DNA of 39,516 nucleotides from Fidelibacterota bacterium. GTDB lineage: Bacteria > Fidelibacterota > Marinisomatia > Marinisomatales > TCS55. The notes under the pieces were generated by a model. It was not told the DNA's origin. It saw only the letters and a list, made by a program, of their open reading frames with translations, and did not search any database. Location: contig JBHHTW010000019.1 in NCBI GenBank assembly GCA_046861385.1, forward strand, positions 1-39,516, written 5' to 3'. Of this stretch, positions 1-39,516 are shown one piece after another. The position numbers were made by a program, and so were the translations under genes. How positions within the stretch are numbered: position 1 is the stretch's first letter; every line of letters begins with the position of its first letter.

Positions 1-1
1 T

Positions 2-124
2 GTAAGGAATTCTTATAAAATGGACAAAATGATCGCTATGAAAACAGGACCCGAAATAGAGAAGTGGGAAAAAGTAGCCGAAGTACAACTAAGGAACTGT
101 TACAAAATAACCTATACATCCTGA
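2..124 (+). CDS. Possible 3' end of a CDS entering from the left edge (...VRNSYKMDKMIAMKTGPEIEKWEKVAEVQLRNCYKITYTS*), product unknown
   Basis: Frame 2 is open from the window edge to TGA 122-124 (manual translation). No recognisable motif. Confidence 0.3.
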   Translation, partial: VRNSYKMDKMIAMKTGPEIEKWEKVAEVQLRNCYKITYTS

Positions 125-255
125 CTGGTTCTTTTGTGTATTTTCAGCGTTATAAAAGTATTAAATAAACTGTGGCTATTCTCAACTTTTATGCCTTGAA
201 AATAAACAAAATAACTTCGTCAATATTGCACACGTTATTTCGTAACAATTCCTAA

Positions 256-795
256 ATGCTTGATTCAAAAAATACAGTTCTTGTTATCATTGACGTCCAG
301 GGAAAACTGGCTCGTATTATGGAAAATGCCGATGATCTTTTTAAAAATCTTGCCATGCTTATCCAGGGAGTCCGTTTGCTGGAAGTTCCTATCATTTGGA
401 TGGAACAATTGCCGGAAAAACTGGGGTCAACCGTCGAAGAAGTCAGTGAACATTTGAAAGGATTGAACCCAATTGTCAAGAATGTGTTCTCCTGTGGAAA
501 GAATGCTGAATTCAATGACAGGCTAAATGAAATAAATCCGGAAAATGTAGTATTAGCCGGAATTGAAACGCATGTTTGCGTGTATCAAACTGCAATTGAT
601 TTATTGGATAAAAATTACAATATAGAAGTTGTGAGTGATGCCACATCCACACGCCTGGGACATAATAAAGAGATCGGTCTGGAAAAGATTCGCAGAGCAG
701 GAGGGCAGATCACCAGTGTGGAAACATTCCTTTTCGAAATTCAGGGAAAAGCGACGGGTGATACATTCAGGGAATTGATTAAAATTATAAAATGA
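256..795 (+). CDS. Isochorismatase/cysteine hydrolase family protein (YcaC-like)
   Basis: Motifs VIIDVQ (catalytic Asp), EQLPEKLG, KNVFSC and LAGIETHVCVYQT (catalytic Cys). Confidence 0.9.
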   Translation: MLDSKNTVLVIIDVQGKLARIMENADDLFKNLAMLIQGVRLLEVPIIWMEQLPEKLGSTVEEVSEHLKGLNPIVKNVFSCGKNAEFNDRLNEINPENVVLAGIETHVCVYQTAIDLLDKNYNIEVVSDATSTRLGHNKEIGLEKIRRAGGQITSVETFLFEIQGKATGDTFRELIKIIK

Positions 796-813
796 GAACT
801 CTCCAAATAAACT

Positions 814-878
814 ACCTTTAGAAGGTGGGAGAGAAAGCATTATGATAGCAAAAGTATTACATCCCACCTTTTAAAGGT
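814..878. repeat. Inverted pair of REP-like palindromes
   Basis: ACCTTTAGAAGGTGGGA (814-830) and TCCCACCTTTTAAAGGT (862-878) are reverse complements with one mismatch and a 31-nt spacer. Each arm is itself a small hairpin (ACCTT-NNN-AAGGT). Confidence 0.65.
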
Positions 879-1006
879 GAATGATGCCAAAACAAAAAAG
901 ATAAGGGTTAAAATTTTTCCAAAGAATTAAATATTAACATATATTCGCGTAAACTAACGTTTGGTGAAATATAATTTGGAACTTATCCTAATAAATCAGT
1001 AAAATA

Positions 1007-1369
1007 ATGCGTATGGCTAAAAAATCAATAACAATCGGTTTGATTACATTCATGGTACTTGCTTTGGCAGCGCCGCTGTTTTCAACAGGAGATGGCACTT
1101 CGCCATGTTGCAAACAAGTTGAGATGAACTGTTGTATTCAGCAGGAAATTAATGATTGCCCAATGAGTATAAATTCTTGTGAAATCCCAGTTGCACTTTT
1201 ACTCATTTCCGGACCAAAACCCCATACCAGCCAAAACGTAGAATTAACTGTTAGCCAACTCGGCGATGTAACATTTTGTGACCCTGATTATGGATATATT
1301 ATCACTTCAGATATTCAAAATTCTTCTGCATCACCACCCATCTCTTTTCTCACTCCCCTCCGAATTTAG
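1007..1369 (+). CDS. Exported Cys-rich leader protein of the Cu/Ag operon; putative metal-sensing translational regulator
   Basis: N-terminal signal peptide, CC..CC..C..C cluster, C-terminus ASPPISFLTPLRI. First gene before TolC-CusB-CusA. Confidence 0.65.
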   Translation: MRMAKKSITIGLITFMVLALAAPLFSTGDGTSPCCKQVEMNCCIQQEINDCPMSINSCEIPVALLLISGPKPHTSQNVELTVSQLGDVTFCDPDYGYIITSDIQNSSASPPISFLTPLRI

Positions 1370-1370
1370 A

Positions 1371-1475
1371 CACTCCTAATTAGTTTACGGACTTAAAGTT
1401 CGTTTTAAGGGATTCGTCCGTCCTGACGGAATCCTGTTTCCTTCAATTAAAATAGGAGTGATGATAATTCATCAT
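1371..1475 (+). promoter_or_regulatory. Structured intergenic RNA sequestering an AGGAG
   Basis: CACTCCTA (1371-1378) pairs with TAGGAGTG (1453-1460), enclosing the hairpins ACGGACT/AGTTCGT and GGATTC..CCGTC/GACGG..GAATCC. An alternative hairpin GTGATGA-TAAT-TCATCAT lies at 1458-1475. Confidence 0.6.
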
Positions 1476-1484
1476 TAATAAAAC

Positions 1485-2720
1485 ATGAAAATTATATTAA
1501 CAATTATCCTGTTAACGGTAAATGGTTTTGGTCAGATGGCATTGGACCAATATATCCAATTTGGTATAAAACATAATGCCGATGTATTGAACGCTTACAA
1601 TCGCTGGCAGGCTTCGATGGATGATATTTCCGTTGTAAAAAATTTACCGAATCCTTCAGTGAGTATGGGTTATTACTTAGAAAATGTTGAAACGGCTGTG
1701 GGTCCCCAGGAATATAAAATTGGAGTTATGCAAAAATTCCCCTGGTTTGGAAAACTTGGAACTTCCGGAAAGGCGAAATCTTTCCAGGCAGAAGCATTAC
1801 ATCAAACATATTTTCAAACACGGGAAAACGTAACTGCAAAAATAAAATCACTGTATTATGATATTTACTTTCTTGAGAAAGCAATCGAAATAACACGCCA
1901 GAATGTTCATTTGCTGGAAAACTGGGAAAAAGTTATCCAAACTAAGTACCAAACAGCCCAAGCCATACATCTTGATGTTATCAAAACACAAATTGAGTTA
2001 ATGAAACTCCAGAATGACCTTGAATCATTAACGGCAAAAAGACTACCATTGCTGCAGGAATTCAGAGCAGTATTAAATGATCAGCTAATTCAGGAAATCA
2101 ACATTCCGGATACACTGCATATTCAATTATTGGAACTACCAAAAGAATCCGTGTTACAGATTGTTACTGAGAACAACCATTCACTCTTGGCTGCAGAGAA
2201 TTCAGTCAGAGCACAAACAAGTTTACTGAAAAGAGCAAAATTGCAATATTACCCAGATATTGGATTAGGTTTGGATTTAATAGGGACCGGTGAAAAAGAA
2301 ATGAACGGTATACCCGTAAATGATAGTGGAAAAGATCCATTAGTATTCAAGGTATCTTTGGAAATACCCCTATGGTTCAGTAAAAATGCTAAAACGGTGT
2401 CCTCAGCAAGATACAATAAAACTGCATCAGAAAATAAACGTGTAAGTATGAATAATAGAATCATTGCCGAAGTTGAAAACGTCTGGTTCAAAATGGACGA
2501 TGCAAATCGGCAAATGGATTTATACAGAAATGAACTCATTCCCAAAAGTATTGAATCACTTGGATCCTCTGAAAAAGCGTATATTAGTGATAAAGCAGAT
2601 TTACTAACACTCATCGATGCACAAAGACAATTTCTTCAATTCAATCTAGAATACGAAAATTCTGTTGTGAGCTATTTAAAACAAAAAGCATTATTGGAAT
2701 CCTATATGGGTTTGGAATAA
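1485..2720 (+). CDS. TolC-family outer-membrane factor of the Cu/Ag RND system (CusC-like role)
   Basis: Signal peptide, two OEP repeats (LPNPSVS..QKFPWFGK; YYPDI..LEIPLW), AYISDKADLLTLIDAQ. Lies upstream of CusB/CusA. Confidence 0.9.
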   Translation: MKIILTIILLTVNGFGQMALDQYIQFGIKHNADVLNAYNRWQASMDDISVVKNLPNPSVSMGYYLENVETAVGPQEYKIGVMQKFPWFGKLGTSGKAKSFQAEALHQTYFQTRENVTAKIKSLYYDIYFLEKAIEITRQNVHLLENWEKVIQTKYQTAQAIHLDVIKTQIELMKLQNDLESLTAKRLPLLQEFRAVLNDQLIQEINIPDTLHIQLLELPKESVLQIVTENNHSLLAAENSVRAQTSLLKRAKLQYYPDIGLGLDLIGTGEKEMNGIPVNDSGKDPLVFKVSLEIPLWFSKNAKTVSSARYNKTASENKRVSMNNRIIAEVENVWFKMDDANRQMDLYRNELIPKSIESLGSSEKAYISDKADLLTLIDAQRQFLQFNLEYENSVVSYLKQKALLESYMGLE

Positions 2721-2731
2721 GGAGTCAAATC

Positions 2732-4714
2732 ATGAATAAAATTTTAAGAATAATAAGAAATATAAATGGTAAAACTTGGGGAATTGTAGGGATTGCATTT
2801 TTTATCGGTCTATGGATTGGATTACCTGGAGAAGAAGAAAACCATACACATTCAGCCGGGATAGAAGAAGTCGAAGCGTGGACGTGTTCCATGCACCCAA
2901 TCGTCAACCTGCCAGAGCCGGGACAATGCCCAATTTGTTTTATGGATCTTATTCCATTAAAAACCAGCGCTGTCAGTGTTTTACCTAATCAATTATCACT
3001 TTCTGAAGATGCAGTAAAGTTGGCTGACATTGAAACATCGGTAGTTGTCCGGGAAATAGCTGAAATGAATATTCGTTTATCCGGAAAAGTTGAATATGAC
3101 GAGACCAAAATAGGAAATATTACTGCATGGGTACCGGGACGTCTTGAACGAATGTTTGTCGATTATACGGGAATCACAGTAAATGAGGGAGATCATATGG
3201 TTGAATTATACAGCCCTGACCTATACTCTGCGCAGGAAGAATTGATTCAAGCTCGAAAGCTTATTGAACTCAACGGCAATCATTCATCATTGATCCAGCG
3301 GACAGCTCAAACGACCTTGGATGCAGCACGGGAAAAGCTAAGACTTTTGGGTTTAATGGAGGACCAAATTAAAACAATTGAAACCAGTGATAAACCATCA
3401 AACCTTGTAACAGTTTATAGTCCTATGACGGGAGTGGTTATTAAGAAGAATGGTGTGGAGGGTGCTTATGTTAAAACAGGAACAAATATCTATACCATCG
3501 CCGATTTGAGTCGTGTTTGGGTTATACTGGATGCATATGAAAGAGATCTGCCATGGTTGATATTTGGGCAGACGGTCACATTTAATACAGAATCCGTTCC
3601 GGGTAAGAAATTCGAAGGAAAAATCGCTTTCATTGATCCGGTGCTGGATCCGAAATCACGAACAGTAAAAGTCAGGATTAATATATTAAATCCTGATGGA
3701 GAGTTGAAACCGGGGATGTTTGTGCAAGCTACCGTCCTGGCAAGAATCGATGCAGAAGGAAAAGCAATCAATCCTGAATTTGAAAATAAATGGGTGTGTC
3801 CTATGCACCCGGAAGTTGTGAAGGAACATAAAACAGATTGTGATATCTGTGGGATGGATTTAGTTAAATCAGAAACACTTGGTATTGTTCATAGCTCTGA
3901 AAATGATCATAAAAATATACTTGTTCCGGCAAGTGCTGTACTCAAAACGGGTGAGCGAGCTATTGTATATGTCAAAATTGAAGGTGAAACATCTATTTTT
4001 GAAGGGCGCGAAGTAGTGTTAGGTTCACGCGTAAAAGACGCGTACATAGTAAAATCCGGTTTGAGTGAGGGTGAACTTGTGGTTACAAGAGGCAATTTTA
4101 AAATAGATAGCGCTATGCAGATTTCAGCTAAACGCAGCATGATGAATCCCAAAGGAGGGCCGTCGGGAATGGGACATAATCATAATGGAAATATGCCCAT
4201 TGAGCAAAAACATGAATTGCAATCGATGGATAAATATGAATCCAATGAATCATTTCAAAAAGCAATTAAACTTATCTCTGATGCTTATTTTGTGGTACAA
4301 ACAGCTCTGTCAAAAGATAATTTCAAAGATGGAAAAACTGCTATGTTTGCATTGAATACTGTTGTGACTGCTGTTCAAGAAAAAGATTTTGGACTGGATG
4401 AAAATGCATTCATGAAATGGAATGAAATTCAAATGAGTATTTTAGGACTTACAGAACATGCCCAACACTGGCAGAGGATTGATGTAATCAGAGACGCCTT
4501 CAGAAAAGTAAGCTTATCAATGGTATCTTTGGAAGAATCCTTCGGTCATAGTACAGGTGACGTTTATTATGAGGTATTTTGCCCAATGGCGTTCGGTAAT
4601 GAAGGAGCAGTTTGGCTTACAAATAAGAAAGATATTAATAATCCTTACTTCGGTGAAAAAATGTTGAATTGTGGAGAGGTTAAAAAAGAGTTTAAATCAA
4701 TCGACGGGAAATAA
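2732..4714 (+). CDS. cusB: CusB-like RND periplasmic adaptor with two CxMHP metal-binding domains and a C-terminal DUF3347-like domain
   Basis: WTCSMHP..CPICFMDL, WVCPMHP..CDICGMDL, YSPDLYSAQEELI, LKPGMF; C-terminal FCPMA..W..NPYFG.ML.CG. Confidence 0.9.
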   Translation: MNKILRIIRNINGKTWGIVGIAFFIGLWIGLPGEEENHTHSAGIEEVEAWTCSMHPIVNLPEPGQCPICFMDLIPLKTSAVSVLPNQLSLSEDAVKLADIETSVVVREIAEMNIRLSGKVEYDETKIGNITAWVPGRLERMFVDYTGITVNEGDHMVELYSPDLYSAQEELIQARKLIELNGNHSSLIQRTAQTTLDAAREKLRLLGLMEDQIKTIETSDKPSNLVTVYSPMTGVVIKKNGVEGAYVKTGTNIYTIADLSRVWVILDAYERDLPWLIFGQTVTFNTESVPGKKFEGKIAFIDPVLDPKSRTVKVRINILNPDGELKPGMFVQATVLARIDAEGKAINPEFENKWVCPMHPEVVKEHKTDCDICGMDLVKSETLGIVHSSENDHKNILVPASAVLKTGERAIVYVKIEGETSIFEGREVVLGSRVKDAYIVKSGLSEGELVVTRGNFKIDSAMQISAKRSMMNPKGGPSGMGHNHNGNMPIEQKHELQSMDKYESNESFQKAIKLISDAYFVVQTALSKDNFKDGKTAMFALNTVVTAVQEKDFGLDENAFMKWNEIQMSILGLTEHAQHWQRIDVIRDAFRKVSLSMVSLEESFGHSTGDVYYEVFCPMAFGNEGAVWLTNKKDINNPYFGEKMLNCGEVKKEFKSIDGK

Positions 4715-4719
4715 ACATA

Positions 4720-7700
4720 ATGAACAATCTAATTCAATATTGCATTGATAATAAGATAGTTGTGGGAATTTCCCTGATTGCTGTTATAGTATGGGGATTA
4801 ATGGTCGCTCCTTTTGATTGGAGTCTCGGGGGTTTACCGCGGGATCCTGTACCTGTGGATGCTATTCCCGATATTGGCGAAAATCAGCAAATTGTATTTA
4901 CAAAATGGTCTGGTAGAAGTCCCCAGGACATTGAAGATCAAATCACATATCCAATGACAACAGCATTGTTGGGAATTCCAGACGTAAAAACGATTCGATC
5001 ATATTCTATGTTTGGTTTTTCATCTATTTATGTGATTTTCAATGAAGATGCTGAATTTTATTGGTCTCGAAGCCGTATCCTTGAGAAACTTAGCTCACTC
5101 CCGGCGAGGACACTCCCCCAAGGAGTCCAACCTACTTTAGGACCCGATGCTACCGCATTAGGGCAGATTTTTTGGTACACGCTTGAAGGTCAAGATAAGG
5201 CGGGAAACCCTACCGGAGGTTGGGATTTAGAAGAATTACGCAGTATTCAGGACTGGACAGTTCGGTATGCTCTCCAATCTGCCGAAGGTGTGGCGGAAGT
5301 GGCGTCAATTGGTGGTTTTGTAAAAGAGTACCAGATTGATGTCGATCCGGTTGCCATGCGAGAACATGGAATTCAATTGACGGACGTGTTTAATGCAGTA
5401 CGCCAATCCAACTTGGATGTAGGCGCCCGTACGGTGGAAATAAACCGTGTGGAATACATGGTAAGGGGGCTTGGATTCATTAAATCACTAGAGGATATTG
5501 AATACACCGTTGTGAAAACTTGGAATAATGTTCCAATCTACATTAAAGATATTGCCCACGTGGCTTTGGGTCCTGCTTTGCGCCGGGGTGTCCTGGATAA
5601 GGAAGGGGCGGAGGCTGTAGGCGGAGTTGTAGTTGCCCGGTATGGTGAAAATCCATTAGCAACTATCAAAAAAGTAAAAGATAAAATTCGTGAAGTTGCT
5701 CCAGGTTTACCCAAAAAGACACTCTCTGACGGAACGTTAAGCCAAGTGACCATTGTTCCGTTTTATGACAGAACAGGGCTTATTAATGAAACACTGAATA
5801 CATTAAACCATGCTTTGCGGGATGAAATTCTCATCACCATCATAGTGATATTAGTCATGGTTATGCATTTTCGAACATCCATTCTCATTTCAGGTATGCT
5901 GCCCCTTACGGTACTCATGGTATTTATCGGTATGAAGCTCTTTAAAGTAGATGCGAATATTGTTGCTTTATCCGGAATTGCCATAGCTATTGGCACCATT
6001 GTGGATATGGGAATCGTTGTAACAGAAAACATTTTGAAACATCTTGAAAAAACCAAGAAGAAAACGAAAGATGTTTTTTTTAATGCTGTTTCCGAAGTGA
6101 GTGGCGCTGTCGTGACAGCAGTATCGACAACAATAATCAGTTTTTTGCCGGTGTTTACCATGATCGGAGCCGAAGGGAAACTATTCAAACCGTTGGCCTA
6201 TACGAAAACATTTGCCCTTGTCTCGTCTATTATCATTGCCTTGACCATTTTGCCGGCTATTGCACATCTATTACTCGGAAAAAATGAAAATAGATTTAAA
6301 TTTGAAATAACAATATTTAAACGATTTCCTTGGCTCGGAAACGGGTTGGTTATCTTGATGGTTATTTGCGTTTTAGCATCAACGTGGTCACCACTTGGTT
6401 TAGAAAAAGGTTTCTTTTTGAATTTACTTTTTGCAGTATTTCTTATCACTTTAATCATGGGAGGCATCACCGGTTTTACAAAAATATATCCGAAAATGCT
6501 GCGCTGGACTCTTGATCATAAAGGAAAAGCAATGTCTCTACCGGTTTTTCTGACTGTATTCGGATTAGTGGTTTGGTTGGGTTTTGATACATTTTTTAGA
6601 TGGACGCCAAATTTTATTCAGTCATCCCGCCCATACGTTGCCATGAAGCATGTATTTCCAGGTTTTGGGAAGGAATTCATGCCACCATTGGATGAAGGCT
6701 CCTATTTATATATGCCCACGACTATGCCACATGCAGGAATGGAGGAATCCATAGATGTTCTTCAAATCCTGGATAAAGCATTGTATTCAGTTCCGGAAGT
6801 GGAATCGGTTGTAGGGAAGATAGGCAGAGTGGATTCGCCTTTGGATCCGGCACCTTTAAGTATGATTGAGACTATTGTTGCTTATACACCTGAATATGGT
6901 TTGGATGAAAATGGAGATTATGTTCGACAATGGAGGGATCATATTCGAACAGCTGACGACATTTGGGATGAACTTGTAAAAGTCGCTCAAATACCCGGAA
7001 CAACGTCAGCGCCAAAGCTCCAACCCATATCTGCTCGATTAGTTATGCTCCAAAGCGGCATGCGTGCCCCCATGGGCATTAAGGTGAAAGGACCTGATTT
7101 GCCGACCATCGAAGCGTTCGGGCTTGAAATAGAAAAACATTTGAAAAATGTTCCTGGAGTCAGACGTGAAATGGTGTTTGCAGATAGAATCGTGGGGAAA
7201 CCATATTTGGAAATTGATATTGACCGGAAAGCGATTGCGCGGTATGGTATTCCGCTCCTGAAAGTCCAGCATGCCATCGAAGTGGCTATCGGGGGTATGC
7301 CTATTACAACAACCGTGGAAGGCCGGGAGCGGTATCCTGTCCGAGTGAGATATATGAGGGATTACCGTAGTGATATGGAATCGTTAGAACAAATATTGAT
7401 CCCCGGACAGGGTGGAGTCCAAATACCTTTGGGGCAGTTATCCACTGCAAATTATGTACGCGGTCCACAAGTGATTAAAAGTGAAGATACATTTCTCGTA
7501 GGATATGTTCTTTTTGATAAACAGGACGGTTGGGCAGAAGTAGAAGTGGTGGAAGAAGCCCAAAGCTACCTGGGTGAACTCATTGAATCAGGAGCATTGA
7601 ACGTACCTGCCGGTGTAAGTTTTACATTTGCCGGTTCCTATGAGAATCAGATTAGGGCGTCAAAAAAACTCGCAGTTGTTTTACCATTGGCGTTGGTCAT

Positions 7701-8247
7701 TATTTTTCTAATCTTATACTTTCAGTTTAAAAGCGTATCAACAACAATGATAGTATTTAGCGGTATCTTTGTTGCATGGTCAGGAGGGTTTACTATGCTC
7801 TGGTTTTATGGCCAGGATTGGTTCATGAATTTTAGTATATTCGGAGAAAATATGCGGGATTTATTCCAGATGCATCCAGTGAATCTGAGTGTGGCTGTAT
7901 GGGTTGGCTTTTTAGCGTTATTTGGTATCGCCAGCGATAACGGTGTGATTATTAGCACCTATTTGGACCAAAGTTTTGAGCAGCGAAAACCAGGCACGAT
8001 AAAAGACATTCGTGAAGCTGTCATTTTAGCTGGTGAACGCAGAATCCGTCCGGCGATGATGACTGTTGCTACAACAATTTTAGCATTGATACCAATCCTC
8101 ATGTCCACTGGTCGTGGAGCAGATGTTATGGTACCCATGGCTATTCCATCCTTTGGGGGAATGGGTTTTGCGATTCTGACAACATTTGTAGTTCCGATAA
8201 TTTATTCATGGAAAAAGGAATACACTCTTATGAAAGGAGAGAAATAA
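4720..8247 (+). CDS. cusA: CusA-type Cu(I)/Ag(I) RND efflux permease
   Basis: VDAIPDIGENQ, GPDATALGQI, EFMPPLDEG, RIRPAMMT, MAIPSFGG; two TM clusters; 1175 aa. Confidence 0.93.
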   Translation: MNNLIQYCIDNKIVVGISLIAVIVWGLMVAPFDWSLGGLPRDPVPVDAIPDIGENQQIVFTKWSGRSPQDIEDQITYPMTTALLGIPDVKTIRSYSMFGFSSIYVIFNEDAEFYWSRSRILEKLSSLPARTLPQGVQPTLGPDATALGQIFWYTLEGQDKAGNPTGGWDLEELRSIQDWTVRYALQSAEGVAEVASIGGFVKEYQIDVDPVAMREHGIQLTDVFNAVRQSNLDVGARTVEINRVEYMVRGLGFIKSLEDIEYTVVKTWNNVPIYIKDIAHVALGPALRRGVLDKEGAEAVGGVVVARYGENPLATIKKVKDKIREVAPGLPKKTLSDGTLSQVTIVPFYDRTGLINETLNTLNHALRDEILITIIVILVMVMHFRTSILISGMLPLTVLMVFIGMKLFKVDANIVALSGIAIAIGTIVDMGIVVTENILKHLEKTKKKTKDVFFNAVSEVSGAVVTAVSTTIISFLPVFTMIGAEGKLFKPLAYTKTFALVSSIIIALTILPAIAHLLLGKNENRFKFEITIFKRFPWLGNGLVILMVICVLASTWSPLGLEKGFFLNLLFAVFLITLIMGGITGFTKIYPKMLRWTLDHKGKAMSLPVFLTVFGLVVWLGFDTFFRWTPNFIQSSRPYVAMKHVFPGFGKEFMPPLDEGSYLYMPTTMPHAGMEESIDVLQILDKALYSVPEVESVVGKIGRVDSPLDPAPLSMIETIVAYTPEYGLDENGDYVRQWRDHIRTADDIWDELVKVAQIPGTTSAPKLQPISARLVMLQSGMRAPMGIKVKGPDLPTIEAFGLEIEKHLKNVPGVRREMVFADRIVGKPYLEIDIDRKAIARYGIPLLKVQHAIEVAIGGMPITTTVEGRERYPVRVRYMRDYRSDMESLEQILIPGQGGVQIPLGQLSTANYVRGPQVIKSEDTFLVGYVLFDKQDGWAEVEVVEEAQSYLGELIESGALNVPAGVSFTFAGSYENQIRASKKLAVVLPLALVIIFLILYFQFKSVSTTMIVFSGIFVAWSGGFTMLWFYGQDWFMNFSIFGENMRDLFQMHPVNLSVAVWVGFLALFGIASDNGVIISTYLDQSFEQRKPGTIKDIREAVILAGERRIRPAMMTVATTILALIPILMSTGRGADVMVPMAIPSFGGMGFAILTTFVVPIIYSWKKEYTLMKGEK

Positions 8248-8513
8248 TGAAGACACTTTGGTTAGCATTCGGTATGATTTTTATTGCTGAACTTGGTGAT
8301 AAGACACAACTAGCAATTTTAGCTATGAAGTCAAAAGGAATGTCGGGAACAGGAATCTTTATTGGTTCGATGTTCGCATTTGCCATTCTCACCTTATTGG
8401 CAATATTTTTCGGTGATTGGTTGAATGCTAAAATTCCAACAGAAGTGATTAGTAAAATTGCAGCAGCAGGATTTGTATTTATTGGAGTGTTGATGTGGTT
8501 TGAGAAAATATAA
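8247..8513 (+). CDS. Half-size TMEM165/GDT1 (UPF0016) Mn2+/Ca2+ transporter family protein, 88 aa
   Basis: A single ELGDKTQ motif and three TM helices. The likely start is ATG 8247, overlapping the cusA stop (TAATG) and preceded by AAGGAG, rather than 8208. Confidence 0.85.
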   Translation: MKTLWLAFGMIFIAELGDKTQLAILAMKSKGMSGTGIFIGSMFAFAILTLLAIFFGDWLNAKIPTEVISKIAAAGFVFIGVLMWFEKI

Positions 8514-8551
8514 TGAGTTTCATTAAGAATGAATGAAATAAGGATAAAATT

Positions 8552-11050
8552 ATGGAATTAAAAGATCCTGTATGCGGGATGACCGTAACTGAAGAAACCG
8601 CAGTAGCTACTTTAGAAAGGGAAGGAGAAACGTATGGATTCTGTACTCAATACTGTCATGATTTGTTCGTCAAGCATCCGGAAGAATTTACAGAAGTGAA
8701 AACGGAAGTCGATTCACACGAACATCATCATCACAACCATGGCCAAAGCAGTCCTGCCCAAGAGAAAGATCCAGTTTGCGGAATGAACGTTGACCCTCAA
8801 CATGCAGCAGCAGAATCAGAATATAATGGGAAACACTATTATTTCTGCTGTTCCGGTTGTAAAACAAAATTTGATGCTGATCCTGAATCCTATTTGGGTG
8901 AGAAAAAATCTTCAATCCATAAGGAAGCAATGGTTGAAGGTGCAAATGTAAAATATACCTGTCCCATGCACCCGGAAGTCGTTAGCGATAAACTGGAGGA
9001 TTGCCCCATTTGCGGTATGGCGCTGGAGCCCATGGAAGTCACTCTTGATGATGAAGAAAACCCGGAACTGATTGATATGACCAAGCGATTTTGGGTCAGC
9101 GTTACCCTGGCTTTGCCACTACTCATCATTACCATGGGCGGAATGTTTATCGGAGGAATATTTGGTTTATGGCAGCCGTGGATTGAACTATTGTTGGCAA
9201 CTCCGGTAGTTTTATGGTGTGGAGCGCCCTTTTTCCAGCGGGGATGGAAATCGATTCAAACTCGAAATTTAAATATGTTTACCCTGATAGCCATTGGAAC
9301 AGGAGTGGCATTTAGCTATAGCGTAATAGGAACATTGTTTCCATTTATTTTCCCCGAAGCGCTGAAGGATACAAATGGAATGGTAGGTGTTTATTATGAA
9401 GCCGCCGCAGTCATCATTGCTCTGGTTTTGTTAGGTCAAGTCATGGAATTAAAAGCCCGGGATAAAACCAGCAGCGCTATCAAAGCTCTTTTGGGGTTGG
9501 CGCCGAAAACTGCCCGATTGGTTCATGATGACGGCAGGGAAGAAGATGTACCATTAGAGCATGTTCAAAAAGGATATATTCTTCGAGTGCGTCCTGGTGA
9601 AAAAATACCGGTTGACGGAGTGGTAATTGAAGGGCAGAGTTCCATTGATGAATCCATGGTGACGGGTGAGTCCATGCCGGTAGAAAAAAATGAAGGTGAT
9701 TCGGTTGTTGGCGCTACGGTGAACGGAACGGGAACACTTTTGATGAAAGCGGAGCGTGTTGGAAAAGAAACCCTGCTATCTCAAATCGTACAAATGGTTA
9801 ATGAAGCACAGCGGAGCCGTGCGCCCATTCAAAACCTGGCGGATAAAGTGGCATCCTATTTTGTACCGGCTGTGGTTGGAATCAGCGTGTTAACATTCGT
9901 TATCTGGGGGATATGGGGACCTGAACCTCGTTTTGCATATGCGCTGGTAAACATGGTCGCCGTATTGATTATCGCCTGTCCCTGCGCCTTGGGATTGGCA
10001 ACGCCCATGTCCATAATGGTGGGAACGGGCCGGGGTGCAACGGCCGGAGTTTTAATCAAAAATGCGGATGTGTTAGAAGCAATGGAAAAAGTGGATACTC
10101 TTGTAGTAGATAAAACCGGAACACTGACAGAAGGAAAGCCAAAAGTTGTCAGTATTCATTCTGTGGGAGCATTTAATGAAAATGAATTGTTAACACTGAC
10201 TGCCGCAGTGGAAAAAGCCAGTGAACATCCTTTGGCAGTTGCCATCGTTTCCCAGGCGCAAGAAAAAGAACTGAATTTGGATAATTGCGCTGATTTTATG
10301 TCTTACACAGGAAAAGGTGTAGAAGGGGTTGTTAGCGGGAAGAAAATATCAATCGGTAATCTTCAATGGATGAATGAGATGAATGTGGACTTTGGTGACC
10401 TGACAGAAATAGCGGCTACCTTGCAAAAAGAAGGCGAATCAGTCATGTTCGTTTCCATCGATACCAAGCCGGCTGGAATCATCGGAGTAGCTGACCCCAT
10501 AAAAGAATCAACGTATGATGCACTGGACGAATTAAGACGATCAAGACTTCATATTGTCATGCTAACCGGCGACAATAAAACAACGGCAAATGCTGTAGCC
10601 GGAAAATTACGTATTGAAGATGTGGAGGCTGAAGTTCTTCCTGACCATAAACATGAGGTCATTAAAAAATTGAAAAATGAAGGACGAATTGTCGCCATGG
10701 CTGGAGACGGGATTAACGATGCTCCGGCTTTAGCCCAAGCGGACGTAGGTATTGCCATGGGCACCGGAGCGGATGTTGCCATGGAAAGCGCCGGAATGAC
10801 ATTAATAAAAGGCGATTTATCCGGAATCATACGTGGAATACGATTGAGCAAAGCAACCATGAAAAATATTCGGCAAAATCTTTTCTGGGCTTTTGCTTAC
10901 AATTCTTTTGGAGTCCCAATTGCAGCTGGAATCCTCTATCCTTTCTTCGGTATTTTGTTAAGTCCTATCATTGCCGCCGCAGCCATGAGTTTCAGTTCGG
11001 TAACAGTCATTGGAAATGCATTGCGGTTACGAAATCTCTCGCTAGGATAG
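8552..11050 (+). CDS. copA: P1B-1 Cu(I)/Ag(I)-translocating P-type ATPase with two YHS domains, a His-rich linker and a CPMHP domain
   Basis: DPVCGM twice, [39 protein letters not shown] and MSFSS motifs. Confidence 0.95.
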
Positions 11051-11070
11051 AAAAAATAAGGATGAGAAAA

Positions 11071-11865
11071 ATGAACACTAAACCACAAAAATCTCTTAAA
11101 TCAGAAATTAATTTTGGAAATACGAAACCCTATTTATTATAGTTGCCGAACATGGTTGGAGGAATAGCTGTTTTAATTTCTCCCAATTATTACGACACGT
11201 CGACAACAGCTATTATGGCTTACGAAGTCCTGGCTGACGAATCGCAATGGAAAACTTCCGAACTTCAGGGTTCATATTCTTAACTGGACGTTGCAGCTGT
11301 AGATAATGATTTAACCTTATAAATCATTGTGGGTCTGAATGTCTACAATCAATCTGATTCCAGCTACTCCAGTGTTTTGTACATTATCGATGGAAATACC
11401 GGTAGTATGGAATGGGTAAGTCGTCCATTTCAAGGATATTTAATAGTTACTTATGTAGCAAACATTGATAATGATGAAAATAGAGAAATTGTATTGAACG
11501 TATATGTTAATAATAATGAGAGTTATTTTTTGAGTATGTGGTCATTTGATAATGGTACGAATCGTGTGGTTGGTTTAGAGGAATTCGGAATAATGGAACA
11601 ACTTCCCAGTTATCCGAATCCTTTTAATTCAAGTACAATTATTCCATTTATATTGAACGGAAATAGTTCAGTAGTAATTGATATTGTGAATCTGAATGGA
11701 CAACGTGTAAAACGATTGACTAATAAAAATTATCCTCAAGGAAAATTTCAGGTTAGATGGAACGGGAAAAATGATCAAAACCAGCATGTTTCCTGTGGCG
11801 TCTATATGGTTAGAATAATGATAAATAATATCATAAATGCACAACCGATTGTTTTAACAAAATGA
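11071..11865 (+). pseudogene. FG-GAP-like repeat protein with C-terminal FlgD-Ig/T9SS-type sorting domain; 5' part broken by three in-frame stops
   Basis: The frame of ORF 11329-11865 continues upstream through TAA 11320, TAA 11281 and TAG 11140. The upstream translation (QWKTSELQGSYS*LDVAAVDNDLTL*IIV) repeats the intact unit EWVSRPFQGYLIVTYVANIDNDENREIV. C-terminus has SYPNPFNSST..WNGKN..GVY. Confidence 0.7.
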
Positions 11866-12650
11866 TTCTAAATGTTGTCCTATCAATATTTTCCCTTTAT
11901 CCCTGGAATATAGGAGCAAGTTCGTTTTATACAGCTGGTGAATACTCAAATGGAAGCCAGTCTATATCAAAAACAGTCTTTTGGTCTATGGACGAACGGA
12001 AAAAAAATGGTTTTGTATTGGGCTATGAAGAATTGATTATTTCTTCAGATAACGGAGATTATGAACAATATAACCTTTTAACCAAGGATATGTTTTGGAT
12101 CAAAAAACAATTGAGATTGGGTGGATTGGCAGGCAGAATGACAAGTAATAATACTGATAACGGTTGGTTTTTAGGTGGTTTAGTAGAAGGTGATTTTAAA
12201 TGGTTCGGTTATTCCTTCGGCTTAATTCAATCGAATTTTCAGCAATGGCATTTATTTTCAAATCAGTTGGCAGAATGGGATAATGTAAATATTAAACAAT
12301 ATAGTGGTGTGATCAGCAGAAGAATCAGATCGATCACTATTTTTGCAGGGGCACAATACCAAGAATTTCAAGAGGAGACTTATATAACAAATAGTATCAG
12401 TTTATCGGGGTTTTTCTATGGGAAATTCGGGCTTACTGTAAGCGGCTCATTCGGCGAAAGTAGATATTCATTTGATCCGTATTTATTGATATTGAATAAT
12501 AATCCGGAGATATTGAAGAAAAATCTTTCCGCTAAATTATTGTACCGGATTAATCCCAACTGGTACATCCATGGTGCATTCGCCCTTCATGAATATGAAT
12601 ATGAACAATCCATTAACTATTCCAGTATTGGAATTCAATGCAGGTTTTAG
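11862..12650 (+). CDS. Hypothetical protein, probable outer-membrane beta-barrel
   Basis: Alternating aromatic/Gly strand pattern, C-terminal IGIQCRF, ATGA overlap with the upstream gene. Confidence 0.6.
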   Translation: MILNVVLSIFSLYPWNIGASSFYTAGEYSNGSQSISKTVFWSMDERKKNGFVLGYEELIISSDNGDYEQYNLLTKDMFWIKKQLRLGGLAGRMTSNNTDNGWFLGGLVEGDFKWFGYSFGLIQSNFQQWHLFSNQLAEWDNVNIKQYSGVISRRIRSITIFAGAQYQEFQEETYITNSISLSGFFYGKFGLTVSGSFGESRYSFDPYLLILNNNPEILKKNLSAKLLYRINPNWYIHGAFALHEYEYEQSINYSSIGIQCRF

Positions 12651-12653
12651 CGT

Positions 12654-13088
12654 ATGAAAAAACGAATTATTAATATATTTCTGGTGATATTCATCAGTTC
12701 CCTGACCGCTCAAAATAATGCGGTGATGAATGTGGATATTGTTATCAACGCAGATTATGGTTGGCCGACAAAAGTTATTGTCAACGGTACAACTCCTGAT
12801 GATGGGACATTTCTTGGGATATCTTTATATCCCTATAATGTGACGGACGCAGAAACTGGCGGTAGGCACAGTAATATGGAGCTGAAAAAAGGTTCGTTTC
12901 ATCATGAAATCACGATTGATCAGCCTCTTCTTGGAGGAAGTTTTGAATTTGCAGTGTGGGGTAAAAAAGTGGATAAGGTGGATTGTACATTGGATTATTG
13001 TTATTGGTGTAAATCAAACGGTTTTCATTTTGACGATTTACTCGTGTATAAATCGGGTTTATTGAATCAGATGAAGGGATATGAATAA
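12654..13088 (+). CDS. Secreted hypothetical protein with a CxxxxCxxC motif
   Basis: Signal peptide ending LTA-Q; DCTLDYCYWC near the C-terminus. Confidence 0.7.
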   Translation: MKKRIINIFLVIFISSLTAQNNAVMNVDIVINADYGWPTKVIVNGTTPDDGTFLGISLYPYNVTDAETGGRHSNMELKKGSFHHEITIDQPLLGGSFEFAVWGKKVDKVDCTLDYCYWCKSNGFHFDDLLVYKSGLLNQMKGYE

Positions 13089-13105
13089 ATATAAAAAGGA
13101 AACAT

Positions 13106-13351
13106 ATGGAAACATCATTTAAATCAGAATTAACACTGAGCGATACAGGTTTTTTATTTGATCATAATTCAGGGTTAACGTACACATTAAATCCGACGGG
13201 ACAATTTATTTTCAATGAGATTAAAAATGGAAAACAGGGTACAGACATACTGGTTTCACTTAGGAAAGGATTCGACATTGATGAAGACACAGCCCGAAAG
13301 GATATTGATGACTTTTTCCGGCAGTTGCATGAATTAGATCTGTTGTCCTGA
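13106..13351 (+). CDS. PqqD-family protein / standalone RiPP recognition element (RRE)
   Basis: 81 aa; GFLFD..G.TYTLNPTG..I...(helices)..DIDDF..QL...LL fits the PqqD three-strand, three-helix pattern. RBS AAGGA. Confidence 0.88.
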   Translation: METSFKSELTLSDTGFLFDHNSGLTYTLNPTGQFIFNEIKNGKQGTDILVSLRKGFDIDEDTARKDIDDFFRQLHELDLLS

Positions 13352-14397
13352 TGGGTATTAATGTTGCTATAACAGGCTTGCAGGCTACGGATAATCCAGC
13401 ACCTGGGATTGGAGTAATCCGCTGTTTGAAACACCCGGATGGTTGGGATGGAAAAATTATTGGATTAGCTTATGATGTTTATGATACCGGCATTTATGAC
13501 ACAGGACTATTAGACCACACCTTTTTAATCCCATACCCGAACCAGGGGAGCAAGCAGGTCCTTGAGCGATTATTATATATTCACTCGCAAGTTAGAATTG
13601 ATGTCATTTTCCCTAATCTGGATAGCGAACTGGCTCTTTATCAGAAGATAGAAAAAGAGTTGAATGAACATGGTATTAAGTTATTTATACCATCCAAAAA
13701 AGCCGTGCATTCCAGGACGAAAGCTAATTTAACAACCTTCTGTGAAGATGCAGATATCTTGACGCCAAAAACAGTTGTCATTCGGGAATCGGGTCAATTT
13801 TCGACTGCTGTTGAAGAAATTGGTTTACCCGTTATGGTAAAGGGAGTTTTTTACGACGCTGAAAAATGCAGAACTGTCAGTGAGGCTGAAACAGCATTTC
13901 AAAAAATGCGAGTTAAATGGGGAATGCCTATCATTCTCCAGGAAGTCATTAAAGGAGAAGAATTTGATGTCTGTTGTGTTGCTGGGAAAGAAAGTGAACT
14001 TCTTGGAGCAGTTGCCATACGTAAAACGGGGTTAACTGATAAAGGGAAAGCCTGGTCTGCTGTAACTATAAAAAATGATGAATTACATAATCTGTCTAAA
14101 AAAGTATTAAAAAAGATAAATTGGACTGGTCCATGTGAATTGGAATTCCTTCAGGAAAAGAGTACAAAAAAACTGTTTTTACTGGAGATCAATCCACGAT
14201 TCCCGGCATGGATTTATGTATGTACCGGTGCGGATCAAAATTTACCGAAACTCATTGTGGATTTAGCATTTGGTCACACTGTAAAGTCACTCCCAAGAGC
14301 AAAATCAGGTGTTATTTTTGTACGCCACGCTACTGACCTGGTATGTTCGCTGGACTATTTAGAGCATTTAACTATCAGCGGAGAATTACATTATTAA
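13351..14397 (+). CDS. ATP-grasp carboxylate-amine ligase
   Basis: PVMVKG, ILQEVIKGEEF, GPCELEF, LLEINPRFPAW; TGATG overlap with the PqqD gene. Confidence 0.9.
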   Translation: MGINVAITGLQATDNPAPGIGVIRCLKHPDGWDGKIIGLAYDVYDTGIYDTGLLDHTFLIPYPNQGSKQVLERLLYIHSQVRIDVIFPNLDSELALYQKIEKELNEHGIKLFIPSKKAVHSRTKANLTTFCEDADILTPKTVVIRESGQFSTAVEEIGLPVMVKGVFYDAEKCRTVSEAETAFQKMRVKWGMPIILQEVIKGEEFDVCCVAGKESELLGAVAIRKTGLTDKGKAWSAVTIKNDELHNLSKKVLKKINWTGPCELEFLQEKSTKKLFLLEINPRFPAWIYVCTGADQNLPKLIVDLAFGHTVKSLPRAKSGVIFVRHATDLVCSLDYLEHLTISGELHY

Positions 14398-14418
14398 CTT
14401 AGAATTATTGGAGAAATA

Positions 14419-15765
14419 ATGAGGGAAAAAAAACCATATAGTAAACCAACCATTGTTCGTCATAGTGTAGGCGTACTGAACAAATTTGGTCGCCCGCCGG
14501 CGACAATTCCATTAAAAAGAATTGACGGATTTAATGTTGATGAACTTGTAAGCCAATACGGGTCACCGCTCTTTGTTCTGTCTGTACAAGCCCTTCGCGA
14601 CCATTATAAAAATTTGGATAGGGCATTTAAAACACGATATCCTAATTTTCAAATTGCATATTCATACAAAACAAATTACCTGAAATCTGTTTGCTCGATT
14701 CTACATCAGGAAGGAGCGTGGGCAGAGGTAGTATCAGGGTTTGAATATGATATTGCCCGGAATCTTGATAATCCAGGAAATAAAATTGTATTTAATGGTC
14801 CTTATAAGACTCGTGATGAGTTAATTCGTGCTTTTAAGGATGGTGCAATGGTCAACATTGATAATTTTGATGAGATGCAGTTAATTGAAGATATTGCCGA
14901 TGAAATGGGCAAATCATTGGAAATTGGCATCAGGATAAATATGGATTTAAATGATCCACCCTGGCATAAATTTGGATTTAATGTTGAGTCCGGTCAGGCT
15001 TTTGCTGCTGTTAAAAGGGCTCAAGCCGATAGCAAACTTCACGTCGTGGGATTACACTTGCACACCGGGACTTACATAGACGATGTTTCCATTTACTCCC
15101 GTGCAGCACAGGGGTTAGTTCATTTTTATACTGCTATTAAAGAACAGCTTAATGTTTCGTTGAAATATTGGGATATGGGAGGAGGTTACGCGTCACATAA
15201 CACATTACACTCTGCTTATCTTCCAGCTGAACAAACGTGTCCAACGTTTGATCAGTATGCTGAAGCTATTTGTCCAATACTCTTATCAGGACCGTTTCAA
15301 GCCGCAGATGCTCCGTTATTATTGATCGAACCGGGACGCTCTCTTGTTGATGAACCCTTTTCGCTTATAACATCTGTTGTTGCTCAAAAACGGTTACCGT
15401 CGGGACAAAGGGGGATAGTTTTAGATGCGGGGATGAATATTATGTCTTCCGTGCAATGGTATAGATACAATTTTCAATTAGCCCAGGATGCAGGACAGAT
15501 GTTGGAAGATACCGTCGTTTATGGTGGACTCTGCATGAATATTGATGTGCTGCAGCAATCCACATCCATTCCTCCCGTCCGCAGGGGAGATATATTAGTG
15601 ATTCCCCAAGTGGGTGCATATAATATTAGCCAAAGTTGGCAGTTTATTTATCTTCGTCCTTCGATTATTGCCGTTGAAGAAGGAAAAATTCATGTTATTA
15701 AGAGGGCGGAAGAACGCGAATATGTGCAGCAGTTTGAACACGTTCCGGATGAATTCAAGGCATAA
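14419..15765 (+). CDS. Fold-type III PLP-dependent decarboxylase (LysA/ODC-like), substrate unknown
   Basis: YSYKTN (PLP Lys), EVVSGFE, FNGPYK, HLHTG, DMGGG, EPGRS, GLCMNID, GAY. Confidence 0.88.
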   Translation: MREKKPYSKPTIVRHSVGVLNKFGRPPATIPLKRIDGFNVDELVSQYGSPLFVLSVQALRDHYKNLDRAFKTRYPNFQIAYSYKTNYLKSVCSILHQEGAWAEVVSGFEYDIARNLDNPGNKIVFNGPYKTRDELIRAFKDGAMVNIDNFDEMQLIEDIADEMGKSLEIGIRINMDLNDPPWHKFGFNVESGQAFAAVKRAQADSKLHVVGLHLHTGTYIDDVSIYSRAAQGLVHFYTAIKEQLNVSLKYWDMGGGYASHNTLHSAYLPAEQTCPTFDQYAEAICPILLSGPFQAADAPLLLIEPGRSLVDEPFSLITSVVAQKRLPSGQRGIVLDAGMNIMSSVQWYRYNFQLAQDAGQMLEDTVVYGGLCMNIDVLQQSTSIPPVRRGDILVIPQVGAYNISQSWQFIYLRPSIIAVEEGKIHVIKRAEEREYVQQFEHVPDEFKA

Positions 15766-15813
15766 ACGGTTGTCTAATAAAATTTGAATTATTACGATTA
15801 TACCAAAACAAAG

Positions 15814-15865
15814 GTACTGCAGACATTCTTGTCTGCAGTTGTACAGGCAGGAATGTCTGTACTAC
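15814..15865. repeat. Head-to-head REP-like doublet with a GTAG foot
   Basis: ACTGCAGACA-TTCT-TGTCTGCAGT (15816-15839) followed by GTACAGGCA-GGAA-TGTCTGTAC-TAC. The right copy read on the - strand starts GTAG and matches the left copy at 19/25 positions. Confidence 0.7.
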
Positions 15866-15961
15866 AGAACGGACTTAATTAATGAAATTACTAATACTAA
15901 TATTTCCATTCGCTTGTCCTCTTTCAGTATTAAGTCTGTATTTCTTGGGATTTCCTCTATT

Positions 15962-18010
15962 TTGAATACATTGCGAACATATTTAAGAATCATTATTTTA
16001 TCTTACGGCAATTTAATTTTTGCCTCTCATCCATTCCCCGCACTACTTGTTTTAACAGCAACATTTTTCCACCCAGTCGTCGGTGTCATGGGATTAATCG
16101 GAAACATTGTTTCTAATCTGGTTGCAAAATGGATGCATGCCAATAATGATGTGTGGAAAACAGGTATTTATGGTGTAAGTGGTGTTCTAATCGGTTTGGC
16201 ATTGGGGATGTATGCAGAACCAAGTATAAGGTTGTGGGTATTCTTGATTGTAGGCGCTGCCTTTTCTGGGGTGATTTCTGTTATGCTGGGAAATATCTTT
16301 GCCCGGTTTGATCTTCCAATCATCAGCATTCCATTTATGCTAGTTATTTGGATTTTACTGTTGACAATTGGAATCGCAAAAGGTGACTCGACTTCGTTCC
16401 ATGCTATAACATTTTTAAGAAAGATTGACCTTTGGTTGTTCGATCAACTTCCTCTGGCAGTATTTGAATATATCAAGATGTTTGGAAGCATTATATTCCA
16501 GGAAAACCTTCTTTCCGGTTTGCTGGTTTTGATTGCTATTAGTATTTATAGCCGCATATCAATGTTGTACGGATTGTGGGGTGGATTTCTCGGGATGATC
16601 ATTTACAGTTTTATTCATGGTTCACTGGATGGATATCATGGATTAAACTTTGTTCTGATAGCATTAGCATTTGGCGGATTTTTTATTGTCCAGAATAAAC
16701 ATGCGTTTCTATTTGTTTCATTAGCTGTTGTCGCAGTTGGATTTGTCGATGAAGGAACTGTTAAACTACTTAAAGCAATATCTATGAATCTAAATGGCGA
16801 AATACCCTCATTGGTTTTTGCGTTTAACATTATAACAATTATTTTCCTCCTCCCGCTGAAATTATTACCAAGTTCACCGCAGACATTTCGTTTAAATGCT
16901 GTACCATTGTATTTGATTAAAAGCCCGGAAACTAACTTAAAATGGTATCGTCGATGGACCGGTATTAAAACCCGGCAGAGAACGATTTTGACATTTCCGT
17001 TTAATGGTGAATGGATCGTTTTACAGGGGAATAATGGTGAGTGGACCCATAAAGGAGATGGACGTTTCGCATGGGATTTTGTTGTTAAAGATGAGAAAGA
17101 TCTTCAAGCACAAGGGACGGGACTTTCTGTAACAGATTTTTATGCGTTTGGTTTACCGGTCTTGGCGCCTGCCCCCGGAACGATTGTTGCCGTTGAAAAT
17201 ATGGTGGTGGACAATCCGCCCGGTGAAGCAACAACTGAACGTAATTGGGGTAATTATGTTATTATCAATCATGGTTTTAGCGAATATTCAGAAATGAGTC
17301 ATTTTCGCCAAGGGAGCATTACAGTTCTCCCTGGGCAGGTCGTCCAAAGAGGTGATATCATTGGTTATTGTGGAAATTCCGGACGGTCGCCAGTACCACA
17401 CATTCATTTTCAACTGCAAAATACACCAATATTAGGATCGAGTACGATTCCATCAGTGTTTGCAGAAGGCTTAATAAGTGGCAGGATTTCTACGAATTTC
17501 ATTCCTGAGAAAAATGATAAAGTAGAAGCTTTATCGTTGAAAAGTGAGAATAAATTCAATCTCCTGGGAAAGGAAGGTTCACAATATACTTATAATGTTA
17601 AAAAAGGATGGATGCAATTCAAGGAAACGTTGCGATATGGTACAGATGCATATGGAACACCGGCCATTTTATCCGATAATAATTTATTGTGGTATTTAAT
17701 TGAAAAGCCTTCATTTATTGAGATTCGACCTGATTTTAAAACAATACCATCCAGATTAATTCTATCCGGATTTATTGATATTGTGGGCGACAGCCTTATT
17801 CTTCCAAAATTTCTTCAGGATGGTTTTGAATGGGATAATGGAAAAGTATATTTCAAAAATAATAATTGGTTTGTTAAGACAGAAGGAAAAGTGTTAATGG
17901 TAAATCAAGGGGATGGTATTGTTGATGTGACTATGAAATCAGATCCAAAATTTTATTTTAAATTAGAGAGTAAAAACAACCGGTCTAAAAATTTTAATAA
18001 TATTTTATAA
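15962..18010 (+). CDS. Urea-transporter-family membrane domain fused to an M23 metallopeptidase-like domain
   Basis: About ten TM segments with SYGNLIF / FGSIIFQ repeats, GIYG, LPIISIPF; then HKGDGRFAWDF, APAPG, WGNYVII, GNSGRSPVPHIH. The start is uncertain: the track's TTG 15839 lies in the REP, so TTG 15962 or 15971 is more plausible. Confidence 0.8.
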   Translation: MNTLRTYLRIIILSYGNLIFASHPFPALLVLTATFFHPVVGVMGLIGNIVSNLVAKWMHANNDVWKTGIYGVSGVLIGLALGMYAEPSIRLWVFLIVGAAFSGVISVMLGNIFARFDLPIISIPFMLVIWILLLTIGIAKGDSTSFHAITFLRKIDLWLFDQLPLAVFEYIKMFGSIIFQENLLSGLLVLIAISIYSRISMLYGLWGGFLGMIIYSFIHGSLDGYHGLNFVLIALAFGGFFIVQNKHAFLFVSLAVVAVGFVDEGTVKLLKAISMNLNGEIPSLVFAFNIITIIFLLPLKLLPSSPQTFRLNAVPLYLIKSPETNLKWYRRWTGIKTRQRTILTFPFNGEWIVLQGNNGEWTHKGDGRFAWDFVVKDEKDLQAQGTGLSVTDFYAFGLPVLAPAPGTIVAVENMVVDNPPGEATTERNWGNYVIINHGFSEYSEMSHFRQGSITVLPGQVVQRGDIIGYCGNSGRSPVPHIHFQLQNTPILGSSTIPSVFAEGLISGRISTNFIPEKNDKVEALSLKSENKFNLLGKEGSQYTYNVKKGWMQFKETLRYGTDAYGTPAILSDNNLLWYLIEKPSFIEIRPDFKTIPSRLILSGFIDIVGDSLILPKFLQDGFEWDNGKVYFKNNNWFVKTEGKVLMVNQGDGIVDVTMKSDPKFYFKLESKNNRSKNFNNIL

Positions 18011-18064
18011 AATTTGGAAACAATTTATACTATTTGGGTTATATTAGTAATCAGAAAATAATTC

Positions 18065-18469
18065 ATGATGAGTAACCGAATTACAAAAACGATTCACCGG
18101 CATATTGGATGGCTCTTCTGCTTAGCATTGATAAGTCAAAACGTAGTTGAGTCGCCAGTCCTATGCTTTGAATCAGATGGCCATATTAATTTAGAATCTG
18201 ACTGTGATCATACGTGTATAGAACCGACACAGAACAATGATGAACATATAGATGATTGTAGAAATTGTGTTGATATTTCATTTTGGAATTACAATCCAGA
18301 TTTATCTTTTCTTGTAAGGTCAATAATTTTTGATTATGATATGTATGAAAGCAATCAAGAATTATTTTCCCAGGAACTTGTTCTTGCTCTACCCTACGTT
18401 TTTCAGCCATCGGAAAACCCCCACAACCATTTCCCGTCCTTTTTAAAGAATACTGCATTATTGATTTAG
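18065..18469 (+). CDS. Exported Cys/His-rich leader protein of the czc operon; putative metal-sensing translational regulator
   Basis: Hydrophobic N-terminus, VLCFESDGH, CDHTC, H..DCRNCVD, C-terminus LKNTALLI. First gene before czcCBA. Confidence 0.65.
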   Translation: MMSNRITKTIHRHIGWLFCLALISQNVVESPVLCFESDGHINLESDCDHTCIEPTQNNDEHIDDCRNCVDISFWNYNPDLSFLVRSIIFDYDMYESNQELFSQELVLALPYVFQPSENPHNHFPSFLKNTALLI

Positions 18470-18470
18470 A

Positions 18471-18545
18471 TACCCTTTCTGAATTCTGATTAGCCATCGG
18501 TTTTAAAAGAAACCGATATTTTTCAAACAATTATTAGAAAGGGTA
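18471..18545 (+). promoter_or_regulatory. Anti-Shine-Dalgarno stem occluding the czcC ribosome-binding site
   Basis: TACCCTTTCT (18471-18480) is the exact reverse complement of AGAAAGGGTA (18536-18545), which ends 3 nt before ATG 18549. Inner hairpin ATCGGTTT/AAACCGAT (18496-18517). Confidence 0.75.
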
Positions 18546-18548
18546 ATA

Positions 18549-19742
18549 ATGCAAATTATCTTCCGGTACATAATCTGTACCATACTTTCATCTCTGGCGT
18601 TTAGCCAGCAATTAGATATAACCTTGCTTAAGAAATTAGTGGTTGAAGGAAACCCAGATCTCTTGGCAAGTGAGAAACAGATTGATGTTAATGTTAGTCA
18701 GTTAGAGCAAACCAAGAGGTTGCCAAATCCTGTAATGGAGTTTGAATCTGGAAAGGGTGTTGAACCTGAAACTGTTGGTATGCTTTCTCAAACGATTCTC
18801 CTTGGAGGAAAAAGAAAACAGAGAATCAAATTAACCAGTCTTGAATTGAACAAGGCAAGATTAGAATACGAAGTTTTTAGAAGATCAATACTGACAAAAG
18901 CATTCAGTGAATTTGTTGTCATTCTATATTTACAGGAGAATAAAATACTCCAAAAAGACCGCATTGCTGTTGCAAGAGATCTACTGGATGCTGTGAGTAG
19001 AAAAGTAGAAGCCGGGAAACTATCACCAGCGGAAAAATCTCGTGCGCGGATACAACTAATTCAAGAGCAAATAAAATTACGATCAATTGAAAAATCATTG
19101 AAAAATTCGTGGAATTCAATTTCTGCACTATGGGGAAAGGGAGAAATATCATATAATTATGCCTCAGGCAGTTTATCACAGATGGGAGCATTTTCTACAT
19201 CTATTTCATTAGCCAATGTGCCGGAGGTCCAGATTTCCAAATTATCATTGGAAATACAACAAACGAAAGTTCTTTCCGAAAAAGCAAATGTGATACCAGA
19301 TATTGACTTGGGTGCGGGATTAAAACTGGGTGAAACTCCCGGTAATACCTATCAGGTTGGGTTATCAATTCCCCTTCCAATTTTCGACAGGAACAAAGGG
19401 AATATTAAAAGTGCGCTTTCTGAAGTGGAGAAAGCACAACTGGAATTAAAGGCAACAGAATTAGAGATAAAAACCAACGTCTCTAACCTTCAATCTGAGT
19501 TGGAAATATTGGTTTCAGAAATAGAAATCTTGAATAATGATATTATTCCTGAAGCTCAAAATGCATATACTACAATAACCGAAGGCTATTTGAACGGTCG
19601 ATTTACATATTTAGATGTTGTTGATTCACGGGAAATGTGGTTTCAATCCAGAGAACAATATTTAGGAGCATTGAAGGAATACCATCAAAACATTTTTGAA
19701 TTAGACCGGATAACGGGAAAATACCCAACATTCAATTTTTAG
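18549..19742 (+). CDS. czcC: CzcC-like TolC-family outer-membrane factor
   Basis: LPNP, LGGKRKQR, AGKLSPAE, LSIPLPIFDRNKGNI, GY..GRFTYLDVVD. Confidence 0.88.
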   Translation: MQIIFRYIICTILSSLAFSQQLDITLLKKLVVEGNPDLLASEKQIDVNVSQLEQTKRLPNPVMEFESGKGVEPETVGMLSQTILLGGKRKQRIKLTSLELNKARLEYEVFRRSILTKAFSEFVVILYLQENKILQKDRIAVARDLLDAVSRKVEAGKLSPAEKSRARIQLIQEQIKLRSIEKSLKNSWNSISALWGKGEISYNYASGSLSQMGAFSTSISLANVPEVQISKLSLEIQQTKVLSEKANVIPDIDLGAGLKLGETPGNTYQVGLSIPLPIFDRNKGNIKSALSEVEKAQLELKATELEIKTNVSNLQSELEILVSEIEILNNDIIPEAQNAYTTITEGYLNGRFTYLDVVDSREMWFQSREQYLGALKEYHQNIFELDRITGKYPTFNF

Positions 19743-19756
19743 GAGAAAAACGAATC

Positions 19757-20725
19757 ATGAAAAAAACAATTATCAGTACAGTAATTATTACTGCAATAAT
19801 AACATTCACTATAACCAAATATTTTATTTTACCCCAGAAAGACACCCATCATGATGAGGTGGGCCATAACGAGGAGCTGGATGATCATGAAGGCGAATCT
19901 GGATTAGAACTGGATTTAACACCGGAAGTACTAAAAGAATTTGGTATTGTCCTGGGAACTGTTTCGGATGGTGTTTTGGAAAGAATCGTTGAATTACCAG
20001 GTGAAATTCAGATAGACCCGGACCGTTTGGCACACATTACACCACGATTCGAAGGTGTAGTAAAGAAAGTTTTTAAACAAATTGGCGAAAGGGTGGAAAA
20101 GGATGAATTGCTGGCGATAATTGAAAGTAACGAAAGTCTTACTGCCTATGAAGTTCGATCGGAGATTGCAGGTACTGTGATCGAAATGCATCTCACGACG
20201 GGAGAGACAATCAGCGATTCTGACCATGGTTTTATTGTTGCTGATCTTAGTGAAGTATGGGCGAATTTAAGCGTTTACCAAAAAGATCTTCCCTTTATTC
20301 GAATGGGACAAAAAACCACGATTATTGTCAGTTCAGAATTACCGGAAGTTTCCGGAACTATCTCTTATATAAGTCCAATTCTGGATGAACACACACGAAC
20401 GGCTAATGCACGAGTCATTATTCAAAATGAAGATGGATATTTTCTTCCAGGACAGTTCGTAACTGGGCGGGTTGTTACAGAAGAAGAAACCATTTCATTA
20501 TTAGTTCCAAAAACTGCTCTCCAGACCATTAATAATCAGACAGTTGTATTTGTTAAGGATGAGCATGGTTTTGAACCACAACTTGTGCATGTGGGAAGGG
20601 CTAATGAAAAAAGTGTAGAAATCCTCTCAGGGCTTGACTCGGGGCAGAAGTACGTCTCAAAAGGAGGATTTACTCTTAAAGCTCAATTGGCAAAAAGTTC
20701 ATTCGGTGATGGACATAGTCATTAG
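19757..20725 (+). CDS. czcB: CzcB-like RND periplasmic adaptor
   Basis: N-terminal TM plus His/Asp-rich stretch, ADLSEVW, TRTA.AR, LPGQFV, C-terminal GHSH. Confidence 0.88.
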   Translation: MKKTIISTVIITAIITFTITKYFILPQKDTHHDEVGHNEELDDHEGESGLELDLTPEVLKEFGIVLGTVSDGVLERIVELPGEIQIDPDRLAHITPRFEGVVKKVFKQIGERVEKDELLAIIESNESLTAYEVRSEIAGTVIEMHLTTGETISDSDHGFIVADLSEVWANLSVYQKDLPFIRMGQKTTIIVSSELPEVSGTISYISPILDEHTRTANARVIIQNEDGYFLPGQFVTGRVVTEEETISLLVPKTALQTINNQTVVFVKDEHGFEPQLVHVGRANEKSVEILSGLDSGQKYVSKGGFTLKAQLAKSSFGDGHSH

Positions 20726-20788
20726 TGAATATTTAGATCCAAAATAAGGTTCTTGTACACATAAATTTTTAAAAAGGAAAAATTTACA

Positions 20789-23700
20789 ATGGAAAAATTA
20801 ATTCAATCCATTCTACGTAATCGTTTACTAATGGTGGCAGTTGCTGCACTGGTAATGGGAATGGGGATTTACAGTTATAAGCAATTGCCAATTGACGCAT
20901 TCCCAGATGTTTCACCAGTATTGGTACAAGTTTTTACGGAAACAGAAGGACTGGCTCCGGAAGAGGTAGAAAAATATGTAACCTACCCTGTGGAGGTCGC
21001 CATGAATGGACTTCCTGATCTAAAGAAAATTCGTTCTGTATCAAACTTTGGATTATCCGTAGTCAATATATATTTTCATGACGGTACTGATATATATTTC
21101 GCACGGCAACTGGTCAACGAAAGAATTCAGGAAGCACGGGAACAAATACCAGAGGGCTTTGGCGAACCGGTCATGGGTCCAATTTCAACGGGAATGGGTT
21201 TGATTCTTTTTTATTATCTCGAGGATGAAACGGGTGAATACACTCTTGAGGAATTGCGTACTATCCAAGATTGGTTAGTAAAATTTCATCTTCAAACAGT
21301 ACCGGGTGTTACTGAGGTCCTGGGGATTGGTGGATTCGAAAAACAGTTCCAGATTGTACTGGATCCATACGCTTTGTTGCGATACGACATTTCCGTCCAG
21401 GATGTGATTGAAAAAATAAAAGCAAATAATCTGAATGTTGGTGCTCAGTTTATTGAAAAAAATGCCGAGGAATTTATTGTTCGGTCTGTCGGGTTAGCTT
21501 CACATATTGAAGACATCGAGAATATTGTGATTAAATCTGATTCCGGAACGCCGATTTTTCTTAAACAACTAGCAGATGTAGAAATCGGAGGTGCTATCCG
21601 GAGGGGAATTCAAACGCGTAACGGTGTTGGAGAAGTGGTTGCTGGGATGGTCGTGAAATTGTATGGAACAAACTCTTCTACCGTGATAGGTCAGGTGGAA
21701 TCCAAAATGGAGGAAATAAATACAATTTTACCTGACGGGATTAAACTGATTCCATATTACGAACAAAAAACGTTAGTTGAAGCCTGTGTTAAGACGGTCA
21801 CAGACGCTTTGTTTGAAGGGATCATTCTTGTAATGATTATTCTGATGGTGTTTCTTGGTGCATTCAGACCCAGTATTGTTGTGGCTACAGCTATTCCATT
21901 TTCAGTCTTATTTGCAATTATCGGTATGAAATTATTTGGAATCTCTGCAAATCTCATGTCATTTGGTGGATTAGCAATCGCTATCGGAATGTTGGTAGAT
22001 GGAAGTGTCGTTATTGTTGAAAATGTCGATCGAATGTTAAGGTCTGCAAACAATCATGAACCACAGATTCATATTATTTCCCGGGCTTGTAGAGAAGTTA
22101 TTCGTCCAGTTTTATTTGCAATAATTATCATTATCCTTGTGTTTTTACCATTGTTTACTTTACAAGGCGTTGAAGGGAAAACCTTCAGACCGCTGGCATA
22201 TACTATCGCCCTGGCAATGTTTGGCTCCCTTATTTTTACAGTATTTCTTGCACCTGTTTTATCTTCATTTTTTATGAGAAAACCAAAAAGTACACCATCC
22301 GGTTCAGAGCATGAAGATGTTTGGATACTACGTCATATGCTAAAGTTATATCGCCCTGTTGTTACATTTTTTGTTAAGCGTAGACATATGGCTGTTTCGA
22401 TGGTTTTGCTTCTTGTTGCAATCGGGGTAATGGTATTTCCACGTCTTGGATCAGAATTTACACCAACTCTACAAGAAGGTACGATCGTCGTACGTTTGAC
22501 CATGGCACCATCAATTTCACTCAATGAAAGCAGGCGGATCACGATGATTGTGGAACGTAGATTGGTGAAAATTCCAGAAGTTACCGGTGTGGTTACACGA
22601 ATAGGACGCGGAGAAGTGGGAGCACATACAGATCCAATTAACAGTGCCGAAATGTATGTTCTATTGAAACCAAAAGAAGAATGGCGGATGGCGGAAAATC
22701 AGGTTGAACTTGAAGCAACGATTCGAAAAGAATTGGGTAATATTCCAGGTGTGCTAACTAATTTTACTCAACCCATTGCAATGACAGTCGACGAACTACT
22801 GGAAGGCATCAGAGCAGAACTGGCTATCAAGTTATTTGGTGATGACCTCGAAATCTTAAAAAGTAAAGCAGATGAAATCGCAGGTGTAATTCGTAAAATC
22901 CAGGGAGCGGAAGATGTGCAGGTGGATCAGGTCTCTGGTACACCACAGTTGTTAATAAAAGTTGACAGACACGCAATTGCCAGGTACGGAATTAATATTG
23001 CAGATGTTCAGGAAGTGATACGTGCTGCAGTTGGAGGAGAAACTGCCGGGCAGATATTTGAAGGTATTCGGCGGTTTGATATTCTTGTTCGTTTTACACC
23101 GGAATACCGAAACACACCTGATGCCATTGGAAAGATTCTCGTCCAATCTCCTGATGGAACAAACATTCCATTATCAGAACTGGCGGATATCGATGAAGTG
23201 GTTGGTCCCAGACAGATTACACGGGAAAATAACCAACGTTTTATTACTGTTCAGTGTAATGTAACCGGACGGGATATCAGTTCCTTTGTGACGGAAGGAC
23301 AACAGGCACTCGAATCTCAGGTTGTACTACCTACAGGATATCTCAGCACTTGGGGTGGACAATTCAAATTACAGCAAGAAGCAAACAAAAGGCTTTCAGT
23401 CGTGATTCCAATTACGTTGCTGATTATTTTCTTTTTACTATTTTCAAATTTCAACTCGTTAAAGAATTCGCTATTAATACTGTTGAATATTCCGTTAGCA
23501 CTTGTAGGTGGTGTTGTGAGTCTCTGGCTTAGTGGACAAAATATGTCGGTTCCTGCCTCAGTTGGATTTATAGCCCTTTTTGGTATCGCCTTATTAAATG
23601 GAATCGTCCTTGTCTCTTATTTAAACCAACTCTATCAAGAGGGCTTATCCATTGATGACGTTTCTATTAAAGGTGCTTGTTTAAGATTACGACCCGTATT

Positions 23701-23887
23701 GATGACAGCGCTCGCTGCCGGGCTTGGAATGATACCGCTGCTTTTTTCGCAAGGTATTGGCAGTGAAGTTCAGAGACCGCTGGCAACAGTAGTCATAGGT
23801 GGTTTGGTTACTTCCACAATTCTAACACTGCTGGTGATTCCGGCTTTGTATAAATGGTTTGCCATCGATGTCGATACAGAAAACTAA
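20789..23887 (+). CDS. czcA: CzcA-family divalent heavy-metal RND efflux permease
   Basis: LPIDAFPDVS, GMLVDGSVVIVEN, EGKTFRPLA, RLRPVLMTA, GSEVQRPLATVVIGG. Confidence 0.93.
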   Translation: MEKLIQSILRNRLLMVAVAALVMGMGIYSYKQLPIDAFPDVSPVLVQVFTETEGLAPEEVEKYVTYPVEVAMNGLPDLKKIRSVSNFGLSVVNIYFHDGTDIYFARQLVNERIQEAREQIPEGFGEPVMGPISTGMGLILFYYLEDETGEYTLEELRTIQDWLVKFHLQTVPGVTEVLGIGGFEKQFQIVLDPYALLRYDISVQDVIEKIKANNLNVGAQFIEKNAEEFIVRSVGLASHIEDIENIVIKSDSGTPIFLKQLADVEIGGAIRRGIQTRNGVGEVVAGMVVKLYGTNSSTVIGQVESKMEEINTILPDGIKLIPYYEQKTLVEACVKTVTDALFEGIILVMIILMVFLGAFRPSIVVATAIPFSVLFAIIGMKLFGISANLMSFGGLAIAIGMLVDGSVVIVENVDRMLRSANNHEPQIHIISRACREVIRPVLFAIIIIILVFLPLFTLQGVEGKTFRPLAYTIALAMFGSLIFTVFLAPVLSSFFMRKPKSTPSGSEHEDVWILRHMLKLYRPVVTFFVKRRHMAVSMVLLLVAIGVMVFPRLGSEFTPTLQEGTIVVRLTMAPSISLNESRRITMIVERRLVKIPEVTGVVTRIGRGEVGAHTDPINSAEMYVLLKPKEEWRMAENQVELEATIRKELGNIPGVLTNFTQPIAMTVDELLEGIRAELAIKLFGDDLEILKSKADEIAGVIRKIQGAEDVQVDQVSGTPQLLIKVDRHAIARYGINIADVQEVIRAAVGGETAGQIFEGIRRFDILVRFTPEYRNTPDAIGKILVQSPDGTNIPLSELADIDEVVGPRQITRENNQRFITVQCNVTGRDISSFVTEGQQALESQVVLPTGYLSTWGGQFKLQQEANKRLSVVIPITLLIIFFLLFSNFNSLKNSLLILLNIPLALVGGVVSLWLSGQNMSVPASVGFIALFGIALLNGIVLVSYLNQLYQEGLSIDDVSIKGACLRLRPVLMTALAAGLGMIPLLFSQGIGSEVQRPLATVVIGGLVTSTILTLLVIPALYKWFAIDVDTEN

Positions 23888-23902
23888 AAAAAGGAGAAGC
23901 TA

Positions 23903-24244
23903 ATGAAATTCATTCAAGCATATATCAAACCGCACAAATTGGTTGACGTTACATTATCTCTTCATAATGTAGATCGCTTAACAGGGATGAGTGTGATAGA
24001 AATAAAAGGATTTGGACGCGGGAAAGCTAAAAACTCACCTCATAGGATTAAAGATGAATTAATCGATTTCATTCACCATATAAAACTGGAAATATTCTGT
24101 CTGGACGAAATAGTTGATCAAATCATTGCTAAAATCCAAAAAGCCGCTCATACAGGATTAAGAGGGGATGGTAAAATCTATGTGACTGATGTTGATGAAG
24201 CTGTTCGTATCAGCACGGGCGAATATGGTAAAGAAGCTGTTTAA
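23903..24244 (+). CDS. PII-like protein associated with heavy-metal efflux
   Basis: IKPHKL, GMSV..IKGFGR, KLEI, AHTG..GDGKIYV, RISTGE. The T-loop lacks the YRG..Y uridylylation motif of GlnB/GlnK. Confidence 0.88.
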   Translation: MKFIQAYIKPHKLVDVTLSLHNVDRLTGMSVIEIKGFGRGKAKNSPHRIKDELIDFIHHIKLEIFCLDEIVDQIIAKIQKAAHTGLRGDGKIYVTDVDEAVRISTGEYGKEAV

Positions 24245-24315
24245 ATCTGTATTGAAATTCGTAACGACCATCCACCGACTGTTGGATAGAGGACAGGAGT
24301 TCAGTAATATTAATT

Positions 24316-25200
24316 ATGAATAATCATTCCCACGACAACCGTTCAGGTATGAAAAATATCAAAACTGCGTTCCTGTTAAATATCTCTTTTACTATTTTAG
24401 AGATTATCGGAGGAATTTTGACAAATAGTATTGCAATCCTATCTGATGCTCTTCATGACTTAGGGGATAGTCTTTCATTAGGATTGTCTTTATACCTGGA
24501 AAAAGTATCTCAGCGGAAACGTGATAATCGTTTTTCCTTCGGGTATCGTCGGTTTTCACTATTGGCGGCATTGATCAATAGTATTGTTTTGATCGTGGGG
24601 TCATTCATTATCATATCTGAAGCAATTCCCCGTGTGTTCAATCCTGAAACGGTGCATATCAAAGGTATGTTTGCATTGTCAATATTTGGAATACTAGTAA
24701 ATAGCTTGGCTGCCTGGCGTGTGAATAGTGGAAAATCCATGAATGAAAGGGTTATCACCTGGCATTTTTTGGAAGATGTATTTGGATGGATAGCTATTTT
24801 AATCATTAGTTTAGTCATGTTGAAATGGGACATTCCCATTTTAGACCCGATTCTTTCCATTCTGATTACTGTCTTTATCCTATGGAACGTCGCTAAACGA
24901 TTGAAAGAAACAGCAGTTATATTTTTACAGGCCATTCCCCCTGGAATTGAAGTTGATAAGCTTGAAGCGTGTATATCTGATCTGGACAAAGTCATTTCAA
25001 CACATGACACACATGTTTGGTCAATGGATGGGGAGTATACTGTGATGTCGACCCATATCGTGGTCTCTGATAGTTTACCGCATAGTGAATACCTGCACGT
25101 TAAAAACAGTGTTAAAGAATGCTGCAAAGATGTTGGTATACATCATATAACGGTGGAAATCGAACGGGGCGACGAAGATTGTCATTCGGCGGATTGTTGA
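24316..25200 (+). CDS. czcD: Cation diffusion facilitator (CzcD/ZitB-like Zn/Co/Cd exporter)
   Basis: SDALHDLGD, FSFGYRR, HFLED, HDTHVW, HITVE. Confidence 0.9.
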   Translation: MNNHSHDNRSGMKNIKTAFLLNISFTILEIIGGILTNSIAILSDALHDLGDSLSLGLSLYLEKVSQRKRDNRFSFGYRRFSLLAALINSIVLIVGSFIIISEAIPRVFNPETVHIKGMFALSIFGILVNSLAAWRVNSGKSMNERVITWHFLEDVFGWIAILIISLVMLKWDIPILDPILSILITVFILWNVAKRLKETAVIFLQAIPPGIEVDKLEACISDLDKVISTHDTHVWSMDGEYTVMSTHIVVSDSLPHSEYLHVKNSVKECCKDVGIHHITVEIERGDEDCHSADC

Positions 25201-25408
25201 GAATAGTATTTTCTTGATTATAAGCCTCTTGTGAATACATTCAATCATGGATAAACATTGATAATATTTGTAAAGTAGCAGGTGAAATCATTATGATGAA
25301 TTCAATATTTAAATAATTCATGTTCATTTTTCAGCCCTGTCTCTCTGTCTTAATAATTTCTCACCTGATCTGGAATTCTTCATCGATTAAACAATAAGTT
25401 GTTCAAAT

Positions 25409-26206
25409 ATGAAACCACGAAATATCATTGTCCTGGTTAATCTGCTTCTTTTTGCAGCAGAGCCTGGTTTTATGCAGACCATATCGAAAACGACATACAC
25501 TTTATTTCTAGGCGAAGAAAAGGTCTGGGTAGATATATACGAGCGAACCGGGTCAGACATTACGCTTCTGAACTTACATGACAATGAGAATACCTCTGTT
25601 GAAGCGGGTCTGGCATTCATAGAAAAGTACGGCGGTAGGCTGATCGAACTACGGCATGGCCGTGGCCGGGAAGTGGTGGTACGGCTGGATGGTGTGCTAA
25701 ATCGATTTGATCCGAACCGAATGTTTACCGATGTGGGGTTGCGGAAGTCCCTGGAATATTTTCAAAACAACAATGACGAAGTTTTTGCCATCGCTGCCGC
25801 TTTCAGGGACAGCGTGATACGCTTGTTTGATGTCCGAAAAGGGATGCTCGTAATTGCTCTTCACAACAATACTCCAAGCAAAATGACAATCAAAGATTTT
25901 AGGGTGGGCGAATGGTATGGAGATGACACCGAGGAGGTTTCCATTAATCCTCAAGAAGATCCCGATAATTTTTTCGTTGTCACTCAAGCTGAATTATATA
26001 GTGCACTTTATTCATCAGGTTACAATGTGGCCCTCAAGGCAACATATCCGCCTGATCGGGGAATGCTAATCGATTACTGTGAGAATAAGGGTGCGTTGTA
26101 CGTCACCATTGAGACCGAGCATGGTAAACGGAAGAAACAAGAGGAAATGCTGGAAACAATTTGGAAGATTCTGAAGGAAAAGAGTATGGGAGTCTCATTT
26201 GATTAG
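25409..26206 (+). CDS. Secreted protein with M14/succinylglutamate-desuccinylase-like zinc hydrolase motifs
   Basis: Signal-like N-terminus; LHDNE (HxxE), DPNR, ALHNN and YVTIE occur in the order typical of the M14 fold. Confidence 0.6.
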   Translation: MKPRNIIVLVNLLLFAAEPGFMQTISKTTYTLFLGEEKVWVDIYERTGSDITLLNLHDNENTSVEAGLAFIEKYGGRLIELRHGRGREVVVRLDGVLNRFDPNRMFTDVGLRKSLEYFQNNNDEVFAIAAAFRDSVIRLFDVRKGMLVIALHNNTPSKMTIKDFRVGEWYGDDTEEVSINPQEDPDNFFVVTQAELYSALYSSGYNVALKATYPPDRGMLIDYCENKGALYVTIETEHGKRKKQEEMLETIWKILKEKSMGVSFD

Positions 26207-26807
26207 GAATAAAGTATATTGGTCCGGTCCAATTTTATTGGTGCTAATCCTCATAATCGTACTTTGGTTTGCTCCATTGGAAAGAACCCTCGGCAGCACG
26301 ATAAAATACGTGTATCTTCACGTAGCATTGACTTGGTGCGGTATGGTTGGAATAGCTCTAATGGCCGCTATGGGAGTTGGAACCTTATTCCGTAGGAGCG
26401 ATATTTTGGATTTTTATCGAAAAATAATTGGGTGGGTGACTATTTTTGCTTGGGGCATTAGTATTTTAATCAGCGCATTCGCAGCAAAGATTGCATGGGG
26501 TTCAATTTCTTGGTCGGAACCCCTTATGAGTGTTGCACTGATGATTTTGATTTCTTTACTAATTGTACAAATATATGAACATATAATACGATCACATGTT
26601 GTCAGAGGGTTGTTAAGTATTGCTCCCTCCGGATTCCTAATTGTGTTGGCGGGTAAAGTTACTCGGGTTCTTCATCCGCTTGATCCGATTCACACTTCTA
26701 ATTCCATGTCAATAAAACTAACTTTCAATATCGTATTCATAATCTGTCTGTTATTAGCTGCCTGGGTAGTATGGATGGCTGAACAGAGGAGAAAATCAAA
26801 TGATTAA
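26199..26807 (+). CDS. Divergent CcmC/CcsA-like heme-handling membrane protein
   Basis: Six TM segments; YLHV, AKIAWGSISWSEP (degenerate WWD motif), LHP. TTG start overlapping the upstream gene. Confidence 0.6.
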   Translation: MIRNKVYWSGPILLVLILIIVLWFAPLERTLGSTIKYVYLHVALTWCGMVGIALMAAMGVGTLFRRSDILDFYRKIIGWVTIFAWGISILISAFAAKIAWGSISWSEPLMSVALMILISLLIVQIYEHIIRSHVVRGLLSIAPSGFLIVLAGKVTRVLHPLDPIHTSNSMSIKLTFNIVFIICLLLAAWVVWMAEQRRKSND

Positions 26808-26911
26808 TTTGTATCTTGGAAGGTTCTGAATCTCGAATATCTGATAAATAGTATTTCTATTCTTTTAGTCAACATTTTAAATGTGGAACAATTTGCTTAT
26901 TGGTAATTATA

Positions 26912-26935
26912 CTATTTGAACATATATTCAAATAG
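26912..26935. promoter_or_regulatory. ArsR/SmtB/CadC-type operator
   Basis: CTATTTGAA-CATATA-TTCAAATAG is a perfect 9-6-9 inverted repeat with a TGAACA..TTCA core. It overlaps a -10-like TATACT (26908-26913) and ends 15 nt before the merT-like start. Confidence 0.8.
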
Positions 26936-26950
26936 ACATGGGAGTTTAAT

Positions 26951-27535
26951 ATGGATAAAACAATATTTTCAACAATGGGCGCAGCATTTTTAGCATCGAT
27001 TTGTTGTATTGGCCCAATACTAATGCTGGTACTTGGTTCAACCTCTATAGGATTATTCGCTATTTTTGAACCAATTCGACCCATTTTCGCCGTTCTTTCC
27101 ATCCTGATATTAGTGTTTGCTTACTTTAAACTATTTAGAAAAGAAAGAGCAGCCTGTTGTAATACTGAAGATTCAAGACAATCTTTGCGAAAACAAAAAC
27201 GTATTCTCATGGGAATTACTCCTTTTGTTTTTGTTTTGTTGGCTTTTCCATATTTAATAGGAAATACACATTTAAGCAATTCCAATGACCATACAGGAAT
27301 AAAATCGGAGTGGTTAGTCGAAGGGATGACTTGCAGCGGATGTGCTGCAGGGATGGAAGGGTCATTAGCCGCTACCGATGGAATGAACTTTTGTAAAGTA
27401 AGTTATGAAAAGGGAACCATGCTTTGCTATACAGATGACACAAAGCTACCGATAGACAATATTCCGGGATTAGTAGCCAGTAACGGTTATAAGGCGATAC
27501 CTAATACAGAAAAATCAACAATAAGTGGCGGATGA
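26951..27535 (+). CDS. MerT-like transporter fused to a heavy-metal-associated (MerP/HMA) domain
   Basis: ASICCIGP, EPIRP, AACC loop, LAFPY, then GMTCSGC. Confidence 0.88.
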   Translation: MDKTIFSTMGAAFLASICCIGPILMLVLGSTSIGLFAIFEPIRPIFAVLSILILVFAYFKLFRKERAACCNTEDSRQSLRKQKRILMGITPFVFVLLAFPYLIGNTHLSNSNDHTGIKSEWLVEGMTCSGCAAGMEGSLAATDGMNFCKVSYEKGTMLCYTDDTKLPIDNIPGLVASNGYKAIPNTEKSTISGG

Positions 27536-28008
27536 TCGTTATGGCAAGTTGTTGTTCTGTACCTCAAGTAGAAAAAATATCAACCGATACGAAATGTCCT
27601 ACGTGTGATCAGGAAGGAAAGCAAGTGGAGTTGCTCACAATCAGGTCTATGACCCGTAGAGATTTCCCTCATTATGGTGAACTTACAAAAGGATTTCTCT
27701 GTTTAAATCCCGATGATTCAACCGTCTATTATTTTTCGAATTTAGGTTTCACCATCAGTCAAAGCGATGTTGTAACAGATATTGGTTTTAAAACCAATTC
27801 AAATACGAAAACTATCTGTTATTGTTTTCGTCACACAAAACAGGAAATTATAGACGATTATTTAATAAATAATGAATCAAATATAGAAATGGATGTTCGT
27901 AAGAAAGTAAAAGAAAAATTGTGTACATGTGAGGTGAGTAATCCAAAGGGGAAGTGTTGTTTAGGAGATATTCGAACTGTGATAAAGGGAGTGGAAGAGC
28001 ATGGCTAA
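27532..28008 (+). CDS. CopZ-N-terminal-like Zn/[2Fe-2S] (BFD-like) metallochaperone
   Basis: CPTC..GK.V, VYY, ICYCF, CTCEVSNPKGKCC; ATGA overlap with merT (alternative start 27541). Confidence 0.82.
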   Translation: MIVMASCCSVPQVEKISTDTKCPTCDQEGKQVELLTIRSMTRRDFPHYGELTKGFLCLNPDDSTVYYFSNLGFTISQSDVVTDIGFKTNSNTKTICYCFRHTKQEIIDDYLINNESNIEMDVRKKVKEKLCTCEVSNPKGKCCLGDIRTVIKGVEEHG

Positions 28009-28381
28009 TAGTGTGAAACGATCGTGTGTAAGATCATACGTGGATCATGATAAAATACAAGAATTGCAAATGGATTTAGTTCTGAAAGATTATGATAAAT
28101 TAGGAGAAACACTCGCTATCTTAAGTAATCCAACGCGTATAAAAATCATAGATTGTTTATCTAAATCAGATGAATTATGTGTTTGTGATCTAGCTGATAT
28201 CTTAGAAATGGACGTATCGGCTATTTCTCATCAATTACGTAAACTCAAAGATCGAGGTTTCGTAAATAAACGACGTGATGGATTAACAATATATTATCGA
28301 TTGTCATTAGATGAAAACTGTCGAAAAGCCTGTGATTTTATCGAGTCACTATTCATTGGTGACCTTGAAACACAAAAATGA
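28001..28381 (+). CDS. ArsR/SmtB-family metalloregulator, CadC-like
   Basis: N-terminal Cys, LSNPTRIKI, ELCVCDLA, SAISHQLRKL, RRDG..IYY. Confidence 0.92.
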   Translation: MANSVKRSCVRSYVDHDKIQELQMDLVLKDYDKLGETLAILSNPTRIKIIDCLSKSDELCVCDLADILEMDVSAISHQLRKLKDRGFVNKRRDGLTIYYRLSLDENCRKACDFIESLFIGDLETQK

Positions 28382-29337
28382 ATACTGTGAAGAAAAAAGC
28401 GTATTTGATTTTATTAATCAGTTTATTTCCTATTTTCCTTTTTGGTCAATGACCTCTTTGAAGTAATCCTTCACTCCCGGTCGGGAGCACGACAGAAGGT
28501 ATTGGTGTAGTCGAGGATTCCTGGATGACGGGAACAGCTGTTTCCTTTACTAATTTTTCACCCATTCATGATATTAATGATGGGTCAGAAGAGGGCCATG
28601 TCGGAGAAATAGACTTACTAGTGACAAACTTTTACGGCTTATACGGGCTCACAAATAATTTAAATCTGTCAATAAGTTTTCCATACAAATATTGGAGACA
28701 ATTTGAGGTTGAACACGAGGATGCCCATCACCGGAATGACAAGCAAAAGGGAATTGGAGATATGACCCTTGGGTTAAGAAAAATAGTAATTAATGAATCA
28801 TTTGGACCCGGTCAGCGCTTGTTCTTTGACGGGTCGCTAACATTGCCCACGGGGAAACATTATGAATTAAATCCTTTCGGTACAGACGCAGATTCCGTTA
28901 ATCACTCCCATTTTGCGTTAGGAACAGGACAAGTCTCCTATTCTCTCGGGTCAGAATGGTGGAGGAGGTCTGAATTCCCGTTTATAATCGGAGTTTCTTC
29001 TATATTCAAGCAGGCTGTTACGGAGAGTAATGTTGGTTTTAAGCCTGGTTCAACCGTCAGTTTAACTTTTCATGCAATTCGGCAAGCGTCAATTATCAAA
29101 TCCGTTTTTCCATACATGCAATTGAAATATCGTCGTGAATGGCCGGATGAGTGGGAAGGTAAAGCAGCCCCGAATAGCGGTGCCGCATTTTTGGATTTTT
29201 CCGGACAACTGATTTATGAGGTTAGTGAGCAAAGTTCACTTGTTTTTACAATTGGTTTTCCACTTTGGCAGGCTGTTGAAGGAAGTCAACTCACCGGGGT
29301 AAACTACGCTTTAAGTTTTCGATTTAAATCTATTTGA
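28378..29337 (+). CDS. Putative secreted/outer-membrane beta-barrel selenoprotein with a UxxU motif (319 aa if both TGAs are read as Sec)
   Basis: ATG 28378 overlaps the CadC stop (ATGA). It reads MNTVKKKAYLILLISLFPIFLFG-Q-TGA-P-L-TGA-SNPSLPVGSTTEGIGVVEDSW, in frame with ORF 28525-29337. A SECIS-like hairpin follows. The body has GIGD.TLG and LTLPTG motifs of MetA-pathway-like 'transporter' barrels and His-rich loops. Confidence 0.8.
28468..28499 (+). promoter_or_regulatory. Candidate bacterial SECIS element
   Basis: Upper stem CTCCC/GGGAG closes a GGTC loop (28479-28482); lower stem CCTTC/GAAGG. The loop starts 17 nt after the second TGA and 26 nt after the first. Confidence 0.72.
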
Positions 29338-29504
29338 GTTAGTTATTTCGACATGGATTTTATTGAAATACCTCAGATTCATTATTTAAAAAAAATTCAA
29401 AAAAATGATGTACACTGAAAGTCAAATTGATTATTCAAGACTAATGCTATAATATAGTTTCCTATTCTGAAATCGAAGTTTATATCTTAACTATAATTAA
29501 AATG

Positions 29505-29522
29505 CTAATAAAACTCTAACAA
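29505..29522 (+). promoter_or_regulatory. Putative Pho box upstream of phoB
   Basis: CTAATAA (29505) and CTAACAA (29516) are direct repeats with an 11-bp period. Confidence 0.5.
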
Positions 29523-29537
29523 TTTACTTTTAAATTA

Positions 29538-30245
29538 ATGGTTATGAAGATAACACCTCAAAAACACATTCTCATTGTTGATGATGAAGAAGATATTCTA
29601 GAGTTGATCCGGTATAATTTGGAAATAAACGGATTCCAAACCACGTGTGTAAATAATGGTGAAGAAGCTTTAAAAAAAACACGCCGACTTTATCCTGACT
29701 TAATTATTTTAGATCTTATGCTTCCTAATATCGGAGGTCTGGATGTCTGTCGGATTCTAAAGCAGGACCTCCAAACCAAATCCATCCCCGTCTTAATGCT
29801 GACCGCCCGTGGAGAAGAAACCGACATTGTGAAGGGTTTGGAAATTGGGGCCGATGATTATGTTACTAAACCTTTTAGTCCACAAGTCCTTGTTGCCAGA
29901 ATGAATGCCTTGCTGCGTCGTTATTCTGAGGATGTTGCTGATAAAAAGGGTGTGATTACAATTCAGGAACTGACCATTCATCCCGGAAAACGAGAAGTAA
30001 AAATAGAAGGAAGACAAGTTGAATTAACCTATACTGAATTCCAAATCCTGCATCTCCTTGCTCGCCATCCGAACCTGGTATTCACTCGCAATCAGATTAT
30101 TGATGAAGTAAGGGGCGAAAACTACCCAGTTACAGACCGTGCGGTAGATTTTCAAATTGTTGGTTTAAGGAAAAAACTAGGTAAAGCGGGTGGATATATT
30201 AAAACAGTTCGAAGTGTTGGATATCGATTTTACTTGGAAGAATAA
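29538..30245 (+). CDS. phoB: OmpR-family response regulator, PhoB/PhoP-type
   Basis: IVDDEED, LDLMLP, GADDYVTKPF, winged-helix TVRSVGY. Adjacent to a PhoR-like kinase and the pst genes. Confidence 0.85.
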   Translation: MVMKITPQKHILIVDDEEDILELIRYNLEINGFQTTCVNNGEEALKKTRRLYPDLIILDLMLPNIGGLDVCRILKQDLQTKSIPVLMLTARGEETDIVKGLEIGADDYVTKPFSPQVLVARMNALLRRYSEDVADKKGVITIQELTIHPGKREVKIEGRQVELTYTEFQILHLLARHPNLVFTRNQIIDEVRGENYPVTDRAVDFQIVGLRKKLGKAGGYIKTVRSVGYRFYLEE

Positions 30246-30251
30246 CAAATA

Positions 30252-32015
30252 ATGGCCAACCGACGACTATTCTCACAATTGTTTATCCCTTCCTTAACCA
30301 TCATTATTGTAGTAATTCTAACTTTTGTCTGGTTCATCATACGCTCCGTTGAGGATTTTTATTACAATGAGAAAACGAATGAGCTCAAGGCTCGTGCGAT
30401 TCTAGTCAGTCGGAATATTTCAAATGAATTCGTCTATAATAGCAGCTATTTGACAAAAGTATGTCAGGATGTAGCCGCGGCCACATCAACCCGGATAACC
30501 ATAATAGCAGCTTCCGGAGATGTTATGGGAGATTCTCATGAAGACCAGCAGAAAATGGACAATCACAACGATCGTCCGGAAATTATCATAGCCCGTGAAA
30601 AAGGAATAGGTAAAGTCATTCGTTACAGTCATACGCTGGAACAAGAGATGATGTATTTGGCAATTCCTGTGAATATTGCAGGACAATCACTAATTATTAG
30701 AACATCCCTACCGATTACATCCTTGCAGGATAATATTGCTGGCATCCGCCGCACTGTTCTTATTATTGGAATAATAATTTCACTGCTGGCAGGAGGAGTC
30801 AGTTTTATCCTGTCAAAAAGAATTGCCAAACCGCTGGAAGTAATGAAGCAAAGTGCGGAACGATTTGCAGAAGGGGATTTCTCCCCAAAGCTCCCAGTCT
30901 CAAATACATCAGAATTAAACAGTTTGGCAAATTCGTTGAATCAAATGACGGAACAATTAAATGACCGCATTCAAACCATCCTTCAAGAGAGGAACGAACG
31001 GGAAGCAGTGCTGTCCAGCATGGTGGAAGGTGTTTTAGCGGTAGACACCAGGGAAAAAATTATAAGTCTGAATAAAGCCGCCGCCGAATTATTCCATACC
31101 GAGAGAGATATTGCCGTCGGGAAACCGGTTAGCGCTATTATCCGTAATTCGGAATTACTGTTTTTTATTGAACAGGTTCTGACCCGTAGACAATACCAGG
31201 AAACCGAATTGACATTCCGTAATGCAACCGACCGGTTTTTGAACATCACCAGCGCTGTATTACAGGATGAATCGGGTAGTTCGACCGGCGCTGTATTTGT
31301 ATTAAATGATATCACCGGGATCCGCAAACTGGAAAACATTCGCAAGGAATTCGTAGCAAATGTTTCCCATGAACTGAAAACTCCCATTACGGCTATCAAA
31401 GGATTCATCGAAACACTTCGCGATGTGACCGATTCGGTTGAGCGGCAGCATTTTCTGGATATCCTTGAAACTCAAAGCAATCGCCTGAATGCGATCATCG
31501 ATGATCTTCTGGAACTCTCACGTATTGAGCGTCAGGAGGGCTCGGTTGAAATTTTGTTAAAGGCAGGGTCTATCAAAACAGTACTGGTAGATGCGGTGTT
31601 GGATTGCCGCAAGATAGCGGATAAAAAGAATATTCCGGTGCAGGTGCAATGTGATGAGCGGCTTACTGCCCTTATGAATGCTCCGTTATTACAACAGGCT
31701 GTTGTGAATCTTCTGGATAATGCTATTAAATACAGCGATTTCGGAGATCAGGTTATTGTTTATGCCGAACAAAAAGGTAATCAGATCGTTATTTCCGTCC
31801 AAGATTTTGGAATCGGGATCGCAAAGGAACATTTCGAACGGTTGTTTGAGCGGTTCTACCGGGTGGATAAAGCCCGCAGCCGAAAACTAGGTGGAACCGG
31901 CCTGGGACTGGCCATTGTGAAACATATTGCCCAGGTCCTCGGCGGAGATGTTTCCGTCTCCAGTACAATTGGTGATGGAAGTATTTTTTCTATCAGGATC
32001 GAGGCGTCCGTATGA
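30252..32015 (+). CDS. phoR: PhoR-type sensor histidine kinase (HAMP, PAS, HisKA, HATPase)
   Basis: MDNH..RPEI, FVANVSHELKTP, NLLDNAIKY, FERFYRVDKARSR..GGTGLGLAIVKH. Confidence 0.88.
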   Translation: MANRRLFSQLFIPSLTIIIVVILTFVWFIIRSVEDFYYNEKTNELKARAILVSRNISNEFVYNSSYLTKVCQDVAAATSTRITIIAASGDVMGDSHEDQQKMDNHNDRPEIIIAREKGIGKVIRYSHTLEQEMMYLAIPVNIAGQSLIIRTSLPITSLQDNIAGIRRTVLIIGIIISLLAGGVSFILSKRIAKPLEVMKQSAERFAEGDFSPKLPVSNTSELNSLANSLNQMTEQLNDRIQTILQERNEREAVLSSMVEGVLAVDTREKIISLNKAAAELFHTERDIAVGKPVSAIIRNSELLFFIEQVLTRRQYQETELTFRNATDRFLNITSAVLQDESGSSTGAVFVLNDITGIRKLENIRKEFVANVSHELKTPITAIKGFIETLRDVTDSVERQHFLDILETQSNRLNAIIDDLLELSRIERQEGSVEILLKAGSIKTVLVDAVLDCRKIADKKNIPVQVQCDERLTALMNAPLLQQAVVNLLDNAIKYSDFGDQVIVYAEQKGNQIVISVQDFGIGIAKEHFERLFERFYRVDKARSRKLGGTGLGLAIVKHIAQVLGGDVSVSSTIGDGSIFSIRIEASV

Positions 32016-32045
32016 AAATCGAAGTTAATACATAACCGTTAGATC

Positions 32046-32132
32046 TGTCATCGCGATCCGGACACGAAGTGGCAGGAGAAGCGATCCCCTTGGGTCAGTA
32101 AGTGTAACGGGCTTTGATTTATCGCAATGACA
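32046..32132. repeat. Degenerate palindromic intergenic element (GTCATTGCGA...TCGCAATGAC type)
   Basis: TGTCATCGCGAT (32046-32057) and ATCGCAATGACA (32121-32132) are inverted repeats matching at 11/12, with an internal GAAGCGATCCC. Confidence 0.55.
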
Positions 32133-32325
32133 TGCTACAGTTTGTGTTTTAACCGTATTTTTATATAGGTCTTGATTTTTGATTCTTTTATTCCCGTTTG
32201 CCGCCAGTCAGCTGTAGCTTTTAGCGAAGACGGTTAGCGTAGGTGGATTAAAATATATAGGACAGCTCGGCCGTGAAATGCTGATCGACTTCAGCGATTA
32301 AAACTCACAAACTTCAAATCCTGCA

Positions 32326-32354
32326 CTAACCCAGGCCTAATACTACCTGAATAG
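32326..32354 (+). promoter_or_regulatory. Putative Pho box upstream of the TonB receptor
   Basis: CTAACCC (32326), CTAATAC (32337) and a degenerate TGAATAG (32348) at an 11-bp period. Confidence 0.5.
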
Positions 32355-32417
32355 TTTTCCGCCGAATGTTGGAATAAATATCCGTCATTTTGGTAGATGA
32401 AAAGAAAAAGGTAGACA

Positions 32418-35303
32418 ATGAACTCATTATTAAAATTTATTTCGCCCCGGTTCATATTCGTACTTGTTTGTGTTCCCGGATTATGGTCCGCGGAGACCGG
32501 TAAAGTCACTGGAATAATTATGGACACCAAGACCGGAGAACCGCTGATCGGAGCGAATATTATGATCAGAGGTACGGTAATTGGTTCCAGTTCAGATGTT
32601 AACGGTGAATTTGAACTATACCCTGTTCCTGCCGGAGAACAAATAATAACGGCATCCTACATTGCTTATGCATCCCGTGAAATTCTCATTACTGTTGTCC
32701 CAGGCGGAACGGTGGTCACTCAAATTAGCCTTGAAGAGAAATCTTTGGAAATGGAAGCAGTATCCGTTATGGCTAATTTAAGAAGTAATCGGGATGGAGG
32801 GGTGCTGGCAAAGCAAAAGAAATCCTTCCGGATTGAAGATGGCATCAGTTCGGCGCAAATGTCCCGCAGCGGCGATTCCAATGCCGCTGACGCTCTGCGA
32901 CGAATCACCGGCGCTTCGGTAAAGGAAGGGAAATATGTCGCCGTTCGCGGGTTAGGAGGACGCTATACCAACGCCCAGGTTAATGGTGGTCCGATTGCCA
33001 GCCCGGAACCGGATAAGAAGTCGATTCCACTGACCCTTTTCCCGACAGCTCTTCTGGAAAGTATTTCTGTAATAAAAACGTTTACTCCCGACTTACCCGG
33101 TGTCTTTGCCGGTGGATTCGTAAATATCAAGACCAAAGCCTATCCGGATAACTATGTGCTAAAGTTTAAACTGGCGGTGAAAGACAATTCCAATATTCAC
33201 AGCGGAAATATTTTTCGCCGGTCGGATAGCGGCGCACTGGATTATTTTGGTTATGATGATGGTACCCGCGCGGTGCCGAAAGATATTCCCGAAGATCGGA
33301 TGCTCAATATGTGGTTACCTCCTGCGGGAACAAATTATGCTAACTGGCGACAGGAATTAAGCCAATTTGGCCGGGATTTTCAGACGTCATTTTGTGTTAA
33401 AAATATACAGACAGCAAAACCCATTTCCGTTGGTGTCAATTTGGGCAACCGGTTCAATCCGACGTACAATCTGGAATATGGGTATTTCGTAAATGGCTCG
33501 TTTTCCAACAGTTATAACATTCTGGGAACCGAGTTGTCGACTTTCTCTCTCTATGATAACACTTATATTCCCACTCACCGGATTGAGAACTCCAAATCGA
33601 GTTATAAAACGAATTTAGCTCTGGGCTTCAGCAGCGGTATAAAATGGAGGAATAGCCACAAACTTAAATTTTATTATCTGTACACCCATTCCTCGTCGGA
33701 TAATGTGATTTATGGTACAGGAATGACTCCAAACATTGATCAGGGGGTTTTTATTAAACAGAAATTTTCTGAAAAAAGTATTCGTAATCTCACACTATCC
33801 GGTGATCATCAATTGAAAAATGACCGGTCTCTGGAGTGGAAAATCAATCTGGGTGATTCTCACCTGAATGAACCGGATGAAAAAAGTCATAACTATTTAC
33901 AGGGTACCGGAAATGATGTATACACGCTGGTAACATCCTCCTCCAAGGCCGGGATGCGTTCATTTACCTCCGGCCGGGATATGAATGGTAACATGGATGT
34001 GGATTATAGCGGCCGTATCGCCATCGGATCTCTGGAAAATATAAAATTGAAGACCGGTTTTCGCATACAGGGACGCAGTCGAAATTTTCGACGGAGGACT
34101 TTTTACCACTGGTTTTACGGAACCGATAATCAGGATGCATATATTGTTCGGGATCAAACCTTCGGCTCAGCTTTTGATAATGATAACTTCCTTTCTTCTG
34201 ATTCTGACGGTTGGATTCTGGTAGAGAATACCGATGAGTCCAGCCGCAGCGCCTACCGGGCTGACGAGACAATTTTAGCTCAATATATAATGGTAAGCGT
34301 ACCCTATGAACCGGCAATAAATTGGTTTGAAGAAATTCGGTTTATTACTGGTGTCCGCCGGGAAATATACACAATGGGATTGATCCCGTATAACGGCGTT
34401 ACCGGGGAAATATATGAAAATCCCTTTTTGGGTGAAGGTGAAACCCGCGGAGAAATAAATGAGGTGAATTATTTGCCTTCTTATAATGTTATTATGAGTT
34501 TTGTCGGGGATTTCAAACTTCGTTTTTCGTACTCCCAAACTGTAGCCCGACCCCAATTCCGTGAATTGGCGCCCCTGGAATATCAGGAATTTTATGGTGG
34601 GGACGTCGTCGTTGGTTACCAGAATCTTAAAAAAACCGGTATTGCCAACTACGATTTTCGTTTTGAGTGGTACCCCCGGACGAATGAGCTTGTCGCTGTC
34701 AGTGTCTTTGCTAAAACGTTTAGCAATCCAATTGAAGCTGCCCGGTTCGAAACAGCTGACCTTACTTATAAGACCTATCAGAATACATCAAAAGCAGAAA
34801 CTCATGGAATTGAACTGGAAATACGTAAACACTTGCCGGTGTTGCAATCCCTGGGCCGGATGATGATTGTTTTTAACAGCACCTGGTCCGAATCACGGGT
34901 TGATCAGAATAAAGAGATTACTTTGTTCAACGGAGAAACCATCACCAATTCAGCCCGCTCCGGTGACCGGCCGTTACAGGGACAGTCCAATTTTTTGGCC
35001 AACACGGAGGTGAACTTCAGAACTGACAACAATTTGCGGATAGCCGCGGCTTTTAACATTTTTTCAAGAAGATTAGTTGCACTGGGTAGCGGAAATGTGA
35101 CCGATGTGTATGAATATCCATTTCCTTCGTTAAACCTGACGGTGGGTAAAACACTGAAAAACTATTTGGTGACAATAAAAGTAAAAAACATTTTGAATTC
35201 ATCGATCCGGTTCGGACAGTCAGAACCGGGCGGAAATTTGAAACTAACCAGATCGTACCGACCGGGACAGTCGATCTCAATCGGTGTCGGATATGATTTC
35301 TGA
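32418..35303 (+). CDS. TonB-dependent receptor with an N-terminal carboxypeptidase-regulatory-like domain
   Basis: TGEPLIGANI, plug AADALRRITG..VRGLGGRY..K.FTPD, ARPQFRELAP, NYDFRFEWY, C-terminal GVGYDF. Confidence 0.92.
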   Translation: MNSLLKFISPRFIFVLVCVPGLWSAETGKVTGIIMDTKTGEPLIGANIMIRGTVIGSSSDVNGEFELYPVPAGEQIITASYIAYASREILITVVPGGTVVTQISLEEKSLEMEAVSVMANLRSNRDGGVLAKQKKSFRIEDGISSAQMSRSGDSNAADALRRITGASVKEGKYVAVRGLGGRYTNAQVNGGPIASPEPDKKSIPLTLFPTALLESISVIKTFTPDLPGVFAGGFVNIKTKAYPDNYVLKFKLAVKDNSNIHSGNIFRRSDSGALDYFGYDDGTRAVPKDIPEDRMLNMWLPPAGTNYANWRQELSQFGRDFQTSFCVKNIQTAKPISVGVNLGNRFNPTYNLEYGYFVNGSFSNSYNILGTELSTFSLYDNTYIPTHRIENSKSSYKTNLALGFSSGIKWRNSHKLKFYYLYTHSSSDNVIYGTGMTPNIDQGVFIKQKFSEKSIRNLTLSGDHQLKNDRSLEWKINLGDSHLNEPDEKSHNYLQGTGNDVYTLVTSSSKAGMRSFTSGRDMNGNMDVDYSGRIAIGSLENIKLKTGFRIQGRSRNFRRRTFYHWFYGTDNQDAYIVRDQTFGSAFDNDNFLSSDSDGWILVENTDESSRSAYRADETILAQYIMVSVPYEPAINWFEEIRFITGVRREIYTMGLIPYNGVTGEIYENPFLGEGETRGEINEVNYLPSYNVIMSFVGDFKLRFSYSQTVARPQFRELAPLEYQEFYGGDVVVGYQNLKKTGIANYDFRFEWYPRTNELVAVSVFAKTFSNPIEAARFETADLTYKTYQNTSKAETHGIELEIRKHLPVLQSLGRMMIVFNSTWSESRVDQNKEITLFNGETITNSARSGDRPLQGQSNFLANTEVNFRTDNNLRIAAAFNIFSRRLVALGSGNVTDVYEYPFPSLNLTVGKTLKNYLVTIKVKNILNSSIRFGQSEPGGNLKLTRSYRPGQSISIGVGYDF

Positions 35304-35326
35304 AAAATTAACATAAGGAGAAAATA

Positions 35327-36619
35327 ATGAAACACGTGATAACATTCTTCTGGCCTATTCTTATAGGATTAGTTCTGTTTGCAGGGTGTGACAAAGACCC
35401 GGTTTCAAACGAACAGGATGAAGGAGAATCCTATGAAATTGCCGGAGACCTTACGGAGAACACAACCTGGTCGGCGGTGAATGAGTATATTCTTACCGGC
35501 CAGACCTTTGTGAAATCCGGTGTGACTCTGACCATTGAGGCTGGTACGACTATCAAGGCCAATGCTGATGACGGTAATGGTCTGGCGCCGGCGCTAATAA
35601 TTGAACGCGGTGCAAAAATCATCGCTGACGGTACCGTAGCAGCGCCCATTACTTTTACTGCCAACCTCCCGGATAGCGAACTGCCACAGCGGGGAACCTG
35701 GGGTGGTTTGATTATTTTGGGGAGTGCTCCGATTAACGTTGATGGCGGTGAATCTTTTGTGGAAGGGCTGGTCGGCATACCGTTTGGTGGAAATAATGAA
35801 AATGACAATAGCGGTGTTCTGCGGTATGTGCGGGTATGGTACGGTGGACGATCCATTGGTCAGGATAACGAAATCAATGGTTTCACCTTTGCCGGAGTCG
35901 GTCGGGGCACCACAGTTGAACATTGTGAAGTTGCCTGGAATCTTGATGATGGTTTTGAAATGTTCGGCGGAACCGTGGATCTGAAATATTGTACCGTTCT
36001 TTTTGTAGGTGATGATGCCTTCGATACGGACTTAGGTTATCGCGGCCGCGGTCAATTCCTGTTTGCCTTAATCGGGAGCGCGGAAGGTAACCGGGGTTTT
36101 GAGATGGATAATAAAGCTAATGACAATATGGATGCCCAGCCACGTTCGAAACCTCAATTTCACAATGTAACCCTGGTCGGTTCAGGGGCTGATGCCGCGG
36201 CGGATAATGATCAGGTAATTCGTCTCCGTGAAGGTACCAGCGGAGATTTCAGAAACCTCCTGATCGTTGCCGGAAAAGAGTACGGTGTAAGGATTTCCGA
36301 TGACGCCACTCTGGCGCTCATAGGAACGGAACTAAATTTTTCCGCTAATAATATTATTTACAACTGTGCCAGTGGTCAATTCAAGGGTGATTATGGCCTC
36401 ACGGCACAGGATGTGGCCCCTCAGTTGCGCAGCTTGTCCGGGCGGGAAAGCGGAGGAACAATCGATCCGCGGCCGGCATCCGGCAGCCCGGCCTTAACCG
36501 GTGGTGAAACATTACCGAATGATGGATTTTTTGAGTCGGTTGGTTTTATCGGGGCTTTTGGAAATGATCTTTGGTTGGAAGGTTGGTCCTGGTTAGGCGA
36601 AATGAATCGTCTACCATAG
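35327..36619 (+). CDS. Lipoprotein with probable parallel beta-helix repeats, likely partner of the TonB receptor
   Basis: Lipobox FAGC; TLTIEAGT, WGGLIILG, DNSGVLRYVRV, NEING, DDGFE.FGG, DDAFD.D.G. Confidence 0.8.
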   Translation: MKHVITFFWPILIGLVLFAGCDKDPVSNEQDEGESYEIAGDLTENTTWSAVNEYILTGQTFVKSGVTLTIEAGTTIKANADDGNGLAPALIIERGAKIIADGTVAAPITFTANLPDSELPQRGTWGGLIILGSAPINVDGGESFVEGLVGIPFGGNNENDNSGVLRYVRVWYGGRSIGQDNEINGFTFAGVGRGTTVEHCEVAWNLDDGFEMFGGTVDLKYCTVLFVGDDAFDTDLGYRGRGQFLFALIGSAEGNRGFEMDNKANDNMDAQPRSKPQFHNVTLVGSGADAAADNDQVIRLREGTSGDFRNLLIVAGKEYGVRISDDATLALIGTELNFSANNIIYNCASGQFKGDYGLTAQDVAPQLRSLSGRESGGTIDPRPASGSPALTGGETLPNDGFFESVGFIGAFGNDLWLEGWSWLGEMNRLP

Positions 36620-36646
36620 TCCAATAGTCAGACCTTCTATTGGATA

Positions 36647-36676
36647 GAAAAAAGGGGCGGAATCGCTCCTTTTTTC
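36647..36676 (+). terminator. Intrinsic, probably bidirectional terminator after the lipoprotein gene
   Basis: GAAAAAAGGGGCG-GAAT-CGCTCCTTTTTTC, preceded by a second hairpin TCCAATAG/CTATTGGA (36620-36644). Confidence 0.85.
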
Positions 36677-36684
36677 GTTGTGGT

Positions 36685-36711
36685 CTAACATAATCCTAAC
36701 ATTATTATGAT
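36685..36711 (+). promoter_or_regulatory. Putative Pho box and -10-like hexamer upstream of mgsA-pstSCA
   Basis: Exact CTAACAT repeats at 36685 and 36696 (11-bp period); TATGAT at 36706-36711. Confidence 0.65.
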
Positions 36712-36723
36712 AAATTCAAACAA

Positions 36724-37128
36724 ATGAATAAATATAAAAAGACAATTGCCTTAGTTGCTCATAACTCAGAAAAGATTGCACTGGCAGAATGGGCAAGTGA
36801 AAATAAATCAAAGTTGAAAAAATTTAATCTAGTCGGTACGCAGGGAACTGCCCAAGCTATCGAAAATATCACCGGATTAACCATTAACCAGCTGGGGCAT
36901 GGACCTGACGGCGGAGATGTGGTCATCGCTAATCAGGTTTTAGAGGATAATATTGATATATTGATCTTCTTTATTGATGCCTGCACACCCCATGGGCATG
37001 AACATGATATCCAAATTTTAGTACGGATATCCGTGATAAAAAACGTTCCTATGGCCTTAAATCGGGCAACAGCGGATTTTATCATTTCCTCACCTTTCAT
37101 AATTAAAAATAAGAGCAAAGAATCATGA
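36724..37128 (+). CDS. mgsA: Methylglyoxal synthase family protein (divergent)
   Basis: IALVAH, GPDGGD, IFFID, H.HD, VPMALNRATAD. Confidence 0.82.
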   Translation: MNKYKKTIALVAHNSEKIALAEWASENKSKLKKFNLVGTQGTAQAIENITGLTINQLGHGPDGGDVVIANQVLEDNIDILIFFIDACTPHGHEHDIQILVRISVIKNVPMALNRATADFIISSPFIIKNKSKES

Positions 37129-37982
37129 TGAAAAATACTATAAAACTGATAAGCGTCTTTTTACTGAGTGGACTGTTGTTTAACGGATGTTCCAAAGGTA
37201 ATAAAGGCAATAACTATATTACTATCAAAGGTTCCGATACCATGGTGCATTTGGCCAGTAATTGGGCGGAAGCTTATATGAAAACTCATCCCGCTGTAAA
37301 TATTTCCGTTACCGGCGGTGGATCAGGCACCGGCATTGCCGCTTTACTGAATGGAACCACCGATATTTGCATTGCTTCGCGAAAGATTAAGAGCAAGGAA
37401 CTCGAACTGGCGAAAGAAAAAGGTCTGCAACCTGATGAAATCATCACCGCCCGTGATGGAATTGCGGTTGTGGTCAATCCCGGGAATCCGATAACATCTC
37501 TGACCATTGAGCAAATTGGTAAAATTTACACTGGCGCCTACACTAACTGGACACAGGTGAGTGGACCGGATAAACCAATTATTGTTCTTTCCCGGGAATC
37601 AAGTTCCGGAACCTATGTCTTTTTCCAAAAGCGGGTGATGAACAAGAAAGATTATACCCGTAATGCCATGCTGATGCCGTCAACATCAGCTATTGTTCAG
37701 TCCGTAGCGCAGGATGAATGGGCGATTGGTTATGTGGGTCTTGGTTATGCCCTGGGAGCCGGCGCTATAGTAAAAATGCTTGCAGTGAAGGAGGCGATAG
37801 ATTCGCAGGCCATAATACCAGCGGTGGAAACAGTTCAGTCTGGCGCCTATGCAATTGCCCGGCCATTACATTTTTATACCGATGGTGTAGCTACCGGTAC
37901 TGCGAAAAATTTTGTGGATTTTGTACTTTCCGGTGAAGGACAGAAGATTGTATTGGAAACGGGATATGTTCCGGTGAACTAA
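37125..37982 (+). CDS. pstS: Phosphate ABC transporter substrate-binding lipoprotein
   Basis: Lipobox FNGC, KGSDTM, GGGSGTG, ASR, RESSSGT, IGYVG, ARPL. Confidence 0.95.
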   Translation: MMKNTIKLISVFLLSGLLFNGCSKGNKGNNYITIKGSDTMVHLASNWAEAYMKTHPAVNISVTGGGSGTGIAALLNGTTDICIASRKIKSKELELAKEKGLQPDEIITARDGIAVVVNPGNPITSLTIEQIGKIYTGAYTNWTQVSGPDKPIIVLSRESSSGTYVFFQKRVMNKKDYTRNAMLMPSTSAIVQSVAQDEWAIGYVGLGYALGAGAIVKMLAVKEAIDSQAIIPAVETVQSGAYAIARPLHFYTDGVATGTAKNFVDFVLSGEGQKIVLETGYVPVN

Positions 37983-37983
37983 T

Positions 37984-38853
37984 TTGAAAAACTGGAAAGA
38001 GAAGTCTATTGAAGTCATACTGGTAGGTTCTGCTTCTACTAGTATTTTTGTTGTTTTTCTGATCTTCCTGTTTCTTGGAAAGGAAGCATTTCCTTTCATC
38101 TCCGAACCGGGATTAGGAACCTTGCTGAAAAATAGTTGGATTCCCGTATCTTTCAAGCAGGAAGTATTTGGTATTATCCCGTTGATTACCGGTTCGTTTC
38201 TGGTGACTGCTTTGGCGACAATCCTGATGATTCCTTTTGGTGTATTGGGCGCTGTGTATATTGCCGAGATTGCAGCCCGGTGGGAACGGGCATTCCTTAA
38301 ACCATTCATTGAGATTTTAGCAGGGATACCTTCGGTGATAATTGGTTTCTTCGGTTTGGTGATATTAAGTCCGCTCATCAAAGGAATATTCCATCTGAAC
38401 ACCGGGTTAACGGCTCTTTCGGGCGCCATATTATTGGCGCTGATGGCGATTCCAACGGTTATCTCAATTTCCGAAGACGCTATCCGTAGTGTACCGCGAG
38501 CTTACAAAGAAGCCTCTCTGGCATTAGGAGCCGGAAGGCTCCAAACCATCTTCAAAGTCATTGTACCGGCTGCCCTTCCCGGGATCATTGCCGCCATTAT
38601 GTTGGGGATAGGTCGTGTGGTGGGAGAGACGATGGTGGTCCTGATGGTAACGGGAAATGCTGCTAAAATTACTTTTAATCCGGTTGCATCCGTTCGAACG
38701 ATGACAGCTACCATCGCCGCCGAAATGGGTGAAGTGGCATTCGGTAGTCAGCATTACCAGGCACTGTTCTGGGTGGGAATTGTGTTGCTGGTGATTACCT
38801 TCGGTTTAAATTTTCTGGCGCAGAGAGTATTGCAACGCTACCGAATGGGATGA
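37984..38853 (+). CDS. pstC: Phosphate ABC transporter permease
   Basis: LAGIPSV..GFFG, EASLALGA, GRVVGETM, TMTATIAAEMGE; TTG start. Confidence 0.93.
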   Translation: MKNWKEKSIEVILVGSASTSIFVVFLIFLFLGKEAFPFISEPGLGTLLKNSWIPVSFKQEVFGIIPLITGSFLVTALATILMIPFGVLGAVYIAEIAARWERAFLKPFIEILAGIPSVIIGFFGLVILSPLIKGIFHLNTGLTALSGAILLALMAIPTVISISEDAIRSVPRAYKEASLALGAGRLQTIFKVIVPAALPGIIAAIMLGIGRVVGETMVVLMVTGNAAKITFNPVASVRTMTATIAAEMGEVAFGSQHYQALFWVGIVLLVITFGLNFLAQRVLQRYRMG

Positions 38854-39516
38854 TAAACAAAAAAGTAACAGAATATTTCGTAATGGGTTTAATCCGGTTA
38901 GCGACCTATATAGTAGTTGCAATCGTTGGCTATATAATTTTTGATATTATGATTCAAGGTCTGCCAACTTTGAGTTGGGAATTTATCAGCGGGTTTCCCC
39001 GTCGCAGCGGAGCAGAGGGCGGAATTCTACCGGCAATTGTAGGAACCGCCTGCATAGTGGCCGGCGCCATAGCCGTTGCTCTGCCACTGGGGATGGCCAG
39101 CGCCATCTATCTGACCGAATATGCTAAACAAGGACGATTCACACGAATGATCCGGCTTGCTATTAGTACCCTGGCCGGCGTGCCGTCGATAGTCTTCGGA
39201 TTATTCGGATTAGGTTTATTCGTTTTGTTTTTTGGATTCGGCGCTTCCATTCTGTCCGGTAGTTTGACCCTGGCATTTATGATTCTGCCGACTATTATCG
39301 TTTCCAGCGAAGAAGCCTTAAGAGTGGTACCTATGGCTTTACGGGAAGGTAGTCTGGCTTTGGGCGCCGGTAAATGGCAAACCATAACCAGGAATGTGCT
39401 GCCTTATGCACTTCCGGGAATGTTCACCGGTTCGATTCTTGGCGTTGGGCGCGCTGCCGGAGAAACAGCTCCAATCCTGTTGACCGTTGCTGCATTTTAT
39501 TTACCGAGACTACCGC
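38850..39516 (+). CDS. pstA: Phosphate ABC transporter permease, truncated at the window end (absent from the ORF track)
   Basis: ATG 38850 overlaps the pstC stop. Manual translation: MINKKVTEYF..LSWEFISGFP..GGILPAIVGT..YLTEY..LAGVPSIVFGLFG..GRAAGETAP. Confidence 0.93.
   Translation, partial: MINKKVTEYFVMGLIRLATYIVVAIVGYIIFDIMIQGLPTLSWEFISGFPRRSGAEGGILPAIVGTACIVAGAIAVALPLGMASAIYLTEYAKQGRFTRMIRLAISTLAGVPSIVFGLFGLGLFVLFFGFGASILSGSLTLAFMILPTIIVSSEEALRVVPMALREGSLALGAGKWQTITRNVLPYALPGMFTGSILGVGRAAGETAPILLTVAAFYLPRLP

Follow-up and report, generated by a model that had tools for sequence, protein, structure and literature searches.

RREs serve as a class-independent flag for RiPP clusters, and their ligand is assumed to be a short precursor peptide. 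In butirosin biosynthesis (BtrI/BtrJ/BtrK), a PLP decarboxylase of the LysA family acts alongside an ATP-grasp ligase and a small protein partner. In lasso precursors, the leader motif consists of Tyr(-17) together with Pro(-14) and Leu(-12), position -2 is a Thr, rarely an Ile or Val, and the core begins with Gly and is closed into a ring through an acidic residue at about position 8 (from the portions of PMC10368454 used here). Discrete RREs bind [Y/W]xxPx[L/V/I/F/A], with the backbone anchored by a lysine two to three residues ahead of the motif (same portions, and those of PMC13381572). For the RRE LppB, the excerpted section 8 of PMC13381572 gives N33, C39, Y60, D70, F74, M78, and L83 as the residues that contact a YxxP leader. 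According to section 9 of that paper, a discrete RRE may be insoluble when its peptide is absent.

The locus described here lies in a stretch of 39,516 nucleotides from a Fidelibacterota bacterium (contig JBHHTW010000019.1; hereafter the window), where a discrete RRE is encoded next to an enzyme that carries a leader-type motif at its own N terminus. The enzyme (positions 14419..15765, + strand) is a fold-type III PLP decarboxylase of the LysA/FslC kind with 448 residues, as identified by Pfam and NCBIfam models, solved relatives, and fold match. It scores above the cutoffs of Pfam Orn_Arg_deC_N (119.9 bits) and Orn_DAP_Arg_deC (39.4 bits), and it falls below the equivalog cutoffs of LysA (TIGR01048, 235.2 versus 297.9) and FslC (NF041039, 229.9 versus 500). 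The nearest solved relative of the enzyme body is FslC (7kh2, 3.6e-57), with TM scores of 0.82/0.89 for the fold, and BtrK (7ru7 and 2j66) is a distant solved relative (~6e-21). The family alignment shows K84 in the SYKTN stretch, which we take from the family signature to be the PLP lysine, to be invariant together with C372 and other residues of the catalytic region. A GGAG sequence is situated about 8 bases 5' of the ATG start codon.

The first 24 codons of the open reading frame (14419..14490, + strand) encode the tail MREKKPYSKPTIVRHSVGVLNKFG, which is specific to this family and predicted to be disordered. Judged by where the profile alignments start, it comprises about 24 residues beyond what the lysA, FslC, and Orn_Arg_deC_N families carry. 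The alignment to the NCBIfam lysA model begins at residue 35 (model position 11), that to the FslC model at residue 36 (model position 15), and the Pfam Orn_Arg_deC_N match at residue 68. The extension ahead of the LysA-like fold that had been reported in the preliminary description of this DNA is thus present. It contains the leader-type motif Y7-S-K-P10-T-I12 (14437..14454, + strand; consensus [Y/W/F]xxPx[I/L/V]), preceded by K4 and K5, which sit where the published leader lysine is expected. A second conserved block, G18-x-x-N21-K22-F23-G24 (14470..14490, + strand), follows. When Y7 is counted as -17, P10 and I12 occupy -14 and -12 as in the lasso leaders, K22 falls at -2, and G24 at +1. 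Other lasso features differ: K22 takes the place of the Thr at -2, core positions 7–9 (residues 30–32) are I, P, and L instead of including the acidic ring residue, and the motif begins a 448-residue enzyme, not a short, separately encoded peptide.

The motif [YWF]xxPx[LIVFAM] occupies one alignment column in all 81 decarboxylases compared, which comprise 80 GTDB loci from many phyla and the window sequence and share 42–94% identity. The chance of finding [YW]xxPx[LIV] in one random 24-residue stretch is estimated at about 1 in 100, and because the same column carries it in 81/81 sequences, the motif is more than a chance occurrence. Conservation of YxxP among homologues had been set beforehand as one of the points on which the proposal could fail, and it held. 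The 78 parsed motifs begin with Y (69), W (6), or F (3). Among the 120 best homologues, 112 are complete at the N terminus, and 111 of these have the motif; in the exception, P0114, an R replaces the P. Residues P10, G18, K22, and G24 of the tail are invariant in an alignment of 50 sequences with identity down to 42%, and K4, Y7, I12, and N21 are at least 90% conserved. In the AlphaFold2 model of the monomer, the pLDDT is below 50 at residues 1–6 and 8–23, whereas the decarboxylase as a whole averages 88.3. Only the tail lacks a confidently predicted fold, yet it holds some of the enzyme's best-conserved residues.

Besides the tail, three further motif-like segments were considered in the cassette proteins and rejected, namely W190 of the ATP-grasp protein (77/77), F437 of the M23 domain (53/63), and Y47 of the decarboxylase (62/81). 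Each lies in a region that is matched by a domain model or confidently folded. Within the four core cassette proteins, every other conserved copy of the motif lies in a folded core or in a membrane helix; the copy in the tail does not.

The proposed receptor of the tail is a discrete PqqD-family RRE of 81 residues (13106..13351, + strand), recognized by the Pfam PqqD model, by AlphaFold2 with Foldseek, and by a pocket alignment. The Pfam match covers residues 17–80 with 47.4 bits (cutoff, 23.4; 2.5e-12). With an RRE-family profile, the best solved relatives are TbiB1 (3e-13), TfuB1 (1.1e-10), PbaB1 (2.2e-5), and LppB (3.2e-3). The AlphaFold2 model (pLDDT 89.3) has strands at residues 9–11, 16–19, and 24–27 and helices at 30–40, 45–56, and 60–76, which corresponds to the three-stranded sheet and the three subsequent helices of a winged helix-turn-helix. 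All six Foldseek matches of this model at E ≤ 0.001 are leader complexes of TbiB1 or TfuB1, with TM scores of 0.74–0.85. In a HMMER alignment to chain 9x8z_B, residues N29, I35, F56, D66, F70, L74, and L79 of the RRE correspond to the LppB contact residues N33, C39, Y60, D70, F74, M78, and L83, in this order. Four of them, N29, I35, F70, and L74, are among the five positions that hardly vary in the family, and position 66 is D in 67/74 family members. The protein scores below the curated lasso cutoffs (lasso_PqqD_Strm, 41.8 versus 70; lasso_PqqD_Bac, 23.1 versus 80), and neither a B2 leader protease nor an Asn-synthetase-like lasso cyclase is present among the cassette genes or the conserved neighbour families of the 80 loci. 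Going by its profile matches and its model, the RRE is of the lasso B1 kind, with predicted leader pockets that are intact.

For 74 pairs, the first residue of the motif was compared with position 66 of the RRE found at the same locus. The combinations are Y–D (63), Y–N (2), W–D (4), W–E (2), and F–S (3). Ser thus takes the place of the Asp, the hydrogen-bond partner of the leader Tyr, in all 3 F-motif loci and in 0/71 other pairs, an anecdotal observation; a single evolutionary event probably lies behind each of the F/S and W/E pairings. A scan for mutual information across the 74 decarboxylase–RRE pairs found no enrichment of tail–RRE over body–RRE pairs in the top 1% (1.07% versus 1.01%), and at this depth the normalized scan is uninformative.

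To model the complex, as had been suggested in the preliminary description, the RRE was predicted together with residues 1–36 of the decarboxylase. All three runs scored 0.48, against 0.09 for the highest of three controls. The runs share at least 81% of their contacts, and the pLDDT of the partner is at least 54. The mark for a positive prediction is reached by 116/157 solved complexes and by 2/215 mismatched pairs; scores at the mark but no higher than 0.60, the weak band in which 0.48 falls, are seen for only 18/157 solved complexes and for both of the mismatches. Because complexes of lasso RREs with leaders have been solved, the pass may reflect likeness to known structures and not this particular pair. 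The prediction lends weak support to binding of the tail by the RRE.

The best reading of these data, which we consider moderately probable, is that the tail of the decarboxylase is the ligand of the RRE. This part of the earlier proposal is favoured by the conserved motif, the predicted disorder, the pockets of lasso B1 type, the lack of a rival peptide in the searches described below, and the weak pass of the complex prediction, lines that are indirect but independent of one another. The first 24 residues would then act as a disordered, enzyme-borne "leader," whose K-K-x-Y-x-K-P-x-I stretch would be bound as an added β-strand by the discrete PqqD protein, whose gene lies two genes upstream. 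The Tyr and the Ile of the tail would be seated in two hydrophobic pockets, in the way that lasso B1 proteins hold the YxxPxL of their precursors. Given the translational coupling of the RRE and ATP-grasp genes, the most likely role of the tail–RRE pair would be to recruit the decarboxylase into an assembly with the RRE and the ATP-grasp ligase, or to switch such an assembly on. From an amino acid, the assembly would make a decarboxylated product of amide type, which may exit via a urea-transporter-like (UT) protein that bears an M23 peptidase domain. We infer the binding, its role in assembly or activation, and the product alike; if binding is granted, assembly or activation would take roughly half of the probability, and the remainder would go to processing of the tail or to regulation.

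Were the true ligand of the RRE located elsewhere, for instance in a distant precursor gene, the tail would be a working part of the decarboxylase with a superficial likeness to a leader. It might serve as a lid of the active site or as an arm that extends to the other subunit of an obligate dimer. A search for a competing peptide bears directly on this explanation. The gaps within the cassette measure 17 nt between the p144 gene and PqqD, a 1-nt overlap between PqqD and the ATP-grasp gene, 21 nt between the ATP-grasp and decarboxylase genes, and at most 73 nt between the decarboxylase gene and that of the UT-M23 protein, so that a short gene cannot fit inside. In and around the cassette, the window ORFs of at least 20 residues are overlapping out-of-frame or antisense readings. 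The statement in the preliminary description that the cluster has no convincing short precursor ORF is borne out by these gaps and small ORFs. Across the 81 loci, an all-against-all BLASTP of 5172 ORFs of 18–130 residues within 3 kb of the cassettes revealed no conserved small-ORF family in a fixed place beside the cassette. The largest family (17/81 loci) was discarded as a mixture of opposite-strand and low-complexity readings, mostly downstream of the cassette.

A profile of the tail gave 171 matches against 1.84 billion representatives. The best 150 of these comprise 91 that have the decarboxylase body, 44 that continue into its first strand, 9 that stop too early for a verdict, and 6 unrelated singletons; a stand-alone motif peptide was not found among them. 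A word-index search of short proteins with residues 1–40 matched a single 100-residue fragment on an 885-bp contig, which was rejected. The search for peptide genes extended to about 8 kb on either side of each decarboxylase gene, and this explanation would allow for a ligand encoded beyond that range. It would also account for the conservation of the G18..NKFG half of the tail. This block is as conserved as YxxP, but none of the RRE contacts given in the sections of PMC13381572 used here corresponds to it; therefore, something besides the RRE also reads the tail. The blank covariation scan fits a ligand elsewhere, too. AlphaFold2 leaves the tail undocked on its own enzyme, which speaks against this explanation, but the model is that of a monomer folded alone, in which a role across the dimer would be invisible. 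Weighing against a ligand elsewhere are the pocket-intact RRE of lasso type beside the enzyme in 71/72 loci, the lack of a peptide gene in any conserved position, the lack of a stand-alone peptide among the best 150 of the 171 matches, and the agreement of the tail with the published RRE motif, as far as the excerpted sources give it, in residues, spacing, and preceding lysines. On balance we regard a ligand elsewhere as rather unlikely.

Family matches bear out the neighbours PqqD and ATP-grasp of the preliminary description and identify a UT/M23 fusion as well. The ATP-grasp ligase (13351..14397, + strand; 348 residues) has a start that overlaps the PqqD stop. By family models it is of the CPS-like/ATPgrasp_Ter kind; its matches are confined to CPS-like PRK12767 and ATPgrasp_Ter models and lie below curated equivalog cutoffs, and a look-up in the ESM Atlas returned unnamed ATP-grasp clusters only. 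Where enough upstream sequence is available, PqqD was found at 71/72 loci and the ATP-grasp protein at 72/72; the UT protein was found at 68/69 testable loci. The PqqD and ATP-grasp reading frames overlap in 43/73 loci, with a median gap of -4 nt, and PqqD is usually a bare domain of 78–95 residues that is translationally coupled to the ATP-grasp gene.

A contrast had been proposed earlier between homologues with and without PqqD or the motif. Among the 80 loci, L006 is the only one without PqqD, and none lacks the motif. Because the motif (81/81) and PqqD (71/72) are both near-universal, their co-occurrence cannot discriminate between the readings. At L006, PqqD is missing within 8 kb upstream and the tail is intact, a point in favour of a ligand elsewhere; the contig stops 73 nt past the decarboxylase gene. 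The earlier idea that the RRE scaffolds a complex of ligase and decarboxylase is weakened by two natural fusions of ATP-grasp and decarboxylase, P0122 and P0123, which retain both WxxPx[L/I] and NKFG in the linker. Because these two fusions keep the motif, a simple tether between the two enzymes cannot be the whole function of the tail. The same retention would fit a tail that serves the enzyme itself or is processed. The other purpose put forward in the preliminary description, presentation of the enzyme itself for modification, may still apply.

The gene downstream of the decarboxylase (15839..18010, + strand) encodes a UT-like membrane domain (Pfam, 6.6e-46), an M23 metallopeptidase domain (Peptidase_M23, 4.1e-15), and a C-terminal part of about 190 residues without a family match. 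The second half of the M23 domain, including the HxH motif, aligns to solved M23 enzymes. Because of the N termini of its relatives, the true start is placed further downstream, probably by about 40 codons from 15839. A K/R-rich linker follows the last membrane helix, and a crude hydropathy scan leaves the topology undecided. Taken with the topology of urea transporters, the linker suggests that the peptidase domain faces the cytoplasm.

Such a peptidase would have a function if the RRE bound the tail for processing. The ATP-grasp ligase would acylate a residue of the tail, most obviously the invariant K22 as nucleophile, the decarboxylase would act on the tethered group, and M23 would cut the tail or release the product; alternatively, the tail may simply be clipped for activation. 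This would follow the logic of RiPPs, in which the leader is bound by the RRE and modification takes place at a fixed distance downstream. With Y7 at -17, the invariant K22 stands at -2 and the invariant G24 at +1, where lasso cores start with Gly. A LysA-family decarboxylase acting on a carrier-tethered glutamyl group exists in BtrK, going by the PDB names of 7ru7 and 2j66, and a protein with a peptidase domain accompanies the cassette at 68/69 testable loci, a count based on UT. Processing would, however, be wasteful, with one enzyme molecule spent per product. Lasso leaders, in the portions of the source used here, have Thr at -2 instead of Lys, and the B2 protease and lasso cyclase are absent. 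A graspetide-type system, in which the precursor is rich in Ser/Thr/Lys and Asp/Glu, was also considered, but by family match the ATP-grasp protein is not of that kind, and a precursor gene was not found within the searched flanks. At four loci with two ATP-grasp genes, the M23 domain is missing (three have a UT protein that lacks M23, and L016 has no UT protein); these loci keep YxxP, and their G..NKFG block is altered. Taken together, processing of the tail appears distinctly unlikely.

A bolder form of this scheme, which we regard as a long shot, would be a domesticated RiPP leader and RRE pair. A leader fused onto a pathway enzyme would provide a built-in scaffold; the RRE would grip Y7–I12 and present K22-F23-G24, which lies at the position of the lasso leader/core junction. 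The ATP-grasp ligase would build an amino-acyl group on K22, the decarboxylase would trim this group, acting in cis or on its dimer partner, and the M23 domain, facing the cytoplasm, would free a small product for export by the urea-transporter-like channel. A small molecule would thus be synthesized on the tail of the pathway's own enzyme.

At two loci, L028 and L065, PqqD makes up the C-terminal portion of a longer protein (about 265 residues), whose N terminus matches TetR_N (27.6 bits in one, with a cutoff of 24, and 19 bits in the other). The fusion represents a real family, as the pair share 37% identity over 232 residues. It lends some weight to a regulatory contact, in which PqqD would act on the decarboxylase or on a free peptide, by sensing or sequestering it, and so set the activity of the enzyme or the expression of the operon. 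The TetR–PqqD form is found in just 2/73 loci with a PqqD match, and elsewhere the bare PqqD domain coupled to the ATP-grasp gene suggests a stoichiometric subunit, which makes a regulatory contact very unlikely.

Two accessory genes lie upstream. One encodes p144 (12654..13088, + strand), a secreted Cys-rich protein that matches no known family and accompanies the cassette in this clade and in a few more. It has homologues upstream of PqqD in L001–L005, L007, L014, and L036, and L006 has multi-repeat forms of 422 and 493 residues. The other encodes p262 (11862..12650, + strand), which likewise matches no known family, ends in an aromatic residue, and might conceivably be an outer-membrane barrel; its homologues lie upstream in L001–L004 and L007. 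A secreted TPR protein is often found downstream of the cassette. A PADLOC search for defence systems gave zero matches for six cassette proteins, and a scan of positions 11000–18700 for promoters and terminators stayed at or below the shuffled expectation (27 versus 30.6 and 4 versus 5.2), so that no operon boundaries follow from it.

A scan of GTDB species representatives found the cassette in at least 588 of them. At least a dozen phyla carry it, among them Bacteroidota, Ignavibacteriota, Neomarinimicrobiota, Planctomycetota, Myxococcota, Omnitrophota, and Aquificota. Because it is so widespread, its product likely matters for ordinary physiology rather than as a rare antibiotic. Pfam, NCBIfam, and PADLOC hold no curated family name for the cassette, and a literature search returned no paper on it or on an RRE that binds the terminus of an enzyme. 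If the decarboxylase tail is indeed the ligand, RRE-based genome mining calls clusters that make no ribosomal peptide, a device of peptide maturation has been reused to hold or control an enzyme, and leader–RRE recognition would be a general means of assembling or switching enzyme complexes.

Several described systems share parts of this arrangement. PCATs, which are ABC exporters with a peptidase domain, resemble what the UT-M23 protein may be, a membrane exporter with a probably cytoplasmic peptidase domain. They belong to other transporter and peptidase families, the orientation of the M23 domain is deduced here from the linker, and a urea-type channel, if it has not diverged, would be too narrow to let peptides through. 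In engineered lanthipeptide systems, a leader fused to an enzyme keeps leader-dependent machinery engaged. Those fusions are man-made and the leader activates the enzyme that carries it, whereas the tail described here is natural and its proposed receptor is a separate RRE.

The butirosin enzymes share the combination of an ATP-grasp protein, a LysA-family decarboxylase, and a small partner, but that partner is an acyl carrier protein and not an RRE, and we know of no tail motif there. The window decarboxylase also shows lower similarity to BtrK than to either FslC or LysA. FslC, which acts in rhizoferrin synthesis as N-citrylornithine decarboxylase, decarboxylates an amino acid that is already amide-joined to another acid. 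It does not have the 24-residue tail, and its partner is a NIS synthetase in place of ATP-grasp and RRE.

The closest counterparts of the RRE are the lasso B1 proteins with their leaders (TbiB1–TbiA, 5v1u/5v1v; TfuB1–TfuA, 6jx3; PbaB1–PbaA, 9x90). These are stand-alone RREs of the PqqD fold with about 80–90 residues; they provide the best matches in sequence and fold, and the pocket positions are conserved. Their ligand has the same Tyr, Pro at +3, Leu or Ile at +5, and lysines ahead, but it is carried by a short precursor and not by a 448-residue enzyme. The cassette does not have the B2 protease, the Asn-synthetase-like cyclase, or the ABC exporter of the lasso systems, the tail has Lys in place of Thr(-2), and the RRE misses the curated lasso-PqqD cutoffs. 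The LPP RiPP system (LppB–LppA, 9x8z), as described in the sections of PMC13381572 used here, differs in having a short precursor that is matured by cleavage, in its occurrence in Bacillota, and in its signal-peptidase-like partner, and the match to its RRE is weak (3.2e-3). The two share the Asp position that forms the hydrogen bond with Tyr (D70 in LppB, D66 in the window RRE), and in both a discrete RRE that reads, or here would read, YxxP is reused outside the lasso peptides with a different peptidase partner.

The decarboxylase is encoded at 14419–15765 on the forward strand, with a GGAG about 8 bases upstream of its ATG. The 448-residue protein has the body of a fold-type III PLP decarboxylase, which matches the Pfam models Orn_Arg_deC_N (119.9 bits) and Orn_DAP_Arg_deC (39.4 bits) and scores below the curated NCBIfam cutoffs for LysA (235.2 against 297.9) and FslC (229.9 against 500). 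Its closest solved relative is FslC, an N-citrylornithine decarboxylase (7kh2; E value 3.6e-57, TM-score 0.82/0.89), followed by archaeal and bacterial LysA; BtrK is more distant. Because the LysA alignment starts only at residue 35 (model position 11) and that of FslC at residue 36 (model position 15), about 24 residues lie beyond both families. This tail (14419–14490) reads MREKKPYSKPTIVRHSVGVLNKFG, and the preliminary description of an extension ahead of the LysA-like fold was correct, including its sequence. The tail contains the motif Y7-S-K-P10-T-I12 (14437–14454) and a second block, G18-x-x-N21-K22-F23-G24 (14470–14490).

A search of a 5.8-billion-protein collection returned 6283 relatives of the decarboxylase among 7999 scored candidates. 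The best 120 of these (48–94% identity) were used, and 112 were left when eight with an incomplete or unanchorable N terminus had been dropped. The pattern [YWF]xxPx[LIVFAM] is present at the homologous place in 111 of these 112 best relatives, the exception being P0114, in which arginine replaces the proline. A scan of GTDB, with one genome per species, matched at least 600 stretches, at least 588 of which encode relatives. The 80 best loci were taken for analysis and come from Neomarinimicrobiota, Bacteroidota, Ignavibacteriota, Planctomycetota, Myxococcota, Omnitrophota, Aquificota (Thermovibrio), Spirochaetota, Actinomycetota, several Pseudomonadota and others. When their proteins were aligned with that of the window, the motif occupied a single column in 81 of 81; inspection by eye confirmed it in L036, L014 and L061. 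Its first residue is Tyr in 69, Trp in 6 and Phe in 3 of the 78 motifs parsed. An alignment of 50 sequences, down to 42% identity, has P10, G18, K22 and G24 invariant and K4, Y7, I12 and N21 conserved to 90% or more, where column identity averages 61%. Loss of YxxP among homologs, which would have spoken against the earlier suggestion that the RRE binds this tail, is thus, P0114 aside, not seen, and by its sequence conservation the tail is a family trait rather than a product of chance.

In an AlphaFold2 model of the decarboxylase monomer (29-sequence alignment; mean pLDDT 88.3, pTM 0.85), residues 1–6 and 8–23 are the only segments with pLDDT below 50, so that the tail is predicted to have no fold of its own. 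Segments that combine high conservation with a lack of structure are typically short linear motifs recognized by a partner.

The candidate partner is the PqqD protein (13106–13351, forward strand), whose 81 residues match Pfam PqqD with 47.4 bits against a cutoff of 23.4. Among NCBIfam models it matches lasso PqqD best, under cutoff (41.8 against 70). When a profile of 50 members of the PqqD family was compared with solved structures, the matches were TbiB1 (3e-13), TfuB1 (1.1e-10) and PbaB1 (2.2e-5), and more weakly LppB (3.2e-3) and true PqqD (7.4e-3). The AlphaFold2 model (pLDDT 89.3) consists of three strands and then three helices, and its six Foldseek matches at E ≤ 0.001 are all TbiB1 or TfuB1 chains crystallized with leader peptides (TM-score 0.74–0.85). 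As described in PMC13381572, a [Y/W]xxPx[L/V/I/F/A] motif is held in a cleft that a conserved Phe divides, and the backbone is anchored by a lysine 2–3 residues ahead of the leader aromatic. In LppB, Tyr(-16) lies amid V35, C39, I56, Y60, V63 and V67 and is hydrogen-bonded to D70, the kink at the leader proline is held by N33, and T30, L32, F74, M78 and L83 form the pocket for the branched residue (PMC13381572). An ungapped HMMER alignment to chain 9x8z_B places N29, I35, F56, D66, F70, L74 and L79 of the window protein opposite LppB N33, C39, Y60, D70, F74, M78 and L83. Five positions are nearly invariant in the family, four of them being N29, I35, F70 and L74; of 74 members, 67 have Asp at position 66. 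The PqqD protein belongs to the lasso-type RREs, and its peptide groove is intact.

The cassette genes share a strand and are nearly contiguous. Two genes precede that of the RRE: p262 (11862–12650, forward) and p144 (12654–13088, forward), the latter encoding a Cys-rich protein with a signal peptide and a conserved Cys-rich segment; neither matches a family. The ATP-grasp gene (13351–14397, forward) overlaps the PqqD stop codon by one base and ends 21 nt before the decarboxylase, which is followed by a urea-transporter domain fused to an M23 peptidase (15839–18010, forward). Between the last two genes (15816–15839) lies an inverted repeat of 10 bp, perfect and with a loop of 4 bases; the scan that gave it was, taken overall, at chance level. 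Of the 72 loci that extend 1500 nt or more upstream of the decarboxylase, 71 have PqqD and all 72 have ATP-grasp; of the 69 that extend 1200 nt or more downstream, 68 have a urea-transporter protein, L016 being without one. The PqqD and ATP-grasp reading frames overlap in 43 of 73 loci (median gap −4 nt), consistent with two subunits translated together. A large, uncharacterized family of decarboxylases is marked by this tail and accompanied by a lasso-type RRE. No curated NCBIfam cutoff is reached by any of the four core proteins, and none has a PADLOC match. The literature covered, which leaves aside subscription journals and recent papers, yielded nothing on the cassette or on binding of an enzyme terminus by an RRE.

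Departures from this layout are few. The locus without PqqD (L006, Planctomycetota) keeps the tail intact, and its contig stops 73 nt past the decarboxylase. Directly upstream of its ATP-grasp gene, the usual place of PqqD, are two p144-like proteins of 493 and 422 residues (3976–5457 and 5491–6759) with three Cys-rich units each. Four loci (L008, L011, L016 and L018) have two tandem ATP-grasp genes, a PqqD lengthened by about 40 residues at its N terminus and an altered second tail block (e.g. ...ATNKY...); the urea-transporter protein lacks M23 in three of them and is absent from L016.

No short reading frame fits between the cassette genes, and those of at least 20 residues in the region are overlapping out-of-frame or antisense readings. 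Clustering by BLASTP of 5172 reading frames of 18–130 residues within 3 kb of the cassettes gave no family at a fixed place; what clustered were readings of the opposite strand or of low complexity, and the largest such family covers 17 of 81 loci. Occurrences of the motif pattern at conserved columns of the ATP-grasp, the M23 domain and the decarboxylase barrel were rejected as ligands, these regions being matched by domain models or confidently folded. A tail-only profile (42 sequences) gave 171 matches at E ≤ 0.001 among 1.84 billion cluster representatives. Of the best 150, 91 also match the decarboxylase-body profile, 44 extend into the first strand of the decarboxylase (the I-D-G element) and then end or diverge, 9 end less than 20 residues past the motif, and 6 diverge right after the tail and are mutually unrelated. 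Many of the short proteins are contig-end or chimeric fragments, and a word-index search for short tail carriers found one fragment only. Several entries (P0125, P0129, P0145, P0258 and others) join decarboxylase N termini to unrelated low-complexity ends, as assembly or read artefacts, and short matches in the representative library are therefore not to be taken as peptides. Among the collections searched, and within 3 kb of the cassettes, the tail is found on this enzyme alone. The preliminary remark that the cluster holds no convincing precursor gene is upheld, and no conserved precursor peptide emerged near the cassettes or with the tail profile. A rival reading, in which the tail serves the enzyme itself and the RRE binds an unlinked peptide, is rather unlikely. 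The AlphaFold2 run treated a monomer, so that the tail may have a role across the obligate dimer, and a precursor gene could lie far from the cassette.

Binding of the decarboxylase tail by the RRE is the best-supported reading, a prediction we consider slightly favoured. Modelling the RRE with decarboxylase residues 1–36 (50-row alignments for each), along the lines proposed earlier, gave a score of 0.48 in each of three runs, against 0.09 for the best of three controls, which is weak support: 116 of 157 solved complexes reached the mark, as did 2 of 215 mismatched pairs, but at ≤0.60 it was reached by only 18 of those 157 and by both mismatches. Contact agreement among the runs was at least 81%, and the partner pLDDT was at least 54. 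The pass could also stem from likeness to lasso RRE-leader complexes, which have already been solved, rather than from real pairing. The first motif residue and RRE position 66 pair as Y-D in 63 loci, Y-N in 2, W-D in 4, W-E in 2 and F-S in 3. The Phe tails (L024, L027 and L048), with no hydroxyl to bond, all occur with Ser66, and Ser is found there in no other locus. This is what direct contact predicts, yet it is probably a single event, since the three loci are close relatives. A mutual-information scan of the decarboxylase against the RRE gave no excess for the tail columns.

The M23 domain retains the second-half motifs of active enzymes, including H-x-H. Nine of the 45 residues following the last membrane helix are Lys or Arg, and urea transporters have both ends in the cytoplasm, which together suggest that the peptidase faces the cytoplasm. 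This would be unusual for M23, a family known for cutting peptidoglycan. The soluble part spans 16859–18007, and about 190 residues past the M23 domain match no family. In related loci, 2–5 kb downstream of the decarboxylase (e.g. L050 11595–12224, L032 11603–12817 and L023 12181–12993), the cassette is followed by a secreted TPR protein in 52 loci and by signal-peptide proteins of 270–400 residues without a family match in 12–27 loci, which suggests a system reaching into the cell envelope. Barrel-like proteins that belong to no known family also follow in some loci.

The cassette of the window is situated within a metal-resistance island (1485–11050 and 18549–28008). This comprises two OEP/CusB-like/RND efflux sets (1485–8247 and 18549–23887), a P-type ATPase with a His-rich N terminus (8552–11050), a CDF exporter (24316–25200), a MerT-like protein (26951–27535) and a CopZ-type zinc-finger protein (27532–28008). 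RND neighbours occur in only 4 of 81 loci, so the association may be confined to this clade. Just upstream of p262, a small protein (11329–11865) carries TIGR04183, the C-terminal sorting domain of type IX secretion (27.2 bits, cutoff 23), which fits an FCB-group or Marinimicrobia origin.

The preliminary description suggested, as one possibility, that the RRE binds the tail to scaffold a ligase-decarboxylase complex. This proposal is weakened by two natural ATP-grasp-decarboxylase fusions from a longer-protein search, P0122 (836 residues, 45% identity) and P0123 (854 residues, 42% identity). The linker between their enzymes retains both W-x-x-P-x-[L/I] and G-x-x-N-K-F-G, which argues against a mere tie, because fusion should make such a tail dispensable. 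The RRE-bound tail would then do more than hold the enzymes together, for instance activating the ATP-grasp, by analogy with leader binding that activates some RiPP enzymes; alternatively, a second reader may act on the NKFG part. That the tail is itself processed seems improbable. A regulatory contact between RRE and tail is less probable still; a regulatory use of the RRE is hinted at by PqqD domains fused behind a TetR-like domain in L028 (5996–6802) and L065 (287–1075; TetR_N 27.6 and 19 bits), a real architecture, as the pair share 37% identity over 232 residues.

Compared with the lasso leaders in PMC10368454, where Tyr lies at −17, Pro at −14 and Leu at −12, the tail has Y7, P10 and I12 at the same intervals and is preceded by K4 and K5. 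The invariant G18..NKFG block is without a counterpart among the RRE contacts described in PMC13381572, a further point against simple scaffolding.

What the first reader, a model, noticed from the sequence alone, without database searches (positions are those of the whole stretch)
28378..29337. Hidden double-selenocysteine (UxxU) outer-membrane protein ending a CadC/MerT operon
Seen: the ORF track starts this gene at 28525, but the same frame extends to ATG 28378, which overlaps the CadC-like stop (ATGA). That extension encodes a classic signal peptide (MNTVKKKAYLILLISLFPIFLFG) followed by Q-TGA-Pro-Leu-TGA. The TGAs are at 28450 and 28459, giving exact CxxC spacing, and no other stop occurs before 29335. 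Without readthrough, the barrel would have no export signal. Many other genes here end in TGA, so TGA is not globally reassigned. Established: Sec replaces Cys in redox or metal-binding CxxC motifs, and selenols bind Hg(II) and other soft metals very tightly. Inference: the mature protein begins Q-U-P-L-U, followed by a His-loop-rich beta-barrel. It could be a selenol-based metal-capture channel feeding the MerT-HMA and CopZ-like proteins. I do not recognise an exported barrel with UxxU as a characterised selenoprotein family, but I cannot search to confirm novelty.
Basis: partly seen in the sequence, partly recalled or inferred. Interest (0 to 1): 0.93.

Follow-up and report, generated by a model that had tools for sequence, protein, structure and literature searches.

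The report
Two-selenocysteine outer-membrane barrel in metal operon
The two in-frame TGA codons are almost certainly selenocysteine codons, so this gene encodes an exported outer-membrane barrel whose mature end reads Q-Sec-P-L-Sec; it belongs to a widespread, routinely truncated and uncatalogued selenoprotein family found in metal- and mercury-handling gene clusters.

Summary

- **Machinery:** the genome has tRNA-Sec, SelA, SelB and a Sec-containing SelD. TGA still ends 284 of 978 long ORFs.
- **Conservation:** 130 listed homologue matches across the phylum span the motif. 125 carry both in-frame TGAs, 4 carry one, and 1 carries none.
- **Cys/Sec exchange:** CPLU, UALC and CxxC forms occupy exactly these positions.
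- **SECIS:** a 5-6 bp hairpin sits 17 nt after UGA2 with invariant spacing, and its pairs covary at synonymous sites.
- **Not an assembly error:** four per-run assemblies show no difference at the TGAs.

The protein is a 12-stranded barrel closest to FapF and COG4313 channels (Z about 24). A roughly 25-residue N-terminal arm starts Q-U-P-L-U.

It is the last gene of an operon with an operator-like palindrome, a MerT-HMA fusion, a CopZ-N-like protein and an ArsR with an ELCVCDL motif. Cys homologues in Bacteroidota sit beside a secreted HMA-thioredoxin fusion in 21 of 22 loci, and with MerTP, ArsR and sometimes MerA.

A role in soft-metal capture or hand-off at the outer membrane is inferred, not shown. 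The metal is unknown, and this genome has no MerA. I found no Pfam or NCBIfam model and no entry in a 2026 catalogue of 119 selenoprotein families.

The parts
26900..26928 (+). Promoter-like site (TTGGTA, 17 nt spacer, TATATT) upstream of the operon
   Evidence: This is a consensus match only: 7 such sites were found in the region against a mean of 11.5 in shuffles, so it is weak on its own.
26912..26935 (.). 12+12 nt palindrome, the candidate ArsR operator. It ends 15 nt before the merTP start and overlaps the -10 hexamer.
   Evidence: arms 92% complementary, 0 nt apart; for the sequence. The operator role is inferred.
26951..27535 (+). MerT-like membrane protein fused to a C-terminal HMA (MerP-like) domain. 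Cys pairs sit in TM1 and in the cytoplasmic loop, and the HMA domain carries GMTCSGC.
   Evidence: PF02411 58.4 bits, PF00403 25.5 bits; NF033556 MerTP 113.6 bits, below its 180 cut-off.
27532..28008 (+). CopZ-N-terminal-type Cys-rich putative Fe-S/zinc metallochaperone. It starts with a CC pair.
   Evidence: PF18423 36.6 bits; NF047645 100 bits, equal to its cut-off.
28001..28381 (+). ArsR/SmtB-family repressor with an ELCVCDL motif and an N-terminal Cys. Its stop overlaps the barrel start (ATGA).
   Evidence: PF01022 62.6 bits; translation; overlap seen.
28378..29337 (+). Full selenoprotein gene: 319 residues plus stop, with Sec at residues 25 and 28.
28378..28446 (+). Signal peptide (residues 1-23). 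Predicted cleavage is G23|Q24.
   Evidence: It has a Lys-rich n-region and a hydrophobic core. AF2 models a helix at 3-21. Every full-length homologue has one. The cleavage site is inferred; no signal-peptide predictor was available.
28450..28452 (+). UGA1 = Sec25. It is TGC (Cys) in 3 of the 48 loci checked.
28459..28461 (+). UGA2 = Sec28. It is TGT (Cys) in 1 of the 48 loci checked.
28474..28487 (+). SECIS hairpin: a 5 bp stem (28474-28478 with 28483-28487) and a GGUC loop (28479-28482). It lies within the codons for L-P-V-G-S. The loop starts 17 nt after UGA2 and 26 nt after UGA1.
   Evidence: Over 48 sequences, 94.4% of cells are paired against 79.7% in shuffles (0 of 500 reach it). The covariation score is 0.48 against 0.18.
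28447..28521 (+). Mature N-terminal arm (Q24-S48), which carries Q-U-P-L-U-S-N-P-x-L-P-V-G-S-x-T-E-G.
   Evidence: invariant columns; pLDDT 44-55 for residues 21-40; alignments to FapF and Pput2725 begin at model residues 26-36.
28522..29334 (+). 12-stranded beta-barrel (residues 49-319).
   Evidence: strand list; Foldseek E about 1e-11; Z 24.7 to 5o65, 24.4 to 4rl8.
28714..28740 (+). Conserved H-E-D-x-H-H-R-N-[DE] motif in the loop between strands 3 and 4. This loop is inferred to be extracellular.
   Evidence: HHR-E is invariant in the Cys-form alignments and nearly invariant in A1. The topology is inferred from the strand order.
28903..28911 (+). Conserved H-x-H of the long loop between strands 5 and 6.

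Best explanation
Window 28378-29337 is one gene for an exported outer-membrane selenoprotein. Both internal UGA codons are read as selenocysteine by SelB and tRNA-Sec. A single SECIS hairpin (28474-28487) directs this, embedded in the codons for L-P-V-G-S. After signal-peptide cleavage the protein begins Q-U-P-L-U on a flexible arm of about 25 residues, which leads into a 12-stranded barrel of the FapF/COG4313 type. All of this is shown by sequence, comparative and fold evidence.

The function is inferred. The gene is the last in an ArsR-repressed operon (operator, merT-HMA fusion, CopZ-N-like protein, arsR, barrel). It most likely acts as the outer-membrane station of a relay for a thiophilic metal such as Hg(II), Cu(I) or Cd(II). 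In this model the diselenolate arm lies in or below the barrel lumen, as the N-terminal segment of COG4313 channels does. It captures the metal and passes it by ligand exchange to the periplasmic HMA domain tethered to MerT. The metal then moves through the MerT Cys pairs to the cytoplasmic Cys-rich CopZ-N-like protein. My confidence is about 0.95 in the selenoprotein and barrel identity, and about 0.5 in the metal-relay function.
For: **Sec machinery.** The genome has tRNA-Sec at 62.6 bits (cut-off 47), and ARAGORN calls it SeC with anticodon tca. SelA scores 443 bits and the SelB wing domain 58.5 bits. SelD scores 403.6 bits and has one in-frame TGA.

**Conserved TGAs.** 125 of 130 motif-spanning matches in 401 phylum genomes have two TGAs. 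At the DNA level, 44 of 48 loci read UxxU, 3 read CxxU and 1 reads UxxC.

**Cys homologues.** CxxC followed by [SGQT]-N-x-x-L occurs in 7 of the 35 proteins I fetched from the profile search and in 22 Bacteroidota loci.

**Coding constraint between the TGAs.** The third positions of the Pro and Leu codons vary among all four bases, while the first two positions are almost fixed (Pro invariant; Leu mostly CTN, TTG or TTA in a few).

**SECIS.** Spacing is invariant. The loop is GGUC in 44 of 48 loci and AGUU in 4. Pairs covary at synonymous sites: columns 27-36 read CG 20, UA 12, GC 7, UG 5, GU 2, and columns 25-38 read CG 34, UA 9. Controls with the pairing slid by one or more columns score 0.126 or less, against 0.48.

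**Annotated start.** Met50, the annotated start, is not conserved.

**Fold.**

**Gene context.** Among 49 Marinimicrobia loci with only 1.5-2.5 kb flanks, ArsR occurs in 19, the CopZ-N-like gene in 19 and MerTP in 12. Among the 22 Bacteroidota Cys-form loci, a secreted HMA-thioredoxin fusion lies directly upstream in 21. MerTP occurs in 12, ArsR in 10 and MerA in 4; two of the MerA genes were scored, at 514 and 504 bits, above the 454 cut-off. One homologue, P0114, carries a C-terminal HMA domain. Locus L020 has a MerA-like gene next to a UxxU barrel.

**Operator.** A palindrome sits at 26912-26935.

**Phylum distribution.** The two families with no or few SelA matches also lack the barrel: f26 has SelA in 0 of 33 and the barrel in 1 of 33 (a weak match), and f3 has the barrel in 0 of 37.
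Against: There is no direct evidence of selenium incorporation or of expression.

The 26 nt spacing of UGA1 from the loop is longer than the fdhF-type spacing (recalled from memory). Decoding of UGA1 therefore rests on comparative evidence alone.

Four barrel-positive genomes have no SelA match: G219 (92% complete), G251 (86%), G358 (67%) and G363 (67%). Two more, G361 and G376, have only weak matches. All of these are incomplete genomes assembled from metagenomes.

On function, this genome has no MerA over the cut-off (best 392.6 bits against 454). It has no HgcA match and no HMA-thioredoxin fusion, so the classical mercury end-point and the partner seen in Bacteroidota are both missing here.

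The conserved His and acidic loops suggest borderline metals rather than Hg. The arm is modelled at low confidence (pLDDT 44-55). COG4313 channels are thought to carry hydrophobic molecules (PMC4493636, passages read).
Confidence: 0.8

Rival explanations
1. The selenocysteines are real, but the UxxU arm is a redox centre rather than a metal carrier. It would form a diselenide/diselenol couple that exchanges electrons with periplasmic thioredoxin-type partners, for example to reduce a surface substrate or a metal ion.
For: CxxC/UxxC motifs in catalogued selenoproteins are mostly redox motifs (PMC13188914, section 7 read). Cys-form homologues are translationally coupled to a secreted fusion with a WCGPC thioredoxin domain in 21 of 22 loci.
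Against: That same partner also carries an HMA metal-binding domain. The remaining context consists of metal genes: MerTP, ArsR, MerA, CsoR-like and CueO-like genes. This genome has no such thioredoxin fusion. The two roles are not exclusive, since a reductase may simply keep a metal-binding pair reduced.
Confidence: 0.2
2. The selenocysteines are real, but the barrel works like other COG4313/FapF-type proteins, as a channel for hydrophobic or polypeptide substrates. Its presence in a metal operon would then be incidental or regulatory.
For: The best fold matches are FapF (Z 24.7) and Pput2725 (Z 24.4). The nearest ESM Atlas clusters carry PF13557 in 15% and 56% of members.
Against: No Pfam match reaches E 0.01. 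The Cys/Sec pair and the His motifs are conserved only in this family. Metal-gene synteny recurs in two phyla. P0114 carries a fused HMA domain.
Confidence: 0.07
3. The TGAs are true stops. A 24-codon upstream ORF ends at 28450, and the barrel is translated from ATG 28525, or the gene is a pseudogene.
For: This is how every gene caller reads it. All 20 database homologues are 232-271 aa long and cover at most 84% of the query.
Against: A product starting at Met50 has no export signal. Met50 is not conserved. The stretch between UGA2 and Met50 is the most conserved part of the protein. Both TGAs are kept in 125 of 130 matches, and Cys replaces them elsewhere. A covarying hairpin follows them.
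Confidence: 0.02
4. TGA is read here as another residue (Trp, Cys or Gly), through code reassignment or near-cognate read-through.
For: Seven fetched database proteins show W at both positions.
Against: Two of those seven were looked up and come from contigs of 617 and 750 bp. Near-identical genomic loci carry TGA at those codons, for example L054 against P0084. TGA ends 29% of long ORFs in this genome. The complete Sec machinery and a SECIS hairpin are present.
Confidence: 0.01

Closest known systems
UxxU metal-binding (seleno)protein, NCBIfam NF041115 (HMA-type 'putative mercuric reductase' selenoprotein listed in PMC13188914 Table 1)
   Same: It has two selenocysteines in a UxxU motif that replaces a metal-binding CxxC, and it sits in a soft-metal context.
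   Different: NF041115 is a small soluble HMA-fold protein. This protein is a 12-stranded outer-membrane barrel with the motif at the mature N-terminus. It has no NCBIfam hit at E 1 or better.
COG4313 channel Pput2725 (PDB 4RL8) and FapF (PDB 5O65); Pfam PF13557
   Same: All are 12-stranded barrels with a segment before strand 1. The matches are Z 24.4 (rmsd 2.8, 254 residues aligned) and Z 24.7 (rmsd 2.7, 254 aligned). In Pput2725 about 14 N-terminal residues fold into the lumen (PMC4493636, passages read).
   Different: Sequence identity is only 10-14%. There is no Pfam hit at E 0.01 or better and no PDB sequence hit at E 10 or better. Those proteins have no Cys/Sec pair and no His motifs, and their substrates are hydrophobic molecules or amyloid subunits.
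MerP/MerT uptake step of mer operons, including the ArsR-regulated mer operons of Bacteroidetes (PMC3466566, passages read)
   Same: The neighbouring genes match: a MerT-HMA fusion and an ArsR-type regulator. Cys-form relatives lie beside MerA in 4 of 22 loci. The chemistry is a paired thiol or selenol ligand hand-off.
   Different: No outer-membrane component appears among the mer functions tabulated in that paper, whose figure legend says broken-line arrows depict diffusion. This genome has no MerA over the cut-off.
E. coli fdhF-type bacterial SECIS (loop letters and spacing recalled from memory, not taken from any call)
   Same: Both are short stem-loops just 3' of the UGA with a G-U-containing apical loop. 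Here the loop is GGUC, 17 nt after UGA2.
   Different: Here one hairpin apparently serves two UGA codons 9 nt apart. UGA1 is 26 nt from the loop. Four loci have an AGUU loop instead.
Other envelope selenoproteins in the 2026 catalogue: the GSU2204/MtrB-PioB family barrel (NF041027) and the TonB-dependent receptor of FCYXU type (NF049945)
   Same: They are outer-membrane beta-barrel proteins that contain Sec.
   Different: They belong to different barrel families, have one Sec and use different motifs. The NCBIfam scan gave no match to either model.

Membership tests
Bacterial selenoprotein (Sec-UGA recoding) | In-frame UGA conserved among orthologues | tested here: met
   125 of 130 motif-spanning matches have two TGAs and 4 have one. 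48 loci were checked on the DNA.
Bacterial selenoprotein (Sec-UGA recoding) | Cys at the aligned position in homologues | tested here: met
   CPLU in 3 loci, UALC in 1 locus, and CxxC in 7 fetched proteins and 22 Bacteroidota loci.
Bacterial selenoprotein (Sec-UGA recoding) | SECIS stem-loop immediately downstream of the UGA | tested here: met
   Hairpin at 28474-28487. 94.4% of cells are paired, and the covariation score is 0.48 against 0.18 in shuffles (0 of 500 reach it).
Bacterial selenoprotein (Sec-UGA recoding) | Genome encodes selA, selB, selC and selD | tested here: met
Bacterial selenoprotein (Sec-UGA recoding) | Selenium present in the protein | not testable with these tools
   This needs 75Se labelling or mass spectrometry.
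COG4313 / Pfam PF13557 outer-membrane channels | 12-stranded barrel fold | tested here: met
   AF2 strand list. Z 24.4 to 4rl8, clearly above autotransporter beta-domains at Z about 18.5.
COG4313 / Pfam PF13557 outer-membrane channels | Match to the family HMM above the gathering score | tested here: not met
   No Pfam family at E 0.01 or better. Distant relatives P0063 and P0070 reach only 18.3 and 19.5 bits, below the 22-bit cut-off.
COG4313 / Pfam PF13557 outer-membrane channels | N-terminal segment inserted in the lumen | tested here: inconclusive
   Structural alignments start at model residues 26-36, but the arm has pLDDT 44-55.
NF041115 UxxU metal-binding (seleno)protein | HMA fold and HMM match | tested here: not met
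   No NCBIfam hit at E 1 or better for the barrel. The fold is a barrel.
mer (mercury resistance) operon | MerA mercuric reductase present | tested here: not met
   The best match in this genome scores 392.6 bits against a 454.45 cut-off (genome 97.85% complete). MerA is present next to Cys-form relatives in 4 of 22 Bacteroidota loci.
mer (mercury resistance) operon | MerT/MerP transport proteins | tested here: inconclusive
   Pfam MerT (58.4 bits) and HMA (25.5 bits) are above their cut-offs. The NCBIfam MerTP equivalog scores 113.6 bits, below its 180 cut-off.
ArsR/SmtB metal-sensing repressors | HTH_5 domain and a thiolate metal site | tested here: met
   PF01022 at 62.6 bits. ELCVCDL and an N-terminal Cys are visible in the translation. 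That this motif is the metal site is recalled from memory, not tested.

The most novel reading that the evidence does not exclude
This barrel is the missing outer-membrane step of a mer-like import-for-detoxification relay. A diselenolate (or dithiolate) arm inside a 12-stranded channel would take Hg(II), Cu(I) or Cd(II) at the cell surface and hand it to periplasmic HMA domains. In addition, a single SECIS hairpin recodes two UGA codons 9 nt apart. The naturally occurring CxxU and UxxC variants would show that each codon can use the hairpin on its own.
Probability: 0.4. Interest if true: 0.85.

Novelty: new variant of a known kind. Interest (0 to 1): 0.75.

Why it matters
**Annotation.** Gene callers truncate this protein everywhere. 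All 20 database homologues lack the signal peptide and the active motif, and some records carry a false Trp at the Sec positions. A whole family of envelope selenoproteins is therefore invisible to annotation.

**Catalogues.** It adds a two-Sec outer-membrane family to the known selenoproteome. It is not in the 119-family table of PMC13188914, nor in Pfam or NCBIfam release 20.

**Mercury and soft-metal biology.** Mercury and soft-metal systems have no described outer-membrane component. This family is a concrete candidate, testable in cultivable Bacteroidota that carry the Cys form.

**Recoding.** It is a clean natural case for asking how one SECIS serves two nearby UGA codons.

Tried and rejected
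- **Complex prediction.** I ran the Bacteroidota Cys-form barrel (A6) with its HMA-thioredoxin neighbour (A7). The tool gave no answer (score 0.00 against a mark of 0.32), so this says nothing either way.
- **Window barrel not sent to that tool.** It would need TGA read as a residue, and the tool states it takes code 11 only.
- **RNA evidence.** No RNA run was listed as holding the stretch.
- **Rfam.** Nothing reached a gathering score in 28300-28700. The best hit was MicA at 27.2 bits against 41, which I take as chance.
- **Fold energy.** The free energy of the 66-nt stretch is not unusual (z 0.44). The case for the hairpin rests on conservation and covariation.
- **Outer helix.** A helix pairing 28468-28472 with 28495-28499 is only 73.8% paired across 29 sequences, so I do not claim it.
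- **PDB sequence search.** The profile search with A1 gave 0 hits at E 10 or better.
- **The search for related loci.** The 7-sequence Cys alignment was rejected for lack of a conserved stretch. I repeated it with 3 sequences.
- **HgcA.** No match in this genome.
- **Sec variants of neighbours.** The neighbouring MerTP and CopZ-N genes in Marinimicrobia loci all read CC; none has Sec.
- **Other read-through ORFs.** A scan of the window for ORFs joined through an in-frame TGA, with at least 100 aa on each side, found none.
- **Literature.** Searches for 'selenoprotein'+'Marinimicrobia', 'UxxU', 'outer membrane'+'beta-barrel'+'SECIS', 'MetA-pathway' and 'SAR406' found no description of this family.
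Full report
**The observation**

ATG 28378 overlaps the stop of the upstream ArsR gene (ATGA). The frame runs to TGA 29335-29337 and is interrupted only by TGA 28450-28452 and TGA 28459-28461. Read with TGA as U, it gives a typical signal peptide (MNTVKKKAYLILLISLFPIFLFG) followed by Q-U-P-L-U. The table-11 ORF list starts the gene at ATG 28525, giving a 270-aa product with no export signal. TGA is an ordinary stop in this genome: of 978 ORFs of at least 300 aa, 549 end in TAA, 284 in TGA and 145 in TAG (GC content 38.9%).

**Sec machinery**

The window is contig C5 of a 2.43 Mb assembly that is 97.85% complete.
- tRNA-Sec scores 62.6 bits (cut-off 47), and ARAGORN calls it SeC with anticodon tca.
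- SelA scores 443 bits.
- A SelB winged-helix domain scores 58.5 bits within a 628-aa frame, beside selA.
- SelD scores 403.6 bits and itself contains one in-frame TGA.

**Comparative evidence for Sec**

A word-indexed protein search found 20 homologues. All are 232-271 aa long, all cover at most 84% of the query, and all are named hypothetical proteins of Marinimicrobia or Fidelibacterota. Every one is therefore truncated at the same place as here.

A six-frame search of 401 genomes of the phylum found matches in 144. Of the 150 matches listed (15 more were not listed), 130 span query residues 25-28. Of these, 125 contain two in-frame TGAs (3 also contain a TAA), 4 contain one, and 1 contains none.

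I read the DNA of 50 loci.
- Of the 30 best loci, 29 show a signal peptide followed by Q-[U/C]-P-L-U-[SG]-[NS]-x-[ST]-L-[PS]-V-G-S: 27 read UPLU and 2 read CPLU with TGC. The remaining locus, L021, is a copy split between frames.
- Of 20 further loci from a more distant subfamily (25-34% identity), 19 show the motif: 17 UxxU, 1 UALC (TGT) and 1 CPLU. L050 is a more distant CC-type relative.

In total the 48 motif-bearing loci read 44 UxxU, 3 CxxU and 1 UxxC. Between the two TGAs, the third positions of the Pro and Leu codons vary among all four bases while the first two positions are almost fixed (Pro invariant; Leu mostly CTN, TTG or TTA in a few). That is the signature of translation through this stretch. 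Met50, the annotated start, is not conserved.

**Relatives outside the phylum**

A profile of 22 full-length sequences, searched against 1.84 billion representative proteins, gave 498 hits at E 0.001 or better, of which 72 were at 1e-10 or better. Of the 150 listed, I fetched the 35 whose match reached or nearly reached the N-terminus.
- 7 have CxxC followed by [SGQT]-N-x-x-L immediately after a signal peptide (for example CPACSNP and CAACSNPNLP).
- 17 have other Cys clusters there (CC, CxC, CDxCGC).
- 1 has a single Cys.
- 3 are truncated forms that start at the Leu of L-P-V-G, read as Met.
- 7 read W-x-x-W.

The two I looked up come from contigs of 617 and 750 bp. P0084 is almost identical to the translation of locus L054, whose DNA has TGA at both positions. 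These are TGAs read as Trp by a gene caller.

The CPAC forms belong to Bacteroidota: 22 loci in Saprospiraceae, Flavobacteriales, Cyclobacteriaceae and other groups.

**The SECIS element**

Directly after the second TGA lies a hairpin, with stems at 28474-28478 and 28483-28487 and a GGUC loop at 28479-28482. It is encoded by the codons for L-P-V-G-S. In all 48 loci the loop starts 17 nt after UGA2 and 26 nt after UGA1. The loop is GGUC in 44 loci and AGUU in 4.

On the 48-sequence alignment, a 6-bp helix is 94.4% paired against 79.7% in column shuffles (0 of 500 shuffles reach it). The covariation score is 0.48 against 0.18 (0 of 500), and every control with the pairing slid out of register scores 0.126 or less. 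The covarying pairs fall on synonymous third positions: the Leu and Gly codons read CG 20, UA 12, GC 7, UG 5 and GU 2, and another pair reads CG 34 and UA 9. This is selection on the RNA, not on the peptide.

Consistent with that, L-P-V-G-S is invariant in 26 of the 27 UPLU forms of the close subfamily, with L-S-V-G-S in the 2 CPLU loci and L-P-V-G-x in the distant subfamily. In Cys forms only N-x-x-L is kept.

The free energy of the 66-nt stretch alone is unremarkable (z 0.44), and Rfam has no matching family. The CxxU and UxxC variants keep the hairpin at the same position, which suggests each UGA can use it alone. The resemblance to the fdhF SECIS in loop and spacing is recalled from memory, not tested.

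**Other checks**

Contigs of four DNA runs from one hydrothermal-vent sample, possibly the source of the assembly, cover the TGAs at word depth 17-45 with no difference there.

SelA is over its cut-off in 316 of the 401 phylum genomes. The families poor in SelA also lack the barrel: f26 has SelA in 0 of 33 and the barrel in 1 of 33 (a weak match), and f3 has the barrel in 0 of 37. Against this, four barrel-positive genomes show no SelA match (G219, G251, G358, G363; 67-92% complete), and two show only weak matches (G361, G376). The full cross-tabulation could not be made, because 54 genomes without a SelA match were not listed.

**What the protein is**

AlphaFold2 on the 22-sequence alignment gives a confident barrel (mean pLDDT 83.4, pTM 0.78). 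It has 12 strands between residues 49 and 317, and a low-confidence arm (pLDDT 44-55 for residues 21-40).
- Foldseek places FapF and the COG4313 channel Pput2725 on top (E about 1e-11).
- VIA-align gives Z 24.7 (5o65, rmsd 2.7, 254 residues aligned) and Z 24.4 (4rl8, rmsd 2.8, 254 aligned). Autotransporter beta-domains score clearly lower, at Z about 18.5.
- By sequence it belongs to no library family: no Pfam hit at E 0.01 or better, no NCBIfam hit at E 1 or better and no PDB sequence hit at E 10 or better.
- The nearest ESM Atlas clusters carry PF13557 in 15% and 56% of members.

In Pput2725 about 14 N-terminal residues fold into the lumen from the periplasmic side (PMC4493636, passages read). 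Here the structural alignments begin at model residues 26-36, so the arm may do the same, but the model is not confident there.

From the strand order, the short turns face the periplasm and the long loops face outward. The conserved H-E-D-x-H-H-R-N-[DE] motif (residues 113-121) and H-x-H motif (176-178) then lie in outward loops 2 and 3. This topology is inferred. Both motifs are also invariant in the Cys-form alignments.

**The operon and its neighbourhood**

Upstream genes overlap or abut one another.
- 26951-27535: a MerT-like protein with a C-terminal HMA domain.
- 27532-28008: a CopZ-N-terminal-type Cys-rich protein (NF047645 at 100 bits, equal to its cut-off).
- 28001-28381: an ArsR-family repressor with ELCVCDL.

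A 12+12 nt palindrome at 26912-26935 ends 15 nt before the merT start and overlaps the -10 hexamer of a promoter-like site. It is the obvious operator candidate, by inference.

Further upstream lie an outer-membrane efflux protein, a CusB/HlyD-type fusion protein, an RND pump, a P-II protein and a CDF transporter. The region is a metal-resistance island.

The linkage recurs. In 49 Marinimicrobia loci with only 1.5-2.5 kb flanks, ArsR is found in 19, the CopZ-N-like gene in 19 and MerTP in 12. An independent clustering gave 16, 14 and 18.

In the 22 Bacteroidota Cys-form loci:
- a secreted HMA-thioredoxin fusion (GMxCxxC plus WCGPC) lies directly upstream in 21, often with its stop overlapping the barrel start;
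- MerTP occurs in 12, ArsR in 10, a CsoR-like gene in 9 and a GDCCVxC (seleno)protein-family gene in 8;
- MerA occurs in 4, and the two I scored reach 514 and 504 bits against a 454 cut-off.

One homologue, P0114, has an HMA domain fused to the barrel's C-terminus, which should be periplasmic. One Marinimicrobia-phylum locus, L020, has a MerA-like gene next to a UxxU barrel.

Bacteroidetes mer operons are known to use ArsR-type regulators. The mer functions tabulated in that review include no outer-membrane protein (PMC3466566, passages read).

**The most likely mechanism (inferred)**

The arm's two selenolates form a soft-metal site at the periplasmic mouth of, or inside, the channel. From MerT topology, with a positively charged loop between TM2 and TM3, the HMA domain of the MerT fusion is periplasmic. 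The arm could therefore pass metal to it by ligand exchange. The metal would then move on through the MerT Cys pairs to the cytoplasmic Cys-rich CopZ-N-like protein, and ArsR would sense the metal.

The metal is not defined.
- MerA in some relatives points to Hg.
- CsoR-like genes and a CueO-like gene in others point to Cu.
- The His and acidic loops, the ELCVCDL sensor and the neighbouring CDF and RND genes fit Cd, Zn or Cu.

Three things count against a classical mercury system here. This genome has no MerA over its cut-off (392.6 against 454 bits), no HgcA match and no HMA-thioredoxin fusion. A purely redox role for the UxxU pair is the main rival, and it is not exclusive of metal binding.

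**Comparison with what is known, and novelty**

Two-Sec UxxU metal-binding proteins (NF041115), Sec-containing MerT, and two outer-membrane barrel selenoproteins (the MtrB/PioB type and an FCYXU-type TonB-dependent receptor) are all catalogued (PMC13188914, section 7 parts 1-2 read, 119 families). A FapF/COG4313-like barrel with an N-terminal UxxU is not in that table, in Pfam or in NCBIfam release 20. My literature searches found no description of it.

Earlier AI notes from this scan describe the same family in other genomes. I treated them as leads and re-derived the main points here. I therefore rate this a new variant of a known kind: a new selenoprotein family and a candidate new outer-membrane component of soft-metal systems. 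It is not a new principle.

Noticed in passing
window 18549-25200: A metal-efflux island lies directly upstream. It holds an outer-membrane efflux protein (18549-19742), a CusB/HlyD-type fusion protein (19757-20725), an RND pump (20789-23887), a small P-II family protein (23903-24244) and a CDF transporter (24316-25200).
   Followed up: partly
window 25409-26807: Two overlapping genes match no family. One is a 265-aa protein with a signal-peptide-like start (25409-26206). The other is a 202-aa multi-pass membrane protein (26199-26807) whose only hint is a weak CcmC match (E 0.027). They lie between the CDF gene and the operon.
   Followed up: partly
window 15839-18010: A 723-aa ORF combines a urea-transporter domain (PF03253, 157 bits) with an M23 peptidase domain (56 bits). 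This is an unusual fusion.
   Followed up: no
G000:C97:10536-11462 (L011): The SelD of this genome has one in-frame TGA, so it is probably a selenoprotein itself.
   Followed up: no
G000:C93:7594-8946 (L064): A 712-aa open frame has a MerA-like pyridine-nucleotide disulfide oxidoreductase region scoring 392.6 bits, below the MerA cut-off. I did not examine its extra roughly 250 residues.
   Followed up: no
L021 (G169:C48:96074-97020): The UxxU barrel homologue here is split into two matches in different frames (residues 1-98 and 99-319). This is either a frameshifted pseudogene or an assembly error.
   Followed up: no
Proteins P0062, P0084, P0107, P0116, P0122, P0128, P0162: These public protein records read Trp at both Sec positions. 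Where looked up, they come from very short contigs. They appear to be TGA translated as Trp by gene callers, which could mislead homology-based tests for Sec.
   Followed up: partly
L071-L092 (Bacteroidota loci), about 700 nt upstream of the barrel: A secreted HMA-thioredoxin fusion gene ends at or overlaps the Cys-form barrel start in 21 of 22 loci. Marinimicrobia loci and this genome lack it. Why the Sec forms here do without it is unexplained.
   Followed up: partly
window 28528, 28758, 28785: Contigs of the four runs differ from the window at these positions: 28528 A>G in three runs, and 28758 A>C and 28785 A>T in all four. This is probably strain variation within the sample.
   Followed up: no
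L051, L057, L061, L062: Four distant-subfamily loci have an AGUU loop in place of GGUC in the SECIS hairpin. L051, the UALC variant, also has one A-C mismatch in the stem.
   Followed up: partly
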